A stretch of DNA of 64,000 bases from Gemmatimonadota bacterium (GCA_020348925.1 CP070758.1:3239688-3303687); one strand, 5' to 3'. Shown: positions 1 through 64,000, numbered from the stretch's first letter. Translations and numbers: made by a program. Notes: generated by a model from the sequence alone, not told the origin.

Positions 1-91
1 CATGACCGGCAACTGTTGAATTCATGAGGTTCATTTCCGGGACAATTATTGAAAAAACGATCTGTGTTTCATTCTTCACAAGGAGCATCGC

Positions 92-1327
92 ATGCTCAGA
101 GAAAGAGTCTTTCAACGGATTGTACTCATAGTCTGTGTGTTCTGTGTTCCCCTTGGCCATTCGATAGAAGCCCAACAGGAAGCACGTATTGGACGGTACG
201 AGAATGGTCTCGTGGGCTCGGACCAACCGACAACACTGGCTGCATCATCAGGATTTATATCGTCCTTCATGTTCCCCTTCTCGGCGGCAAAGAGAATAGT
301 TAAATTATCGAAGATACGATACAATCGGGTGGAAGGAATATTTCTTGGTGTGAGCCCTCCCAAGCTGGCGAAGGCTGATTTCGAGGTTTTCGGGTACCTG
401 GGCTACGGTTTTGAAAGCTCCAAATGGCGATATGAAGTCGGCTTGAAACGATCCTGGTTTTGGATGAACAGACTGGAAATAGGGGCAGCCCACTATGATT
501 TGACCGATACACAGGATCGATGGATCGTCTCCGGACTGGAGAACACTCTGGCCGCCCTTCTGTTTCGTGAAGATTTTATGGATTATTACCGACGCAAGGG
601 CTGGCGGTTTTTTGCGAGTCAGAATATTAGTGAGGTGTACAAATTGGGGCTTGAATTTCGAAGCGATCGTTATGAGGGTATGCACAAACGTACGGATTGG
701 AGTATCTTTGGGGGTGATAAAAAATTCCGACACAACCCTTCAATAGACGAAGGGAAAATGGAGAGTCTGGTGGCCACCGCTGAGGTAGACATGATGGGCT
801 ATCGTCAGGGGTGGATTTTTCGAGGGGAGTATGAAAAGGCGGGTGATCCTTTCGGGGGTGATTTCGACTTTCAGCGGCTGTGGTTACAAAGTAAGCGTTA
901 TCAACGTACGTTCGGTAATCAACAGGCGGTCATTCGTGTCATGGCCGGTTTTCATAAGAGGACGTGGCCAGACATCGTACCTGAACAGAAACGATTCGAT
1001 CTGGGTGGGATCGAAAGCTTGAGGGGATTTCCCTTTAAGGTGTTCACCGGAGATCGAATGGTGTTGGGTAATTTCTATTATCTCTTTGGCGGGGATATCC
1101 TCGGCCGGTCTAACATTTCGATCGTACGCACCCTGCAGCTCATTCTGTTCGTCGACACAGGGGCAACTTTCAATCGCAACAAGAACCTGCAGCTCAGGGA
1201 CCTAAACACCGATGGAGGAGTGGCCCTCGCCGATTTGGAAAATAGTTTTCGCATAAATTTTGCGAAGCGTCTGGATCGGTGGAAGAATTCAATCGAAATT
1301 ACCGTCAGACTTATGAGAAAGTTCTAA
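92..1327 (+). CDS. Omp85/BamA-TamA family outer-membrane beta-barrel protein without evident POTRA domains
   Basis: N-terminal signal peptide, RYNRVEG motif, amphipathic strands, 'LGGIESLRGF' loop-6-like motif, C-terminal Phe. Confidence 0.7.
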   Translation: MLRERVFQRIVLIVCVFCVPLGHSIEAQQEARIGRYENGLVGSDQPTTLAASSGFISSFMFPFSAAKRIVKLSKIRYNRVEGIFLGVSPPKLAKADFEVFGYLGYGFESSKWRYEVGLKRSWFWMNRLEIGAAHYDLTDTQDRWIVSGLENTLAALLFREDFMDYYRRKGWRFFASQNISEVYKLGLEFRSDRYEGMHKRTDWSIFGGDKKFRHNPSIDEGKMESLVATAEVDMMGYRQGWIFRGEYEKAGDPFGGDFDFQRLWLQSKRYQRTFGNQQAVIRVMAGFHKRTWPDIVPEQKRFDLGGIESLRGFPFKVFTGDRMVLGNFYYLFGGDILGRSNISIVRTLQLILFVDTGATFNRNKNLQLRDLNTDGGVALADLENSFRINFAKRLDRWKNSIEITVRLMRKF

Positions 1328-1362
1328 TCCCAATTCTTGATTTCATAAAAGGGAGTGAAGCA

Positions 1363-2856
1363 ATGAATCGCGTTCAGAATCTATTCCTGATAACTGTTCT
1401 GATGCTCACACCCCTGTCGCAAGTCTTAGGTTCATTTTTTGATCGTACGACCCTCAAGACCGAAGGAAAAATTGTTGATGGGGCTGTCGAGGACCTCAAT
1501 GACGATGGTCTGCTTGACGTTCTTGCTGTCTACGCTACTGAGCGCCATCCTCATACGCGACGCTGGTTGGCGGTCTTCTGGCAACAAGGAAAACGGCTCT
1601 TCGATCCAGAGCCGAATCAAATTTGGGAGGTTGATCCTGGGGCGGCCATCCTGGACATCGGAGATATCAGTTCTGATCCCGGACGGGAGATCGTCTTAAT
1701 GTCGGGAGATGGAATTCACTTTTACGGACAGAAGAACGGAGCCTTTGTCGATGAGTACCGGAAAGTGATCGAGACGACAACCATCTTTTGTCTGGGTGAG
1801 GACGATGATCTCCCGACGTGGAACTTTGCCCGGGACATTTGTCGGAATGTTGGAGACGAGATACTTATTCCAAAATTTGGAGCGATTGAGCTGTGGTCCC
1901 GGGGAGAGGATGGAGCCTATCGGCTGACACAGACGTTTCCGGTGAAGATGCCCACAAGGGTGTCCGCTGAAACGCCGGGTGATAACTATTCGTACGCTAT
2001 GAGGGCAGACTACCGGGTCCCCAAAATTGAATGTAAAGACTTTAATAACGACGGCAGTACTGATGTTCTCGTTTGCTGGGAGGATAATCTCAACGTATTT
2101 CTGCAGAACAGGGATGGCGCTTTCCGTTCCTCCCCGGATCATGAGTTTCAACTGGAGCTTCGCACGGACGATGAGCTGGAGAATGATGAGGTTGAGCTTC
2201 TCTTATCCGTGGACGATCTGAACGGGGATGGGTACATGGATATCGTGGTCAATAAAATGAAGGGTGGTCTGGCGAATGCAAAAACTGAAACAAATTTCTA
2301 CATGGCCCATGGGGGGAATACTTTTCGCCAAACGCCCGATCATTTCATGACAGCGGACGATGCAATCTCACAGCCATATCTTGTTGACCTCGACGGTGAC
2401 AACCGGCTTGACCTCATACAGCCCGAGATAAAAATGGGGATCAAATCTGTGGTAAGCATGTTGCTGATGAAGAAATTTAATATCAGCTTCCTGGTCTATC
2501 TCAACCGGGAGGAAGGTCTTTTTTCTGAGGAACCGGACTTCAGTACAAAAGTGAGCTTCAAGCTCGATTTCACTCGCCGGGGAGGAACAGCCTCCCCGCT
2601 TATTGAATTTGAAGGCGATTACAACGGCGATGGCCGTAAAGATTTAGCCGTGGGCACGGCGGAAGAAGAACTCTCGGTCTTTTTCGGCGACAGACATAAA
2701 GTGTTTACGAATAAACCCCAAGTTGTAGAGAAGGTACGAACCTCTTCACACGCGGTGGCGAAAGATTTCGATGGAGATGGGAAAGTCGAACTCCTCCTCT
2801 ACTACCCTGACCAGAACGAGTTGAAGAATCGTATGGTTCTCCTCTGGCCAAAATAG
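1363..2856 (+). CDS. Secreted FG-GAP/VCBS repeat protein
   Basis: Repeated DxNxDGxxD motifs (DLNDDGLLD, DFNNDGSTD, DLNGDGYMD, DYNGDGRKD, DFDGDGKVE); ATG 1363 follows GGGAG RBS and begins a signal peptide. Confidence 0.8.
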   Translation: MNRVQNLFLITVLMLTPLSQVLGSFFDRTTLKTEGKIVDGAVEDLNDDGLLDVLAVYATERHPHTRRWLAVFWQQGKRLFDPEPNQIWEVDPGAAILDIGDISSDPGREIVLMSGDGIHFYGQKNGAFVDEYRKVIETTTIFCLGEDDDLPTWNFARDICRNVGDEILIPKFGAIELWSRGEDGAYRLTQTFPVKMPTRVSAETPGDNYSYAMRADYRVPKIECKDFNNDGSTDVLVCWEDNLNVFLQNRDGAFRSSPDHEFQLELRTDDELENDEVELLLSVDDLNGDGYMDIVVNKMKGGLANAKTETNFYMAHGGNTFRQTPDHFMTADDAISQPYLVDLDGDNRLDLIQPEIKMGIKSVVSMLLMKKFNISFLVYLNREEGLFSEEPDFSTKVSFKLDFTRRGGTASPLIEFEGDYNGDGRKDLAVGTAEEELSVFFGDRHKVFTNKPQVVEKVRTSSHAVAKDFDGDGKVELLLYYPDQNELKNRMVLLWPK

Positions 2857-2863
2857 AAATCCT

Positions 2864-4048
2864 GTGGCAAAAAGAAGCAAATCGGTCACCTCTGCAAGAT
2901 ATCGATCCCGCCGAGGGACGAGACAAAAGACGAAGAGTCGGAATACCGCCAAGCGTCTCCTTGTGCTCGTGGTCGTTGTGGGAGTTGGCTTCCTTCCCTT
3001 TGAGAAGCTTTCGCAAGAGGATCCCGAAGTGACTTTGAGTGTTGTCCCCCCCGACTATTCGACCCTGGCTGATATGCTGGACGAGGCTGCAGTTCGAGCC
3101 CTGACGGATCTTGGGGTTCTGCCGGACTGGATTCAAAGGACCCAGCTGAAGATGAGCGCTGAAACCAAATTTCCACTATATACCAGGACCAGAGTCAGAG
3201 TCCCTGTGAATCTTCCTCTGGCCCTGTGCAATCTCGAAGTGACAAAGGCGGTTCAACAACTGGGTGGAGGCGTCATCGACGGCTCTGAGAACGGCCTTGG
3301 AACAATCGTCACCCTGAGCATAGGTGTCCGGGATCATACAACCGGTAAAATTATTTTAAGGAGAGATACCTCTCTCGAACGAGGCGAGGGGAAAGCAGCA
3401 ATCATCATCGATGATTTTGGTGAAAGCATGAATGAAACATGTAACGGATTTCTGAGCCTCAACCAACCCTTGACACTCGCCGTTTTGCCCAGTCTGGGAG
3501 CCTCAAAGGAGATTGCTGAACAAGCGCACCAGCGTGGATTCGAAGTAATGCTCCATCTCCCGATGGAACCTCATAACTCCCAGATGGATCCAGGCAAGGG
3601 TGCCATCTCTGTTCATATGACTCTTCCCGAAATCAGAGCACGAGTTCAGAAAAATCTCGAGAGTGTGCCCCACATTCGGGGAGTGAACAATCATATGGGA
3701 TCGATGGTCACGGAAAACGATACGGTTATTGAGGCGGTATTGAGGGAGATTGGCAGGAAAAAACTCTATTGGGTCGATAGTAGAACTTCAAGCAAATCCA
3801 AAGCCTACGACGTTGCAAAAAAAATAGGTCTCAAAGCTACGCGATCCAGATTGTTTCTTGACAACGAACCGGAGATCGAAAAAATCCGAGCGAAGTTGGA
3901 GGAATTGTATGAATTGACGACGACCCAGGATTCGGTGATAGCCATTGGTCACTGCCGCCCACTGACTCTGCAAGTGCTTAAAAAAGAATTGCCGAAGCTG
4001 GAAAAGAAGGGTATCACATTTGTGTATGCTTCGGAGCTTATCGAGTGA
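2864..4048 (+). CDS. Divergent polysaccharide deacetylase family protein (YibQ-like), membrane anchored
   Basis: IIIDDFG, MLHLPMEP, GVNNHMGS, DSRT, FLDN and IAIGH motifs. Confidence 0.85.
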   Translation: MAKRSKSVTSARYRSRRGTRQKTKSRNTAKRLLVLVVVVGVGFLPFEKLSQEDPEVTLSVVPPDYSTLADMLDEAAVRALTDLGVLPDWIQRTQLKMSAETKFPLYTRTRVRVPVNLPLALCNLEVTKAVQQLGGGVIDGSENGLGTIVTLSIGVRDHTTGKIILRRDTSLERGEGKAAIIIDDFGESMNETCNGFLSLNQPLTLAVLPSLGASKEIAEQAHQRGFEVMLHLPMEPHNSQMDPGKGAISVHMTLPEIRARVQKNLESVPHIRGVNNHMGSMVTENDTVIEAVLREIGRKKLYWVDSRTSSKSKAYDVAKKIGLKATRSRLFLDNEPEIEKIRAKLEELYELTTTQDSVIAIGHCRPLTLQVLKKELPKLEKKGITFVYASELIE

Positions 4049-4141
4049 ACCAACGCAATTGAAAAATTGCTCACTTGAAAATGAAAAGTGTTCATTGAAA
4101 CATGCAATATCAGGGTTTCTCATAACAGCCTCGTCTTTTCA

Positions 4142-4247
4142 TGTCATTGCGAGGAGCAAAGTGTGACGGAGATTTTTCACTTCGTTCGGAACAGGCTCCG
4201 CAATCTCCTTCTGTCATGGGATTGCTTCGCTATCGCTGGCAGAGGCA
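4142..4247. repeat. Palindromic intergenic element (TGTCATTGCGAG type, decayed 3' end)
   Basis: TGTCATTGCGAG...GCAATCTC...GGGATTGCTTCGC; resembles the 8980-9055 element. Confidence 0.55.
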
Positions 4248-4406
4248 GGTGCCAGTTTTCACTATCCCTAAAAAAGTGGCTTCAATCATCAAAGGTCACA
4301 ATGAAAGAAAGGAGATTTTATCAGGAAATTTGAGAACTGATTCTGTCTACCGCGCTTTGCCTTTTGAACTATTCATTTTTCACTTCAATTTCATGGAGGT
4401 ATTCCT

Positions 4407-5129
4407 ATGAGACTGGGAGTAAACATCGATCACGTCGCCACAGTGCGCCAGGCTCGTGGTACGAACGAACCGGATCCTGTGGCTGCTTCTTTTCTGGTTG
4501 AGTTAGCGGGAGCTGAGGGGATCGTGGTCCATCTCCGTGAAGACAGACGGCACATTCAGGACAGAGATTTGGAAATTTTACGAAAAGTGGTGAAGCTTCA
4601 TCTCAACCTCGAAATGGCCGCCACGGAGGAGATGATCGAGATCGCCTTGAAGACAAAACCCGACATGGTCACGCTCGTTCCGGAGAAGCGGGAGGAACTG
4701 ACCACCGAGGGGGGATTGGATGTCGTAAATCTTTCTGGCGAACTCTCATCGGCGATTGCAAACCTCAAGACCGGAGGAATTGTGGTGAGCCTGTTTATTA
4801 ATCCGGACATGGCCCAGATCAAGGCATCTGCGAAAGTCGGAGCGGACGTGGTGGAGTTACATGCGGGTGAATACGCCAATGCGCAGGATGCGGAGGAAGA
4901 GGTGGCTCAATTGGAGCGGCTGCGCAACGGGGCGATTCTGGCTGAGAAGCTCGCCCTTGGCGTCAGTGCCGGCCACGGCCTGACGTACCAGAATGTGGAC
5001 AACATCTGCGCCATCGAGCCCATCGAGGAACTCAATATCGGCCACTCTATCATATCGCGGGCGGTTTTGGTAGGATTGGAGCGAGCAGTCCGGGATATGC
5101 TCGACATTATGCGCAGGGTTTCGGCGTAG
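4407..5129 (+). CDS. pdxJ: Pyridoxine 5'-phosphate synthase
   Basis: [51 protein letters not shown]. Confidence 0.97.
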
Positions 5130-5295
5130 TCCTTTTCGATCGCAGGGACAAAGAATTACCTCCTGTCGCTCGTTGTGTCTCAATCGAGGCAGGACCCCTT
5201 TGCAAATGCCTACTTGTCCTGGCTCTTTGTAACCGTTCATTTACAGCCGAACTTATCGGAACGTCAATACATTTTGAGCCTGCTTTATTCACAAG

Positions 5296-5388
5296 CTGTC
5301 ATTCCGGTCCCGATTTATCTGGAAATCTCCTCGGTTGGATCAACATCCTCTCTATTAAGGAGATTCCGGTATAAAACCGGAATGACAG
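5296..5388. repeat. Palindromic intergenic element with 13-bp terminal inverted repeat
   Basis: CTGTCATTCCGGT (5296) / ACCGGAATGACAG (ends 5388). Confidence 0.7.
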
Positions 5389-5658
5389 GCAGGGTTTCTG
5401 TGGAAAGCAGAAGCCAACGGAGTTCAAAACCGATAATTTTCATAAGTCACATAGAATAAATATGTTAATTTATTTTTTACCAATTTTATGAATAATCCAA
5501 ATTATAAATTTACGTTTTTTTTGCACATTCGAATGCTCATGGACATGAATCTCATCCAACTCTAAGAATTTTAATGTCTTAAAATTTATATATTTAGATG
5601 GTTCTCCGAAAAAATATGAAAAATAATGACAAATAATTGTAAAACATGAATTTTATCC

Positions 5659-5686
5659 TTGACAAATTGAAAAAAAGGACTATACT
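5659..5686 (+). promoter_or_regulatory. Sigma70-type promoter
   Basis: TTGACA-16 nt-TATACT in an AT-rich context. Confidence 0.55.
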
Positions 5687-6425
5687 AAGAATACTCTTGT
5701 CAGACGTGGACGTAAACGTTTTAACGGAGGAAGGTCAAGGGGAAAAATTTCAAATCAAAATCTTTTAAACGCATCTACGCTTATACGTTTCCGCACATGT
5801 ACTCTCTCTCATTCGTGGGATGCGAAGGTGGTCATGGCTGCAACCTTCGCATTAGGAGCATTGAGTGCTTCAATGAACTTAATCCTGTTGTGAAGGGAGG
5901 TTTTTTTCTCTGCATACAATCGGATAGGCTTGATAATTAGGTTTTGCATCTTTGAAACTTACAGCCAAGCCGACAGCGTGTTGTAGAGCTGGTCACGACG
6001 CCTTCTTTACGCTCGTTTTAATAAAGACTGAGAAGGCGTTTTGTTGTTCTCAATAGGGTTCGAGGAATCGAGGATTCAAGGATTCGGGTGAATTCAACTT
6101 GAAATATTATTAAAATCTTTCTCTTCTTTCATTTCACCAAGCTCGAATCAAGTTCAGGCGATTGGAGAAACCCGGCTTTATACCAGGACCGATTCATCGA
6201 TTCCGTTTCTCTGCTAAAGATAAGAGTGGGACTCTCCGAGGGATTCCGGAGTTCTTTCGGATCTGTCCCTAAAAAATTGCCGATGGAGTGCGAGTTTAAC
6301 TCCACTCAATGGGAACACCCGGGGTGTGAGGATTGTGAAAGGCGTTTTCCCGGATGAAATTCTGCTCATTTTATCTCACTGCAACAGCGATACGATAGGA
6401 ACAGGCTTCGGATAAGGAGGAAAAC

Positions 6426-8396
6426 ATGGCATCGAAAAAACCTGTTCTCGACATGTTTCAAGCGGCCCACGCCCTGGAGTATGGAGCGAAATTCTACAAG
6501 GCCGATTTCCATTTTCATACGCCGGCTTCTGAAGATGCCCGGGGAAAAAATCGGTATAATTTCAATCCGTACAAGATAAAATACCCACCGAAGGAAAAGA
6601 CCCCCGGTTATGGCCGCGCAGTGAATGAAATCCAGAAAACGATCTTGAAGGATGCCCGTAAAATCGCGGCGGATATTGTGCGTCGTTTTTGTGAGGTCGA
6701 CCTCTCACTGGTTGCTGTCACCGACCACAACGGCATTGGTACAATTTGGGCCGATGATGAATCTACTAAGAAAGCCATGGATTTGGCCGCTCCCACCTGG
6801 TATGAGCTGATCGACGATGAGGCCCGGAAAGTGAACAGGAGGGAGGGGAAGACAGTCTTGACGATATTCCCCGGCACCGAAATCAGCACAACCGGGATAC
6901 ACATCTTGGCGATTTTTCCGCCTCAAAATCCCCGCAGGAAAGTTCATTTCATGATCTGCGACCTGTTGAACGAGGTCGGCTTTGCTGTCGATGATTGGGG
7001 GAAAAATCCGAAAGTTGGGACGGCGAGTCCCTTTAATGCGATTCGTCTCATTGTTCAGAAAGGCGGAATTCCAATACTGGCGCATATTGACGGCAGCGAT
7101 CAGGCCATTTTGAAACTGTACAAAATCAATAGCGGTGCAATGAAGAATGTGCTTCGCCACAAACAACTCTGTGCCGTCGAGATCGTGAAGCCGTCACGGT
7201 TTTCGAAAAAGGATAAGAAGTTACAAAAAACGCTGAAAGACTGGATCGATATACTGCGCTTGAAGGAGGACCTAACGCCCCTTGCATATTTTCAAGGCTC
7301 CGATGCCCATGATCTGCCGACCGTTGCGAAGAGACACACCTACCTCAAGATGACCGAGCCATCTTTTTCAGGTTTTCGAACCGCAATCAAAATGCCCTCA
7401 TCACGGGTGAGAATTTCAGATGTCCAGACGCCGGAGTTCGAGGGGCTGTATATTCACAGCGTGGCCGTCCATAATTCATTCTTCGGCAAGCAAATGTTGA
7501 GGTTCAATCGTCATGCGAACTGCATCACCGGCAAGAAAGGATCGGGGAAATCTTATATTTTCGACTTGATGCAGGCCGCGGTCGATCCGGAGTTTCCTCA
7601 CGCGCAGGGGGAGGTGACTCTGTTTATTGAAAAGCTGAAGGGTGCAGCGTCGCAGTATTACGCGTTTTCGCGCAGCAAGAAAGACGATCATGTCAAATTA
7701 TATTCTCTCGGGGACAGTGCAACGACCGCTCAAGAGATTGATTTGGAGCAGGCCGATAATTTACACATACAACCGAATTTTTACAACGCTGCGAGAATCG
7801 AGGAACTGATCTCGTCGAGGGAGGGATTGAACTCCTTTTTGGTGAAACATTTTGGAAACCCAACAGAAAAGAACAAGCGCCGTTTCAATAAAAAGTTTTC
7901 AATTCCCTCTTTTCTTCGAGAGAAGGACGAACCGCTGCTGTTCCTCGAGTCGGATAGTGTTGGCTCCAAGCTCTCTGTCAATATCCAATGGTATACAGGC
8001 AAGCCAAAAATGAGAGACTTCTTCACCCTCAGCAGGAGTCTGCGAAGGACGGCCTTGATGTGTATGGTTATTGTCATGAGCGATTTCGGTCCGGTAATTA
8101 TTGACGCACCGGAGACACACTTTGACAATGAGGATATCGCACAGTTCCTTGTGCCCCTCATCAAAAGATATAAAGATTACCAGCAGGTGATTCTCTTTAC
8201 GAACAATCCTCTGTTGGCCGTGAATACGGATCCTGACAATTACATTCTTTTAGAAACCAGAGGGGAAAAAGTGAAGAAAATCATATCGGGTTTTGCCATC
8301 GATGACGAACATCAAAAACCCTGGCTTCTAAAAATAATGGAAGGAAGTCTCCGTTCATTCCACAGACGCGCCGATAGATATGAGATTAATGAGTAA
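6426..8396 (+). CDS. PHP phosphoesterase-ABC/SMC-type ATPase fusion (Ppl/TrlF-like), compact, ATPase partly degenerate
   Basis: PHP motifs DFHFHTP, VTDHN, GTEI, AHID, GSDAH; Walker A GKKGSGKS; Walker B IIDAPETHFDN; AAGGAGG RBS. Confidence 0.75.
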   Translation: MASKKPVLDMFQAAHALEYGAKFYKADFHFHTPASEDARGKNRYNFNPYKIKYPPKEKTPGYGRAVNEIQKTILKDARKIAADIVRRFCEVDLSLVAVTDHNGIGTIWADDESTKKAMDLAAPTWYELIDDEARKVNRREGKTVLTIFPGTEISTTGIHILAIFPPQNPRRKVHFMICDLLNEVGFAVDDWGKNPKVGTASPFNAIRLIVQKGGIPILAHIDGSDQAILKLYKINSGAMKNVLRHKQLCAVEIVKPSRFSKKDKKLQKTLKDWIDILRLKEDLTPLAYFQGSDAHDLPTVAKRHTYLKMTEPSFSGFRTAIKMPSSRVRISDVQTPEFEGLYIHSVAVHNSFFGKQMLRFNRHANCITGKKGSGKSYIFDLMQAAVDPEFPHAQGEVTLFIEKLKGAASQYYAFSRSKKDDHVKLYSLGDSATTAQEIDLEQADNLHIQPNFYNAARIEELISSREGLNSFLVKHFGNPTEKNKRRFNKKFSIPSFLREKDEPLLFLESDSVGSKLSVNIQWYTGKPKMRDFFTLSRSLRRTALMCMVIVMSDFGPVIIDAPETHFDNEDIAQFLVPLIKRYKDYQQVILFTNNPLLAVNTDPDNYILLETRGEKVKKIISGFAIDDEHQKPWLLKIMEGSLRSFHRRADRYEINE

Positions 8397-8521
8397 TCTC
8401 ATTGATCTGTGCCAAATAAGACATAGGGACGTCAGCTAAGAAATATGCTTTCGTGCTATCGATGGGTTAGACTTTCAGAAACCTAAATTGAGCAATTCTT
8501 GACAAACAAATATGACTTAGA

Positions 8522-8609
8522 TGTTATTCTGAGCTCGATTTATCGGACGAAGAATCTCTTACCTTATGAGTGAGATTCTTCACTTCTAATTGCTCCGTTC
8601 AGAATGACA
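8522..8609. repeat. Palindromic intergenic element (TGTTATTCTGAG...TTCAGAATGACA)
   Basis: Terminal inverted repeat plus inner hairpin GAAGAATCTC/GAGATTCTTC. Confidence 0.65.
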
Positions 8610-8979
8610 AATCGGTACTTTGGTCCGATAAATCGCTCAGAGTAGGAGAAAATATTATTTAAGATAAAAATTCAAAGTTAAAGGTAAACATCTCTTTTTG
8701 AGAGATAATGCATGTTACCTTTCTTTGAATTGAATGTAAAACCCAAGGGATAAAGAAAATGTAGTATTATCAGACCTGTTCCTAATTTGCTACGAGGACT
8801 AAAAAGTATGGCTTCAAAGGAAATCAACAGAAAGTTTGATCCGTGATTACTTTTTAATTTTCACCAAACTTTCTCAAACCTGGATGATAAAAATTTGTTA
8901 CAGTGGTGGGTTAACGCCACATTTATCCCTGACGCGGCCAGGCCAAGAGATTATCCCCCTTTTCAACGGCCAGCGCTCC

Positions 8980-9055
8980 TGTCATCGCGAGAAGCACAGT
9001 GATGAAGCAATCGTCCTGTTGTCGTGAGATTGCGACGCTGTCGCTCGCAATGACA
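8980..9055. repeat. Palindromic intergenic element (TGTCATCGCGAG...CTCGCAATGACA)
   Basis: 11/12 terminal inverted repeat; inner GCAATC/GATTGC stem. Confidence 0.7.
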
Positions 9056-9261
9056 AAAGAATGCCGGGCGAGAGTTCGGGTCTTAAGAATTATGAAGTTT
9101 TGCAGCCGCTCTTTCCAAAACGAGCATCAAGAAATCTCTAAGACAGGAATCAGTAGCCACAAATGTAGATCCAGAGGGGACCTGTTCCCGAAAAGAGGAA
9201 GACGCTGACGCCTGAATACCATTTGATAAGTAAAGCATTTATCAAAAGGAATTGATGCCCG

Positions 9262-10248
9262 TTACATGTGCAATTCGATCACATCCTCATCATTGAGAAC
9301 GTAGTCCTTATTCACCCGCTGACCGTCGAATTTCTCCGATCCCCAGATACGGGCGAATCTGAGCTTTTCCCCGAAATCCTTGTGCACCATCTGGGCAAAA
9401 TCGAGGAGCGTACACCCCCTTTTCAGGATAAAGGGTTTGTCCAATTCGGCCTCCTTGCCCGGAGGCTTGGAATGGACTCGGAGGATGCCGAGCATGTCAT
9501 AAACAGAACGTTTCAACTTTTCGAGGTTTTTTCCGTGCTTTGCGGAAACGGGCAGTATCGGAAAAGAAGCACTGTATTGGTCTTTCAATATGTGAAAAGT
9601 ATCTTCGGAATCATCGAAATCATTTTTGTTTGCCACGATCATGGTCTTTTTATAGGCCACACTGCTCCATGGATCGACCTCCGGCTCCTCACGAACAAGG
9701 GCCAATTTCGATTCTTTCATGATTTCCAGAGAAGTCTCCGTTTGAATGAGAGGATCGGCTGTTAAGTCGACCATAAGCAGGACACCGTCGGAGTTGCGGA
9801 TAATGTTCGGCACCCAGAATGCCATATGATCGGCTGAAATGGGTGGGAGATCGACCAGCTGGATCTGAATATTTTCAAAGGGCATCATGGCCGGATGGGG
9901 CATTCGGGTCGTAAAGGGGTATTCGGCGACCTCGGGAGATGCATGTGTCAAGGAGGATACAAGTTGTGATTTTCCAACATTGGGCAGTCCGGCCAGGACG
10001 ACCTGACCCGCCCCTTCCTTCTCCACATGGAATGTTGCTGCACGTTTTCCTGCTTTTCTCTCCTGTTGAAGCTCGGTATTGTGCTTGGCGATTCGCTTTC
10101 TTATATCACCCTGGAGCTTCATCGTCCCCTTGTGTTTGGGGATCGTGGCATACATCTCCTTCAAGGCCTGTATTTTCTCGGCCGGTGTTTTAGCCTGTCT
10201 GTATCTCTCTTCTGCGGCTAAGTAATCCGGTGTCAGGTTGGCTGGCAT
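9262..10248 (-). CDS. DRG/RBG1-like OBG-family GTPase with TGS domain
   Basis: MPANL...PKHKGT N-terminus, GLPNVGKS, YPFTT, DLPP, NKND, SAK, C-terminal TGS domain (VHKDF...ARIWG...DEDVIELH). Confidence 0.9.
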   Translation of the reverse strand: MPANLTPDYLAAEERYRQAKTPAEKIQALKEMYATIPKHKGTMKLQGDIRKRIAKHNTELQQERKAGKRAATFHVEKEGAGQVVLAGLPNVGKSQLVSSLTHASPEVAEYPFTTRMPHPAMMPFENIQIQLVDLPPISADHMAFWVPNIIRNSDGVLLMVDLTADPLIQTETSLEIMKESKLALVREEPEVDPWSSVAYKKTMIVANKNDFDDSEDTFHILKDQYSASFPILPVSAKHGKNLEKLKRSVYDMLGILRVHSKPPGKEAELDKPFILKRGCTLLDFAQMVHKDFGEKLRFARIWGSEKFDGQRVNKDYVLNDEDVIELHM

Positions 10249-10273
10249 AATGAAGAATCTGAACGCGTTGAAC

Positions 10274-10523
10274 CTACGTTACATTAATATCACCGAAGAC
10301 ATGGGATGCAAAGATCCTCAATTTCTTCGCGGCACGATCGAACCCGTCGGATTTATAGTCAAGCTTGGAGAAAAGGCCGCTCTGCGACTTATTACTATCA
10401 CCCGATTGGATGTCAATTTCGGATAAATCGACGCCGATATCCCCGAATATGGTGCTGATGTCCCCCCCCTTGGAATGATTTTGAGTGAACCGTGATATTC
10501 GCATCACCGAAAATATGCGACAT
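10274..10523 (-). pseudogene. Frameshifted remnant of a LiaF/DUF2154-like domain gene
   Basis: Two frames (SHIFGDANITVHSKSFQGG and DISTIFGDIGVDLS...SHVFGDINVT) join if the G8 run at 10462-10469 is G7; repeated FGD motifs. Confidence 0.55.
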
Positions 10524-10672
10524 CCCAACCCGTTCTCGCATTGTGAGAGGCATAAAAAATATTGAAGGTGGAAGTATTGAAGAGGAATCGGCCATCACAT
10601 CATAAAGGTTTTACCGCATTTTCGGAATCTCTTCGAAAGGTGAATGGTGATCGAAGGAGGGTTATACGACGT

Positions 10673-11026
10673 TCACGAATAGTCTACCCAATACAGAATA
10701 CGCCCACAGTTTTCGCACGTTTTGATAAAATCCTCCTGTCCACGGCAGGCCACCTCTGTCGGCAGCTTCACAAAACAGCCCAAGCACACACCACTCTTGA
10801 CAGGCACAATGGCCTGCTTGTATCTTTTAGCAGCCCGTTCGTACGTCTTTAATAATTTTTCATCGATTCTCTTGGCCAATTCATTTCTTGTTTCCTGGAG
10901 CTTATCCAAACCATCCATTTTAAAGCCCATTTTTGATTGACTTTTCGCAAATTCAGTATCCGTCGCGTCAGCAATCATCTGATCCAAATCCTGCAGTACG
11001 ATAAGATTTTTCAACTGCTCCGTCAC
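10673..11026 (-). CDS. C4-type zinc ribbon protein (DUF164-like, short form)
   Basis: L..LQDLD N-terminus, YER, C-x2-C (CLGC) and CENCGRILY. Confidence 0.85.
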   Translation of the reverse strand: MTEQLKNLIVLQDLDQMIADATDTEFAKSQSKMGFKMDGLDKLQETRNELAKRIDEKLLKTYERAAKRYKQAIVPVKSGVCLGCFVKLPTEVACRGQEDFIKTCENCGRILYWVDYS

Positions 11027-11493
11027 TTCAGCTTTCCTCCTTCGATGATGTCCTTAAATTCTTGGAACGTATTCACCTGCAGAAGTTTTTCCCGAATCTT
11101 TTTTTTCCCCAACAACTCGACAAGTTTTCCTAAAACAACAAGATAACGATTTTTCTTATCTAAATAGGGGGCAATAATCATGAATATCAAATGGACAGGT
11201 TTCCCGTCGATGGCTTTGAACTTAATGCCGAGCTTGGATTTGCCAAAGGCGATGATCAAATTTGTTGTGGAGAGTGTTCTTCCGTGAGGAATAGCGATAC
11301 CCTTACCAATACCAGTGCTTCCGAGACTTTCTCTTTGTTGAAGCATTTCCAGGAGAATCTCTTTGTCTTTGATTTTTTTCTGGGAGACGAAGAGGTCAAC
11401 AAACTCAACAATTGCGTCTTTCTTCGTCCTTGCCTGTAAATTCGGTAGAAATAGGTTTTCCTCGAAGAGGGATACGAACTCACGGTTTTCCAT
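11023..11493 (-). CDS. PTS IIA domain protein (fructose/mannitol/Ntr type)
   Basis: RESLGSTGIGKGIAIPHGR with phospho-accepting His; start at 11493 (11517 is the alternative). Confidence 0.9.
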   Translation of the reverse strand: MENREFVSLFEENLFLPNLQARTKKDAIVEFVDLFVSQKKIKDKEILLEMLQQRESLGSTGIGKGIAIPHGRTLSTTNLIIAFGKSKLGIKFKAIDGKPVHLIFMIIAPYLDKKNRYLVVLGKLVELLGKKKIREKLLQVNTFQEFKDIIEGGKLK

Positions 11494-11783
11494 TCTTTTT
11501 TCTCCGTGATGGGTCATAATGGGTAAATATTCTGCGCTCTTTTTGAAGTGCGGCTTCTTTGAGCTGTCCCTTGCAGCAATAATATCATGAGTAGAACCCT
11601 AATTGTCAATAAAAAAATGTATACGATTCACAATCGATAGAATTTGGTTTGAGCATAAAGATTATACGAGGGCCCCCAGGAAGATATGGAGATGGATCGA
11701 AACACGGAACGGGATGTCACCTGGAGAGGTTTCGATAATATTTCGGTATTTCTCTAAGTCATATCTGTTCAGAGTTTTTGCGC

Positions 11784-11812
11784 TTGACATTGTTCGCGTT
11801 ATTTCATAAATT
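11784..11812 (+). promoter_or_regulatory. Promoter of tRNA-Gln/tRNA-Glu
   Basis: TTGACA-17 nt-TAAATT directly upstream of the tRNA. Confidence 0.55.
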
Positions 11813-11825
11813 TGAAAACTCACAG

Positions 11826-11899
11826 TGCCCTCTCGTCCAATGGCAGGACAGCGGACTCTGGATCCGTCAATCGGGGTTCGAATCCCTGGGGGGCAGCCA
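11826..11899 (+). tRNA. tRNA-Gln(CTG)
   Basis: Cloverleaf, TGCCCTC/GGGGGCA acceptor stem, anticodon loop CT-CTG-GA, GGTTCGAATCC, encoded CCA. Confidence 0.95.
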
Positions 11900-11955
11900 T
11901 CTCGAAAATAAAGAACGTCAGCAGCCGCTGACGTACACTTGTACCCGTTCCTGGC

Positions 11956-12033
11956 GGCGGTATCGTCTAGCCCGGTCTAGGACGCCGGCCTCTCACGCCG
12001 GTAACAGGGGTTCAAATCCCCTTACCGCTACCA
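11956..12033 (+). tRNA. tRNA-Glu(CTC)
   Basis: GGCGGTA/TACCGCT acceptor stem, CCGGC-CT-CTC-AC-GCCGG, GGTTCAAATCC, CCA. Confidence 0.95.
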
Positions 12034-12187
12034 AATTTTACAACCTCAGAATTTTTTATTCTGAGGTTGTTTTTATCATTTATGGTGTTGGGAAGAGAGC
12101 GTCGCCCCACCTGTGTGACGATCATGCGACGGGATACAATATGCATCACGCTCCTCGATACTTCCCCAACAATTGTGAAGGAAACCC

Positions 12188-12216
12188 TTGACAAACGATG
12201 AAGCGTGTTGTAATTT
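12188..12216 (+). promoter_or_regulatory. Promoter of tRNA-Arg
   Basis: TTGACA-17 nt-TAATTT. Confidence 0.55.
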
Positions 12217-12247
12217 TACCGCATAAAAACGAGTCCTTTCACATGAT

Positions 12248-12324
12248 GCGCCCATAGCTCAATTGGATAGAGCATCTGACTACGGATCAGAAGGTTGGGG
12301 GTTCAAGTCCCTCTGGGCGTGCCA
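12248..12324 (+). tRNA. tRNA-Arg(ACG)
   Basis: GCGCCCA/TGGGCGT acceptor stem, TCTGA-CT-ACG-GA-TCAGA, GGTTCAAGTCC, CCA. Confidence 0.96.
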
Positions 12325-12329
12325 CTTTA

Positions 12330-12360
12330 AGAGATCGGTCTTCAGGCCGGTCTCTTTTTT
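12330..12360 (+). terminator. Rho-independent terminator after tRNA-Arg
   Basis: AGAGATCGGTC-TTCA-GGCCGGTCTCT stem-loop followed by a T run. Confidence 0.75.
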
Positions 12361-12614
12361 GTCGATATTCTCCTCAGCCGGGTTTTGATCCTTTGCACTT
12401 CTTGTGAAACATTTGGAAAACTTGATGTTTTTTTATATTTTAATATCAAAAGTGCTCGCCTCGAATCTCTCCAATGAGGTGAGTGTTTCGAAGAGTGTAA
12501 CGAATAGTATGGACAAGGTCATAGGCAATGCTACAGGTGAGAACGAAGGATTCGAAAGCGGTCCTGCTGTTTTAAGAGAGGAGCGTCCGAGTTGAAGAGT
12601 GAACACGTGCAGGA

Positions 12615-12714
12615 NNNNNNNNNNNNNNNNNNNNNNNNNNNNNNNNNNNNNNNNNNNNNNNNNNNNNNNNNNNNNNNNNNNNNNNNNNNNNNNNNNNNNN
12701 NNNNNNNNNNNNNN
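12615..12714. other. Assembly gap (100 N)
   Basis: Run of N; exactly 100 long, typical of a placeholder of unknown size. Confidence 0.98.
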
Positions 12715-12820
12715 CATTCGCAAATCTCCGTAAACTCAACGTAACATAAATATAATTATGGAATTAAAATGAACCTTGGTCTTCAACTTTATTCCAGAGC
12801 ATCCTCCGCAACACCCTGCT

Positions 12821-12914
12821 CTGACATTTCCAGGCCTGTCGGACAATCTCCTGAATAGAGGATCTGTTGCATCAATCGAGAAGATTCCCCGAGACTTCGG
12901 GGCCGGAATGAGAG
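12821..12914. repeat. Diverged inverted copy of the 5296-5388 element
   Basis: AATCTCC.AATAGAG...TGTTG...CGAG.AGATT...TCGGG.CCGGAATGA matches the reverse complement of 5296-5388. Confidence 0.65.
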
Positions 12915-13077
12915 TTATTGAAGAAACCAGGAGATCAGGAAAATATGTCGGGGAGAGGTTCCTTTTTATCTTTTTTTTTAAGTTTTTTTATATATATTTT
13001 CACACTTTAAACTGAACGGTTATCAACTGAAGTGAAAAGATAACACATTTGTATTTTAGTGAATTGCGAGGAGTGCT

Positions 13078-14115
13078 ATGTCTGGAACCATTACCGTTGC
13101 CGTTCTCGGATGCGGATACTGGGGACCAAATATCATTCGGAACTTCCATCAGCTTCCCGGAGCGCACCTTCTCTCTGTGTGCGATCTCAGACAGGACCGT
13201 TTGGATTATGTCAAAGAACATTTTCCCAATGTGGAAACCACCCTGGAGGTCGAATCTCTTTTGGCCCGCACGGATATTGATGCCTTCGTTGTCACGACAC
13301 CCGCCGATAACCATTTTTCACTGACCAAGAGAGTATTGGAGGCCGACAAGCACGTCTTGGTGGAGAAGCCTCTCGCGCTCACGAGCGACGAATGCAGAGA
13401 GCTCATCGAACTGGCCGAGTCGAAGGGCAAGACCCTCATGGTCGGCCATACTTTTCTCTACAATGCGGCTGTCCGAAAATTGAAACAATTTGTTGATAAC
13501 AATGAACTTGGAGATATTTACTATGTTTACAGCAGTCGGTTGAACCTGGGCAGGATACGAAGCGATATCAACGCCATGTGGAATTTTGCACCACACGATG
13601 TGTCCATCATCTTATATCTTGTGGGCCAGGAGCCCGTCTCGGTGAGCGCCAAAGGGCAATCGTACATTCAGCCGGGCATTGAGGATGTTGTTTTTATGCA
13701 TCTCGACTTCGATGATGGTATGAAGGCGATGATCCACATCAGTTGGCTCGATCCCAACAAGGTGCGCAGAATGACGGTGGTCGGCAGTAAAAAGATGGTC
13801 GTCTATGACGATGTGAGCAGGGATGCAAAAATTGTGGTGTACGATAAAGGTATTGATAAGATCAATATCAATGAGTCGTTCGGGGAGTTCGAGGGGTTTG
13901 GCGAATTTCAGCTGCGATTGAGAGCCGGCGACATGTTTATCCCGGAGATCGATTTTGTGGAACCGCTGAAGGTGGAATGCTCGCATTTCATCGATTGCAT
14001 CGTCAACGGCAAGAAACCCTTAACTGACGGTGAGGAGGGATTGAGGGGCGTCAAAGTCTTGGAGGCTGCCCAGCAATCCCTGAAACATGATGGTGCGGCG
14101 GTGAAAATATCGTAA
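13078..14115 (+). CDS. Gfo/Idh/MocA oxidoreductase (WbpB/WlbA-like nucleotide-sugar 3-dehydrogenase)
   Basis: GCGYWG Rossmann motif, KHVLVEKP, VGH, APHD; next to acetyltransferase and aminotransferase genes. Confidence 0.85.
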   Translation: MSGTITVAVLGCGYWGPNIIRNFHQLPGAHLLSVCDLRQDRLDYVKEHFPNVETTLEVESLLARTDIDAFVVTTPADNHFSLTKRVLEADKHVLVEKPLALTSDECRELIELAESKGKTLMVGHTFLYNAAVRKLKQFVDNNELGDIYYVYSSRLNLGRIRSDINAMWNFAPHDVSIILYLVGQEPVSVSAKGQSYIQPGIEDVVFMHLDFDDGMKAMIHISWLDPNKVRRMTVVGSKKMVVYDDVSRDAKIVVYDKGIDKININESFGEFEGFGEFQLRLRAGDMFIPEIDFVEPLKVECSHFIDCIVNGKKPLTDGEEGLRGVKVLEAAQQSLKHDGAAVKIS

Positions 14116-14169
14116 AGGGGAACACCGACGGATATGCATTGCCGCGTTCTGAGCATAAAGGAAAGGTGA

Positions 14170-14811
14170 ATGAATACAAATGCGAAAATATACCCCAATG
14201 TCCAACTGGGAGACGGTTCGGTGGTGGGAGATTTCTCCATCGTCGGGCTGCCACCCAGGGGCCGGGAGCCGGGAGAACTCAAGACCGAAATTGGAGCCGG
14301 GGCGGTTCTGCGATCGCATACGGTCATTTATGCCGGGAATGTGATTGGGGACAATTTTCAAACCGGACATGGCGTGATGATCAGAGAGGAGAACGAGATC
14401 GGTCGTGATGTGAGTATCGGAACAGGATCTGTGGTCGAGCACCACGTGAAGATCGGCAACCATGTCCGCATTCACTCCCAGGCTTTCGTTCCGGAATATT
14501 CGATCCTGGAGGATGGATGCTGGATAGGCCCGAATGTTGTGGTGACGAACGCGTTGCACCCGCTCTGTCCCAAGGCGAAGGAATGCCTCAAGGGCGCAAC
14601 GATACGGCGCGGGGCAAAGGTCGGAGCGAATGCCACCCTGTTGCCCGACATTGAGATTGGTACAGACGCCTTGGTCGGTGCCGGAAGCGTTGTGGTGAAA
14701 GACGTTCCTGCGAGGGCGGTTGTAACAGGAAATCCAGCCCAGATCGTGAAAACCATTGACGCGTTGCGCTGTCCGTACGCATTGTGTGAGAAGCCGTATT
14801 CGAATGAATAA
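14170..14811 (+). CDS. Hexapeptide-repeat N-acetyltransferase (WbpD/WlbB-like)
   Basis: Left-handed beta-helix hexapeptide repeats, IGPNVVVTN, VGAGSVVVKDVP..VVTGNPA. Confidence 0.85.
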   Translation: MNTNAKIYPNVQLGDGSVVGDFSIVGLPPRGREPGELKTEIGAGAVLRSHTVIYAGNVIGDNFQTGHGVMIREENEIGRDVSIGTGSVVEHHVKIGNHVRIHSQAFVPEYSILEDGCWIGPNVVVTNALHPLCPKAKECLKGATIRRGAKVGANATLLPDIEIGTDALVGAGSVVVKDVPARAVVTGNPAQIVKTIDALRCPYALCEKPYSNE

Positions 14812-14867
14812 GAGATACCAAAGAAACGAAAAGGGTTGCATTCGTTTTTATCCGAGAAGGAGGAGAC

Positions 14868-15971
14868 ATGGGTATACCTATGGTCGATCTGAAAAGACAG
14901 TATCAAACGATGAAGGACGAAATTGATCAGGCTATTCAAGAGGTGATCGATACCACGGCCTTTGTCAGAAGCAAGAACGTCAATCGGTTTGAGGAGGAGT
15001 TTGCCGCCTATTGCGGGGCCAAATATGGTGTGGCCTGCAGTTCCGGAACGACGGCCCTGCATCTGGCGCTGAGGGCCTGCGGGATCGGGCCGGGGGACGA
15101 GGTCATCACCGTGCCTTTCACCTTTATCGCCACCACGGAGGCCGTCTCCAACGTCGGCGGCAAGCCCGTTTTCGTTGATATCGAGTTGGACAGTTATAAC
15201 ATCGATGTGTCGGCTGTCGAGGGGGCCATCACAAAAAAAACCAAAGCCATCATACCGGTCGATCTCTACGGTCAGCCGGCCGATCTCGATCCCATTTTTG
15301 AGATCGCCGAGAAGCATAATCTCACGGTGATCGAAGATGCTGCCCAGGCCCACGCCTCGGAATACAAAGGCAAAAGGATCGGAAGTCTTAGTCCCTTCAC
15401 GTGTTACAGCTTCTTTCCGGGGAAGAATCTGGGGGCCTACGGCGATGCCGGCATGATCCTGACCAATGACGAACAGAGCAACGAGAGAATGCGCATGCTG
15501 TGCGACCATGGGCGCAGGGGGAAATACGAGTACGAGATGGAGGGGTACAACTTCCGCATGGACGGTATGCAGGCGGCTATTCTGAGTGCGAAATTGAAGC
15601 ATCTCGACGACTGGACGGAGAAGAGGCGTCGAAACGGTCAGCTGTACAACCAGTATCTGCGAGAGGCAGATGTTGTGACGCCTGTGGAGAAAGAGTACGC
15701 CAAGCACGTCTATCATTGTTACGTGGTTCGGACGAAAGATCGCCAGAAAATCCAGGATAAGCTGAAGGAGGAAGGGATCGCCAGCGGTGTTCATTACCCC
15801 ATTGCCCTTCACCTCCAGCCTGCTTACGCCGATTACGGCTATAAGCGGGGCGATTTCCCAGTGAGCGAGCAATGTGCAGAAGAGGTTCTATCGCTGCCCA
15901 TGTTTCCCGAGTTGACTGAGGCTGAGATTCAGAGGATCTCGGCCTTGGTGGTGGAGGTTACGACCCGGTAA
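14868..15971 (+). CDS. DegT/DnrJ/EryC1/StrS sugar aminotransferase (WbpE/PorR-like)
   Basis: SGTTAL, TFIAT, EDAAQAH, SFFPGKNLGAYGDAG (PLP lysine), LSLPMFP. Confidence 0.93.
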   Translation: MGIPMVDLKRQYQTMKDEIDQAIQEVIDTTAFVRSKNVNRFEEEFAAYCGAKYGVACSSGTTALHLALRACGIGPGDEVITVPFTFIATTEAVSNVGGKPVFVDIELDSYNIDVSAVEGAITKKTKAIIPVDLYGQPADLDPIFEIAEKHNLTVIEDAAQAHASEYKGKRIGSLSPFTCYSFFPGKNLGAYGDAGMILTNDEQSNERMRMLCDHGRRGKYEYEMEGYNFRMDGMQAAILSAKLKHLDDWTEKRRRNGQLYNQYLREADVVTPVEKEYAKHVYHCYVVRTKDRQKIQDKLKEEGIASGVHYPIALHLQPAYADYGYKRGDFPVSEQCAEEVLSLPMFPELTEAEIQRISALVVEVTTR

Positions 15972-16022
15972 ATCCTGGTCATGAAGCGCCGGACGGCAAC
16001 ACCCTTCTGAAAGTGAGAGAAC

Positions 16023-16955
16023 ATGTCCAATCCGGAAGTGTCCGTTTTCGTTCCCGCACTCAATGAGAAAGAGAACATCCACCCCTTAGTGAGCAAAATT
16101 GCCAGGACGTTCTCAGACCACGACATTGACGGTGAGGTCGTCCTGGTGAATGACGGCAGTACGGACGGCACGGGTGATGAGGCGGACAGGGCAGCCGTTC
16201 AGTACGATTTCGTTCAGGTCGTTCATCACCGCACCAATCTCGGATTGACCGAAGCTTTCCGGACCGCTTTCCAACACGTCCGGGGGGATGTCATCGTATT
16301 TCTGCCGGCCGATTTGGAGTCGGACCCGGAAGAGGACATTCCCCTCCTTTTATCGGAGATCCGAAAGGGCTTTGATATGGTGGTTGGGTGGAGACAGGGA
16401 AGGCGGGATGTGAAAATCGTTGCCTCCAAGATATACAATTTTGTCTGCCGTCTCCTGTTTCATGTTTCCGCCCATGACTTGAACTGGATCAAGGCTTTTC
16501 GTCGAGTACTGATTGAAAATTTGCCGTTGCGGTCGGACTGGCATCGTTACATCTACATGCTTGCCGCCTCGCACGGGTACAAAGTAACGGAGGTGAAGAC
16601 GGGATATCATCCCCGCAGACATGGGAAATCGAAGTATGGACTCATGCGCATTCCCATCTCATTTCTGGATGTCATCGGCCTCAAATTTCAACTGGTCTTC
16701 AGTCAGAAACCGCTCCTGTTCTTCGGTGGTCTGGGTTCAATATTGATCGGTGTCAGCCTCATCTTTGGCGTCATCTTTCTCGTTCAATGGTTCACACGAA
16801 CGTTCCATTTCCGACCCATCGTTCTCTTGGCGACCATGCTCTTTCTGTCCGGAGTGCAACTGTTTATCACCGGTTTTTTAGCAGAACTAATTGTTGCCCA
16901 GAGGGATAAGATTGAGCATCTGGAAAAGGAACTGAAACATCGCTCAAGAACATAA
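16023..16955 (+). CDS. GT2 polyprenyl-phosphate glycosyltransferase (ArnC/GtrB-like)
   Basis: PALNE, NDGSTDGT, ADL, R..GKSKY, two C-terminal TM helices. Confidence 0.85.
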   Translation: MSNPEVSVFVPALNEKENIHPLVSKIARTFSDHDIDGEVVLVNDGSTDGTGDEADRAAVQYDFVQVVHHRTNLGLTEAFRTAFQHVRGDVIVFLPADLESDPEEDIPLLLSEIRKGFDMVVGWRQGRRDVKIVASKIYNFVCRLLFHVSAHDLNWIKAFRRVLIENLPLRSDWHRYIYMLAASHGYKVTEVKTGYHPRRHGKSKYGLMRIPISFLDVIGLKFQLVFSQKPLLFFGGLGSILIGVSLIFGVIFLVQWFTRTFHFRPIVLLATMLFLSGVQLFITGFLAELIVAQRDKIEHLEKELKHRSRT

Positions 16956-16972
16956 TACGCTCGGATGCCGTT

Positions 16973-18145
16973 ATGCGGATATGTATCATTACCCATTGCT
17001 TTCCGCGCTTCAAAAATGATGTGTTCGGAAACTGGACGCCCGACTTCGCCCACATGCTCATGGAGAAGGGTCAGGAGGTTTCTATCTTGACCCCTCGCAT
17101 GGCCGCTCCTGTGGTTCCTGGAGACGTTTCGGACTGGCCGTTTCGGGTTGACTATTTCGATTGGGGCCGGGGGGAGACGCGCCTGGGGAACCTGAGCATC
17201 TTCAACCCCTTTCACGTTATCAAGCTGGCGACGTTCCTTCGTAACGGTGTTCGTATTCTCAAATCTTTGGTTGAGACCCTCAACATCGATCTCTGTCTTG
17301 GGATCTGGGCCATTCCGGGGGGATATTTGTCGTATCGGGTGCACCAGGAGACAGGTGTTCCCTACGCCGTCTGGGCATTGGGCTCGGACATCAATGTCTA
17401 CGGGCGCAATCCCGTATTTCGCCCGGTGATCAAAAAAGTTTTGGTGCATGCGGATTACCTCTTTGCCAACAGTCGAAATTTGATCGCGAAGGTATCCCAG
17501 TGGTCTGGAAAAACGTGTGCATTCATGCCGACGAATAGGGTCTTACCGCAGGAACGCGTTGCGCCGTTGGAAAAGACCGGAGGAAAGAAGACATTTGTCT
17601 ATATTGGGCGCCTGGAGAGGGTCAAGGGGGTGGATGTTCTGATAGAGGCCCTGGCAAAACTTCGCCAGGAAGGGTGTCAGGCTGAGCTTCATATTGTAGG
17701 CGACGGAGAGGAGAAATCGGTTTTGGAGAAATCCGTATCAGAGGCGCGGTTGGGTGATCGGGTCTCCTTTGCCGGATGGGCCTCCCCAGCGGAGGTTACC
17801 TCGTATATCCGAGCCTCCGATGCTGTCGTCCTTCCGTCGCGGAGTGAGGGCATGCCCGTTGTCTTCTGGGAAGCGATGCAGATGAATACACCGGTCATTG
17901 TGACGGATGTTGGAGATATGGCTGAGTACACTCGAAAATACGGTGTGGGAAAGGTCGTACCTCCTGAGAACCCCGCTGCGCTGAAAGAGGCGTTGCGGGA
18001 ATTTATCGAGGATCACGTTCACATCAACTATGCAAATATTGCCGTGTTGGCCGAAGAATCAAGTTTGGCCAAGGCGACCGACACCTTCTTGCACACGATC
18101 TCACCACCACGACGTAATGTGAATGAGGGACATGAGAATCCATAA
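16973..18145 (+). CDS. GT4 glycosyltransferase
   Basis: GSDI, IGRL...KG, PSRSEGMPVVFWEAM (E-x7-E). Confidence 0.9.
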   Translation: MRICIITHCFPRFKNDVFGNWTPDFAHMLMEKGQEVSILTPRMAAPVVPGDVSDWPFRVDYFDWGRGETRLGNLSIFNPFHVIKLATFLRNGVRILKSLVETLNIDLCLGIWAIPGGYLSYRVHQETGVPYAVWALGSDINVYGRNPVFRPVIKKVLVHADYLFANSRNLIAKVSQWSGKTCAFMPTNRVLPQERVAPLEKTGGKKTFVYIGRLERVKGVDVLIEALAKLRQEGCQAELHIVGDGEEKSVLEKSVSEARLGDRVSFAGWASPAEVTSYIRASDAVVLPSRSEGMPVVFWEAMQMNTPVIVTDVGDMAEYTRKYGVGKVVPPENPAALKEALREFIEDHVHINYANIAVLAEESSLAKATDTFLHTISPPRRNVNEGHENP

Positions 18146-19028
18146 GACGACAAAGCAAATAGTACAGTACGCGGTTGTCGGAGCGATATTCTTTTTTCTG
18201 TTTCGCAACATTTACAGAAACTGGGATGCTCTTCGCGATTATGAGTGGAATCTCGATTACATCAGATTGTGTATCTCCTTCCTGTTTCTCTTTCTCGCTC
18301 TGACATGCATGGTTCAGATCTGGAGGTATATCCTGAGCACGTTGGGGAGCCATCTTCCTTTCAAGGCCTCGTGGAGGATTTGGTTCTTTTCGAATTTGGG
18401 TCGCTATTTGCCCGGCAAAGTGTGGCAAATTATGGGGATGGTGTACCTGTGCGAGAAGGAGAATGTACCCAAGGTTCGGACGTTTACGGCCATTGTTCTG
18501 GGGCTGTCCCTGTTCTCTCTCTCCGGTCTCCTGTTGATGTATGCCTATATTCTGATGAGTGGGACGGTCCAATTCGCGCAATATACTTATGTGTTTCTGT
18601 TCTTTATCCCGTGTTGCGTTGTTGTTCTGTATCCTTCCGTGTTTGAGAAGATATTGAATTTCTTACTCCGACTCTTCAAAAAAGAGCGCATTGAGATTCG
18701 TATTCGCTTCAAAACAATGGTCACCCTGTTTCTGCTCTATGTACTCATTTGGGGTGTGTACGGGCTCGCTTTTTTCTTGTTTGTCAACTCAGTATACCCG
18801 GTTTCCTATCGTCACTTTCCTGATTTTGTGTGTATCTTTTCGGCCTCATACGTCATCGGACTCTTGGCGGTTTTTGTTCCTGCGGGTATCGGTGTTCGGG
18901 AGAGTATTCTGACGACGTTTTTAAGCTTTCTCATTCCGATACATTTCGCCACCGTTGTCGCTTTGTTGGCGAGACTATGGTTTACGGCCGGCGAGTTGGC
19001 CGGTGCCGCTATTGGTTTGAAGCTGTGA
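18123..19028 (+). CDS. UPF0104/LPG-synthase-TM flippase-like membrane protein
   Basis: Polytopic; NLGRYLPGKVW and PAGIGVRE motifs. Confidence 0.8.
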   Translation: MRDMRIHKTTKQIVQYAVVGAIFFFLFRNIYRNWDALRDYEWNLDYIRLCISFLFLFLALTCMVQIWRYILSTLGSHLPFKASWRIWFFSNLGRYLPGKVWQIMGMVYLCEKENVPKVRTFTAIVLGLSLFSLSGLLLMYAYILMSGTVQFAQYTYVFLFFIPCCVVVLYPSVFEKILNFLLRLFKKERIEIRIRFKTMVTLFLLYVLIWGVYGLAFFLFVNSVYPVSYRHFPDFVCIFSASYVIGLLAVFVPAGIGVRESILTTFLSFLIPIHFATVVALLARLWFTAGELAGAAIGLKL

Positions 19029-19038
19029 ACGTGTCTCG

Positions 19039-21519
19039 GTGAGCATGGCAATCACTATGGGATCTCAGAAATCATCAAAGAGAAGAAAGCCCAAAAGGGG
19101 AACACCGTCTCGAGGTCATGTGTCCCCCAAAAGGTCTTCGCGCGCTCTCTCATCGCGGACCTTTGATTGGATCGTCATGGGCCTCTACGTGCTCCTGGTC
19201 GTGCTCCTCTTCAATCAATTTCTCTTCTCCGAGGGGATGCTCTTCGGTACAGATTCGATTCCCTCGGGGGTCTTCTTTCGGGGTGTCTATCGGGATTTCG
19301 TGCGTCAGTATCATGAACTTCCCACATGGGATCCTTACATACTCGGCGGTTTGCCTTTCATTGATGCGATGCACGGGGACACCTTTTATCCCACCTCCCT
19401 TCTCAAATTTTTCATGCCGTTGCACCGGGCCATGGGTTTCAAGCTTATCCTGCATGTTTTTCTCGCCGGAGCGTTCATGTTTCTTTTTTTGAAAAGCGCC
19501 AAGCTGAATCGATATGCTGCGGCCTTCGGCGGTTTGTGTTACATGTTCGCTTCGATTTTCGTCTCTCTCGTTTATGCCGGACACGATGCGAAGATGTTCG
19601 TTATGGCCCTTCTCCCCTTATGTTTTTTTCTCCTTGAGCGTGGTCTCGAGACGCGCAGGTTCTTTTATTTCATCATGTTGGGCGGTGCAGTCGGATTGCT
19701 GATCCTGAGCTCTCACGTACAAATGGCCTATTTTGCCCTGTGGGGTCTCGGCCTCTATTTTCTGTTTCGATTGGTCCTGTTCTGGCGGGACAAAAAGGAG
19801 TCGAGAACTGCCATTGGAAAAATGACGCTCTCTTTTGTCTGTTCGTTGCTAATCGGATTGGGCTTTGGACTTGTGCAGCTTTTGCCCTCCTATGTTTTTG
19901 TCAACAATTTCTCCGTGCGCGAGGAAAAGACAGGTTTCGCCCACGCCACGTCCTGGTCTCTTCACGCGGAGGAGGTTGCCTCTCTCATTGTGCCAGAATT
20001 TTCGGGGGACAGTGTGACGGAGCAAAATACGTACTGGGGGCGAAACCCTTTCAAATTGAATTCGGAATATTCGGGAATCATCCCAATCATCTTTGCCGTG
20101 TTTGCCCTCGTTCTTTTTCGATCGCGGCGCATCATCTTCTTCTCGATCTGCGCCATAATAGCAGTCATTTACGGATTGGGCGGGGATACGCCCGTCTTCT
20201 ATCTCTTCTACGCTTTCATGCCGGGGGTGAAACTCTTCCGCGGACCGTCCATGATAATGTTTCTTTTTTCCTTTGCGATGTGTTTCATGGGAGCGGTCGG
20301 TTTTCATTCCCTCCTGGAAATCCCCCTTGAGGCAAGAAGACGGGATCGAGTGACAAAGGGGATCGCTGTCGCCTGCGGAGTCGTTCTCCTGACAGGGATT
20401 GTTCTCACGGGAGCGCGGTCGGGGTTCTTTTCTCTCTGGACGAACACGATATATATGAACATCGCTTCTTCCAAACGTGAAGCGATGTTCGTCAATATTC
20501 CAAGATTTTTAGAGGGCCTGTGGATCGTGATGTGTCTCGGTCTGGCAACGGCTGGATTGGTGTGGGCCAGATTGAAAGGGAAGATTTCGTCTCTTCTTTT
20601 TCTCGGCGTGCTGGTTCCTCTTGTTCTCATCGATACGTGGCGGATCAATGCTCAGTTCATCAAGGTCGTGAACCCGAATACCTATTTGGGGGCGGACCGC
20701 GTCATCGGCTTTCTTCAACAGAGGGAGAAAGAAGAGGGCCCTTTTCGTGTCTTTCCCTTAGGTCGAGCTTACGGTGAGAACATGCTCGGTGTCCACCGTA
20801 TAGAATCGGTGACAGGGTTCCACGATAACGAATTGAAGTGGTACAATGCTTTTACCGGAAAGGATCGAAGAAACCTGCTCATGCCTCCGTTCCTGGATGT
20901 GTTGAATGTCAGATATCTCCTCTGGGACCCGAGAGAAAAAGCGCTGCAACCGTATTTTGACCAGATGAAACAGCGGGGGATCTTTCGGGAAGTGTTCGAC
21001 GGGGGGCGTGTCAAAATTTTTGAAAATGTGGGAGCCCTGCCCCGGGCGTGGGTGGCTTCTCACTTCGAGGTGGCGGATAGCAGCGGGATCTTGCAGCGAC
21101 TATCCGACCCCACCTTCGACTACCGGAACACGGTTCTTCTCGAAGAGGACCCGGGCGTGGAGCCGTCCAACGTCGATAGCCTCGGTGTCGGTCGTGTCGA
21201 GAGGCTTGCGTATATCGGCAACCGCCTTGAGGTCGACGTGATGATGGAACGTCCCGGTTTCCTCGTCTTAAGCGATAACTACTTCCCCTATTGGCGGGTC
21301 CGCGTCGATGGAGCGTCTCAAAAAATATTCAAAGCCGATTATACATTGAGAGCCGTTCAGCTTGAACCGGGTAACCACTCGGTCCTGTTCACCTATCATT
21401 CACGACCTTTCAGAACCGGCTCGCTCGTGAGTGGTTTTCTGCTCCTCTTTTTATGCGGTGCGGTTCTCGCCGAAGCCGGGGGCAAGTATATTCAAAGGAA
21501 AGGTGGCGCGAAACAGTAA
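19039..21519 (+). CDS. YfhO-family GT-C membrane glycosyltransferase
   Basis: PTWDPYILGGLP..FYP, many TM helices, ALPRA, LSDNYFPYW...V.G...AV.L..G.H C-terminal domain. Confidence 0.8.
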   Translation: MSMAITMGSQKSSKRRKPKRGTPSRGHVSPKRSSRALSSRTFDWIVMGLYVLLVVLLFNQFLFSEGMLFGTDSIPSGVFFRGVYRDFVRQYHELPTWDPYILGGLPFIDAMHGDTFYPTSLLKFFMPLHRAMGFKLILHVFLAGAFMFLFLKSAKLNRYAAAFGGLCYMFASIFVSLVYAGHDAKMFVMALLPLCFFLLERGLETRRFFYFIMLGGAVGLLILSSHVQMAYFALWGLGLYFLFRLVLFWRDKKESRTAIGKMTLSFVCSLLIGLGFGLVQLLPSYVFVNNFSVREEKTGFAHATSWSLHAEEVASLIVPEFSGDSVTEQNTYWGRNPFKLNSEYSGIIPIIFAVFALVLFRSRRIIFFSICAIIAVIYGLGGDTPVFYLFYAFMPGVKLFRGPSMIMFLFSFAMCFMGAVGFHSLLEIPLEARRRDRVTKGIAVACGVVLLTGIVLTGARSGFFSLWTNTIYMNIASSKREAMFVNIPRFLEGLWIVMCLGLATAGLVWARLKGKISSLLFLGVLVPLVLIDTWRINAQFIKVVNPNTYLGADRVIGFLQQREKEEGPFRVFPLGRAYGENMLGVHRIESVTGFHDNELKWYNAFTGKDRRNLLMPPFLDVLNVRYLLWDPREKALQPYFDQMKQRGIFREVFDGGRVKIFENVGALPRAWVASHFEVADSSGILQRLSDPTFDYRNTVLLEEDPGVEPSNVDSLGVGRVERLAYIGNRLEVDVMMERPGFLVLSDNYFPYWRVRVDGASQKIFKADYTLRAVQLEPGNHSVLFTYHSRPFRTGSLVSGFLLLFLCGAVLAEAGGKYIQRKGGAKQ

Positions 21520-22420
21520 AAGAGTGCTTCTTGTTGGGTGTAACGGCCTTTTGGGCCAGAAGCTTGCAACGGCGGCCTCCCGGTCATACCGCGTTTATGG
21601 GATTGGATTGCGGGAGCAATCTCCTGTGCGAGGGTTCCTAGAGCAGTACGTCCGGCTCGACATCACGACTCGGGGAGACGTCCTGGAGGCCCTGCATGCG
21701 ATCCGTCCTGAGTGGACAATCAATGCTGCGGCCATGACCGATGTGGATGCCTGTGAACGCGATCCTGAGGGGGCGTGGGGAGTGAATGTGGAGGGGGTGC
21801 GTCATTTGGCGACCGGATGTGAACGGTGCGCCTCGAAGTTTCTTCAGCTTTCAACGGATTACGTTTTCGATGGCACGTCAGGCCCCTACGCTGAGGACCA
21901 AGAGCCGCATCCGGTGAATGTTTACGGTCGCACAAAATTGGAATCGGAAAAGCTTTTAGACCACATGGCCCTTGAATATTCGATCGTTCGTACGGCCCTG
22001 CTCTACGGTTCCGTTGCCACAGCGCGGGCCAATTTTGTACAGGGGGTATGTTCCGCCTTGGCCAGAGGTGAAGCGGTGCATGCGGCCACAAATCTCTACG
22101 GCAATCCCACCCTGGTTGATGATCTGGCCGACGGCATCGTGATTGCCCTTCGAAAGGAGGTTCGGGGCATCTTGCATTTGGCCGGAAGTGAGTGGCTGAG
22201 CAGGTACGATTTCGCCATGAAGATCGCACGTACTTTCGGATTAAACGAGGATCTGATTATGCCGGTCTCTTTTCAAGAGCTCAATCTGCACGCCCCGCGT
22301 CCTCTTCGGGCAGGTCTGGGCACCGATAGGGCGAAGCGGAAGTTCGGGATTGCGTTTGCCGCGGTGGAGGAGGGGCTGAGGCGGATGATGACACAGCATG
22401 ACGAATTTTCAAAGAGGTAG
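21503..22420 (+). CDS. rfbD: RmlD-family extended SDR (dTDP-4-dehydrorhamnose reductase-like)
   Basis: GCNGLLG, NAAAMTDVDACE, STDYVFDG, YGRTK; probable GTG start at 21503; true substrate uncertain. Confidence 0.75.
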   Translation: MARNSKRVLLVGCNGLLGQKLATAASRSYRVYGIGLREQSPVRGFLEQYVRLDITTRGDVLEALHAIRPEWTINAAAMTDVDACERDPEGAWGVNVEGVRHLATGCERCASKFLQLSTDYVFDGTSGPYAEDQEPHPVNVYGRTKLESEKLLDHMALEYSIVRTALLYGSVATARANFVQGVCSALARGEAVHAATNLYGNPTLVDDLADGIVIALRKEVRGILHLAGSEWLSRYDFAMKIARTFGLNEDLIMPVSFQELNLHAPRPLRAGLGTDRAKRKFGIAFAAVEEGLRRMMTQHDEFSKR

Positions 22421-22430
22421 GAGTGTGGGC

Positions 22431-23303
22431 ATGCTCTCAGCACTCATCATTTCCATGCGACCCCGCCAATGGACGAAGAACCTCTTCATTTTTGCGGGGT
22501 TGATCTTTTCTCAAAATGTCTTCGCCGGATACCTTTTTCTGAAAACATGCTTGGCTTTCGTGGCGTTCTGCGTATTGACCGGTTCGGTCTACCTGATCAA
22601 CGATATTGTCGATATTAAGCAGGATCGGGCCCATCCGACGAAGAGGATGAGACCTCTTGCTTCGGGTCTGCTTTCGAGGAAAGGTGCTCTTGTTTTCGCC
22701 GTCCTGTTGAGCCTCATTTCCATCGTGTTCTCGTGTCTCCTCAGCCTCTCTTTTGCGTTAACTGCTCTGGCCTACTTTATCCTCATGGTTTGTTATTCTC
22801 TCTATTTAAAACGGGTCGTTCTTCTTGATGTATTGGCCATTTCGACGGGTTTCATCCTTCGCGTCGTAGCAGGAGCCGTGCTGGTGGAGGTCCATATTTC
22901 TTCGTGGCTGCTCACGTGCACCATTTTCCTGTCGCTCTTTTTGGCCCTGGGTAAAAGGCGGCATGAACGTGTCATCCTGGAATCGGGTTCTGCGGAGCAC
23001 CGAGAGGTGCTTCAAAAATACAGTCTCACGCTTTTGGACCAGCTCATTGCTGTGGCCTCAGCCTCAACGCTCCTCTCGTACGCATTGTACACGATGTCCG
23101 AGGCAACGGTACAAAAATTTGGTTCGGAGAATTTGAAGTTTACGATTCCTTTTGTCGTATACGGTCTGTTTCGTTATCTCTACCTTATTTTTGTCAAAGA
23201 GGGGGGAGGCAATCCTGACAAGGATCTTTTCGCTGACCGTCCGCTCTTGATCGATGTCATTCTGTGGATTGTGGCAGTAGGGTTCATTCTTTACATTCAG
23301 TAA
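22431..23303 (+). CDS. UbiA-family polyprenyl-phosphate phosphoribosyltransferase (DPPR synthase-like)
   Basis: RPRQWTKN, YLINDIVD..DRAHPTKRMRPLASG, YSLYLK, KRRHE. Confidence 0.85.
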   Translation: MLSALIISMRPRQWTKNLFIFAGLIFSQNVFAGYLFLKTCLAFVAFCVLTGSVYLINDIVDIKQDRAHPTKRMRPLASGLLSRKGALVFAVLLSLISIVFSCLLSLSFALTALAYFILMVCYSLYLKRVVLLDVLAISTGFILRVVAGAVLVEVHISSWLLTCTIFLSLFLALGKRRHERVILESGSAEHREVLQKYSLTLLDQLIAVASASTLLSYALYTMSEATVQKFGSENLKFTIPFVVYGLFRYLYLIFVKEGGGNPDKDLFADRPLLIDVILWIVAVGFILYIQ

Positions 23304-23317
23304 TTGAAGGGCTTGAG

Positions 23318-24403
23318 ATGTTGAAACCAAAAGTGGCGGTTTTAAAGACGACACCGGAGACGGTCTTGGATGATTACGCCCGACTCATGCACATGGCGGA
23401 GTACAGGGGCTCCATTGACATGAGCAGGGAGACCATTCTCAAGATCAACATTTCCTGGCATAAGTATTTCCCCGCCTGTTCGACGACCCCGTGGCAACTG
23501 GAGGGTGTCATTCGGACGCTTATAGAGGACGGTTTTTCGAAGGATCAGCTCGTTCTGGTCCACAACGACACAGTGGTGGTCAAATCGAAAGTCGGGGAGA
23601 TCAGGAACAGATTGGCTCCGGTCGGCCGCCGATACGGCTTGCGGACCCTCTACCTTCAAAATGGTGCCCAGTGGAGCCCGTATGAACCGAACCACCCCAT
23701 GATGGTCCTGGACAAGGTCTATCCCAGAGGGATCGAGATCCCGGAATTCTTCATCGGGAAAAATATCATTCATCTTCCCACGATGAAGACCCATGTTTTT
23801 ACGACCATGACAGGGGCGATGAAGAACGCCTTCGGGGGATTGCTTCAAACCCACCGGCATTGGACGCACAGCGTCATTCATGAGACCCTCGTTGATCTGC
23901 TCACCATTCAGAAGGAGATACACCCCGGTATCTTTGCCGTGACCGATGGCACGCTTGCCGGTGATGGTCCGGGCCCCCGGGCCATGATACCGAAAGTAAA
24001 GAATTATCTGTTGGCCTCGAGTGATCAGGTCGCACTCGATGCCTGCGCTGCTCACATGATGGGATTTGATCCCCTGTCTCTTGATTTTCTTCGATTGGCT
24101 CAGGAACGGGGATTGGGATGCGGGTCTGTCTCGGACATTGAGATCATTGGCGAGGATATTTCCGATGTCAATTTCGGCTTCCATTGCGCCGACACCTTCG
24201 CCAGCCGCGGCCAGAAAGCGATCTATCACGGCTGGTTGAAACCGTTTGAAAAGATTCTTCTGAGAAGTCCCCTGGTCTTCTGGTCCTATATTGCTTCGAA
24301 GGTCTATCATGACTGTTTTTGGTATCCATTTGTGGGGCGGAAGCGGGTCAACAAGATCCTGGAAACGGATTGGGGGAGACTGTTTCAAGAATATGCAGGC
24401 TGA
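23318..24403 (+). CDS. DUF362 domain protein
   Basis: LKINISW, LPTMKTH..TGAMKNAFGG, GDGPGP, D.VALDA. Confidence 0.85.
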   Translation: MLKPKVAVLKTTPETVLDDYARLMHMAEYRGSIDMSRETILKINISWHKYFPACSTTPWQLEGVIRTLIEDGFSKDQLVLVHNDTVVVKSKVGEIRNRLAPVGRRYGLRTLYLQNGAQWSPYEPNHPMMVLDKVYPRGIEIPEFFIGKNIIHLPTMKTHVFTTMTGAMKNAFGGLLQTHRHWTHSVIHETLVDLLTIQKEIHPGIFAVTDGTLAGDGPGPRAMIPKVKNYLLASSDQVALDACAAHMMGFDPLSLDFLRLAQERGLGCGSVSDIEIIGEDISDVNFGFHCADTFASRGQKAIYHGWLKPFEKILLRSPLVFWSYIASKVYHDCFWYPFVGRKRVNKILETDWGRLFQEYAG

Positions 24404-24435
24404 AGTGAGCAATTCTTTAAGAGACTACGACTTCC

Positions 24436-24583
24436 TTGTCATTCTGGGTCCGAGGCACTGCGCGGAGCCCGCGCCTTCACTTTATTCAGGACAGGTCCTG
24501 AACGAGAGAAGGGTCAGGGCAACGGATGCTTCGACCCGGCGTATTTATCCCGAACGTGATTCGGGCTCCGGTCAGAATGACAA
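24436..24583. repeat. Palindromic intergenic element with 11-bp terminal inverted repeat
   Basis: TTGTCATTCTG / CAGAATGACAA, internal hairpins such as CCCGAA-CGTGA-TTCGGG. Confidence 0.65.
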
Positions 24584-24694
24584 TTCCTGGAAACTCGTCT
24601 GGGAAAAGCGCGCAGCGGTGGCCGAATCCTGTGAAGGACACCTGAACCCTGAGAGGACCGCCTTGAGAGCAGGGGGCTGATTTCACAAAAGATT

Positions 24695-25672
24695 GTGTGG
24701 CACAAATTCAAAGGAAGATTGATCATTACGACGGCTGGTGCGATCGGTATTTTTTTTCTCCTGGGAATGTACGCCGATTTTCAAGAGGTCCGGACGTCAT
24801 TTCGCCACTTCCAATGGGACTTTCTGCCTTTGATTTTGGGTTTGGCTTTCGTAAATTATGTCTTGCGTTTTTTCAAGTGGAATTTTTATTTGAGAGTGTT
24901 GGGTGTACCCCTGAATGCAAAGGAGAGTCTGGCCATCTTTTTCGCGGGATTAGCTATGTCATTGACACCTGCAAAGTTCGGGGAAGTGTTGAAATCGTTT
25001 CTGGTGAAGCAACGATGCGGGGTCCCGATGAGCAGGACGGCTCCCATTATATTCGCCGAACGGTTTACGGATTTTGTCGCCTTGGTGGTCCTGGCTCTCA
25101 TAGGGCTTGTCAGTTTTCATTACGGCTGGTATGTGCCGCTTGCAAGCCTTGTGTGTATCGTTCTCTTTTTTGGGCTCATCTCCTGCCGGAGATTTTGGGA
25201 GGGGTTGCTCTCCAGGGGCGGACGGTTTCCCAAAATCGCAAAATGGGCGGAGAGGGTGCGGATCGCGTATGAGAGTACACGACATCTGCTCAGTATCAAG
25301 CGGTTGGGCCTGGCCGTGGGATTGAGCATTCCGGCGTGGCTTGCCGAAGGCTTCGCATATTTCTTTGTCTTTCGAGCTCTGGACGTGCCGTTCTTGCTCC
25401 TCGGTGCCATCTTTATATACTCTTTTTCGACCCTCGTCGGTGCAGTCACAATGTTGCCCGGAGGGCTGGGAGGGACTGAGGGTTCGCTCGTGGCCCTGGC
25501 TATGATGAGGGGAGTGACAAAACCCGTGGCCGTGTCGTCAACACTTCTCGTCCGTGGGTGTACTCTGTGGTTTGCAATCCTCCTCGGGATCTCGGTCCTG
25601 CTGTGGCATCGGAGAAAATGGGAGACGGCCGCTGTCTTTGATACGATGACTGAAAAGGAAACCGCACGTTGA
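24695..25672 (+). CDS. UPF0104/AglD-like flippase-type membrane protein
   Basis: RFFKW, TPAKFGEVLK, ERFTD, PGGLGGTEG. Confidence 0.85.
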   Translation: MWHKFKGRLIITTAGAIGIFFLLGMYADFQEVRTSFRHFQWDFLPLILGLAFVNYVLRFFKWNFYLRVLGVPLNAKESLAIFFAGLAMSLTPAKFGEVLKSFLVKQRCGVPMSRTAPIIFAERFTDFVALVVLALIGLVSFHYGWYVPLASLVCIVLFFGLISCRRFWEGLLSRGGRFPKIAKWAERVRIAYESTRHLLSIKRLGLAVGLSIPAWLAEGFAYFFVFRALDVPFLLLGAIFIYSFSTLVGAVTMLPGGLGGTEGSLVALAMMRGVTKPVAVSSTLLVRGCTLWFAILLGISVLLWHRRKWETAAVFDTMTEKETAR

Positions 25673-25699
25673 AAATTGCACAAAGAGGAGCGTAATCAT

Positions 25700-26419
25700 A
25701 TGGCGAAATCTTTGATAGTTGTTCCGACGTATAACGAAAAAGATAATGTCGAAAAGATTGTTGAAACAGTTTTCTCGGTTGAACCGGGCCTTGAGATCCT
25801 CGTCGTCGATGACAACTCACCTGATGGCACAGGGCGAATTGCGGATGAATTGTCTCAGCGGGACAAGCGCGTTCATGTTCTCCATCGGCCGGGGAAATCG
25901 GGCCTGGGCTCGGCCTATATTGCCGGTTTTAAATATGCCCTCGAGCGGGATTACGAATACATCTTCGAGATGGATGCGGATTTTTCCCACGATCCGAAGT
26001 ACATACCCCACTTTCTTGAGAAGATTCGAGACTTCGATCTCGTCTTAGGGTCGCGATATATCAGGGGCGTCAATGTGGTCAACTGGCCTATGACACGCTT
26101 GCTGCTGAGCTATTTCGCCAATGTTTACGCCCGATTCATAACCGGCTTGCCAGTGAGGGATGCCACGGGCGGGTTCAAATGTTTTCGGCGTCACGTGTTG
26201 GAGGCTATCGACCTGGATGCCGTCCAGTCTGACGGCTATTCATTTCAGATTGAAATGACCTTTAAGGCTTGGAAGAAGGGATTCACGATCAGCGAAATTC
26301 CCATCATCTTCGTTGATCGGCTGGTCGGCTCCTCAAAGATGTCGAAGAAAATTGTCCGTGAGGCGATCGTCATGGTGTGGAGACTCCGCTTTCAAAGCCT
26401 TCTCGGCCGGATGAAATAG
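25700..26419 (+). CDS. Polyprenol monophosphomannose synthase (Ppm1/DPM1-like GT2)
   Basis: PTYNE, VDDNSPDGTG, MDADFSHDP, GSRY, DATGGF, GYSFQIE. Confidence 0.9.
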   Translation: MAKSLIVVPTYNEKDNVEKIVETVFSVEPGLEILVVDDNSPDGTGRIADELSQRDKRVHVLHRPGKSGLGSAYIAGFKYALERDYEYIFEMDADFSHDPKYIPHFLEKIRDFDLVLGSRYIRGVNVVNWPMTRLLLSYFANVYARFITGLPVRDATGGFKCFRRHVLEAIDLDAVQSDGYSFQIEMTFKAWKKGFTISEIPIIFVDRLVGSSKMSKKIVREAIVMVWRLRFQSLLGRMK

Positions 26420-26587
26420 CGAAATGCTTCACCGAAGAGACACTTAAAACACACTGCGATATGAATTCCGAATGCAAAAGATTGTTCAGATCAGATCAGA
26501 GACGGAAGCTTCAGGCGTACATTTCTGTTTGTTGCACACCTTCGTTGTTTAGGCATTCTTAAAGACAGAACAGAAGGACGACGATGC

Positions 26588-28750
26588 ATGATTGACGTCA
26601 CCATCATAATTGTCAATTACAATGTGAAAGATTATCTCGAACAGGCTCTGCGATCCCTCCGGCGGACAGTGAAAGGGCTCTCCTCGGAAATTATGGTCGT
26701 TGACAATAGCTCCTCTGACGGTTCGGTGGCCCTTATCGAGTCCGAGTTCAAGGAAGTTGTGCTGATCGAGAACAGGGAAAATCTCGGATTTGCCAAGGCC
26801 AACAATCAAGCCCTGAAACTGGCCCGTGGCCGGTTCATCCTGTTGCTCAATCCCGACACGATCGTCCAAGAAGATACGATCCGCGTCATGATGGATTTCA
26901 TGGAGAATCATTCGGAGGCAGGCGCGGTGGGATGTAAGGTCCTCAACCCCGATGGGTCGTTGCAAGCCGCCTGCCGCAGGAGTTTTCCAACACCCAGCGT
27001 CGCCTTTTTCAAGTTGATTGGCTTGAGTCGACTTTTTCCGAAAAGTCGGCTCTTCGGCCGGTACAACCTGACCTTCCTCGATCCCGACGAGGTCAATGAA
27101 GTGGACGCTCTTTCAGGGTCGTGTATGTTTCTCAGGCGTGAGGTTATCGATGACGTGGGTCTTCTGGATGAGGACTTCTTTATGTTCGGGGAGGACCTCG
27201 ATTGGTGTTACCGTATCAAGAGGCGTGGCTGGAAGATCTATTATGTTCCGACAACTCAGATCGTACACTACAAAGGTGAGAGCATCCGCAGGAGTGAGGT
27301 GAACAGCCTCTTCGCTTTCTACAACGCGATGTATATTTTCGTCCAAAAGCACATGAGACGGCGGTATTTGATCCCCTTCAAATGGTTTATCACCTTGGGG
27401 ATCATTCTCAAGGCCACTTTTTCAATTGTCGGCCGTCTCTTTCGAAAAAGTGTTGTTCCGCTGATCGACCTGATGCTCATCAACGGGGCCGTCTCCCTGG
27501 CTATCGTTCTCCGGTTTGGTGCCCTCGTGTCTCTGCCGCCACACTATTCTTTGAAATCCTATGGCGTTGTCCACGGAGTCTCGTCGATCGTGTGGATGCT
27601 CAGCTTGGCCATCATGGGTCTGTACGGACGGAGAAAACACTCAATTTCCCGGGCTTTCACTGCAGCCGTGGCGGGAGCATTGCTGGTGGGATTCATCTAT
27701 CTTTTCAAATTTGAAGAATATGGATTTTCCCGAAGAGCGCTGGCCTACGCCGCAGTGGGCGTGACGTTCCTCCTGCCTGGGTGGCGAATCCTCTTTCGTC
27801 TCTTCTCACGGCAAGCCTTAGGAAGAGCTCTCCGTCGGAGAAGGGCGGTTGTCGTTGGCACGGATGATCATGGAAGGGCTCTCGTGGAGCGCCTCCGGCG
27901 TCATCCGGAGGTCGGATACGACGTCGTAGGTCTGGTCAACGGGGATAGAGCTCGCGTCGGTGAGACGGTTGACGGTGTGGAAGTGTTGGGCACGGTCGAA
28001 GAATTGCCCCAGATCGTGCGGACCTGTCAGGCCGAGGAGGTCATCCTGTCCACCGATTCGTTGCCGTATCGGCAGACACTTCAACTTATGTCCTCCGTGC
28101 GTGATCCGAAAGTCCATGTGAAACTCGTTCCATCACCCTTCGAGATAATGATCGGTCAGACCAGCATCGAGAACTTGGGGATGATGTCATTTGTTGACGT
28201 CTCTGATAAGCCGCCTCATCCGTGGCCTCGTGTGATCAAACGAAGTTTCGATATCGTTGTCGCCGGCATGGGTTTCGTCCTCCTTTCCCCCCTCCTGATC
28301 GTGCAGGTGCTCATGGTGAGAATTGGCAGAGGAGCGTTCAACTTCCAGAGCAGGGAGTATTGCGGTGTGAAGAACTCACGGGTTACTTTAAGGGAATTTT
28401 CGAGGGGAACTGCCACCGATGGCCGAGTTTCTCCTGTCTATCGTTTTATGGAACGATGGTACGTCCATCGGGTGCTGTGGTTGTGGCCTGTTTTAAAAGG
28501 TGACATCAGTTTGGTCGGTTCCTGCCTGAGGCCCAGCACCGCCCGGAGTGGGAACAACGGTTGGAATGCATATCACAAACCTGGTCTCACAGGATTAATC
28601 CAACTCGAAGAAAAACTCAATCTGGATCCTGAGGAGAGGTTGAAGTACGAACTGTATTACCGCCGAAATCAGTCTTTTCTGTTGGATGGAGAGATCGTGT
28701 TGAGATTCTTGTGGCACCTCATTTCCGGGTCAAAGGGGATTCAGGGATGA
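26588..28750 (+). CDS. Fusion of a GT2 glycosyltransferase and a WcaJ-like module with degenerate phosphoglycosyl transferase domain
   Basis: [30 protein letters not shown] block, Rossmann-like domain, KRSFD...SLVG...KPGLTG. Confidence 0.8.
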
Positions 28751-29736
28751 ACGAGACCGGTCATGATTTTGAGCGAAAGATTATTGCGCTTCGCAGGGAA
28801 CTCGACGACGTGCGAGCCCGTTCGCTGGATCACGATCCCGCCTTCAAAGATGACTTGAAGCAACAGGCGCAGAAGCTGGAGAAGGCCATCAGAGACATCC
28901 ATTCGAAGTTGAACCGGTGGCAACGTGTTCTGCTCGCCAGGCACCCCCAGCGTCCGTACACCATGGATTACATACGATTCATGATAACCGATTTTGTAGA
29001 GCTCCACGGCGATCGCCTTTTCGCCGATGATAAGGCTATCGTCGGCGGTCTGGGGAAGTTGGCCCACAGGACGGTTGTGATAGTGGGGCATCAAAAAGGC
29101 CGCAGTACTAAGGAGAACTTGTATCGAAATTTCGGAATGGCCAATCCTGAGGGCTATCGAAAGGCCCTTCGGTTGATGCGATTGGCGGCCAAATATAAAC
29201 GACCCGTTGTGTGCCTCATCGACACACCGGGTGCATATCCCGGTATTGGAGCTGAGGAGAGGGGCCAGGCCGAGGCCATTGCCCGAAACCTCTTCGAGAT
29301 GTCACGACTCCCCGTGCCCATCATTGTGGTCGTCATAGGCGAAGGGGCGAGCGGTGGAGCTCTGGGTATTGGTGTCGGCGACAGATTGCTCATGATGGAA
29401 AACACCTGGTACTCGGTTATTTCACCCGAAGGGTGCGCATCTATCTTATGGCGTAGTGCCGAAAAAAAGGAACAAGCTGCAGAGGCCTTGAAACTGACCC
29501 CTCAGGATCTGATGGTCCAGGGGCTGATCGATGAGATCATTCCGGAACCGCTGGGCGGAGCGCATTTTGACCACGAGGAGGCGGCCTCGATTCTGAAAAG
29601 GACCCTCGAGAGAGTTTTAGGGGAGTTGGGAGGGATGCCTCCTCAAGAGTTGTTGGACAAACGGATCGAAAAATTTTCCCGTATGGGTTTGTTTCAGGAA
29701 CCGAACGCCGAAAAGGAGGAAACGAATGTTGGATAA
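28747..29736 (+). CDS. accA: Acetyl-CoA carboxylase carboxyltransferase alpha subunit
   Basis: [53 protein letters not shown]. Confidence 0.97.
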
Positions 29737-29893
29737 AGCCCTCTTGGAAATCCTGGCCTGTCCGGCGTGTAAGGGTGACCTCGAATATGATCGGGAACGC
29801 CAGAAACTCAACTGTCATGCGTGTAAACTCCGGTACAGCATCAAGGACGATATCCCCATCATGCTTATCGACGAGGCTGAACAGTTCGAATAA
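29726..29893 (+). CDS. Trm112-family zinc-binding protein (55 aa, absent from the ORF track)
   Basis: [21 protein letters not shown]...[32 protein letters not shown]. Confidence 0.9.
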
Positions 29894-29926
29894 TTCCTGG
29901 TTCATGAAGCCGGTTGCGGCAGGCAG

Positions 29927-32737
29927 GTGTGTATGGGGCAAAAGAAATTCACTCAAAGCAATCACATTCCTGATAGGTCCTATTATGTCTTACTTGTTCT
30001 CTTCGTCTTCTCCGCGTTCTTTTTCCTCAAACCTGCACTCTTTAATCCTGACGGTATAGGCTATTACTCATACCTCCGATCGTTGGTCATTGATGGCGAT
30101 TTCTCTCTTTTTAACGAATTTTCGCACTATCAGACGTCCAAATATTTCTTCCATCTCACCTCTGAAGGCCACGTCCGGAACGTCTTCGCCTTCGGTTCTG
30201 CCCTGGTATGGGCTCCATTTTTTCTCATAGCCCATGTGCTGACACTTGGATTGAATCTTTTTGGGTTCCATATTCCCCCTGACGGGTACTCCTTTCTGTA
30301 CATATTCATGACCAATTTCGGCACGTGTTTCTATGGTTTCCTGGCCCTCATTTTGGCCTACGAGGTGGCCAAGGACTACGTTTCCCGAAGAGCAGCCTGT
30401 GTTTCTGTCCTTGCCATCTGGTTTGCTACCAATTTCTGGAATTACATGTTCTTCGACGGGACGTTCTCACACATACCTTCGGCCTTCTCCGTTTCACTCT
30501 TCATCTATATCTGGCACAAAACCAGGCATGGTCGGACGTCCTTTCAATGGATACTGTTGGGAGCTGCGGGGGGACTTATGTCGATGATCAGATGGCAGAA
30601 CGTTCTGTATGTCATCATCCCGATTCTGGAAGCGCTCTCGGCCTTTCTGCGAAGTTCGATACATGAAAAAGCTGTCAAACCGAACGATGCAAGATGGAGA
30701 GGGATCATCGGGCCTATTGAACTGCGCGTGCATTCAAAATTCTTTGGTGGGAGTGGGCGGGAGGAGCTTCGCCGCATTCCGTTCTTCGTCAAGAGAACCC
30801 TCTTTTTTCTGTCAGCTTTTCTGTTCGCTTGTCTGCCCCAGATGATCGTCTGGAAAGTCCTGTACGGCTCCTTTATCACCATTCCACAGGGAAAATGGTT
30901 TTTGGAAGCGCACGACGCTGCGATCAACGCCGTTCTCTTTTCGTCCCACCACGGTCTCTTTGCCTGGTCGCCGGTATTAATCCTGGCGACACTGGGCTTT
31001 TATTTCCTGTACAGGAGAGACAGATTTCTATCCCTTGCGCTGCTTGTGGCCTTTTGCCTCCAGGTCTACATAAATTCAAAAGCCCTTGATACCTATGCGG
31101 GTGTATCCTTCGGACATCGCAGATTTATCAATTGTCTGCCCCTCTTTGTTTTTGGATTGGCAGCCCTTTTCGATAGGCTCAAACCCCTCCCTCAATATCT
31201 CATCACATCTCTTTTTGTTTTTTGGAATTATCTTCTCTTTCTTCAATTTCATTTTGGCTTGATCGAACCCCACTGGTACGTCTCTTTTTCTCAGATTTTT
31301 CAGGGGCAGGTTGGAGTTTTCGGCAGATTCTTTGAGCTCAGTCCGTTGGTTGTGAGAGACACCATGTTGGATCAATTAAAATATCTGGGAGCCTTTCGCT
31401 GGTTCGTCCTCTTCGTGGTGCTCTTGATATCATGTTTCACCCTCTTTTTCATGAAACGGCTCTCGAGCTGGTTTCGTGGACAGCATACGAGGCATCTCCG
31501 TGTATCCACTGTTTTCTTTTTTCTTGTTTTGATTTCAGCGAATGTTTTGGTTCTTCTGGGTGGGATGAATACGTCTCCTGCCCCTGTCAATTACAAGATG
31601 CAAGACAATTTTGCCATGGTGGACTTCGGCTGGTATGTCAATTCCAAGTACCATCGCGATCCGTTTCGATCCGATTGGACCGAAGGTGTCATGAACCACT
31701 TCCCGGATTTGAAGGCCGACACGATTGTTTGGAATTCTGTGCCCTTTCGAATACTTCCTCCTTTTCGCAATCCGGAGGATCGCGGTTCAACCATTACGAC
31801 CGCTTACCGTCCCGATTTCAGAATTGATGTCCCTCTGAAAAAGTTCCCGACGCAGGCCATCTGGCTGGCCATCGATGGCGGACTCATGTTGGGCTTGAAG
31901 GTTGCGTGTACGGACATCGTGGTCCATTACGCGGACGGATCCGTGACGACAAAGGAGGTTTTCTCCAGTGTTGACGTTTGGGATTATCGCGAATTGCCAC
32001 CGGAGGAGAATGTGTTGTGGCAGGGAGATGGTGCGCAGAGTCTGACACCGCTGCAGATTGTGACCGAGTCCGACAAGATACCCGAGCGCATAGAGTTCAT
32101 GAGTGTCACCAATGTGGGAAATGAGAATAAGAATGCCGGTATTGCTGTTTTTGCCATCACCCAGGTATTGACGGATGGTACGTTTGAGACTCTCGATTTC
32201 AAAGAGCTCAGTAACTCCGATTATCGTCAGGACCCTTTCAAGCCGGAGATCGTGCAGAACCATTTCGCTGATCTTGAGGGGGGCATGATGAAATGGCAAG
32301 GTGTCCCCTTCTCAATTTTATCGGAGTCCGACTTTCCATGGCGGGGGACGACGATTACGACCGCCTATATGTCGGATTACCGGATCAAGATCCCATTGAA
32401 AAGAGTCCCTACGAGGAGTCTGTGGTTGGCCGTCGACGGGGCTGCTGTCGTGGGCTTGATAATGCACTGCGCGGATATTGTTCTTCATTACACGGACGGT
32501 ACGTCTGTCAAGAAAGAGGTTGTTTCGGGGATCGACGTCTGGGATTACTGGGAGGATCCGCCGAAGAGCAAGCTGATCTGGAAAGGTGACGGGAGGCAGA
32601 GTCTCACGGTCTTGGAGATTGAGACAGATGCCAGGAAGATGCCAGCGTATCTTGAAATCAGAAGTGTGAGGGGTGTGGGAAACAATTTTCAAAATCCGGG
32701 CATTGCCGTTTTTGCCATCACGCAAGGGCTCGAATAA
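29927..32737 (+). CDS. GT-C-type membrane glycosyltransferase with two tandem C-terminal extracytoplasmic domains
   Basis: DGIGYYSYLRS..IDGD, LFSSHHGLFAWSP, FGHRRF; internal duplication of about 185 aa. Confidence 0.7.
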   Translation: MCMGQKKFTQSNHIPDRSYYVLLVLFVFSAFFFLKPALFNPDGIGYYSYLRSLVIDGDFSLFNEFSHYQTSKYFFHLTSEGHVRNVFAFGSALVWAPFFLIAHVLTLGLNLFGFHIPPDGYSFLYIFMTNFGTCFYGFLALILAYEVAKDYVSRRAACVSVLAIWFATNFWNYMFFDGTFSHIPSAFSVSLFIYIWHKTRHGRTSFQWILLGAAGGLMSMIRWQNVLYVIIPILEALSAFLRSSIHEKAVKPNDARWRGIIGPIELRVHSKFFGGSGREELRRIPFFVKRTLFFLSAFLFACLPQMIVWKVLYGSFITIPQGKWFLEAHDAAINAVLFSSHHGLFAWSPVLILATLGFYFLYRRDRFLSLALLVAFCLQVYINSKALDTYAGVSFGHRRFINCLPLFVFGLAALFDRLKPLPQYLITSLFVFWNYLLFLQFHFGLIEPHWYVSFSQIFQGQVGVFGRFFELSPLVVRDTMLDQLKYLGAFRWFVLFVVLLISCFTLFFMKRLSSWFRGQHTRHLRVSTVFFFLVLISANVLVLLGGMNTSPAPVNYKMQDNFAMVDFGWYVNSKYHRDPFRSDWTEGVMNHFPDLKADTIVWNSVPFRILPPFRNPEDRGSTITTAYRPDFRIDVPLKKFPTQAIWLAIDGGLMLGLKVACTDIVVHYADGSVTTKEVFSSVDVWDYRELPPEENVLWQGDGAQSLTPLQIVTESDKIPERIEFMSVTNVGNENKNAGIAVFAITQVLTDGTFETLDFKELSNSDYRQDPFKPEIVQNHFADLEGGMMKWQGVPFSILSESDFPWRGTTITTAYMSDYRIKIPLKRVPTRSLWLAVDGAAVVGLIMHCADIVLHYTDGTSVKKEVVSGIDVWDYWEDPPKSKLIWKGDGRQSLTVLEIETDARKMPAYLEIRSVRGVGNNFQNPGIAVFAITQGLE

Positions 32738-32843
32738 CTCCCCTTCCTTTGTGACGATGACGGAGGGTATGGCGGGTGAATTTTTAACATCCATTCTCAG
32801 GTCCTTGTGAGAGGGGAACCAGAGGGATCGCCTCAGAGTTCTT

Positions 32844-33998
32844 ATGGCTGCAAAGGGGTACAAAAGGATGCGCTTCATCGATCGAAATGTCGGCGTACCT
32901 CTCTGTTTTTTGTTCGGACATTTCGACAGACTTCTGGGGTTGATCAGAAGACGGAGATCCGTTCATCCGCTCGAGAAGATTTTGGTCGTAGCTCCTCCGG
33001 CGATTGGCGATGCCGTCCTCTTACTCCCCTCGCTCCGTTCGATACGGGAGGGATTTCCCGAGGCGGAAATTCATCTCGTCGCCTATCCCGTCAATGAGGA
33101 GATTTTCGAGAACTGCTCCTATTTCGATCAACAGTTGGTTTTCAATAATCAAGAGTATTTACAAGAACCACTCAAGGTTTTTCGGTTTCTGCACACGCTC
33201 CGCGAATCGAAATATGACCTGGCCATCGATTTCGGCCAATGGTTGAGAACGAGCGCTTTGATCACGTTTTTAAGCCGAGCCCCGAGGAGAATCGGTTTCC
33301 GAACGGTTGGTCAGCATCGCCATTGGGTGTTCACCGAGACAGTCACCCATAAGAATGACCTTCACGAAATGGAGTGTTTCCTGGAGCTCGTTCGGGTTCT
33401 CGGCCTTTCCGGCGAAGCGACACCACCCCGGCTCTCCTATGATGCATCACACGTCCATTTTGCGAAGAATCTCTCGGGGCAGCTCAAAAAGCGTTCAAAA
33501 CTGTTGGTCGGAGTTCATCCTGGGGGGGCTCTCCAGGGAAGCTTAAGACTGTGGGATACGGACAAATTCGCTCTGGTTTGCGATCGATTGATCGAAACAT
33601 ACGAGGCTGCCGTCATCTTGACGGGCGATTGTGACGATCGGAGGTTCACCCATTCTGTTATTTCGAAGATGAAATGCCCGGCGTTGGACGTTGCAGGCAA
33701 GACTTCTCTCAAACAGTTGGCCGCGCTCATTGCCGAATGTGACGTGTACATCTGCGGGAATACGGGGGCAATGCATATTGCAGCCGCCGTGGGCACACCT
33801 ATCGTAGCATTGCACGGGCCGTCGGATTCCAGGAAGTGGGGACCGGTCGGCTCCGACCATGTCATCGTCCGAAAGGATCTGTCATGCGTCCCCTGTACCT
33901 CGCTGGGATGGGAGTATCGGTGTACCTCCGGGAGGTGTATGGAGATGATTACCCCGGATGATGTGTTCCAAGCCGCGACCCAGCTGCTTCAACTGTGA
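32844..33998 (+). CDS. GT9 (LPS heptosyltransferase-like) glycosyltransferase
   Basis: AIGDAVL, HE, VHPGG, GKTSL, NTGAMHIAAAVGTP.VALHGP, Cys-rich C-terminus. Confidence 0.88.
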   Translation: MAAKGYKRMRFIDRNVGVPLCFLFGHFDRLLGLIRRRRSVHPLEKILVVAPPAIGDAVLLLPSLRSIREGFPEAEIHLVAYPVNEEIFENCSYFDQQLVFNNQEYLQEPLKVFRFLHTLRESKYDLAIDFGQWLRTSALITFLSRAPRRIGFRTVGQHRHWVFTETVTHKNDLHEMECFLELVRVLGLSGEATPPRLSYDASHVHFAKNLSGQLKKRSKLLVGVHPGGALQGSLRLWDTDKFALVCDRLIETYEAAVILTGDCDDRRFTHSVISKMKCPALDVAGKTSLKQLAALIAECDVYICGNTGAMHIAAAVGTPIVALHGPSDSRKWGPVGSDHVIVRKDLSCVPCTSLGWEYRCTSGRCMEMITPDDVFQAATQLLQL

Positions 33999-34078
33999 GA
34001 GCGCGCTCTCATTCCGGTCTTGCGGAAAATGCTGTGGTGGCTTGTGCGAACAACGTCGCGCACCTGTCGTGCGTCTGT

Positions 34079-37000
34079 TCAGAGCTCTTCACCTCGGTTT
34101 GATATCCCACGTCCGTGAGAGGCGGAGTCACCCTGAGGCACGAATTGTGAGGCGCTGTCCCTCAGTTGGAGAAGAACGGCGTCGAGAAGTTTCCGGGCAC
34201 CCGAGTGAAAGGGATCTCTCCGTAGCAGCGCTCTGCATTTTTGCCGTGCCTCATCGTAGAATCGGTGGCGCTGATACAACGTTGCCAGCTGGAAATCCCG
34301 GTCGTTGAGACTTCTGATTTCAGAGATGAAGAGAACTTCCCCGGGGATCAAGGTTTCCCTGGTCTCGCCAGGAGGAATCCAGGTGAGACAGAGCTCAGCG
34401 TTGCCGATACCGTTATCCATGTACCGAACTTCGATTTTATGAAATCCTTTTGACAATCGTCGCAAACCAAATCTTTTCTGTATGGGATGGAATCCTCCGT
34501 TATTGACCACTTCTTCGTCATCCACATAGAAGTGCGATCCATCGTCTGAGGTTAAAGCGAATTGGTACTCGCCCTCTGTCTCGATGAAGATGGTTCCTGT
34601 CCATTTTGCGCTCAAAGAGTCCGGCAGGGGCCGCGTCTGTTTATCCGTCCAATTGATTGAGATTTCAGGATATCTTGTGGTCATTACGGGCTGACCCTGG
34701 AAGGCGGTTCCGGAATAGATTTCCCCTGTCAGACCGTTGACATAGGTTTCTTCAACGGCCCGGAGGATCGCGTTTTTCGAACCAGGAGTCAACGCGGCAG
34801 TGGTGAGCCATGCCTCCACGGCTCTGGGCATGTTCCCTTGAGCATGATAATATTCGGCAGAACTCCAGTTGAAAAAAGACAAAGCATCCTTCTCATTCAA
34901 ACTGTGTGTCCAGAGATAGATTTCCGGCAGTGGGGTCATCTCCTCATCCGGGGGTCGCCACAGAAGCTCAATCTGAGCACCTTCTGTTGAGCTGCGATAT
35001 TTTATTTCGATGTGATGGAGGCTGTGGTCTAAAAACACCGCTGCTGTGTGGACGGCGCCTGTTGCATCGTCGCATTCCGGAGTTTTCAAGAGCGGCTCAC
35101 CATTCAAACTGACGGAAGCTTTGCCCTGTGCCTTCAGCTTGAAATTATACTCCCCGCTTCGTGGCACCCACAGTTCCCCTGTCCAATGGACAGAGAAGTC
35201 CTGACCGGAGTGAAAGGGATGCTTGAGACTCTCACTCCCGAAGGATATGGGCGCATCTCTGCGAGTTAAAAACGGCTCTTGATCCTTTTCGGGATCCCAG
35301 AAATACGTTCCGTTCAGTCCTGATTCCACCGGCGGTTGATGCTTTTCGGCTCTCTTCACATTGATCATGGCACCAACGTGAGAGGGATTCTTTTGCAGCA
35401 CTCCTTCATATTTCATCCTGGCAGATTGAAAGAGAGCATGCCGGTGATAGATGAGACCGAGCTCGTAATGCTTTTTTTCCTCGCTGTTGATTTCAGGAAT
35501 GTAGAAAGCATCTTCCGGGATGATCTCTTTCAACCTTCTGCCCGGTTTCACCCACCACAGATACATTTGTCCGTCCCCAAGACCATTTTCGAAATACTCG
35601 ACTGTGACCGGATGAAATCCCTCGGACAGATGCAATGTCACAATACGTTTTTGTCTCTGATGCGTGCCACCGTTGTCAATGAGATAGACACCGTCCAGAA
35701 AGAGTTGTGAGCCGTCATCGGAGTCCAACATGATTTTATATATGCCTGATTGTTCTACGAAGAGGTTGCCGTTCCACTGCACTGACAGCTCACCGGGTAT
35801 CGGTCTCGGTTTCTTGTGTATCGTGGCGATATCGATGGCGATGTGAGGGTCCTGTTGTCTGAATTTTTTCTCTCCGTAATAGTTTTCATAGTAGTCGCCA
35901 ACCAGGCCGTGGATTTTACCCTGCAGCTGCTGGATGTTTTGGGATCGCCTGTCGAAAACCCTGGGTTCATCGAGAAACGGTTTTCTGTGAAACGTGTAGG
36001 TGTGAGTCGATTGATATATCTGCCATCCGAACAAAAGAGCGATGAGAATGACGAACGATATCAACGTCTCACGCCGGTACCTTGTGAACAGGCGTGACAT
36101 CTCTTTGGTTTTCTCCCTCAGAAAGATTTTGTCCCTGCTGAAATGGAAGAGGGTGAAACTTTCCTTGAGCGCACTGCGCATGGCGATGAGTGTCGTGAGA
36201 AGACTTAGGATAGGAATGAGGATGATGGATTTCAAAGAGAGCGGTGCATCTGACCTGAGCAGGTCATAAAACCAGTACAACACATCGCCATTTTTAATGT
36301 ATTCGTTCCAGTAGACGATGAGGGGGGACCAGTGGGGAACGAATCGAACCGATTCGATAATATGCCAGCGGACGAAACAAAAGTGATCGAAATTCACAGA
36401 GGCACCGACCATTTGGACAAATATCCCTGCAAAGCATACGCCGAAGAAGAGAAGCTTCAACGGCAGACTGGTCTTCATGTGTGCGCTTGTGAGGAGTTGG
36501 CCCACCGGAAGGATCATGAAGGGAATGATGGGAACGATGTATCGCGGGCCAAATCCCGCGTCTCCGTGCCAGAAATCGCTTTTGGAATAGAAGACGATTT
36601 GAAAGAGAATAATCCACAGGAACAGGAGGGATTCGAACTTATGGTCGTGATAGAATTTCTTTATGGAAAAGAAGAACAGGATCACCGGGGGGGACCAGAT
36701 GAAAATGCTTTTCCCAGGGCTGAAAAGATACCCGTAGAGACCGACATACACCTTTCCCGAGAAGTGGCGAAGGCCTGTGCCGGAAACATCAAAGATATCG
36801 AGGAATCTCACATAATTGTAATAAAAGAGGATAGTCATGGGAAGCATGAATCCGACGCCGAAGAGGAGTACATCCCTCACAATTTCAGGCAAACCTCTTC
36901 TTCGGCCCTGGTCAAAAATCACAGCCGCAAGCATGTATAATGTGACCGCCGGAAATGCCACGAAAAATCCTTGGAATCGCGCCAGTGATGACGCTCCCAA

Positions 37001-37582
37001 AAAGAATCCGGCCAGAAAGAGGTGATAGGGCTTCCTCTCGAGCTTATAACCCAGCAGAAGGTAGAGGGAAAGCCAGATCAGGAGCATGAGCAGACCCGTC
37101 CCGTAAAAGAATTTTGACATGGGGAGTACGTTCGTGCCCAGGCCTACAATGAGCGTGAGAATCATTGATACGGATATCGGATACCCAAACTTGCAGCAGA
37201 AGAGAAAGAAGACCATACAGAAGAGGGCCATGATGAACTGATTCGTGGTGGTGGTGAAGAAGTAGGGGAGATCCCCGTTGGCGAAGTACTGATGGAGCTC
37301 GGGAGGGATCACCCTTTCCATGACTTTTCCCCAGGAATAAAAGATTCCCGCCACGGCCGAAAATCCGAGGCCGTAGGGACTAAAGATCTTGTCGTCGTGT
37401 CGGGATTCAGTGGCCATAACGCGCCACGGGATAGCGATACTCCTCCTCTCGACCAAGCTTTTCGTCAGTTCGTATTTGGGACCGGAATCGACCGAGACGT
37501 TCCGACCACCCATGGCCAACAGGTAGACCGAGAGAAAGAAGAAAAAGAGGAGGAGCGCGCACCTTTTTTTTCGATCCCACAT
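34079..37582 (-). CDS. GT-C-like membrane protein with three PA14 domains and TPR-like helices
   Basis: Many TM helices, LFSPGKSIFIWSP, WHGD..FGPRY; three PA14-like repeats (W.G.......G.Y.F...SDDG). Confidence 0.75.
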   Translation of the reverse strand: MWDRKKRCALLLFFFFLSVYLLAMGGRNVSVDSGPKYELTKSLVERRSIAIPWRVMATESRHDDKIFSPYGLGFSAVAGIFYSWGKVMERVIPPELHQYFANGDLPYFFTTTTNQFIMALFCMVFFLFCCKFGYPISVSMILTLIVGLGTNVLPMSKFFYGTGLLMLLIWLSLYLLLGYKLERKPYHLFLAGFFLGASSLARFQGFFVAFPAVTLYMLAAVIFDQGRRRGLPEIVRDVLLFGVGFMLPMTILFYYNYVRFLDIFDVSGTGLRHFSGKVYVGLYGYLFSPGKSIFIWSPPVILFFFSIKKFYHDHKFESLLFLWIILFQIVFYSKSDFWHGDAGFGPRYIVPIIPFMILPVGQLLTSAHMKTSLPLKLLFFGVCFAGIFVQMVGASVNFDHFCFVRWHIIESVRFVPHWSPLIVYWNEYIKNGDVLYWFYDLLRSDAPLSLKSIILIPILSLLTTLIAMRSALKESFTLFHFSRDKIFLREKTKEMSRLFTRYRRETLISFVILIALLFGWQIYQSTHTYTFHRKPFLDEPRVFDRRSQNIQQLQGKIHGLVGDYYENYYGEKKFRQQDPHIAIDIATIHKKPRPIPGELSVQWNGNLFVEQSGIYKIMLDSDDGSQLFLDGVYLIDNGGTHQRQKRIVTLHLSEGFHPVTVEYFENGLGDGQMYLWWVKPGRRLKEIIPEDAFYIPEINSEEKKHYELGLIYHRHALFQSARMKYEGVLQKNPSHVGAMINVKRAEKHQPPVESGLNGTYFWDPEKDQEPFLTRRDAPISFGSESLKHPFHSGQDFSVHWTGELWVPRSGEYNFKLKAQGKASVSLNGEPLLKTPECDDATGAVHTAAVFLDHSLHHIEIKYRSSTEGAQIELLWRPPDEEMTPLPEIYLWTHSLNEKDALSFFNWSSAEYYHAQGNMPRAVEAWLTTAALTPGSKNAILRAVEETYVNGLTGEIYSGTAFQGQPVMTTRYPEISINWTDKQTRPLPDSLSAKWTGTIFIETEGEYQFALTSDDGSHFYVDDEEVVNNGGFHPIQKRFGLRRLSKGFHKIEVRYMDNGIGNAELCLTWIPPGETRETLIPGEVLFISEIRSLNDRDFQLATLYQRHRFYDEARQKCRALLRRDPFHSGARKLLDAVLLQLRDSASQFVPQGDSASHGRGISNRGEEL

Positions 37583-37585
37583 TTC

Positions 37586-38521
37586 TTAAATCCTTTTACC
37601 CATAAGGGATAGAACTCCGTAGGAGAAAAGAGTGTAAGAGCCGAGAAGGCCGACCCACATCATGGTGTAAAACGAGGCGAAGGATATGCTTACTGGATAA
37701 CTGTAACCAAATTGTATCAGGAGCGAGGAGGCAATGCCCTCGGTCGGTCCCACAGGGATGACCATAAAAGTACCGGCCAACGTAGAAAGGGAGGAAACAA
37801 AAGCTGTTTGTGACAGATTCAAGTTCATGTCCAACGACCGGAGAAGGAGATGATAGGCCAGGATCACGCACCCCCAGAAAAGGAAGGACAGGATGAAGAG
37901 CATGGCCATGTGTGAACCTGTTCGCGAAAGGGCCGTGACGGTCTCGAGGAACAGATCGACGTGATGACTCGTCTTTTCAAAAGAGAGGAGCTTCTGCCTG
38001 ATTTTGCCAATGATCCAACCTCTTTTCATCCAGAGGATCACTCCAAGCGCAAGTGCGAAGAGAATCCAGGCGAGAGGATAGAGTCTCTTTTGGGATCCCA
38101 AGAGAAGGTCGAGGTTGATCAGAGTGGAGCAGGTCATGATGATAAAAAGGACCAACATGTGGGCGATGCGCTCACAGAAGAGAATAGCGACGACCTTCCC
38201 AAACGGAAGTTTGGCCGATGTGCTGACGATCCAGGGTCCGACCAATTCGCCACTTCTCACGGGCAGCGCTATGCCTGAAAAGAAGGCGATGATCAACAAC
38301 GGCAGCAATCTGAAGAACGTGATGGATTCCTGCGCTCTTCTCAAGAGGTATTGCCAGGCGAAAACCCTGGCCAGAATCGTAGAGGAGAGGAGTCCTCCTG
38401 CTGCCAGAGCATAGTCCAAACGGACCATCTGCCACGTGCTCCAGACGGTCTTGAAATCGGCCAGCTTCAGAAGCACAAACATGATGACGATGGACAGAAC
38501 CAGTGTCAGCCATTTACTCAC
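37586..38521 (-). CDS. UPF0104 flippase-like membrane protein
   Basis: R..AWQYLL, LPVRSGEL, ER, GPTEG; polytopic. Confidence 0.75.
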   Translation of the reverse strand: MSKWLTLVLSIVIMFVLLKLADFKTVWSTWQMVRLDYALAAGGLLSSTILARVFAWQYLLRRAQESITFFRLLPLLIIAFFSGIALPVRSGELVGPWIVSTSAKLPFGKVVAILFCERIAHMLVLFIIMTCSTLINLDLLLGSQKRLYPLAWILFALALGVILWMKRGWIIGKIRQKLLSFEKTSHHVDLFLETVTALSRTGSHMAMLFILSFLFWGCVILAYHLLLRSLDMNLNLSQTAFVSSLSTLAGTFMVIPVGPTEGIASSLLIQFGYSYPVSISFASFYTMMWVGLLGSYTLFSYGVLSLMGKRI

Positions 38522-38597
38522 AGCGTATCTCGACGGTTCTTGAAATTATTCTGAAAGAGTCTGTTTGCGGATTGCACCATCTGTAGGGAATGCCGGC

Positions 38598-39788
38598 CTA
38601 TTCTTTCGAAATACCCAAAATTCCCAAGAGAAATGATGAAAAAATAATCCTGACGCCAATGACAATGCAAACGAGTGCGAGCAAGGCCGCTCTCACTTCT
38701 TGCAGAGGACCGAATCCACTGGCGATCCATTTGTAGAGAATCCAGGCGTCGATGAGAACACCAATGAGGAAAAGTCCACCGCCTGAATACAACCCTTTTT
38801 CGAGGGAAAATGAACTCTTCAGCATTTTGAAAATTTTGTCCTCCTGTTCAAAGCTGTGTTGTATGGCATAGGCCTTGGCATAGAGTCCCAAATTTATCAC
38901 TTCGAATCCCAACAGACCGATCATGCTTCCCAGAACCATGAAGTGTATGTCATACCCATGGCCTCCTATCTTCAGAGGGCCGGGTAATAACACGATCGTC
39001 ATCAGCAGCCCAAGAAGAAACAGACTCAAGCCGGGGATGAGAAAGAGATAGGTCGGACAGTGCATCAACATGAATCTCAGATGCCGCCAGCCGTCTTGAA
39101 AAGAATGGAGATGCGAGGGAGTACCGGGTCTGGGATGAAGGGTGATTGGAATTTCAGTGATCTTGAGCCCGGCTTTCGAAGCTTTGATGACCATTTCCGA
39201 TGCGAACTCCATACCCCTGGTCTGTAAATCCATCGTCTTGTAAGCCTCTTTGGTGAACGATCTCATGCCGCAATGCGCGTCGGAGACGCCGGTTTTGTAA
39301 AAGAGGTTCAGGATTCCGGACAAGAGAGGATTGCCAAGGCGGTGGAGAGCGGTCATGGCTCCGGGCAGAATCTGTCCCTTGAGCCGATTTCCCATGACCA
39401 TGTCGAAACCCTGTCTGAGCGGCCGGATGAACCTCTCGATTTCGGAGAAATCGTAGGTGTTGTCCGAATCCCCCATGACGATGTATTTCCCCCTGGCGGC
39501 TTCGATGCCCTTCATGTACGCGCTGCCGTACCCCTTAACGTTTTGATGGACGACTCGTGCACCCATCGATGCTGCGACCTCGGCGGACGTATCGGTGGAT
39601 CCGTTATCCGAGATGATGATTTCACCCCGTATGTCGTTTTCCTCGAGCGCTCTTTTCGCTTTCTCGATACAGATGCCGACCGTCTTCTCCTCGTTCAGAC
39701 ACGGCATGACGACGGAGACTTCAACCTCATGAAGCCGTCGGTAGTCCGCCCCGGGATTTTCGGATTTCTCGCTCGATTTCGCTGACAT
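38598..39788 (-). CDS. GT2 polyprenyl-phosphate glycosyltransferase with C-terminal TM helices
   Basis: MPCLNE, DNGSTD, GYGSA, MGDSDNTY, DAHCGMR, GMEFASEM, DGWRHL. Confidence 0.88.
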   Translation of the reverse strand: MSAKSSEKSENPGADYRRLHEVEVSVVMPCLNEEKTVGICIEKAKRALEENDIRGEIIISDNGSTDTSAEVAASMGARVVHQNVKGYGSAYMKGIEAARGKYIVMGDSDNTYDFSEIERFIRPLRQGFDMVMGNRLKGQILPGAMTALHRLGNPLLSGILNLFYKTGVSDAHCGMRSFTKEAYKTMDLQTRGMEFASEMVIKASKAGLKITEIPITLHPRPGTPSHLHSFQDGWRHLRFMLMHCPTYLFLIPGLSLFLLGLLMTIVLLPGPLKIGGHGYDIHFMVLGSMIGLLGFEVINLGLYAKAYAIQHSFEQEDKIFKMLKSSFSLEKGLYSGGGLFLIGVLIDAWILYKWIASGFGPLQEVRAALLALVCIVIGVRIIFSSFLLGILGISKE

Positions 39789-39865
39789 CGTAGTTGCTGC
39801 TCGTGTCGGTGTGAAAATTTTATTGTATTACACATCAATTGTGGTATATTAATTGTAATTTTACT

Positions 39866-39894
39866 ATTATAGTGTGATATTCAATAATTGTCAA
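39866..39894 (-). promoter_or_regulatory. Consensus sigma70 promoter for the minus-strand GT2-flippase-GT-C operon
   Basis: Reverse strand reads TTGACA-17 nt-TATAAT exactly. Confidence 0.8.
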
Positions 39895-40109
39895 GGGCAA
39901 AACGGGCGACCGTTCCAAATATTCGGAGGGAAAAAGATTTCACCGCAGCAGGAATGCTTCATCTTTGTTCCGGTTGTTGGAATGGGGCTTCAAAGAGTCC
40001 GGATCTGTTGGGCATGATGAGGCGCAGCACGTTCAGGTCTCAGATATGAGATGGAACACATGTCTCAAGAAAGACGGAGAGAAATTCCCCTGCCCGAGGA
40101 GATATCACT

Positions 40110-41639
40110 TTGAGAACGAAAACACTTGTCTGGTTCAATGTATGTTTTATCTGTGCGCTCTTTCTCCGACTGTTTCTCTTTGACCTCAAGCCCCTCCATT
40201 CAGACGAGGGGGTGCATGCCTGGAACCTGGTCACCCTGTATCGCACCGGTGTCTACCTTTACGATCCCACCATGCATCACGGGCCGTTTCTCTCTTACCT
40301 GGGTCTTGTCCCTTTTTATCTGCTGGGCATCAACACCTTTTCGCTGCGTTTTTTTCCTGCTCTTTGTAACAGTGGTCTTCTTCTCCTTTTGATTCCTCTT
40401 CGGCGACGTATCGGCGAAGCCGGGGTGGTTGCGGCCGGGATTGTGCTCGCGCTGTCTCCCATTAACGTCTACTACTCCCGGGAGATTATTCACGAGAGCT
40501 ATTTCATCTTTTTCACCTTGACGGCCATTGTTTTTGCTTCCCGTTATTTGGAGAACAGAAAATTGTGGCTGGTCATTGGATTCGGTGCAAGTCTGGCGTT
40601 TCTGTGGACGATCAAAGAAACCTTGATAATAACTCTTGCCGCATGGACAGCTGCTTTGACCGGCACTGTCATTATTGGCATCTTTTCTGTTGATGGGGGA
40701 ATGCGAAAGGCAAGACTCAGGGAGACTCTCGCAAGTATTTGGGCGGAGGCACGGGGACTGAGATCCGTCCTGATTTTCTGTTTTTTCTTAATATTGGCAA
40801 TAGGCGTCCTTCTCTATTCATCCTTTTTCACCAATTGGCATGGGGTGGACGGCTTCTTCTCCGGGGTGAGGATCTGGGCGAGTCAGGGGATCGCCGGTCA
40901 AGGGCACCAGAAACCGTTCTTTTACTACCTAGAGCTTATGATCCGGTTCGAGCTGCCCGTACTCCTGTTCGGTCTCGTCGGGATGTATTACAGTTTTCGT
41001 CGAAGCACTCGGTTCTCAATCTTTATCTCGTTGTGGGCGCTCTTTATCTTCGGAGCTTATTCCATCATCCCCTACAAAACCCCGTGGCTGCTGATGAATA
41101 TCGTTCTCCCCTTCGCTCTTTCAGCCGGATATGCGGCCAATGAGATATTGAACAGCCTCGTGAGGAGGAGAGGACTGCTCATCTTCGCCGTGGATATAGC
41201 AATCATCATGACCTGTTTTTTGGGCTATCACTCAATACGGGTGAGTTTTTTCGATTATGATAACGATACGCATCCATTAACCTACGTTCAGACGAAACGG
41301 GATATTAAGAAGTTGGTCTCCAGGATAGAGCAGGTCTCCGGTGCTTTGCCGGAGGGCACTGGAGTCGAGATCAAGGTTCTATCTCCTGACTATTGGCCTC
41401 TGCCGTGGTATTTGAGAGATTACTCCAGTGTGGGCTATTTTAGTCGCATCATTGACGATGCGGATGCCCCTGTCATTATAGGATCTCCCGCCCAGCAGAA
41501 GGATCTGGAATCCATGCTTGAAGAAAAGTATCATATTGAAAATTATGAGTTACGGCAGGGTGTGCGCTTAGACCTTTACATCAGAAACGACGCCTGGGAA
41601 AAGTGCTGTGCTTTCCCTGACCGAGGAAATGATCCATGA
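40110..41639 (+). CDS. GT-C/PMT-like membrane glycosyltransferase (TIGR03663/Agl23-like)
   Basis: H.DEGVH, YDP..HGP, YYSR, KE, YSSFF, YKTPW, YWPLPWYLR; TTG start. Confidence 0.75.
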   Translation: MRTKTLVWFNVCFICALFLRLFLFDLKPLHSDEGVHAWNLVTLYRTGVYLYDPTMHHGPFLSYLGLVPFYLLGINTFSLRFFPALCNSGLLLLLIPLRRRIGEAGVVAAGIVLALSPINVYYSREIIHESYFIFFTLTAIVFASRYLENRKLWLVIGFGASLAFLWTIKETLIITLAAWTAALTGTVIIGIFSVDGGMRKARLRETLASIWAEARGLRSVLIFCFFLILAIGVLLYSSFFTNWHGVDGFFSGVRIWASQGIAGQGHQKPFFYYLELMIRFELPVLLFGLVGMYYSFRRSTRFSIFISLWALFIFGAYSIIPYKTPWLLMNIVLPFALSAGYAANEILNSLVRRRGLLIFAVDIAIIMTCFLGYHSIRVSFFDYDNDTHPLTYVQTKRDIKKLVSRIEQVSGALPEGTGVEIKVLSPDYWPLPWYLRDYSSVGYFSRIIDDADAPVIIGSPAQQKDLESMLEEKYHIENYELRQGVRLDLYIRNDAWEKCCAFPDRGNDP

Positions 41640-42001
41640 TCTCCTCCAATGAAATGAATACATTGGGTTGTTCTCTCAATGGTTGGTTCTATCATCGACG
41701 GTCGCTGTCCCCTCGTCGAAGAGCCCTTTTCAGATTCATGTCTCCGGTACTTTGGTGCGAACGATCGCTCGGCTCAGGGAACAATCTGCGGCCCAATCCA
41801 CAATCAGTGGAGAACCAACGGAACAGGCAGCTCGGGTGGTTTCTAATGTGCGCTCTGGTGAGAAATTACCTGAATCTTGAAAAATGACACGGGTCGAGGG
41901 CTCCTGTGGGATATGGTTTCAAAACAGGCGGATTGGATTTCTCGGATAAGTTTTTCAGAAACATATAAATAGATGGTGTAACTAAAAGATGAAAAAAAGA
42001 C

Positions 42002-42030
42002 TTGACATCAAGAAGCCGTCCCTCTATTTT
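42002..42030 (+). promoter_or_regulatory. Sigma70-type promoter
   Basis: TTGACA-17 nt-TATTTT, about 60 nt before ATG 42090. Confidence 0.55.
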
Positions 42031-42089
42031 ACCTATTGTATAATCCTTTGATGGAGTTTCAAGGACGTGTCGTATTCAAAGGGGTCGAT

Positions 42090-44414
42090 ATGATTCGAGG
42101 CGGACGAAAGGGATATAAGACATTACTCGTCTTTTGCCTCTCTCTCATTTTTCTGTGCGCACCACATATCGAAGGCTCGGTTGTCAAGGTTGGTGAGTAC
42201 GATGACGCACCCTTTGCGCCCGGCAAGACATCGCTGTCAGCAGCCGAGACGTTCTCCCCGGTCCTCCCCAAGGCCGCCCTGTCACCGGATTCCCTTGTTG
42301 TTCACCATTTTACCTTTACCGAGATGGTCTGGTCGAGTCATGATGTTCTTTTCGGCAACGGCGAGCAACTTTTCGCCTATCAGGATCCGACGGCCATGGA
42401 TTTTCCGGATAGGATCAATCCCTTCGAGGTGAAAGAGATCTGGATCGGGCCCCTCTGTTTTCCAACCCCATGTTTGTTCGAAGCCAGGGCCCTTGTGTGT
42501 GAAGCCGACATGAGCTTTCCCGAGTGTCCGGAGATAGGACCTGTCATTTCTGAGACGGCCGTTCATTCGGACGCCATTGAGGAACCCGGCTGGTACTATT
42601 TCTACTATCCTCTGGAAGAACTGGTCTGCGTCGATGCGCCCTACTTCTCGTCCATCCAGATCCTCTCCCCACTATGTGAAGGGGTCTGTGTCACCTCCGA
42701 TTACGATGGCTGCACCCCGTGTCTGAACTGGACGTTCCGCTACGAGATGTGGTCCGATATGTGCTCATTACTGCCGGGAGATATCCGCATGTGGTCCTGG
42801 GGATTTACGGCAGATACCAACGAATGCGAACCTACCCCAGAGGTGGAGCCTGTGGTCATTTATGTCGGGATTATCTGGCACATCCCCTGTCCGGAGCCGG
42901 AACCATCGCCGACACCGTCCCCCTCTCCGAGCCCTTCACCGAGCCCCTCACCAAGCCCGTCTCCGTCACCCTCACCGAGCCCTTCACCGAGCCCCTCACC
43001 AAGCCCGTCTCCGTCACCCTCACCGAGCCCATCTCCGTCACCCTCGCCCAGTCCCTCACCCAGTCCTTCGCCGAGCCCTTCACCGACACCGCACTGTGTC
43101 GTCTTGTCCGTGACACCCAGCGGCGATACCAAGGTGATGATCTCAACGCTGCATGACAACGTCTACCGGACCACTGAACAGACTCAGGATCGTATTGTCA
43201 AGGTCACCGCCACGACGAACAGCGGTTCCGGGCAAATCGTATACTTCAGAACGAGGGATCCGGATGATCGATCGTCCTATGAGACGGATAACACTGATAA
43301 CGATAATCACGACGCCACGTTTCGAAGAGGAAATCTGGGTTCTGCCACCGGTTTCACGGAGGCGCCGGGAACGAGAAAGACCGATGGCAATGGCCGTGTC
43401 ATCAGGATCGGTATTCGGACCAATGCCCAAGGGAAAGCCGCCGTGAACTTGACCGTCACCAACCGATACGCCGGCGACAACTATATTGTCGACGCCAGTT
43501 GCGGAGATTCCACCTTCACTGAAAAGAAATCTTCAGGGCTTCTCGTCGCTTGGAAGAGAATCTATATTGAAGAGGACCAGATGTATCAATTCGGGACAGA
43601 TCTAACAGCCGATTTTAATGCCGATGCGGACAACAATCCCGATAATATTTCGGTTCGGAGCACTAATGGAATAAATGTGGGTGATACGTTGACTCTCTTT
43701 GATGCCAATAGTCCCAATGGGGAGGGAATAGTGGTGAGAGGAATAGCCGGCAACACTCTGACTGTGGTAAGTGCTGCAGATTCCAACAGAGACATCCAAA
43801 GTAACTATGACGCAGAATATCCACGGGCAAATGGACGAGGTGCTGCTGTTGCTGATCCAAGACGAGGCGTTTACGATGCGGATGTTACAGGCCGCACGGA
43901 CAATGCTTTTGGCGGGAGAGCTGACGGCTCAGATGGAGGATGTTTTGTCGAGGTGAGTATTCTTGCCGATGGTGGAAATAGAGTGCCCTATCGGCGGGAC
44001 TGGACGGGGGGTGTTTCGCGAGCAGACTACACCGATGTCTGGTTCAAAAACAGGGGGGATGTCAATTACATCCATGTGGTAGGCTGTGCCTACAATCAGG
44101 TAGGGGATAATGTTTATGGAGTATCTCATGCGGGGAATAACTATAATTATATTTTCCTGGAAGAAATACAGGATGATTTTGCCGCGAATGCCCCTACTGT
44201 TAACGCAGATACCGACGCTCATGAAATCGGTCATCATTTCAACTTAGCCAATACTGATAATGCGCACCCAGCCGGCGTATGGTGTCATGAGGGCAACGGC
44301 ACAGATTACTGTCTGATGAGTTATCAAAGGGATAGAACAGATGGCGTTACGGAGTTCTGCCACAGTGCTCCGAATCACCTTGATGAAGTCCGAGATGAAA
44401 ATGATAGCCTATAA
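42090..44414 (+). CDS. Secreted modular protein: Cys-rich N-domain, Pro-Ser linker, Ig-like region, C-terminal HExxH zincin-like domain
   Basis: Signal peptide, (PS)n linker, AHEIGHHF...CLMSY. Confidence 0.7.
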   Translation: MIRGGRKGYKTLLVFCLSLIFLCAPHIEGSVVKVGEYDDAPFAPGKTSLSAAETFSPVLPKAALSPDSLVVHHFTFTEMVWSSHDVLFGNGEQLFAYQDPTAMDFPDRINPFEVKEIWIGPLCFPTPCLFEARALVCEADMSFPECPEIGPVISETAVHSDAIEEPGWYYFYYPLEELVCVDAPYFSSIQILSPLCEGVCVTSDYDGCTPCLNWTFRYEMWSDMCSLLPGDIRMWSWGFTADTNECEPTPEVEPVVIYVGIIWHIPCPEPEPSPTPSPSPSPSPSPSPSPSPSPSPSPSPSPSPSPSPSPSPSPSPSPSPSPSPSPSPSPSPTPHCVVLSVTPSGDTKVMISTLHDNVYRTTEQTQDRIVKVTATTNSGSGQIVYFRTRDPDDRSSYETDNTDNDNHDATFRRGNLGSATGFTEAPGTRKTDGNGRVIRIGIRTNAQGKAAVNLTVTNRYAGDNYIVDASCGDSTFTEKKSSGLLVAWKRIYIEEDQMYQFGTDLTADFNADADNNPDNISVRSTNGINVGDTLTLFDANSPNGEGIVVRGIAGNTLTVVSAADSNRDIQSNYDAEYPRANGRGAAVADPRRGVYDADVTGRTDNAFGGRADGSDGGCFVEVSILADGGNRVPYRRDWTGGVSRADYTDVWFKNRGDVNYIHVVGCAYNQVGDNVYGVSHAGNNYNYIFLEEIQDDFAANAPTVNADTDAHEIGHHFNLANTDNAHPAGVWCHEGNGTDYCLMSYQRDRTDGVTEFCHSAPNHLDEVRDENDSL
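42891..43091 (+). repeat. Pro-Ser coding repeat containing an exact 48-bp tandem duplication
   Basis: 42927-42974 is identical to 42975-43022. Confidence 0.9.
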
Positions 44415-44453
44415 TTGAAATTTATAATACCTTCTGTTTTGAAAGGCAAGGTT

Positions 44454-45116
44454 ATGATTCGAGACATAAAATTGAACTTACCGATAGCCGGCTTCTTTGT
44501 TCTCACCATAATGCTCGCGATAGCAGTTGATTCTGTTCTGTGGAGGGGGAGAGTGGAAGCGGGAATGCAGGAAGACAATCAACAGAAAACACCGACAGCT
44601 CAGAATTCAGAACAATTGTCGGAAGAAACTGTGGTCGAGATTAAGAGGAGATTGGAGCAAAAGGATCTTGAGATTCCAGAAAAACGGAGAGAATTTCGAG
44701 ACTTTTTTAAGAATTTGGAAGGGAGAGCCTTTCCTGTATTGGAGGACTCATTAAACAGTACGAATATCGCAATACGGAGAAATGTAACTCTTGCTTTAGG
44801 ATATATGACTCGACCCCGGGAATTGCGTGATGATGAATACATGCAAACTGAGAAGATCCTGGCGAAATTGCTCATCGTGGCTCTTGAGGATACGAGTGCT
44901 GAGATCCGGAGGAGTGCTCTTGGACCACTTCGAGCAATTGCCTATTGTGGCTTACCGTCTCCCGAGCCGAGTGTCGTGGAGGCATTGAAGTCCATGCTCA
45001 CGGATCCGGAATCCTCGATTCGGGAATTGGCAGCAAGCTACCTTATGAGTCTTGGTATGAAGGAAGCTGTCCCTGAAGAGTTGATTGAAAAAGTGAAGGG
45101 GGAACATATCGACTGA
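44454..45116 (+). CDS. Exported or membrane-anchored HEAT-repeat-like protein
   Basis: Hydrophobic N-terminal segment; repeats IRRNVTLALG, LEDTSAEIRRSALGPL, LTDPESSIRELAASYL. Confidence 0.65.
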   Translation: MIRDIKLNLPIAGFFVLTIMLAIAVDSVLWRGRVEAGMQEDNQQKTPTAQNSEQLSEETVVEIKRRLEQKDLEIPEKRREFRDFFKNLEGRAFPVLEDSLNSTNIAIRRNVTLALGYMTRPRELRDDEYMQTEKILAKLLIVALEDTSAEIRRSALGPLRAIAYCGLPSPEPSVVEALKSMLTDPESSIRELAASYLMSLGMKEAVPEELIEKVKGEHID

Positions 45117-45225
45117 AGTTGGAAACTATAGATTTCGCTGATATGATTCAAAAATTCTAGGAAGTAGCAATGTAATGTAAGGCGAGGAGGAATAATTATT
45201 TTTCTGATATAAGGGTGTGTTGAGA

Positions 45226-46950
45226 ATGTCAAAGAAAACATCGTTTCTTATCACTGTCATTCTGTGTTGCCTGTGTTTGCTGATATCGGGCGTGCGGGAT
45301 TGTGTCCCTCAGAATGCTGTTGAAGTTGGATCTTCGGATAATATTCTTATTATTGAAATCTGGAACATATGTGTGTGGTGTGGTATTCCGTTCGTTACCA
45401 TTTCAGTGATTCATATTCCCTGGTTTTTACCTCGAATCTGGCCGCTGGAAATAACAACAGTTCCAGAGAATATTGTCAAAGGAGACAAAGGAAGAGCGGT
45501 CTTTACGTTCGATGTCGCTTCGGATTTAGGACTCAGAGGGAAGAGTGATGGCGAGCTCACCGGGTCTCTCGTTTTCCACATATCATCAGGTAGTGGCTAT
45601 GACACAACACAAACTGTGGAGTTGGTTGTTTCGGCCGAGCAGATACTCTCTGCTGAGACTGGGTATGGAATTCCCGGAATGATAAGCCAGGCTGTCAACA
45701 TGGATCTGGAAAATGAGGCTGATGTGAGCTTTGTGCATTTTACATTGAATTATGTGGGTGATCTCATGGAAGTGTCCGAAATAAGTCCCACTTCTCGGAC
45801 ATCGGGGATGAAATTAAGTTGGGAGGAAATCGAGCCGGGTAAAACTCGGGTGAGTATGGCAGCTCCTGAGATTATTGGTCCTGGAGAGGGCCCTATCGCC
45901 CAATGTTATTTCAATGTCTATCAAGCGACGACACCTGGTGAGTCTATTTTTGTAACCTTGTCAGATGTATTTCTCCAGGACCCCGAAGTAAGCCCTCTCA
46001 GTGTCGGCTTAAAGTCCGGCCAGTTTCTGTTCGGTAAAAAGGGAGAGGTCAACGGGGATGGGGCGATCAATGTGCTGGACCTCCTGACGGTTGTCAATAT
46101 AATTTTGGAAATCCACGTGCCGACAGGATACCAATTATGGGCCGCCGATTGTAACGGGGACGGAGTGATCAATGTTCTGGACGTTCTGGGCATTGTCCGT
46201 GTCATTTTGGGTTTGGGTCCGTGTTCATCGCTCGCGCCACCCTTGAAGGGGACGTTTGTCCAGACCCAGGTGACCGTCTCAAATCCCTTGGTGCACACCA
46301 GGGGAGAGGTGTTGATACCGATTGATGTCAGGGCAACCCAACCGGCAGCCGGTTTTCAGTTGCGGATGTCCTACGATGCCAGCAAGCTCGTCCCCGGAAA
46401 ACCTCAGAGCACACCGCGCAGCGCCGCCATGACTCTGGCATCGCAGGCCCAATCCGGGGCGATCACGCTGCTCCTTTACGGCCAGAGAGGAGAACGGATA
46501 CCTGTCGGCGCCGGACCGGTTGTCGTCCTGCCGTTTCGAATTCTTGACGGGGTTCGGGGGGATGCCGGACTGGAGTTTGAGGACATTCTTGTGGCCGGTC
46601 TTGACTGCGCTTCCATGCCCGTTGAAGTGCCTTATCCCGACATCTCATTGGATCTGGGGCTGCCGCTGCCGACCGTCTATTCTCTCGCCCAGAACTACCC
46701 CAATCCTTTCAATCTGCAGACGGTGATCGAATATCAGCTTCCCCGCGAGGGTCGTGTCGTTCTGACAGTTTACAACATTGTGGGCCAAGAGGTGTGCACT
46801 CTGACCGATGAGGTCAAGGAGGCCGGCTACTATACGATCAGATGGGACGGCAGAGACACCAGTGGGGTATCGGTGGCCAGCGGGCTCTATTTCTACCGGC
46901 TCCAGGCCGGCACCTTTAGGCAGACGATGAAGATGTTGCTTCTCAAGTAG
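45226..46950 (+). CDS. Secreted cohesin-dockerin-cohesin protein with T9SS-type/FlgD-Ig C-terminal domain
   Basis: Dockerin pair GEVNGDGAINVLD / DCNGDGVINVLD; YSLAQNYPNPFN...WDGRD...SGLYFYRL...KMLLLK. Confidence 0.8.
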   Translation: MSKKTSFLITVILCCLCLLISGVRDCVPQNAVEVGSSDNILIIEIWNICVWCGIPFVTISVIHIPWFLPRIWPLEITTVPENIVKGDKGRAVFTFDVASDLGLRGKSDGELTGSLVFHISSGSGYDTTQTVELVVSAEQILSAETGYGIPGMISQAVNMDLENEADVSFVHFTLNYVGDLMEVSEISPTSRTSGMKLSWEEIEPGKTRVSMAAPEIIGPGEGPIAQCYFNVYQATTPGESIFVTLSDVFLQDPEVSPLSVGLKSGQFLFGKKGEVNGDGAINVLDLLTVVNIILEIHVPTGYQLWAADCNGDGVINVLDVLGIVRVILGLGPCSSLAPPLKGTFVQTQVTVSNPLVHTRGEVLIPIDVRATQPAAGFQLRMSYDASKLVPGKPQSTPRSAAMTLASQAQSGAITLLLYGQRGERIPVGAGPVVVLPFRILDGVRGDAGLEFEDILVAGLDCASMPVEVPYPDISLDLGLPLPTVYSLAQNYPNPFNLQTVIEYQLPREGRVVLTVYNIVGQEVCTLTDEVKEAGYYTIRWDGRDTSGVSVASGLYFYRLQAGTFRQTMKMLLLK

Positions 46951-47014
46951 CGGCAGTCATAATGCTGAAGAGGGATGGCGAGCGAAACACCTTTTTGAAC
47001 TTGTGTTGCATGAG

Positions 47015-47044
47015 GCCGCGGGAGGAACTCTCGCGGTGGCTTTT
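47015..47044 (+). terminator. Possible intrinsic terminator
   Basis: GCCGCGGGAG-GAA-CTCTCGCGGT hairpin followed by GGCTTTT. Confidence 0.45.
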
Positions 47045-47108
47045 CGTCTAAGAATTGTGATGTGAATACGGCGCGATGGAGCGACTCTGCTCGACTGAGA
47101 AAAAATGC

Positions 47109-47137
47109 TTGACATGATCTTTTTTCATTTATATCTT
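47109..47137 (+). promoter_or_regulatory. Sigma70-type promoter of the porU operon
   Basis: TTGACA-17 nt-TATCTT. Confidence 0.55.
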
Positions 47138-47379
47138 AGTGCACGCATTTTGCATGAGATCGTGTGGAGAATTGATAAGAGAATAGAAGAGAAAAGGATT
47201 AGCGTATAAAAGTTCGTTAAAGGGTTTGGTTGTATCGCTCTTTTGAGCATGTTTTTCAAGAGTCACGAGAGGCTCAAAAGGAAGAAATACTAAGGCATCC
47301 AACCACAGGCCCTGAGGCGAGCTTTCTTTTTTAGAAGGCCGGGTTGGAGAGAGTACCAGACCCGGTATTTTTATGTTCT

Positions 47380-50300
47380 ATGAATTTTGGACGAAACATA
47401 GCCGTGGTTTTCGGAGTACTCATGTGGGGTGCTCCCTTGAACAGCGCCCTGGAGACGGCCCGATCCGGAGAGACGGGGCTTCTCCTGCGGAGAACCGATG
47501 AGACAGGAGTAACCTTCGACTATTACGTGCCGGAGATTGAGGACATGACCTTTCCCTTCGATGGTCAGATATACCATCGCGTCAGGCTCGCCGGTTTCGG
47601 GTGTACGGATCAGGTGGGCGCTCCTCAATTGCCTCAGATGAGGCTTCTGGTGGGTGTTCCCCTGGAGGGTGATGTTGAGGCAGCACTTATTGATGCCGCG
47701 TATGAGGAGAGGGGGGGCTATCGCGTTGGTCCGGTTCCGACACTCGTTCGTCCCACCGAAGCTGAGGATACCTTCTTTCGGGAGGAGTACATCCCTCATC
47801 CGGAGTTTTACTCCGAAGACGCCTTTACCCCGGAGCGTGTCATCGAGGTTGAACAACCCTCCTTTCTCAGAAATCAACGGGTCGCGGCAATCATTCTCCG
47901 CCCCCTTCAATTCAATCCGGTTACAGGTATCCTCCGAATTCATTCCAAAATATCCGTGTCCATCCGCTTTCGAGGAAGCGGGACTGTATCGCCCTATCCC
48001 CAAGGGTCCTCGGTGGATCACTTCGAGAACGTCTATCAAAGGACGCTCATCAATTATGAGACGTCCAAGCGATGGCGAAAGCGACCGCACGTACGACTGG
48101 AAAAGGGCTCTCTTTTTCAAGACGATGCGGAATGGATCAAGATGACGGTCAGAGAAGATGGTATCTATCGAGTGGATTTTGATGATCTGTCGGAAGTCGT
48201 TGAAGATATGGCGGCCATCGATCCCGCCACAATCAGGATCTCCTATGGGGGTGGGAGGGAGCTCCCGAGAGATGTCTTTGAGCCGCGTCCGGATTCTCTC
48301 ACAGAGATTGCCATCATTGTGAATGGGGAGGAGGATGGGACTTTTGATGCTGGGGATCACATCATTTTTTATGGGCAGGGGGTCTCAGGTTGGGATTACG
48401 ACCCCGATGTGGATGACTACGCGCACTACTTCCACAGGTTTACGGACGACAACGTCTACTGGTTGACCTTTGGGCCGAATGGGCAGCAGGGCAAGCGGAT
48501 GACCGCCAAAGACGGTTCGCCGACCGCTCCCAATCCAGAGCGCTTTCATGGCTTTCGAGACAGGATCCACGAAGAACATGAGGGCATCAACCCCAAGGCT
48601 TCGGGCTTGACGTGGTATTGGCGGACCTCCTCCGGAGGAGAGACGGGGTCCTTTCGGGCGGATTTGCCCGGGGCCCTGCAGGACTCTGTGTGCACGGTAT
48701 CGCTCAGGATGAAGGGGAAGACGAGGGGTCAAGTGGCTGTCCATGAGGTCAAGGTCTCCTTCAATAATCGACTCATTTCCCACGAAACGTTTCACAGTGA
48801 AAACGTACTCACGATTCAAGAGAGTGGGCGTGGTTGGGTCGTTGACGGGGAGAACGAGCTGAGAGTCGAGCATGTGCGACAACCGGGCTCAGATCCCACG
48901 ATCCAGGATCAGTTCTATTTCGACTGGTATGAAATCAGATACTGGAGGCGCTTTGAGGCTCATCACGGCTCGCTTGCGTTTTCGGCTCCGCGGGGCTCGG
49001 AGGTTGTCGAGTATCGTCTGTCCGGTTTCCCGGAGGATTCAATCCTGGTGTTCGATGTCACCGATCCGGAGAATGTGGCCGCCCTGTATCATGTGACTCG
49101 AGACGAGACGCTTGCATTTCAGGATGTTCAAGATCCTTTCATCGAGAAACGATACCTGGCTGTGGCATTGGAGCGGATGAAGAGTCCCATAAGTATCGTC
49201 GGAGCAGAGCCCTGGGAACTGAGGGATCCATCGAACAGGGCCGACTATCTTATTGTGACCCACGAGGGTTTTGTCCCGGACGTGGAGCCGTTGAGAGCCC
49301 ATCGCCGGGATTTTGACCCCGGATACGAGGCGAAAGTGATCACCACCTCCGCCATTTATGACGAGTTCTCCTGGGGGCTCTTCGATCCGACGGCGATCCG
49401 GGATTTTTTGAAATATGCTGCCGGAAACTGGGAGGTTCAGCCGGAATATGTCCTTTTAGTGGGGGACGGTAATTACGATTATAAGAACAACTCTCTCACA
49501 AGTCCTGGAAACTGGGTCCCGCCCTACGAGAACGGCAGTGAGGCCTACGATGACTGGTACGTCTATCTGGATGCAGGTATCCTGCCTGATATGTGTATCG
49601 GTCGGCTCCCGGCCCGGTCGAGACAGCAGGTGCAACATATGGTGGCGAAGATCATCGACTACGATCTTCGGCCCACGTTCGGACAGTGGCGGAACCGAAT
49701 GCTCTTCATGGCCGATGACGAACTGGTTGGCTGCCAGGAGGAATCCTGGAACGTCCGTCATACCAATGACTCCGAGACGGTGTCCGACACTCTTCCGAAG
49801 AATTTCCAGCAGATCAAAATCTATCTCATGGGGTACGAGCTCGGCCAAAACTGCGAAAAACCCTCGGCCAACGAGGATCTGTTGACGCATTTGAACAAGG
49901 GCGTTCTTCTCTTCAATTATATCGGTCACGGGGGATACAACGTCATGGCCGACGAGCATGTCTTTCGAAGTTCCAGAGATCTGCCGAGGCTGACGAACGA
50001 ATCGATGCCATTTCTTTTAGCCGCCTTCACCTGCGATGTGGGGGTGTTTGATCATCCCATTGAGGAGAGTATGGCGGAGGATCTGGTCAGGCTGGAGAAC
50101 CGGGGAGCCATTGCCTCGGTTGCCGCTTCGCGACTGACCTCGTCCGGACCGAACCTTGACCTGAGCCAACAATTTTATTCCAATCTTTTCTTGAGTGGTT
50201 TTGGGCATGGGAAAACCCGGCCCCTCGGGATGGCCCTGTTGGAAGGAAAGGTGGAAGCGGCCAGCGCCTCAAACGGCCGTCTGTACCTCCTCTTCGGAGA

Positions 50301-51369
50301 TCCGGCCCAGACGCTTGGTACCCCCCGTCATGAAGTCGTTCTGACGCACCTCGAGCCGGCGACGTTGCAGGCTTTAAATATGATCACCCTTGAAGGAGCT
50401 GTGGTTGATAGTACTGGAACGATCCTGCAAGAGTTCGAGGGGACAGCGATTGTGGATGTTTTCGATTCGCTCAGAGATATTATCCACATCACTCCGGAGA
50501 CGAACAGGGAGGTCCGCTATCAGCTCCCAGGTGCGGTCCTTTTCCGAGGGTTCGTGCCCGTGACACAGGGAACGTTTCGGACGCAGTTCGTTATTCCGAA
50601 AGATATAACATATGACGGTACGACGGGGCGACTGTGTGTCTACGCGTTCAGAGAAGCGTCGGACGGAGTCGGCTACAGAGACTCCTTATCCACGGTTGGG
50701 GGGAGTGTTGAGGTCGTCGATTCCGTCGGACCCCTGATCGAATTGACCATCAAGGGACGTGAGGAGACGTTCGCCGAAGGCGATTACGTTCGATCCGATG
50801 AGATCTTGACGGCGACACTCTTTGACAGCAGCGGCATCAATCTTACCGGGGAGACGGGCCATTGGATTGTGCTGCGAATAGATGGAGACGATGGCACCCG
50901 CCAGGATCTGACCTCCTCCTTCGTCTACGAGGAGGGCAGTTATCAGAAGGGTACCATCGAGTATGAATTGTCGGATCTGAATGCCGGCGATCATACGATA
51001 GAAGTCAAAGCCTGGGACAATCATAACAACGCCTCGGTACAGTTGCTTTCGCTGCGAGTGGCTTCGGCCGAGGATTTTCGTCTCCTGCATGTGATGAATT
51101 ATCCCAACCCTTTTTTCAGAGAGACGAACTTCACGTACGAGTTGACAGGACCGGCCAGAGAGGTTCTCATCAAGATCTATACTGTGGCCGGACGCCTGAT
51201 CGAGACCTTTTCTGCTCCCGGTGATCTCGGTTTCAATCATATCTCGTGGGAGGCGTATGATAGAGATGGCGATGCCCTGGCCAACGGTGTCTATCTGTAC
51301 AAAATGATCGCATCAGGGATCGAAGGGAGACGCCACGAGGTCATTGGGAGACTTATCATTATGAAATAA
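47380..51369 (+). CDS. porU: Type IX secretion sortase PorU-like (peptidase C25) with propeptide and CTD
   Basis: IYDEFSWG..DPTAIRDFL, LLVGDG.YDYK, IGRLP, NYIGHGG (His), FTCDVG (Cys), LFGDPA, VKAWD..NN, NYPNPF. Confidence 0.85.
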   Translation: MNFGRNIAVVFGVLMWGAPLNSALETARSGETGLLLRRTDETGVTFDYYVPEIEDMTFPFDGQIYHRVRLAGFGCTDQVGAPQLPQMRLLVGVPLEGDVEAALIDAAYEERGGYRVGPVPTLVRPTEAEDTFFREEYIPHPEFYSEDAFTPERVIEVEQPSFLRNQRVAAIILRPLQFNPVTGILRIHSKISVSIRFRGSGTVSPYPQGSSVDHFENVYQRTLINYETSKRWRKRPHVRLEKGSLFQDDAEWIKMTVREDGIYRVDFDDLSEVVEDMAAIDPATIRISYGGGRELPRDVFEPRPDSLTEIAIIVNGEEDGTFDAGDHIIFYGQGVSGWDYDPDVDDYAHYFHRFTDDNVYWLTFGPNGQQGKRMTAKDGSPTAPNPERFHGFRDRIHEEHEGINPKASGLTWYWRTSSGGETGSFRADLPGALQDSVCTVSLRMKGKTRGQVAVHEVKVSFNNRLISHETFHSENVLTIQESGRGWVVDGENELRVEHVRQPGSDPTIQDQFYFDWYEIRYWRRFEAHHGSLAFSAPRGSEVVEYRLSGFPEDSILVFDVTDPENVAALYHVTRDETLAFQDVQDPFIEKRYLAVALERMKSPISIVGAEPWELRDPSNRADYLIVTHEGFVPDVEPLRAHRRDFDPGYEAKVITTSAIYDEFSWGLFDPTAIRDFLKYAAGNWEVQPEYVLLVGDGNYDYKNNSLTSPGNWVPPYENGSEAYDDWYVYLDAGILPDMCIGRLPARSRQQVQHMVAKIIDYDLRPTFGQWRNRMLFMADDELVGCQEESWNVRHTNDSETVSDTLPKNFQQIKIYLMGYELGQNCEKPSANEDLLTHLNKGVLLFNYIGHGGYNVMADEHVFRSSRDLPRLTNESMPFLLAAFTCDVGVFDHPIEESMAEDLVRLENRGAIASVAASRLTSSGPNLDLSQQFYSNLFLSGFGHGKTRPLGMALLEGKVEAASASNGRLYLLFGDPAQTLGTPRHEVVLTHLEPATLQALNMITLEGAVVDSTGTILQEFEGTAIVDVFDSLRDIIHITPETNREVRYQLPGAVLFRGFVPVTQGTFRTQFVIPKDITYDGTTGRLCVYAFREASDGVGYRDSLSTVGGSVEVVDSVGPLIELTIKGREETFAEGDYVRSDEILTATLFDSSGINLTGETGHWIVLRIDGDDGTRQDLTSSFVYEEGSYQKGTIEYELSDLNAGDHTIEVKAWDNHNNASVQLLSLRVASAEDFRLLHVMNYPNPFFRETNFTYELTGPAREVLIKIYTVAGRLIETFSAPGDLGFNHISWEAYDRDGDALANGVYLYKMIASGIEGRRHEVIGRLIIMK

Positions 51370-51437
51370 GGAACAATTGTGTTCGGGATGTGTCTAATAG
51401 AAATGTTTCACAGTACATCTTTGAAGGAGGTAACGTC

Positions 51438-52493
51438 ATGAAAAGACTTCTTCTTATCATGGTATTGGGAGCGGTCCTCATGGTCTGCTCGTCCGAGGTC
51501 TATGCCCAAAGCGAGGCAGCGGTTCTGTACCTCATGATCAAACCGGGTGCTCGGGCCGCGGGATCTGGAGAGGCCTTTGTCGCTACGGCCGATGATGCCT
51601 GGGCAACCTACTATAATCCGGCGGGTTTGGGTTTTCAGAAAGGAAAAGTATTTGGAATGTCTCATACGAATTGGCTGCCTGCCTTCGCCAACGACCTCTA
51701 TCATGAATTTTTCGCCTACGCCTGGGAGCAGGAGGGTTGGGGTAATTTTGGCGTGAGCGCTATTTACATGTCGTACGGTGAACAGGTGAGGACGAGCGAA
51801 GTCGGAGATATCTTGGGGACCTTTCGCTCATTTGATACGGCGGTCGGACTCTCGTACGGAGCGCTCCTGTCGGATCGGTCATCGGCGGGCGTCACGATGA
51901 AGATTCTTTACAGTCGTTTGGCTCCCGAGGGGACGGGGGGCGAGAAGGGTTCCGGCACCGGGACGTCCTACGCCATCGATTTGGGTTTTCTGAAAAAAAA
52001 GTTTCTGCTCAGCGGCCTCTCCTTGGGGATTGCGCTTCAGAATGTCGGACCGTCCATTGCTTACATCGACGCCGAACAGGCTGATCCGTTGCCCCAGAAT
52101 TTAAAAATCGGATTTGCCTATGAAATCTTCAAGACCGAATATAACAGCCTCATCCTGTCGGCCGATTTCAGCAAGATACTGGTCAAGAAAGAGGAGGATA
52201 AAGCCGATGTCTTCTACAAAGCACTCCTTACCTCCTGGTTTGATAAACCCTTTAAAACCGAAATGGACGAAGTGATCGAAAATATCGGTTTCGAGTATTG
52301 GTACGGATCCTGGGTCGCATTGAGAGCGGGATTCTTCCGGGATACCTATTATAATACAGGAGAGGGGAAGCCCTATTTAACCTTTGGGGCAGGGCTGAAA
52401 TACAGCATGTTCGTCTTCGACGCCGCTTTCATACCGGCACCGGATTCTCCCCTGGCCGACAATACCCGTTTTTCATTGAGCATCAGATTCTGA
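51438..52493 (+). CDS. porV: PorV/PorQ-family outer-membrane beta-barrel
   Basis: L.I.PGARAAG.GEAFVA.ADDA.A.YYNPAGL, HTNWLP, DPLP, LRAG, C-terminal Phe; GGAGG RBS. Confidence 0.85.
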   Translation: MKRLLLIMVLGAVLMVCSSEVYAQSEAAVLYLMIKPGARAAGSGEAFVATADDAWATYYNPAGLGFQKGKVFGMSHTNWLPAFANDLYHEFFAYAWEQEGWGNFGVSAIYMSYGEQVRTSEVGDILGTFRSFDTAVGLSYGALLSDRSSAGVTMKILYSRLAPEGTGGEKGSGTGTSYAIDLGFLKKKFLLSGLSLGIALQNVGPSIAYIDAEQADPLPQNLKIGFAYEIFKTEYNSLILSADFSKILVKKEEDKADVFYKALLTSWFDKPFKTEMDEVIENIGFEYWYGSWVALRAGFFRDTYYNTGEGKPYLTFGAGLKYSMFVFDAAFIPAPDSPLADNTRFSLSIRF

Positions 52494-52564
52494 TGGAGAT
52501 GGCCAAGTGAGGACGCTTGATGTAGGAAATGATGCTGCAGAGATTCAATAGAAGGGAAGGGCAC

Positions 52565-55500
52565 ATGGCTTTCAAACGACTGGCATCTGTCATACTCTCC
52601 GTCGGGATCAGCCTCCTGAGTTCCACCGGCGTCAAGGGAGACGGGCAAGGCGATGACTCTGGGAAGCTCCATGCACTCCGGAAGAGCGGTGTCTCGACGT
52701 CAAACCTTTTGGGGTTGAACCGGCAGGGACCCGGACGTCTCCCCAAAGTGTTCGCTTCGGAGGAATCCGACACCATAAGACTCTTGGCCTTGCGGATTGA
52801 ATTCCAGCCGGACAGCAGCGATCCTGAAATCACCGGAGATGGTACCTTCGATCTTTCCACGGATTCTGAGGCCGAGATCGATCCGCCGCCTCATGATTAC
52901 GACTACTTCGAACGCCATTTGCGATTCTTGAAGAATTACTACGATGCCGTGTCTCACGGAAGATTGATTCTTGCGTACGATCTCTTTCCGCAGGAAGCCG
53001 AAGCTCCCTTAGTTCTTCCAGGCACCATGGCTCGTTATACCTCAGGTGCGACGGAGGCGGAGAACGACAGTCTCTTGGCCGTCTTCTTCCGCGACGCCAT
53101 TCAATTGGCCGACTCGTCCCTTCAGGAATTGACCTTCTCCTCGTACAACAGCTTTCTCGTCTTTCACGCAGGGGTAGGGCGCGAGAGCGACCTGCGGCGG
53201 GACTCCAAAAAAGATATTCCTTCAGCCTTTTACAATTTCGATGAATTCAAAAAATATTTGGCTGGCGATGCTCCTAATTATCAGGGCATTCCGTTTCAAG
53301 GCGGGTTTGTCCGGGAAGGATGGTGGTTGCCGGAGACGGAGAGTCAGGACGGATATGAACTGGGGCTCAATGGGATCGCAGCGCATCTGTTCGGGTATCA
53401 ATTGGGATTGCCGAGTCTGTTCGATTCCAATACCGGTCGGTCCGGTATCGGCTTATGGGGACTCATGGATCATGGGTTCGAGAACTATGCAAGCCGCATT
53501 CCGGCGCAGCCCTGTATCTGGTCTAAGGCTTTTCTGGGATGGGTGGCGCCTTTCGAGGTTCGGAACAGAAGGGAGGATCTCGAGATTGCAGCATGGGCCC
53601 TGAATAGCGGCAGCGCCGAAGCCGTCAAGGTGAACATCACGCCGACCGAATATTTCTTGATCGAGAATCGGCAGCGGGATGTTGACGGCGATACGACAAT
53701 AACGGTCGAAGGGGGCGTCGTTGTGGCTGCCGATGATTACGATTGGGGCCTTCCCGGATCAGGACTGCTGATCTGGCATATCGATGAGCAGGTCATTGCC
53801 GATGGGCTCTCGAGCAATGCGGTCAATGTCGATGCCACACACAAGGGCGTTGATCTCGAGGAGGCCGACGGCGTGCAGGAGATCGGGGCCAGCTACGGAT
53901 GGATTTTCGGCCATGATGAGGACGCCTACTATGCCGGGAATGAATCAGCGGCGTTGGCCAACGGGATCTCCTTCACCCCGACATCGGTTCCCGACAGCAG
54001 GAGCTCTTCGGGGGCGAACAGTCATATTCACGTGACGCATATCAGCGAGTCCGGTCCTGTCATGAGTCTCAAAGTGTCCCTGGATACGTACCAGGACGGC
54101 TGGCCGCAATTCCTGGGTGCAACGATCGGTACGAATTCGCCGGTTTCTGGTGATCTGAACAATGATGGAGATATAGAAGTTGTGTTGGCTTCAGAGGAGG
54201 GAAAAGTTTTTGTCTGGAATCACGATGGATCGAAGTTCATCTCGAATGCTGACTCGGTATTTATGATTGATCCAAAAGGCGACACAACCTGGGTGCAAGC
54301 GGCGGTCTTCGCGGAGACCGAGGATTCCATCCTGTCTTCCCCGGCATTGGGTGATCTGGATGGGGACGGGACTTTGGAGATTGTCGTGGCCACGGCTCAG
54401 GGTGCCGTTTATGTCTGGCATCCCCGGGATACTGATGCGGATGGACGTGCGGACATTAAAAATGGATTTCCCGTTCTCATAGAAAGTGGCATTGTGGGAT
54501 CTCCGGTGCTGGCTGACGCGGGGCGGGGGGCGGAAGGTTTCGAAATCGTCATGGCCATCGAGGATGGTCTCGGCGTCGCTTTGGAGGCAGATGGGGATAC
54601 GTATTGGACGGACGCGAGCCGGTGGTCTAATTCGACAACGCCTTCGGCTTCGGATCTGAATGGTGATGGATTTTCTGAAGTCGTGTTCGGATCTGACGAC
54701 GGGTTCACGAAGATCTGTGATATTGATTTGATGCAACCCAGTCTGACGCTGGGTTCGAGTGATGGGCCTGTTGTTGGCTTGGCCATCGGTGATCTTGACA
54801 GAGTTGAAGGAAATGACGTCGTGACTGTTCTGCAAAATTCGATAAAAATGCATTACGATTTTGCTTCAGGCGATGGAGACAGAGGCAACGCTGTGGACGC
54901 GCCTCTCCAGAGCCCACCGGCGTTGGGTGACCTCGATGGCGATGGTTTCTTGGAGGTCGTGGTCTCGGGATCAAACAAAATCCATGTTTTCAACTATAAT
55001 GCGTCCTTTTCCCCAAATTGGCCGGTGACGGTGAATCGAGCGAGCCCGAGAGACGGCCCGTATTCTTCGGCGGCAATCGGTGACATTGATGGTGATGATG
55101 AACTCGAGGTTCTTGCCGGATCACCAGGGGGACAACTCCTGGCCTATCATCACGATGGAAGTGTGGTTGATGGTTTTCCTTTAGCCTGCGGTGGAGCGGT
55201 GCATTCGACGCCGGCTCTGTTGGATGTCGACGGTGATGGGGATGTTGAGGTGATGGTCGGAGCCGATGACGGGTACCTGTATATGTGGGACCTTCCCGGG
55301 ATATACGATGTAGAAAATATACCCTGGCCCATGTATGCCCACGATGCGCAGCATACTGGGGCATATCCGGCATCTCACCTTCCGCCGGATATTCCTGAGG
55401 AGGAATTGCTCTCGGAGGCATCGGTCTACAACTTTCCCAATCCGACGGAGGGGAATTCGACATTGATCCGATATCGACTGGGCCGTGAGGCATCGGTCAC

Positions 55501-55687
55501 GATTAAAATTTTCAATCTCGCTGGGGAACTGGTGGACGAATTCACAGGACCCGGTTCCGCGCATACCGAAAACGAGGTGCGCTGGGATCTCACCGACTTT
55601 GCCTCAGGGGTATACATCTGCCGGGTTGAGGCGAGCGGTTCCCAGGGGACAGAGGCGGCTTTCTGTAAAATAGCCGTGACGAAATAA
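52565..55687 (+). CDS. M6 (immune inhibitor A)-like metalloprotease homolog with FG-GAP repeats and CTD; zinc motif degenerate
   Basis: FHAG, AHLFGYQLGLP, WGLMD.G, EYFLIENRQ, GLLIWHIDE, several GDLDGDG repeats, NFPNP...SGVYICR. Confidence 0.8.
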   Translation: MAFKRLASVILSVGISLLSSTGVKGDGQGDDSGKLHALRKSGVSTSNLLGLNRQGPGRLPKVFASEESDTIRLLALRIEFQPDSSDPEITGDGTFDLSTDSEAEIDPPPHDYDYFERHLRFLKNYYDAVSHGRLILAYDLFPQEAEAPLVLPGTMARYTSGATEAENDSLLAVFFRDAIQLADSSLQELTFSSYNSFLVFHAGVGRESDLRRDSKKDIPSAFYNFDEFKKYLAGDAPNYQGIPFQGGFVREGWWLPETESQDGYELGLNGIAAHLFGYQLGLPSLFDSNTGRSGIGLWGLMDHGFENYASRIPAQPCIWSKAFLGWVAPFEVRNRREDLEIAAWALNSGSAEAVKVNITPTEYFLIENRQRDVDGDTTITVEGGVVVAADDYDWGLPGSGLLIWHIDEQVIADGLSSNAVNVDATHKGVDLEEADGVQEIGASYGWIFGHDEDAYYAGNESAALANGISFTPTSVPDSRSSSGANSHIHVTHISESGPVMSLKVSLDTYQDGWPQFLGATIGTNSPVSGDLNNDGDIEVVLASEEGKVFVWNHDGSKFISNADSVFMIDPKGDTTWVQAAVFAETEDSILSSPALGDLDGDGTLEIVVATAQGAVYVWHPRDTDADGRADIKNGFPVLIESGIVGSPVLADAGRGAEGFEIVMAIEDGLGVALEADGDTYWTDASRWSNSTTPSASDLNGDGFSEVVFGSDDGFTKICDIDLMQPSLTLGSSDGPVVGLAIGDLDRVEGNDVVTVLQNSIKMHYDFASGDGDRGNAVDAPLQSPPALGDLDGDGFLEVVVSGSNKIHVFNYNASFSPNWPVTVNRASPRDGPYSSAAIGDIDGDDELEVLAGSPGGQLLAYHHDGSVVDGFPLACGGAVHSTPALLDVDGDGDVEVMVGADDGYLYMWDLPGIYDVENIPWPMYAHDAQHTGAYPASHLPPDIPEEELLSEASVYNFPNPTEGNSTLIRYRLGREASVTIKIFNLAGELVDEFTGPGSAHTENEVRWDLTDFASGVYICRVEASGSQGTEAAFCKIAVTK

Positions 55688-55696
55688 GGAACAGAC

Positions 55697-58600
55697 ATGC
55701 GTCGAATAGGCTTTCAAGGAGCGAAACTCATACTTCTGACTGTCGGAGTGATGTGCGCATTGCAGCTGCAAGCTCACGGATACAACCACCCGGAGTTGAA
55801 CTGGCGGACTTTTGAGACCGAGCACTTTCTCATCCACTACCATGAGGGGGTGGAGCGCACGGCGGGGAAAGCGGCCCAGATTGCCGAGGAAATTTACGGC
55901 CCGGTGACCTCCCTGTACGACTATGAGTTTGAGGACAAAATACATCTCATCTTTCGCGATGATGATGACTACGCCAACGGAATTACGTATTACTACGATC
56001 ACAAAATCGTCATCTGGGCGACGAGCATGGATTACGAATTGCGCGGCACGAGCGATTGGCTGTGGAACGTGATCACCCATGAGTTCACCCATATGGTCAG
56101 CCTGAATGCTGCGCGAAAAATCTATCGTCAGATTCCGGCCTTCTATTTTCAGTATATCGATTATCAAGAAGAGAAGCGACCCGATGTGTTCATCGGTTAT
56201 CCCAATCGTCTCGTCTCGTATCCCTTTGCCATGACGGTCGTACCCATGTGGTTCGCCGAGGGGATGGCCCAGTGTCAGGCTCCGAGTTGCAGTTACGATT
56301 GCTGGGATTCCCATCGGGATATGATCCTGCGCATGGCCGTTCTCGAGGGGAACATGCTCAGCTACGACGAAATGTGTGTTTTCGGGAAATCGGGTCTGGG
56401 GAACGAACAGGTGTACGATCACGGTTACGGATTGGCACGGTATATTCTCGACGCCTACGGTCCTGAAAGCCTGGGGAAAATATGTCGGGCGATGAGGCCG
56501 TTGCACCGCATTAATTTCGACGGAGCGACAAAGCGGGTCCTGGGGAAAACGGGGGAGGACCTGTACCAAGAGTGGGTCGTCAAAATGAGGGACACGTATG
56601 AAGCCGTCAGGCGGGAGCGCGGTGAGCCTCAGATCGAAGGGGAGATGCTCACGACGACGGACGATGGCTACCTGAATATTCATCCCTGTTGGTCGCCGGA
56701 CGGCAAGTCACTGGTCTATCTGTCCAACAGAGGCAGTGACTACAGTGCTCTCGGTCTGTATCTGCTCACGTTTCCCGACAGGCACGCCCAAAAAATTACT
56801 GGTGGTATCAGCTCTCCACCATCGTGGTCGTCGGACGGTACGGAGATCGTGTACTCCAAGCGGAACCGCCCGAACAGGCACGGCTCCCGTTTCAACGACC
56901 TCTACATATATACTATTGGAGAACGCAGACAGAAGAGAATTAGCCGCGATCTTCGGGCCAAGGATCCCGCCTTCTCGGCCGATGGAAGACAGATTGTGTT
57001 TGTGTCCAACAGCGATGGGAGCAATAACTTGGGGATAATGAACGTTGATGGGTCTGACATACGATATATAACCAATAGTGATGATGGCACCCAGTACTAC
57101 AATCCGCAGTGGTCCCCGGATGGCCAACGGATCGTCTTTTCAGAATCGAAGGGGACCCACAGGAACATTGCCATGATCGCACCTGACGGTTCCGACTTCC
57201 GATACCTCGTCGTCTCTCCGGGTGACGATCGAGATCCCTGCTGGACGCCTGACGGAAAGGAGATCATTTTCAGTTCCGATATCGACGGCATCTTCAACCT
57301 CTATTCCTACTCCCTGGAGAACGAGCAGTTCTCTCGCCTCACCAACGTTCTGGGCGGAGCCTTCATGCCCTCTTATTCGTCCAAGAAGCAGATCTCCTAC
57401 GCCTCGTACAGTTCGAAGGGTTACAGCCTTGTCGTTTTCGCGGATACGTTCGAACGTCATGAGGTGGCCTTTGCCCAGTATGATCCTTCGGAGGTCGCCG
57501 AGTGCGTTCCCAATCCCGGGGACCCGGTTGATGTGACATCCGTCTCCGAGCCTTACAAGATGACCTTTTCCAGCTTCTTCATCTATCCCCGAATTGCCGT
57601 CGATTACGGGACGCTGAAAGGCGGATTCTACTTCTCGAACGGCGATATCCTTGAGAAGCAATCGCTCTTCGCCGGGGCTCAGATGAACAGGGACAAGGAT
57701 CTTGACCTCTTCATTTTGTATGAGGTGCGACAATTTGCCCCAACGCTCTTTCTTGAATTCTACAAGCAGACGAGACACGAGAAGATCGCCGGGATCGACT
57801 CGTTCTACTATGAGGACCAAGATTACCAGACCCGGTTGGTCGAGTATTTGGATCAAGAGCGCTCGTTTAATTTGAATGAAGCGAATGTCGGATTACGCCA
57901 CAATCTCAATATTCTGCCCCTATTCTCCAATAATCAGGAGGTCAGTTTCACGGCACGATACAGCTCCTACGCCGGTGATTATCAGGCCATCGCAAAAAAC
58001 TATGTCCATCCGGACACGGCAGAAGCCTTCGTCGATTTTTTCAAGTATACTTATTTTAAAGGTTTTGATTTTATACTGAGCTGGAAAGACCGGTTCCTGA
58101 ATGGGACATTCGATGAGGAAATTAATCCCTCGGCCGGACATAATATTGAGCTGACCTACGCGCGCCTCTATCACAAATTCCTCGATCCCGAGAATCCCTT
58201 TAAATTGGGGACGTTTGGGATTCAATGGATCTATCGGAACTATTTCTACAATCGGCTCACCCTCGACTGGGAGCAATATATTCCGATGCCCCTGGACCGG
58301 CACACCCTCACGGCCAAACTTCGGGCCGGAATCATTCGGGCCGGGATCTTAGACGACCCGGAGATCGATGATTTCTTCAATTTTTTCGTCGGCGCTATCG
58401 ACGGATTGCGGGGCTATTCGTACTACAGCATCGAAGGCAAGAAAATGCTGCTGGGACGGTTGACGTATCGGTTTCCTATCTTCAAGAGCATGGGGAAACA
58501 ACTTCTTCATCTTCATTTCGACAAGCTGTACGGGGCGGTCTTCGCTGATGCGGGGAACGCCTGGAACGGCGATAAGCTCGATCTGTGGGAGTTCAAGAAG

Positions 58601-58789
58601 GATGTGGGGGCCGAACTTCGTCTGGAAACCTACTCCTTCTATACATATCCCACAAGGGTTTTCTTTCAAGCGGCCTACGGCTTCGATCGTATAGTGAAAG
58701 AAGAGCGGGTCAACGGGAACGTTTTACGGGACGTCATATCGGAGCCGGGATGGCGTTGTTATTTCGGCGTTCTTTTCGGATTTCTGTAG
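55697..58789 (+). CDS. Gluzincin-like / TolB-like (PD40) / Omp85-type barrel fusion protein
   Basis: THEFTH...WFAEG; repeated WSPDG/FSADG/WTPDG; LRGY and FADAGNAW barrel motifs. Confidence 0.8.
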   Translation: MRRIGFQGAKLILLTVGVMCALQLQAHGYNHPELNWRTFETEHFLIHYHEGVERTAGKAAQIAEEIYGPVTSLYDYEFEDKIHLIFRDDDDYANGITYYYDHKIVIWATSMDYELRGTSDWLWNVITHEFTHMVSLNAARKIYRQIPAFYFQYIDYQEEKRPDVFIGYPNRLVSYPFAMTVVPMWFAEGMAQCQAPSCSYDCWDSHRDMILRMAVLEGNMLSYDEMCVFGKSGLGNEQVYDHGYGLARYILDAYGPESLGKICRAMRPLHRINFDGATKRVLGKTGEDLYQEWVVKMRDTYEAVRRERGEPQIEGEMLTTTDDGYLNIHPCWSPDGKSLVYLSNRGSDYSALGLYLLTFPDRHAQKITGGISSPPSWSSDGTEIVYSKRNRPNRHGSRFNDLYIYTIGERRQKRISRDLRAKDPAFSADGRQIVFVSNSDGSNNLGIMNVDGSDIRYITNSDDGTQYYNPQWSPDGQRIVFSESKGTHRNIAMIAPDGSDFRYLVVSPGDDRDPCWTPDGKEIIFSSDIDGIFNLYSYSLENEQFSRLTNVLGGAFMPSYSSKKQISYASYSSKGYSLVVFADTFERHEVAFAQYDPSEVAECVPNPGDPVDVTSVSEPYKMTFSSFFIYPRIAVDYGTLKGGFYFSNGDILEKQSLFAGAQMNRDKDLDLFILYEVRQFAPTLFLEFYKQTRHEKIAGIDSFYYEDQDYQTRLVEYLDQERSFNLNEANVGLRHNLNILPLFSNNQEVSFTARYSSYAGDYQAIAKNYVHPDTAEAFVDFFKYTYFKGFDFILSWKDRFLNGTFDEEINPSAGHNIELTYARLYHKFLDPENPFKLGTFGIQWIYRNYFYNRLTLDWEQYIPMPLDRHTLTAKLRAGIIRAGILDDPEIDDFFNFFVGAIDGLRGYSYYSIEGKKMLLGRLTYRFPIFKSMGKQLLHLHFDKLYGAVFADAGNAWNGDKLDLWEFKKDVGAELRLETYSFYTYPTRVFFQAAYGFDRIVKEERVNGNVLRDVISEPGWRCYFGVLFGFL

Positions 58790-58802
58790 ACTGCAATTTG
58801 CG

Positions 58803-58896
58803 TGTCATGAAAGGAGGGATCGTGGGACTGTTTTTGACTGTCATGAAGGGAGAGATCAGGGGACTCTTTTCCACTGTAATGAAAGGGGACGTCATG
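58803..58896 (+). repeat. Imperfect 36-bp tandem repeat (about 2.6 copies) over an RBS region
   Basis: TGTCATGAAAGGAGGGATC / TGTCATGAAGGGAGAGATC / TGTAATGAAAGGGGACGTC at 58803, 58839, 58875. Confidence 0.75.
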
Positions 58897-59919
58897 CGAC
58901 TTAGTATATGGACGGTTATGCTGTGCGCTGCGATAGCAGGTGGAGGTTTGACCGATACGAGCAGAGCGAACCAGACCTTCGGGCCCAGAGCGATCTATTC
59001 GCCATTTCAAGCTATCGGAGACGGTTCGGAAACGGCGGAACAGGCTTCTCTTTCCCAGGCCACCGCGGGGCAGGATACGGTGGCAGAGGAGAAGGTCGAA
59101 ATCGTTGAGGTGAAGAAACCGGGCAGGGCCTTTTTCATGTCGGCGCTGGTTCCCGGCTTGGGTCAGTGGTACGCGGAAGCGAAAATTCGGGCCGCCGTTT
59201 TTTTCGGCCTTGAAACCGCGGCGACAGCGTGGGCCATCATGGCTCAACTTTCTGGTAATGATAAGGAGGATGAGTACAAGGTCTTTGCCGACAAATATTG
59301 GGATGTTGAGAAGTATAACGATCAAAGATATGACGAGGTTCAGAATAGAGTGATTCCCCCTACGGCCGCAAGCTGGTATGGAGCGTGGAGTCAGTGGTAT
59401 GAGGATAATAGCGCCTTGATCACGCTGGATGAAGAGCTGACCCACAGGTTACCGGAGATTGAGGTCGACAGAACGTTTCGGGGCTGGGATAAAACTCATG
59501 ATTACTACGAAATGATCGGGAAGTACGACCAGTTCGTTTACGGCTGGGATGATGTCTGGGGACCTCCTCTGAATCTTTTGCCCGGGGATAGCACGTTGGC
59601 TCCGAACCATGATATAGGTATTTGGGTGTTGGCCGGAGTCGATTCTGCCCATTTTGACCCCTATATTGCTGACGTGAAATCGGCGCACCGCGATCAATAT
59701 ATGAACATGCGCCACGAGGCCAACAAGGCCTTCAAACGGGCCAAGACAATGTTTGGCGTCATCCTCTTCAACCATGTGATCAGCGCCATCGATGCGGCTC
59801 GGTCCGCCAGAAGTTACAATCTGAAACACGCCGAGAATAAGACGAGCGTGCGCTTGCGCATGAAGAAGTATGAAGGTGAGTATATCCCGCAACTTGTTCT
59901 ATCACATAAATTTTACTGA
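58894..59919 (+). CDS. Exported/membrane hypothetical protein (DUF5683-like N-motif)
   Basis: Signal peptide, KKPGRAFFMSALVPGLGQWY, YYEMIGKYDQF..GWDD, NHVISAIDA. Confidence 0.7.
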   Translation: MRLSIWTVMLCAAIAGGGLTDTSRANQTFGPRAIYSPFQAIGDGSETAEQASLSQATAGQDTVAEEKVEIVEVKKPGRAFFMSALVPGLGQWYAEAKIRAAVFFGLETAATAWAIMAQLSGNDKEDEYKVFADKYWDVEKYNDQRYDEVQNRVIPPTAASWYGAWSQWYEDNSALITLDEELTHRLPEIEVDRTFRGWDKTHDYYEMIGKYDQFVYGWDDVWGPPLNLLPGDSTLAPNHDIGIWVLAGVDSAHFDPYIADVKSAHRDQYMNMRHEANKAFKRAKTMFGVILFNHVISAIDAARSARSYNLKHAENKTSVRLRMKKYEGEYIPQLVLSHKFY

Positions 59920-60008
59920 TCACTGTGACGGTTCTTCAGGCTTGGAGTTGGGCCCGTGCCTTTTCCGAAATCCTGCGGGATTCACTCTGTCACATTAGCT
60001 GAGGGCTT

Positions 60009-60779
60009 ATGAAAATACTATCGACAATTCTCATTGGTGTTTTTACGTTTTGTGCAGCGCACGTTTTCGGCGAAGCGAATTCGGGCTGTGATGGCCTGGC
60101 CCGAAGGACATCTGCCAAATTTCCCGCTGTGGTCGAGTGCATCTCGACCCCGGATCCTCAATCGCCATCTCTGCCCCAGGACAGGCGCGAGGCTCCCAAA
60201 TCTCCGGGCAAAGCATTTTTTCTGTCTCTCCTTGTGCCGGGTTTGGGCGAATGGTACGCCGGATCGCCCCAGAAGGGAAAGATCTTTTTGGCTGCCGAGG
60301 CGGCCGTGTGGTCAAGCTTCGCAGCCTTTGAACACTATAGCGCCTGGAAAAAGAGAGATTACGAACTTTACTCCGTGGCTCACGCAAACGTTTCCCTGGA
60401 GGGGAAGGATGACGATTTTTTTAAGCATGTCGCGGCATACACTGATGTCAGGAGCTACAACGAGGATCGGTTGCACGCCAGAGAATGGAATGACGTTTAC
60501 TGGGACGAAGACTTCTACCATTGGCAGTGGGACAGCCCAGAATCACGGGAAAAGTTCAACGAGGTTCGGGATGCCAGCCGCAAGGCTCATCGGCGTGCCC
60601 TCAACATGGTCGGAGCAGCCGTGTTGAATCGGGTCATCAGTGCCATCGACGCGGTTCGGACAGCCAAGACCTTCAATAAGAAAGTTCGGGAAAATGATAC
60701 CGGTTTTCACCTCGGCTTCAAAGTACGCGGTAGCATTCGAAATCCCAAAGCCCTCATTGTCCTGAATAAGAATTTCTGA
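60009..60779 (+). CDS. Paralogous exported/membrane hypothetical protein (DUF5683-like N-motif)
   Basis: KSPGKAFFLSLLVPGLGEWY, W.WDS, NRVISAIDA, C-terminal Phe. Confidence 0.7.
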   Translation: MKILSTILIGVFTFCAAHVFGEANSGCDGLARRTSAKFPAVVECISTPDPQSPSLPQDRREAPKSPGKAFFLSLLVPGLGEWYAGSPQKGKIFLAAEAAVWSSFAAFEHYSAWKKRDYELYSVAHANVSLEGKDDDFFKHVAAYTDVRSYNEDRLHAREWNDVYWDEDFYHWQWDSPESREKFNEVRDASRKAHRRALNMVGAAVLNRVISAIDAVRTAKTFNKKVRENDTGFHLGFKVRGSIRNPKALIVLNKNF

Positions 60780-61013
60780 CGGACTTCGGAGGGGGACTCC
60801 ACTCTCACTATGCCCGCATCCCCCCCCAAAAAATAACGCCCCTTTGCCATCCATCCGTTCTGAAGGCGCGGACAGATCTCGCTGGTACATTCCTGCGCAT
60901 GGTGCGGGATGCGACGAGGATCTGCCAATACCTTTCATCTTGTACTCCCTCGGCATAACACATACCACATATAGTTAAGTCCCAAAAAATTTTGGTTTTC
61001 CTTCATTTTTTCC

Positions 61014-61087
61014 TTGACAATTGGAAAAAATTGGTTTACTTATGGCACAATATGGTATAGATTGGAATGAATTGGACGTCGATTGGA
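61014..61087 (+). promoter_or_regulatory. dcw promoter region with phased TGG repeats (probable MraZ operator)
   Basis: TTGACA at 61014; TGG at 61022, 61032, 61043, 61053, 61063, 61073, 61084. Confidence 0.6.
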
Positions 61088-61143
61088 AGACATCGGTATT
61101 ATGCTTCATTGAATCCGGATGGTTTCAAAAGGAAAGACTTGCT

Positions 61144-61542
61144 ATGTTCCATAATCTCTGCGGCCAATATCGTTGTTCAATTGAGAGCGGCAGGTTGAAA
61201 CTGCCCGCTCCACTCTGTCGGGCCCTGAAAATAGAATCCAAGCAACAATTTCATATGACGAGAGAGAAGAGTGATAGACTCCATCTCTACTCGCAACAAC
61301 TTTGGGAAGAGCGGGTCGATGAATTGATGCGGCTGCGAAAGCAGCACGGGGGGGAGGAGAAATTCAGGGAGATTGTCGACTCATATTGTCCCATCGATGT
61401 GGACAAAAACGGGCGCATGACGATACCCCAGGACATTCGGGAAAGGGCCGGATTGGACAAAAAAGTGGTCGTCGTAGGTATGCTCGATCACATGGAGATC
61501 TGGGACTTTGAGAAATACGAAAGGAGTTTCCGAAGAATGTAA
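61144..61542 (+). CDS. mraZ: Division/cell wall cluster regulator MraZ
   Basis: Two AbrB-like halves (GRLKLPA; DKNGRMTIP..VVVVG..DHMEIW), directly upstream of rsmH. Confidence 0.88.
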   Translation: MFHNLCGQYRCSIESGRLKLPAPLCRALKIESKQQFHMTREKSDRLHLYSQQLWEERVDELMRLRKQHGGEEKFREIVDSYCPIDVDKNGRMTIPQDIRERAGLDKKVVVVGMLDHMEIWDFEKYERSFRRM

Positions 61543-61608
61543 CTGGTACGGAATAGGCATGGCTCCGTTACATGCCTCTATCTGAGTGAACCCTTCTGTT
61601 TTCGCGAC

Positions 61609-62595
61609 ATGAATACTCTGTACACGTTGCCATCTCTAGGCGAGCCAACATTGAATCCAGGTTCTCGTGAGCCGGAACATATCCCGGTACTCAAAGAGAC
61701 GGTTGTGAGTTCCCTTATCACAGACCGTGAAGGGATCTATGTCGATTGCACCGTGGGCGGCGGCGGTCACGCGGAGGCGATTCTGGACCGTTTGGGAGCG
61801 TCGGGAACCGTCATTGGTCTCGATCTTGACGCTGATGCGGTCGAGGCGACCCGAAAACGACTCGCCCGTTTCAGGCAGAACGTGAGCCTGTTTCAGGCGG
61901 ACTTTTCTGCCCTTGGAGAGACTTTGGAGGAGAATGGAATATCTGAGGTGGCCGGAGTTCTCTTCGATTTGGGGCTCTCGTCCCTGCAGCTCGATGCGCC
62001 GGACAGGGGGTTCAGCTACAGCCATGATGGTCCTTTGGATATGCGCCTGAACCGGTCTCAATCGAAAACGGCACGGGATGTCGTAAACTGGTATACGAGG
62101 AATGAGTTGACACGTATTTTTCGGGACTACGGGCAAGAGCGGTACGCCAGCACGATCAGCAGGGCTGTCATCAGAGCGCGCGAGGGAAGGCCCATTGAGA
62201 GCACGTCCCATTTGGCCCATCTTGTACAATGTGCGATTCCAACGAGAGGTCCTCAGGTGAAGACGCTTTCAAGAATTTTCCAGGCCATTCGAATCGAGGT
62301 CAACGATGAATTGTGCCGTCTGAAAAAGGGTCTCTTGAACGCTATAGCTGTTGTGAGGGGTGGGGGGCGCATTGTGACGATTTCATATCATTCTTTGGAG
62401 GACAGAATCGTGAAGTCGATCTTCTCCGAAAAGTCGAAGGGATGTATCTGTCCTCCTGATCTGCCGGTCTGCGCCTGTGATCGGGCGGTGGAGTTGAACG
62501 TGCTGACGAGAGGTGCCCTGCGACCGGATGATGAAGAGGTGCGAAGAAACAATCGGGCCCGAAGCGCCCGCCTGAGGATCGCTGAGAAAATATAA
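61609..62595 (+). CDS. rsmH: 16S rRNA m4C1402 methyltransferase
   Basis: HIPVL, DCTVGGGGH, DLGLSS.QLD..RGFS, PLDMR, FQAIRIEVN, SYHSLEDRIVK, RARSARLR. Confidence 0.97.
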   Translation: MNTLYTLPSLGEPTLNPGSREPEHIPVLKETVVSSLITDREGIYVDCTVGGGGHAEAILDRLGASGTVIGLDLDADAVEATRKRLARFRQNVSLFQADFSALGETLEENGISEVAGVLFDLGLSSLQLDAPDRGFSYSHDGPLDMRLNRSQSKTARDVVNWYTRNELTRIFRDYGQERYASTISRAVIRAREGRPIESTSHLAHLVQCAIPTRGPQVKTLSRIFQAIRIEVNDELCRLKKGLLNAIAVVRGGGRIVTISYHSLEDRIVKSIFSEKSKGCICPPDLPVCACDRAVELNVLTRGALRPDDEEVRRNNRARSARLRIAEKI

Positions 62596-62603
62596 GGGGG
62601 AAC

Positions 62604-63011
62604 ATGGTCCGACATCACATGGGGCTTGTCAAGCGCCACGCAAAACAGCGCTCTGGCGTTCGGAATGCGGTCCTGTGGAAATATATGGCTATTCTCTTCG
62701 CTGTCGTGTTTCTGATGGTGTTCTATCTCTGGGAACAGTATCAGGTCATCTCTTTCGATTCCACGATTCATACCTTGAGGGGCGAGATCCAAGAAGTAGA
62801 CGATGAGAACAGCCGGCTTTTCGTGCAGGTGGTCTCCTTGTCTAATGGACAGGAGATCACAGCGCGGGCGCGACATGATTTGAAAATGACGTTTCCTGAA
62901 AGAGAGCGCGTTCTTCTCATTGAACGCTCGCCTGCTGATTGGACAAAGATGCATATCGATCTGGGTGCGGATCAAGCGCTTGGTTTCGCTCCCGAAGACT
63001 TTTCCGAATGA
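62604..63011 (+). CDS. ftsL: Cell division protein FtsL-like
   Basis: Single TM helix plus coiled coil (L..EI.EV..EN..L...LS....I...AR..L.M), lying between rsmH and a PBP gene. Confidence 0.7.
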   Translation: MVRHHMGLVKRHAKQRSGVRNAVLWKYMAILFAVVFLMVFYLWEQYQVISFDSTIHTLRGEIQEVDDENSRLFVQVVSLSNGQEITARARHDLKMTFPERERVLLIERSPADWTKMHIDLGADQALGFAPEDFSE

Positions 63012-64000
63012 TGATTGAGAAAACACACATCCGACGGTACCGCCTCATTCTCATGGGTGGACTGTTCTTCTGGCTCCTTTTGGTTGGTCGACTGGTCTAC
63101 ATCCAATTGGAGCGGAGCTCCATTTTTCAGAGCGTCGCCGCGCAGCAGCAGTTGCGCTTCCGGGAGTTGAAGCCGAACCGGGGTACGGTGTACGACCGGC
63201 GGTTGACTCCACTCACGTTAAATCTTGTGTATGATTCTTTCGGCGTCCGTCCGGACTCCTTAAAGGACCGAAGCCGCGCCGCCTCTCTTCTCTCACCCCT
63301 CTTGGGAAAGAGTCGGAAATGTGTGTCGGAGGTTCTGAACAAGTCCGGCGATTTTATCTGGCTGGCCAAAAAAGTTGAGCCCTCAGTCGGCGAACAAATC
63401 AGATCCCTGAACATACCCGGAATTTGTCCTCAAAGAGATGTCTTGCGATACTATCCCTTTGGAAAGCTCGCCGGCCAGGTGATCGGCTTCACCAACACAA
63501 CGAATTGCGGCATCGAGGGGATCGAGATGGATATGAATTCCGCGCTGACGGGGACACCTGGGAAATGCATCATATTGATGGATGCCAATTGCCGACGGTA
63601 TTCCGACGTGACGCTTCCCTATGATCCGCCGCAGGACGGGTGTGATATCGTCTTGACTCTGGACGCCCGCTGTCAATCGATCGTCGAGGAAGAACTCCTG
63701 GCCACTGTGGACCAATACGGGGCCAGAGGGGCCATGGGTGTCGTCATAATCCCCCGGACCGGTGAGATCCTTGCCATGGCCAATATCCCGGAGTTTGATC
63801 CCAATCATGTCAATCGTTACAACAAGGCCCAACGAAAGAATCGGGTTGTCACGGACCTGTTCGAACCCGGCAGTATCTTCAAAGTGGTCACTGCGGCTGC
63901 GGCCCTGCAGGAGGGGATCGTCCAGCCCGAGGATTCGATCTATGCGGAGAACGGCTCTTTCCTCTATGCGGGAACGGTTCTCCACGACTGGAAGAAATTC
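63008..64000 (+). CDS. ftsI: Class B penicillin-binding protein (FtsI/PBP3), partial, runs off the window
   Basis: RLVYIQ, RGTVYDR, RYYP, GIEGIE, LTLD, TGEILAMA, FEPGSIFK (SxxK); not in the ORF track because it has no stop. Confidence 0.9.
   Translation, partial: MMIEKTHIRRYRLILMGGLFFWLLLVGRLVYIQLERSSIFQSVAAQQQLRFRELKPNRGTVYDRRLTPLTLNLVYDSFGVRPDSLKDRSRAASLLSPLLGKSRKCVSEVLNKSGDFIWLAKKVEPSVGEQIRSLNIPGICPQRDVLRYYPFGKLAGQVIGFTNTTNCGIEGIEMDMNSALTGTPGKCIILMDANCRRYSDVTLPYDPPQDGCDIVLTLDARCQSIVEEELLATVDQYGARGAMGVVIIPRTGEILAMANIPEFDPNHVNRYNKAQRKNRVVTDLFEPGSIFKVVTAAAALQEGIVQPEDSIYAENGSFLYAGTVLHDWKKF

Follow-up and report, generated by a model that had tools for sequence, protein, structure and literature searches.

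The six-gene cluster analysed here is a genuine joining of a porU-porV operon to a conserved four-gene envelope module, which comprises PorV, an inactivated M6-like protease (M6i), a peptidase-MA/TolB-propeller/Omp85 fusion (OmpF) and one or two DUF5683 proteins. This PorV-M6i-OmpF-DUF5683 module has not been described before. On balance, and with somewhat better than even confidence, we read it as an unrecognised accessory branch of the attachment and processing step of the type IX (T9SS) secretion system, built around PorV; it probably replaces neither the translocon nor the motor. The window, by which we mean the whole 64-kb stretch of DNA that was analysed, carries the following features:

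45217-46950, plus strand: cohesin/dockerin protein, a neighbouring T9SS cargo candidate (Dockerin_1, Cohesin, type A CTD TIGR04183)
47015-47037, plus strand: terminator-like hairpin, followed at 47109-47137 by a promoter-like site (consensus matches only)
47344-51369, plus strand: PorU (NF033707, Peptidase_C25, Propeptide_C25, TIGR04183)
51390-52493, plus strand: PorV (NF033709, 6h3i_F)
52529-55687, plus strand: M6i (NF052323, TIGR03296, FG-GAP, TIGR04183)
55697-58789, plus strand: OmpF (PD40, Omp85 PF01103, weak Peptidase_MA_2)
58803-58886, no strand: 36-bp tandem repeat in the OmpF-DUF5683a spacer
58894 (probable start)-59919, plus strand: DUF5683a (PF18935)
60009-60779, plus strand: DUF5683b (PF18935 below cutoff; paralogue of DUF5683a)

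All six genes of the cluster (47344-60779) are real plus-strand open reading frames (ORFs), closely packed with intergenic gaps of, in gene order, 20, 35, 9, 104 and 89 bp; the tandem repeat has 2.3 copies (score 112, 81% matches). A preliminary description of this DNA had named six tightly packed genes in a non-Bacteroidota FCB host, namely porU with its His and Cys residues intact, porV, a CTD-bearing pseudo-M6 protease, a gluzincin-TolB-Omp85 fusion and, last, two paralogous genes, with a further CTD protein just upstream. The family matches given below bear out each of these assignments, and the window comes from an FCB organism that does not belong to the classical Bacteroidia. The start chosen in that description, position 47109, is a promoter-like TTGACA site. 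This site and the hairpin are likely, on slender evidence, to form the 5' boundary of the cluster, promoter-like sites being no commoner than in shuffled sequence (16 observed versus 13.5 +/- 3.9). The upstream cohesin/dockerin protein matches Pfam Dockerin_1 (1.5e-10) and Cohesin (3.9e-6), and its CTD scores 35.5 bits against the TIGR04183 cutoff of 23; few relatives of it were found among the 80 loci described below, and its gene lies outside the conserved module. LPS and polysaccharide genes fill the upstream part of the window, and a dcw cluster lies downstream of the module.

PorU reaches 737.5 bits on the equivalog model NF033707 (cutoff 420), which it covers from position 4 to 1094 of 1095. 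It contains a Peptidase_C25 domain (2.7e-89), a gingipain-type propeptide-like domain in its N-terminus (Propeptide_C25, 6e-20, residues 76-242) and a type A CTD of its own (TIGR04183, 26.7 bits against a cutoff of 23, residues 1253-1323). In the alignment to P. gingivalis PorU (6za2, E 9e-73) the GHGG and TCD motifs, presumably the sites of the catalytic His and Cys, are in register. Judged by these features, the protein is the T9SS sortase, or C-terminal signal peptidase, and its His/Cys motif pair is intact. PorV exceeds the cutoff of the PorV/PorQ family NF033709 (264.4 bits against 90), stays under that of the PorV equivalog NF033710 (190.8 against 250) and scores only 75.4 bits on the PorQ model, whose cutoff is 220; F. 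johnsoniae PorV (6h3i_F) matches it with an E value of 1.9e-23. The eight module PorVs scanned from other loci all score higher on the PorV model (162-272 bits) than on the PorQ model (53-92 bits), a preference that holds in the five of those loci without an adjacent porU, and two of the eight (256 and 272 bits) reach the PorV equivalog cutoff. The window protein is a PorV-type outer-membrane barrel and putative CTD shuttle, whose gene opens the conserved core module.

M6i scores 528.5 bits on NF052323 ('T9SS-dependent M6-like inactivated metalloprotease'), under the equivalog cutoff of 600, and is most suitably regarded as a divergent family member. It also matches TIGR03296 (2.4e-21), contains FG-GAP beta-propeller repeats and carries a CTD of type A (TIGR04183, 31.1 bits). 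The HExxH position reads HLFGY, an intact HExxH is absent at the motif position in all 55 family members, and the TIGR04183 CTD is carried by every one of the 45 members scanned. Its match to the PorZ model (24.7 bits, residues 964-1050) comes from the CTD alone. M6i thus appears, from its motif, to be a catalytically dead M6-like metalloprotease domain.

OmpF consists of a peptidase-MA domain (residues ~36-307), a TolB-type beta-propeller (~320-590) and a C-terminal Omp85-type barrel (~617-1030). Pfam reports PD40 (4e-24), Omp85 (5.4e-10) and Peptidase_MA_2 (2e-4); the barrel exceeds the gathering score of PF01103 (39.7 bits against 24, residues 725-967), and the Peptidase_MA_2 match is weak (21.7 bits against 32.4). 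In the Atlas, residues 30-312 fall among Peptidase MA-like clusters (scores 0.95-0.96), and H128-E129-x-x-H132 and E188 (xAEG) are invariant in 80 of 80 sequences, a pattern of HExxH plus downstream Glu ligand that predicts a gluzincin of the peptidase MA kind. The AF2 model (pLDDT 80.5, pTM 0.79) has an all-beta C-terminal domain at 617-1030, preceded by a disordered linker (residues 596-614, pLDDT below 50). TolB gave the top Foldseek matches to this model; against the PDB, the OmpF profile matched TolB at 4e-34 and the TamA barrel at 0.011-0.035. Two candidate identities were ruled out: BamA/TamA, on the lack of any POTRA family reported by Pfam and a TamA equivalog score of 19.1 bits against 625, and TolB (TIGR02800), on a score of 144.2 bits against 343, the resemblance lying in the propeller only. 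No tol-pal genes were found beside OmpF among the window ORFs scanned.

OmpF could possibly be a type Vd-like protease that is exposed at the cell surface. The fuller version of this idea, in which the Omp85 barrel would export its own protease-propeller to the surface, where the protease would serve nutrition or maturation beside PorU and M6i, strikes us as improbable. The predicted layout of N-terminal enzyme, disordered linker and C-terminal Omp85 barrel would suit it, PorU and M6i would be its surface neighbours by analogy with known CTD proteins, and PlpD provides a precedent (PMC4104836, in its accessible text). A folded 7-blade-type propeller of ~270 residues would nevertheless be a hard passenger for a 16-strand barrel, and every solved relative has its TolB-type propeller in the periplasm. 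In addition, PlpD has a POTRA domain, which was not detected in OmpF.

The two DUF5683 proteins are paralogues (BLASTP E 6e-14, 25% identity), DUF5683b being the shorter. DUF5683a lies just above the PF18935 gathering score of 26.7 (27.4 bits) and DUF5683b under it (23.0 bits); for DUF5683a, Atlas DUF5683 clusters score 0.96-0.97. DUF5683a, which probably starts at the ATG at 58894 behind a GAAAGGGG box, carries a signal peptide and a helical hairpin with the PGxGxxY motif; it also has two long helices, and its C-terminal beta-hairpin has an aromatic last residue. Its AF2 model (pLDDT 74.5) places the helices at 97-135 and 264-314 and the hairpin at 317-338, and no fold match was found in the PDB at E <= 0.001. 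Among 81 complete DUF5683 C-termini the last residue is F in 55 and W in 22; in an alignment of 25 second-position homologues it is F in 22, W in one and L in two. We know of no link between Bacteroidota DUF5683 proteins and T9SS, nor of any T9SS role for them, and we found no OmpF or DUF5683 genes described with T9SS. Bacteroidota do have relatives, among them P. gingivalis PG0140, whose location is listed as unknown in the accessible part of an outer-membrane-vesicle proteome; their occurrence there was counted against a T9SS-accessory reading.

A neighbourhood survey with OmpF as the query fetched 80 loci, whose lineage labels cover about nine FCB phylum-level groups. Of the 72 loci whose upstream DNA reaches 1 kb or more, 65 have M6i as the immediate upstream neighbour of OmpF. 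Where it reaches 4.8 kb or more (60 loci), PorV is found in 55, as is M6i, the two standing as PorV-M6i directly upstream of OmpF. On the downstream side, 58 of the 65 loci with 0.9 kb or more have one DUF5683 gene or more (32 have two). The syntenic module genes have the same strand and order in all those loci; of the 51 in which porU would be visible, just 26 have it in the cluster. Clades of the OmpF tree (FastTree, 72 rows) agree with the lineage labels (Latescibacterota/Gemmatimonadota/Krumholzibacteriota; Fidelibacterota; Calditrichota/Electryoneota/LCP-89; KSB1; Ignavibacteriota/Kryptonia), so vertical descent fits, and the linkage of the four genes is ancient. Caldithrix abyssi is among the carriers (L045). 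OmpF occurs without the other module genes in seven loci with upstream DNA (L001, L011, L013, L016, L024, L069, L072), mostly of Krumholzibacteriia type. The preliminary interpretation gains support from this survey in one part: the four extra genes are conserved partners, not chance neighbours, the PorV-M6i-OmpF-DUF5683 order and strand being kept in most of the 80 loci.

Downstream of the module, BamD follows in five Fidelibacterota-type loci and LptF/G in five Ignavibacteria-type loci; these and the dcw neighbours point to general envelope biogenesis instead of T9SS. The module might serve general outer-membrane protein assembly and quality control, which we consider rather unlikely: an Omp85 barrel incorporating its own periplasmic protease would act in the manner of BamA plus protease, assisted by DUF5683 helpers, the porV link would reflect envelope co-regulation or PorV as a client, and M6i would be mere cargo. 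The LPS/polysaccharide and dcw genes of the window, the solitary OmpF loci and the Bacteroidota DUF5683 proteins (PG0140 again having its location listed as unknown) all suit this reading, as does the likening of WD40-Omp85 proteins to a BamA-BamB fusion in the accessible text of Heinz and Lithgow (2014, PMC4104836). It is opposed by the constancy of the partners, namely PorV, which is the T9SS shuttle, and a CTD protein catalytically dead in 55 of 55 cases; random cargo would not hold M6i's place so long. Moreover, the OmpF homologues named and the 80 loci fetched are nearly all labelled FCB, lineages known for CTD proteins.

The absence of PorKLMN and SprA genes nearby, also claimed beforehand, holds throughout the 64-kb window. 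Profile scans for the GldK/L/M/N and SprA families found none among nine ORFs in and beside the cluster or 31 further window ORFs chosen as likely genes, and tblastn of a SprA sequence gave no match in the window. At non-Ignavibacteria loci, core T9SS families were likewise absent at E <= 1e-12 from the 91 flank proteins scanned, out of 158 candidate representatives that are 200 aa or longer. Such absence from a 64-kb window or 10-kb flanks says little, because dispersal of T9SS genes is the norm, model organisms included; Abby et al., in the part of their text available, describe four components as loners and the rest as lying in two clusters. In three loci (L028, L039, L048) a canonical SprA (TIGR04189, 1032 bits) lies ~3.5 kb downstream of the module. 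These loci form one Ignavibacteria-type clade and count as one lineage because they are sisters in the OmpF tree, and in this clade the module coexists with the standard translocon. Given the scattered genes and the adjacent SprA, the suggestion that the Omp85 fusion and the paralogue pair stand in for canonical parts did not find support. Counted against our preferred reading, for its part, were the presence of porU in 26 of 51 loci only, the seven solitary OmpF loci and the confinement of SprA-adjacent loci to one lineage.

A variant CTD-dependent secretion or anchoring machine without PorK/L/M/N and SprA, in which the Omp85 fusion would be the conduit and the DUF5683 pair would replace other parts, is on this evidence very improbable. 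The SprA beside the module weighs against it, the conservation of the module leading one to expect one function throughout; window PorU and PorV are, by score, closely related to the Bacteroidota proteins; and the OmpF barrel is a modest-sized Omp85 type without POTRA, compared with the very large SprA (model length 2319). Apart from the core genes missing from the window and flanks, the variant could draw on the accessible portions of three sources: protein export by Omp85-family barrels is possible (TpsB and PlpD, PMC4104836), a complete T9SS was found only in Bacteroidetes (Abby et al.), and gliding machinery of the Bacteroidetes type was not found in module-carrying Caldithrix abyssi (genome paper). 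We place equally little confidence in an Omp85-based route by which CTD proteins would leave the periplasm in the window's lineage and other deep FCB phyla without recognisable SprA/GldKLMN, with OmpF as conduit and processing protease, PorV handing over CTD cargo and DUF5683 beta-hairpin oligomers in the outer-membrane assembly. Were this true, type IX secretion would exist in a second form, which might be the ancestral one.

If the module is, as we prefer, an accessory branch of T9SS attachment and processing, PorV would bind the cargo CTDs, and PorU, held by its own CTD, would cut them and attach the cargo. M6i would be displayed at the surface, held on PorV via its CTD, and may serve as an adaptor without catalytic activity, binding substrate or glycolipid, by analogy with PorZ (propellers plus CTD), which serves PorU in Porphyromonas. 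OmpF would be catalytically active as a zinc protease, would bind substrate through its TolB-like propeller and would have its Omp85-type barrel as an outer-membrane tether. It could remove cleaved CTDs or stalled cargo, on the periplasmic side if its topology follows that of other Omp85 proteins. The DUF5683 pair would be helical envelope proteins whose aromatic-ended C-terminal beta-hairpin inserts into or beside an outer-membrane barrel.

Several components have described relatives. NF052323 is matched by all 45 M6i members scanned, with the same full-length domain order, dead active site and type A CTD; the model names the protein without assigning a role or partners, and window M6i is under its cutoff. 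The DUF5683 proteins of the window share the N-terminal PGxGxxY helical hairpin with the PF18935 model, of which they match only profile positions 3-74 of 151, and differ from proteins such as PG0140 in being longer, forming a paralogue pair and standing behind OmpF. The WD40-Omp85 subfamily (PMC4104836) resembles OmpF in having a propeller closest to TolB ahead of an Omp85 barrel, with no POTRA; the accessible account gives the BamA-BamB analogy as its sole functional assignment and, unlike what is seen for OmpF, mentions neither a peptidase-MA domain nor a porV/M6i/DUF5683 linkage. The 'Metallo' Omp85 subfamily of the same text carries a different domain, PF00149. By analogy, OmpF may also be set beside PlpD-type (type Vd) autotransporters and BamA with periplasmic proteases, where an enzyme domain is joined to, or works with, a 16-strand Omp85 barrel; compared with PlpD it lacks the patatin domain as well as POTRA, and its passenger would include the whole propeller.

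The closest systems are the PorU-PorV-PorQ-PorZ attachment complex of P. gingivalis and SprA-PorV of F. johnsoniae, of which window PorU and PorV are clear homologues (6za2, 6h3i_F). The porU-porV adjacency of the window is one that we take to exist in these two species as well. P. gingivalis PorU and PorZ both bear CTDs, as do window PorU and M6i, the second large propeller protein. The cluster differs from the P. gingivalis complex in having no PorQ or PorZ homologue, and from both systems in the extra N-terminal Propeptide_C25-like domain of its PorU and in the addition of OmpF and the DUF5683 genes.

The cluster comprises six tightly packed ORFs on the forward strand, encoding in order the sortase PorU, the barrel PorV, a dead M6-like protease bearing a type A C-terminal sorting domain (CTD; TIGR04183), hereafter M6i, a fusion of peptidase-MA domain, TolB propeller and Omp85 barrel, hereafter OmpF, and two paralogues, DUF5683a and DUF5683b. 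All six ORFs, their families and their motifs were re-identified, and the preliminary description of the cluster proved correct in every item. The cluster and its borders are as follows:

45217-46950, upstream of the cluster: cohesin/dockerin protein with a type A CTD
47015-47037, 5' of the cluster: terminator-like hairpin, a consensus match of a kind not commoner than in shuffled sequence
47109, 5' of the cluster and formerly taken as its start: promoter-like TTGACA site, likewise a consensus match not commoner than in shuffles
47344-60779, plus strand: six-ORF cluster, with spacers of 20, 35, 9, 104 and 89 bp

Downstream lie mraZ, rsmH, ftsL and ftsI; upstream there are also a HEAT-repeat protein and a long run of glycosyltransferase/LPS-type genes. 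The OmpF-DUF5683a spacer is filled by a 36-bp tandem repeat (58803-58886; 2.3 copies, 81% matches), each copy of which contains a ATGAAAGGAG-like stretch. Elsewhere in the window, a 792-aa protein (42036-44414) combines DUF7451, a long Pro-Ser repeat run and a C-terminal HEIGH motif, with no CTD detected in it. A second Omp85-family ORF (92-1327) matches DUF5686 and Omp85 and may be truncated or mis-started, its match to the DUF5686 model being confined to the central and final parts. The ORF at 6426-8396, in a lower-GC part of the window (about 0.43-0.48), encodes an AAA-like ATPase of the TrlF/Spaf_1101 family (238.8 bits, below the cutoff of 350), kin of the anti-phage protein Ppl.

PorU is recognized by NF033707 (737.5 bits; cutoff 420) and, besides Peptidase_C25 and a CTD, has a Propeptide_C25-like domain at its N-terminus; it aligns with Porphyromonas gingivalis PorU (6za2; E 9e-73) with the GHGG and TCD motifs in register. 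The gingipain-type propeptide-like domain (residues 76-242; window 47344-48100) lies outside the aligned stretch, which starts at query residue 247, and is present in four of six PorUs scanned from other loci, a hint of zymogen-style control of the sortase. PorV scores 264 bits against the PorV/PorQ family model, 190.8 against the PorV equivalog (below its cutoff of 250) and 75 against PorQ, and matches Flavobacterium johnsoniae PorV at E 1.9e-23. In all eight loci scanned, five of them without porU, the barrel of the module scores as PorV and not PorQ, and two of the eight exceed the equivalog cutoff. A reading of the barrel as PorQ and of M6i as PorZ was dropped on these scores and because the PorZ model matches M6i in the CTD alone.

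M6i, a family already named in NCBIfam ("T9SS-dependent M6-like inactivated metalloprotease"), scores 528.5 bits, below the cutoff of 600, and contains FG-GAP repeats and a CTD. HExxH is missing from 55 of 55 aligned members and a type A CTD is present in all 45 scanned, a pattern that marks M6i as a predicted fixed pseudo-enzyme that depends on a type IX secretion system (T9SS).

OmpF's AlphaFold model (pLDDT 80.5, pTM 0.79) divides into four parts:

residues 36-307: helical/mixed N-domain, peptidase MA-like
residues about 320-590: TolB-like propeller
residues 596-614: disordered linker
residues 617-1030: C-terminal all-beta domain

Pfam assigns the barrel to Omp85 (39.7 bits versus a cutoff of 24), and a profile search against the PDB finds it weakly TamA-like; in a fold search with the whole protein, TolB matches to the propeller predominate and the barrel receives no structural placement. 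Because HExxH and the downstream Glu are retained in 80 of 80 sequences, OmpF is probably a working zinc protease. A less likely alternative is that OmpF is a type Vd-like protease exporting itself. A search for short forms of the barrel returned 31 matches, nearly all on contigs of less than 6 kb or marked partial, and so gave no good evidence for a free-standing version. In the accessible part of Heinz and Lithgow (2014, PMC4104836), a WD40-Omp85 subfamily is listed whose propeller resembles TolB and to which no function is assigned.

The two proteins closing the cluster, members of an existing Pfam family, are paralogous (E 6e-14). Both combine a signal peptide with a PGxGxxY helical hairpin, long helices and a C-terminal beta-hairpin with an aromatic last residue. 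Among 81 complete DUF5683 C-termini the last residue is F in 55, W in 22, L in three and G in one, the pattern expected of outer-membrane beta-strand ends. When the DUF5683a model was compared with PDB folds, nothing matched at E ≤ 0.001 (best E 4.6).

Conservation of the block was surveyed with 20 aligned OmpF homologues as the query, by which 80 loci (L001-L080) were retrieved from genome contigs with at most 10 kb per side; the window proteins were then searched against six-frame ORFs of these loci, the denominators being all loci with enough DNA. M6i lies directly upstream of OmpF in 65 of 72 loci with at least 1 kb of upstream DNA, the exceptions being L001, L011, L013, L016, L024, L069 and L072. 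Where at least 4.8 kb of upstream DNA is available, M6i and PorV are each found in 55/60 loci. At least one DUF5683 gene follows OmpF in 58 of the 65 loci with at least 0.9 kb downstream, and two follow it in 32/65. PorU precedes PorV in 26 of the 51 loci that extend 1.5 kb or more upstream of PorV; in the 25 without it, from KSB1, most Latescibacterota and Fidelibacterota, housekeeping genes such as efp, accB, accC, gcvH and gcvPA stand before porV. These counts therefore define PorV-M6i-OmpF-DUF5683 as the conserved core, kept in most of those loci that had enough DNA, and the proposed linkage of the extra genes to porV is thereby upheld. Complete chromosomes with the module include those of Caldithrix abyssi DSM 13497, of Latescibacterota (OZ242195.1, OZ242320.1, OX638317.1 and OZ244960.1) and of Fidelibacterota (CP070638.1). 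The window holds the fuller form of this module, in which porU leads and OmpF is followed by two DUF5683 genes.

Some clades carry additional genes. Between M6i and OmpF, 14 Ignavibacteria-type loci carry an inserted ORF of a 221-aa family for which NCBIfam gave no match (L025, L027, L028, L029, L034, L038, L039, L041, L042, L043, L053, L054, L058 and L078; e.g., L042:9298-9960). In one Latescibacterota group (L033, L046, L051, L065 and L076) a 448-aa protein (e.g., L046:5615-6958), with weak matches to the N-terminal part of PVC-type haem-binding CxxCH proteins and to the ScyD/ScyE family, separates PorV from M6i. A BamD-family gene (TIGR03302; 97 bits, cutoff 81) directly follows DUF5683a at L080:13963-14751 and in four sister loci, all Fidelibacterota-type, and five Ignavibacteria-type loci have LptF/G-type permease genes after the module. 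The BamD or LptFG neighbours speak for a less likely rival reading, in which the module is a general outer-membrane quality-control device.

In a FastTree phylogeny of 72 OmpF sequences, with SH-like support only, clades match lineage labels: Latescibacterota/Gemmatimonadota/Krumholzibacteriota; Fidelibacterota; Calditrichota/Electryoneota/LCP-89; KSB1; and Ignavibacteriota/Kryptonia. Loci labelled Bacteroidota, Chlorobiaceae or Deferribacteres fall within the Ignavibacteria or KSB1 clades, and we therefore read those labels as loose. The window OmpF belongs to the first-named clade (support 100, 18 rows), where it sits on a long branch with a best identity of 47%. AccA from the window is 62-66% identical to proteins from Gemmatimonadetes, Calditrichaeota, Ignavibacteria and KSB1, with closer matches of 72-85%. 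The tree position and these identities thus point to a member of the FCB group that is poorly sampled and lies outside the classical Bacteroidia; the agreement between clades and labels makes the module look vertically inherited.

No T9SS core gene (PorKLMN/SprA) lies within the 64 kb window, and it had been proposed that the Omp85 fusion and the paralogue pair may stand in for canonical parts. Such an absence is expected, because T9SS genes are modelled as four loner components with the others in two clusters (Abby et al., accessible part). A 2089-residue ORF matching SprA (TIGR04189; 1032 bits) begins approximately 3.5 kb beyond the module and is truncated by the locus edge in L028, L039 and L048. 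The three SprA proteins share only about 54% identity with one another; the loci are sisters in the OmpF tree and are therefore counted as one lineage, in which the module and a predicted canonical translocon coexist. A tblastn search of the 80 loci and the window with the L028 SprA matched these three loci only. For non-Ignavibacteria loci, a scan at E ≤ 1e-12 of 91 of the 158 representatives of flank-protein families (at least 200 aa) yielded no T9SS core gene and a single CTD cargo (L021). Substitution for canonical parts is not supported, and such a replacement machine stays alive at low probability, because the accessible part of the Caldithrix abyssi paper reports that gliding machinery was not found in that organism.

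An uncharacterized accessory module centred on PorV, acting as a processing and attachment station, fits best, because the block unites a shuttle for CTDs, a CTD protein with a dead protease domain, a barrel-tethered live protease and a membrane-protein pair. In such a station PorV would hold CTDs while PorU cleaved those of cargo and transferred the cargo; OmpF might degrade released CTDs or jammed cargo, and the hairpins of the DUF5683 proteins could insert beside a barrel.

Searches of openly accessible papers turned up no description of the block, nothing tying OmpF or DUF5683 to the T9SS, no functional paper on DUF5683 and no component-level T9SS survey of these phyla, subscription journals and bioRxiv supplements lying outside the search; the novelty of the module is limited to that literature. 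For T9SS in other FCB phyla, the accessible parts of reviews say that it is possible and no more. If the PorV-centred reading is true, the orphan WD40-Omp85 subfamily and part of DUF5683 would gain a function, and cultured carriers such as Caldithrix abyssi make the idea testable. The module could address how the cleaved CTD is removed from PorV.

Dissection of the T9SS has been confined almost entirely to Bacteroidia. A block that appears to have been porV's neighbour from before the divergence of these phyla offers candidates for missing or lineage-specific attachment and processing parts: one protease fixed in a dead state, another kept live, and a membrane-protein pair of which the modelled member, DUF5683a, has no PDB match. 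M6i, anchored through its own uncleaved CTD, would be a scaffold binding peptide or glycan; PorU and PorZ of Porphyromonas are likewise anchored by their own uncleaved CTDs.
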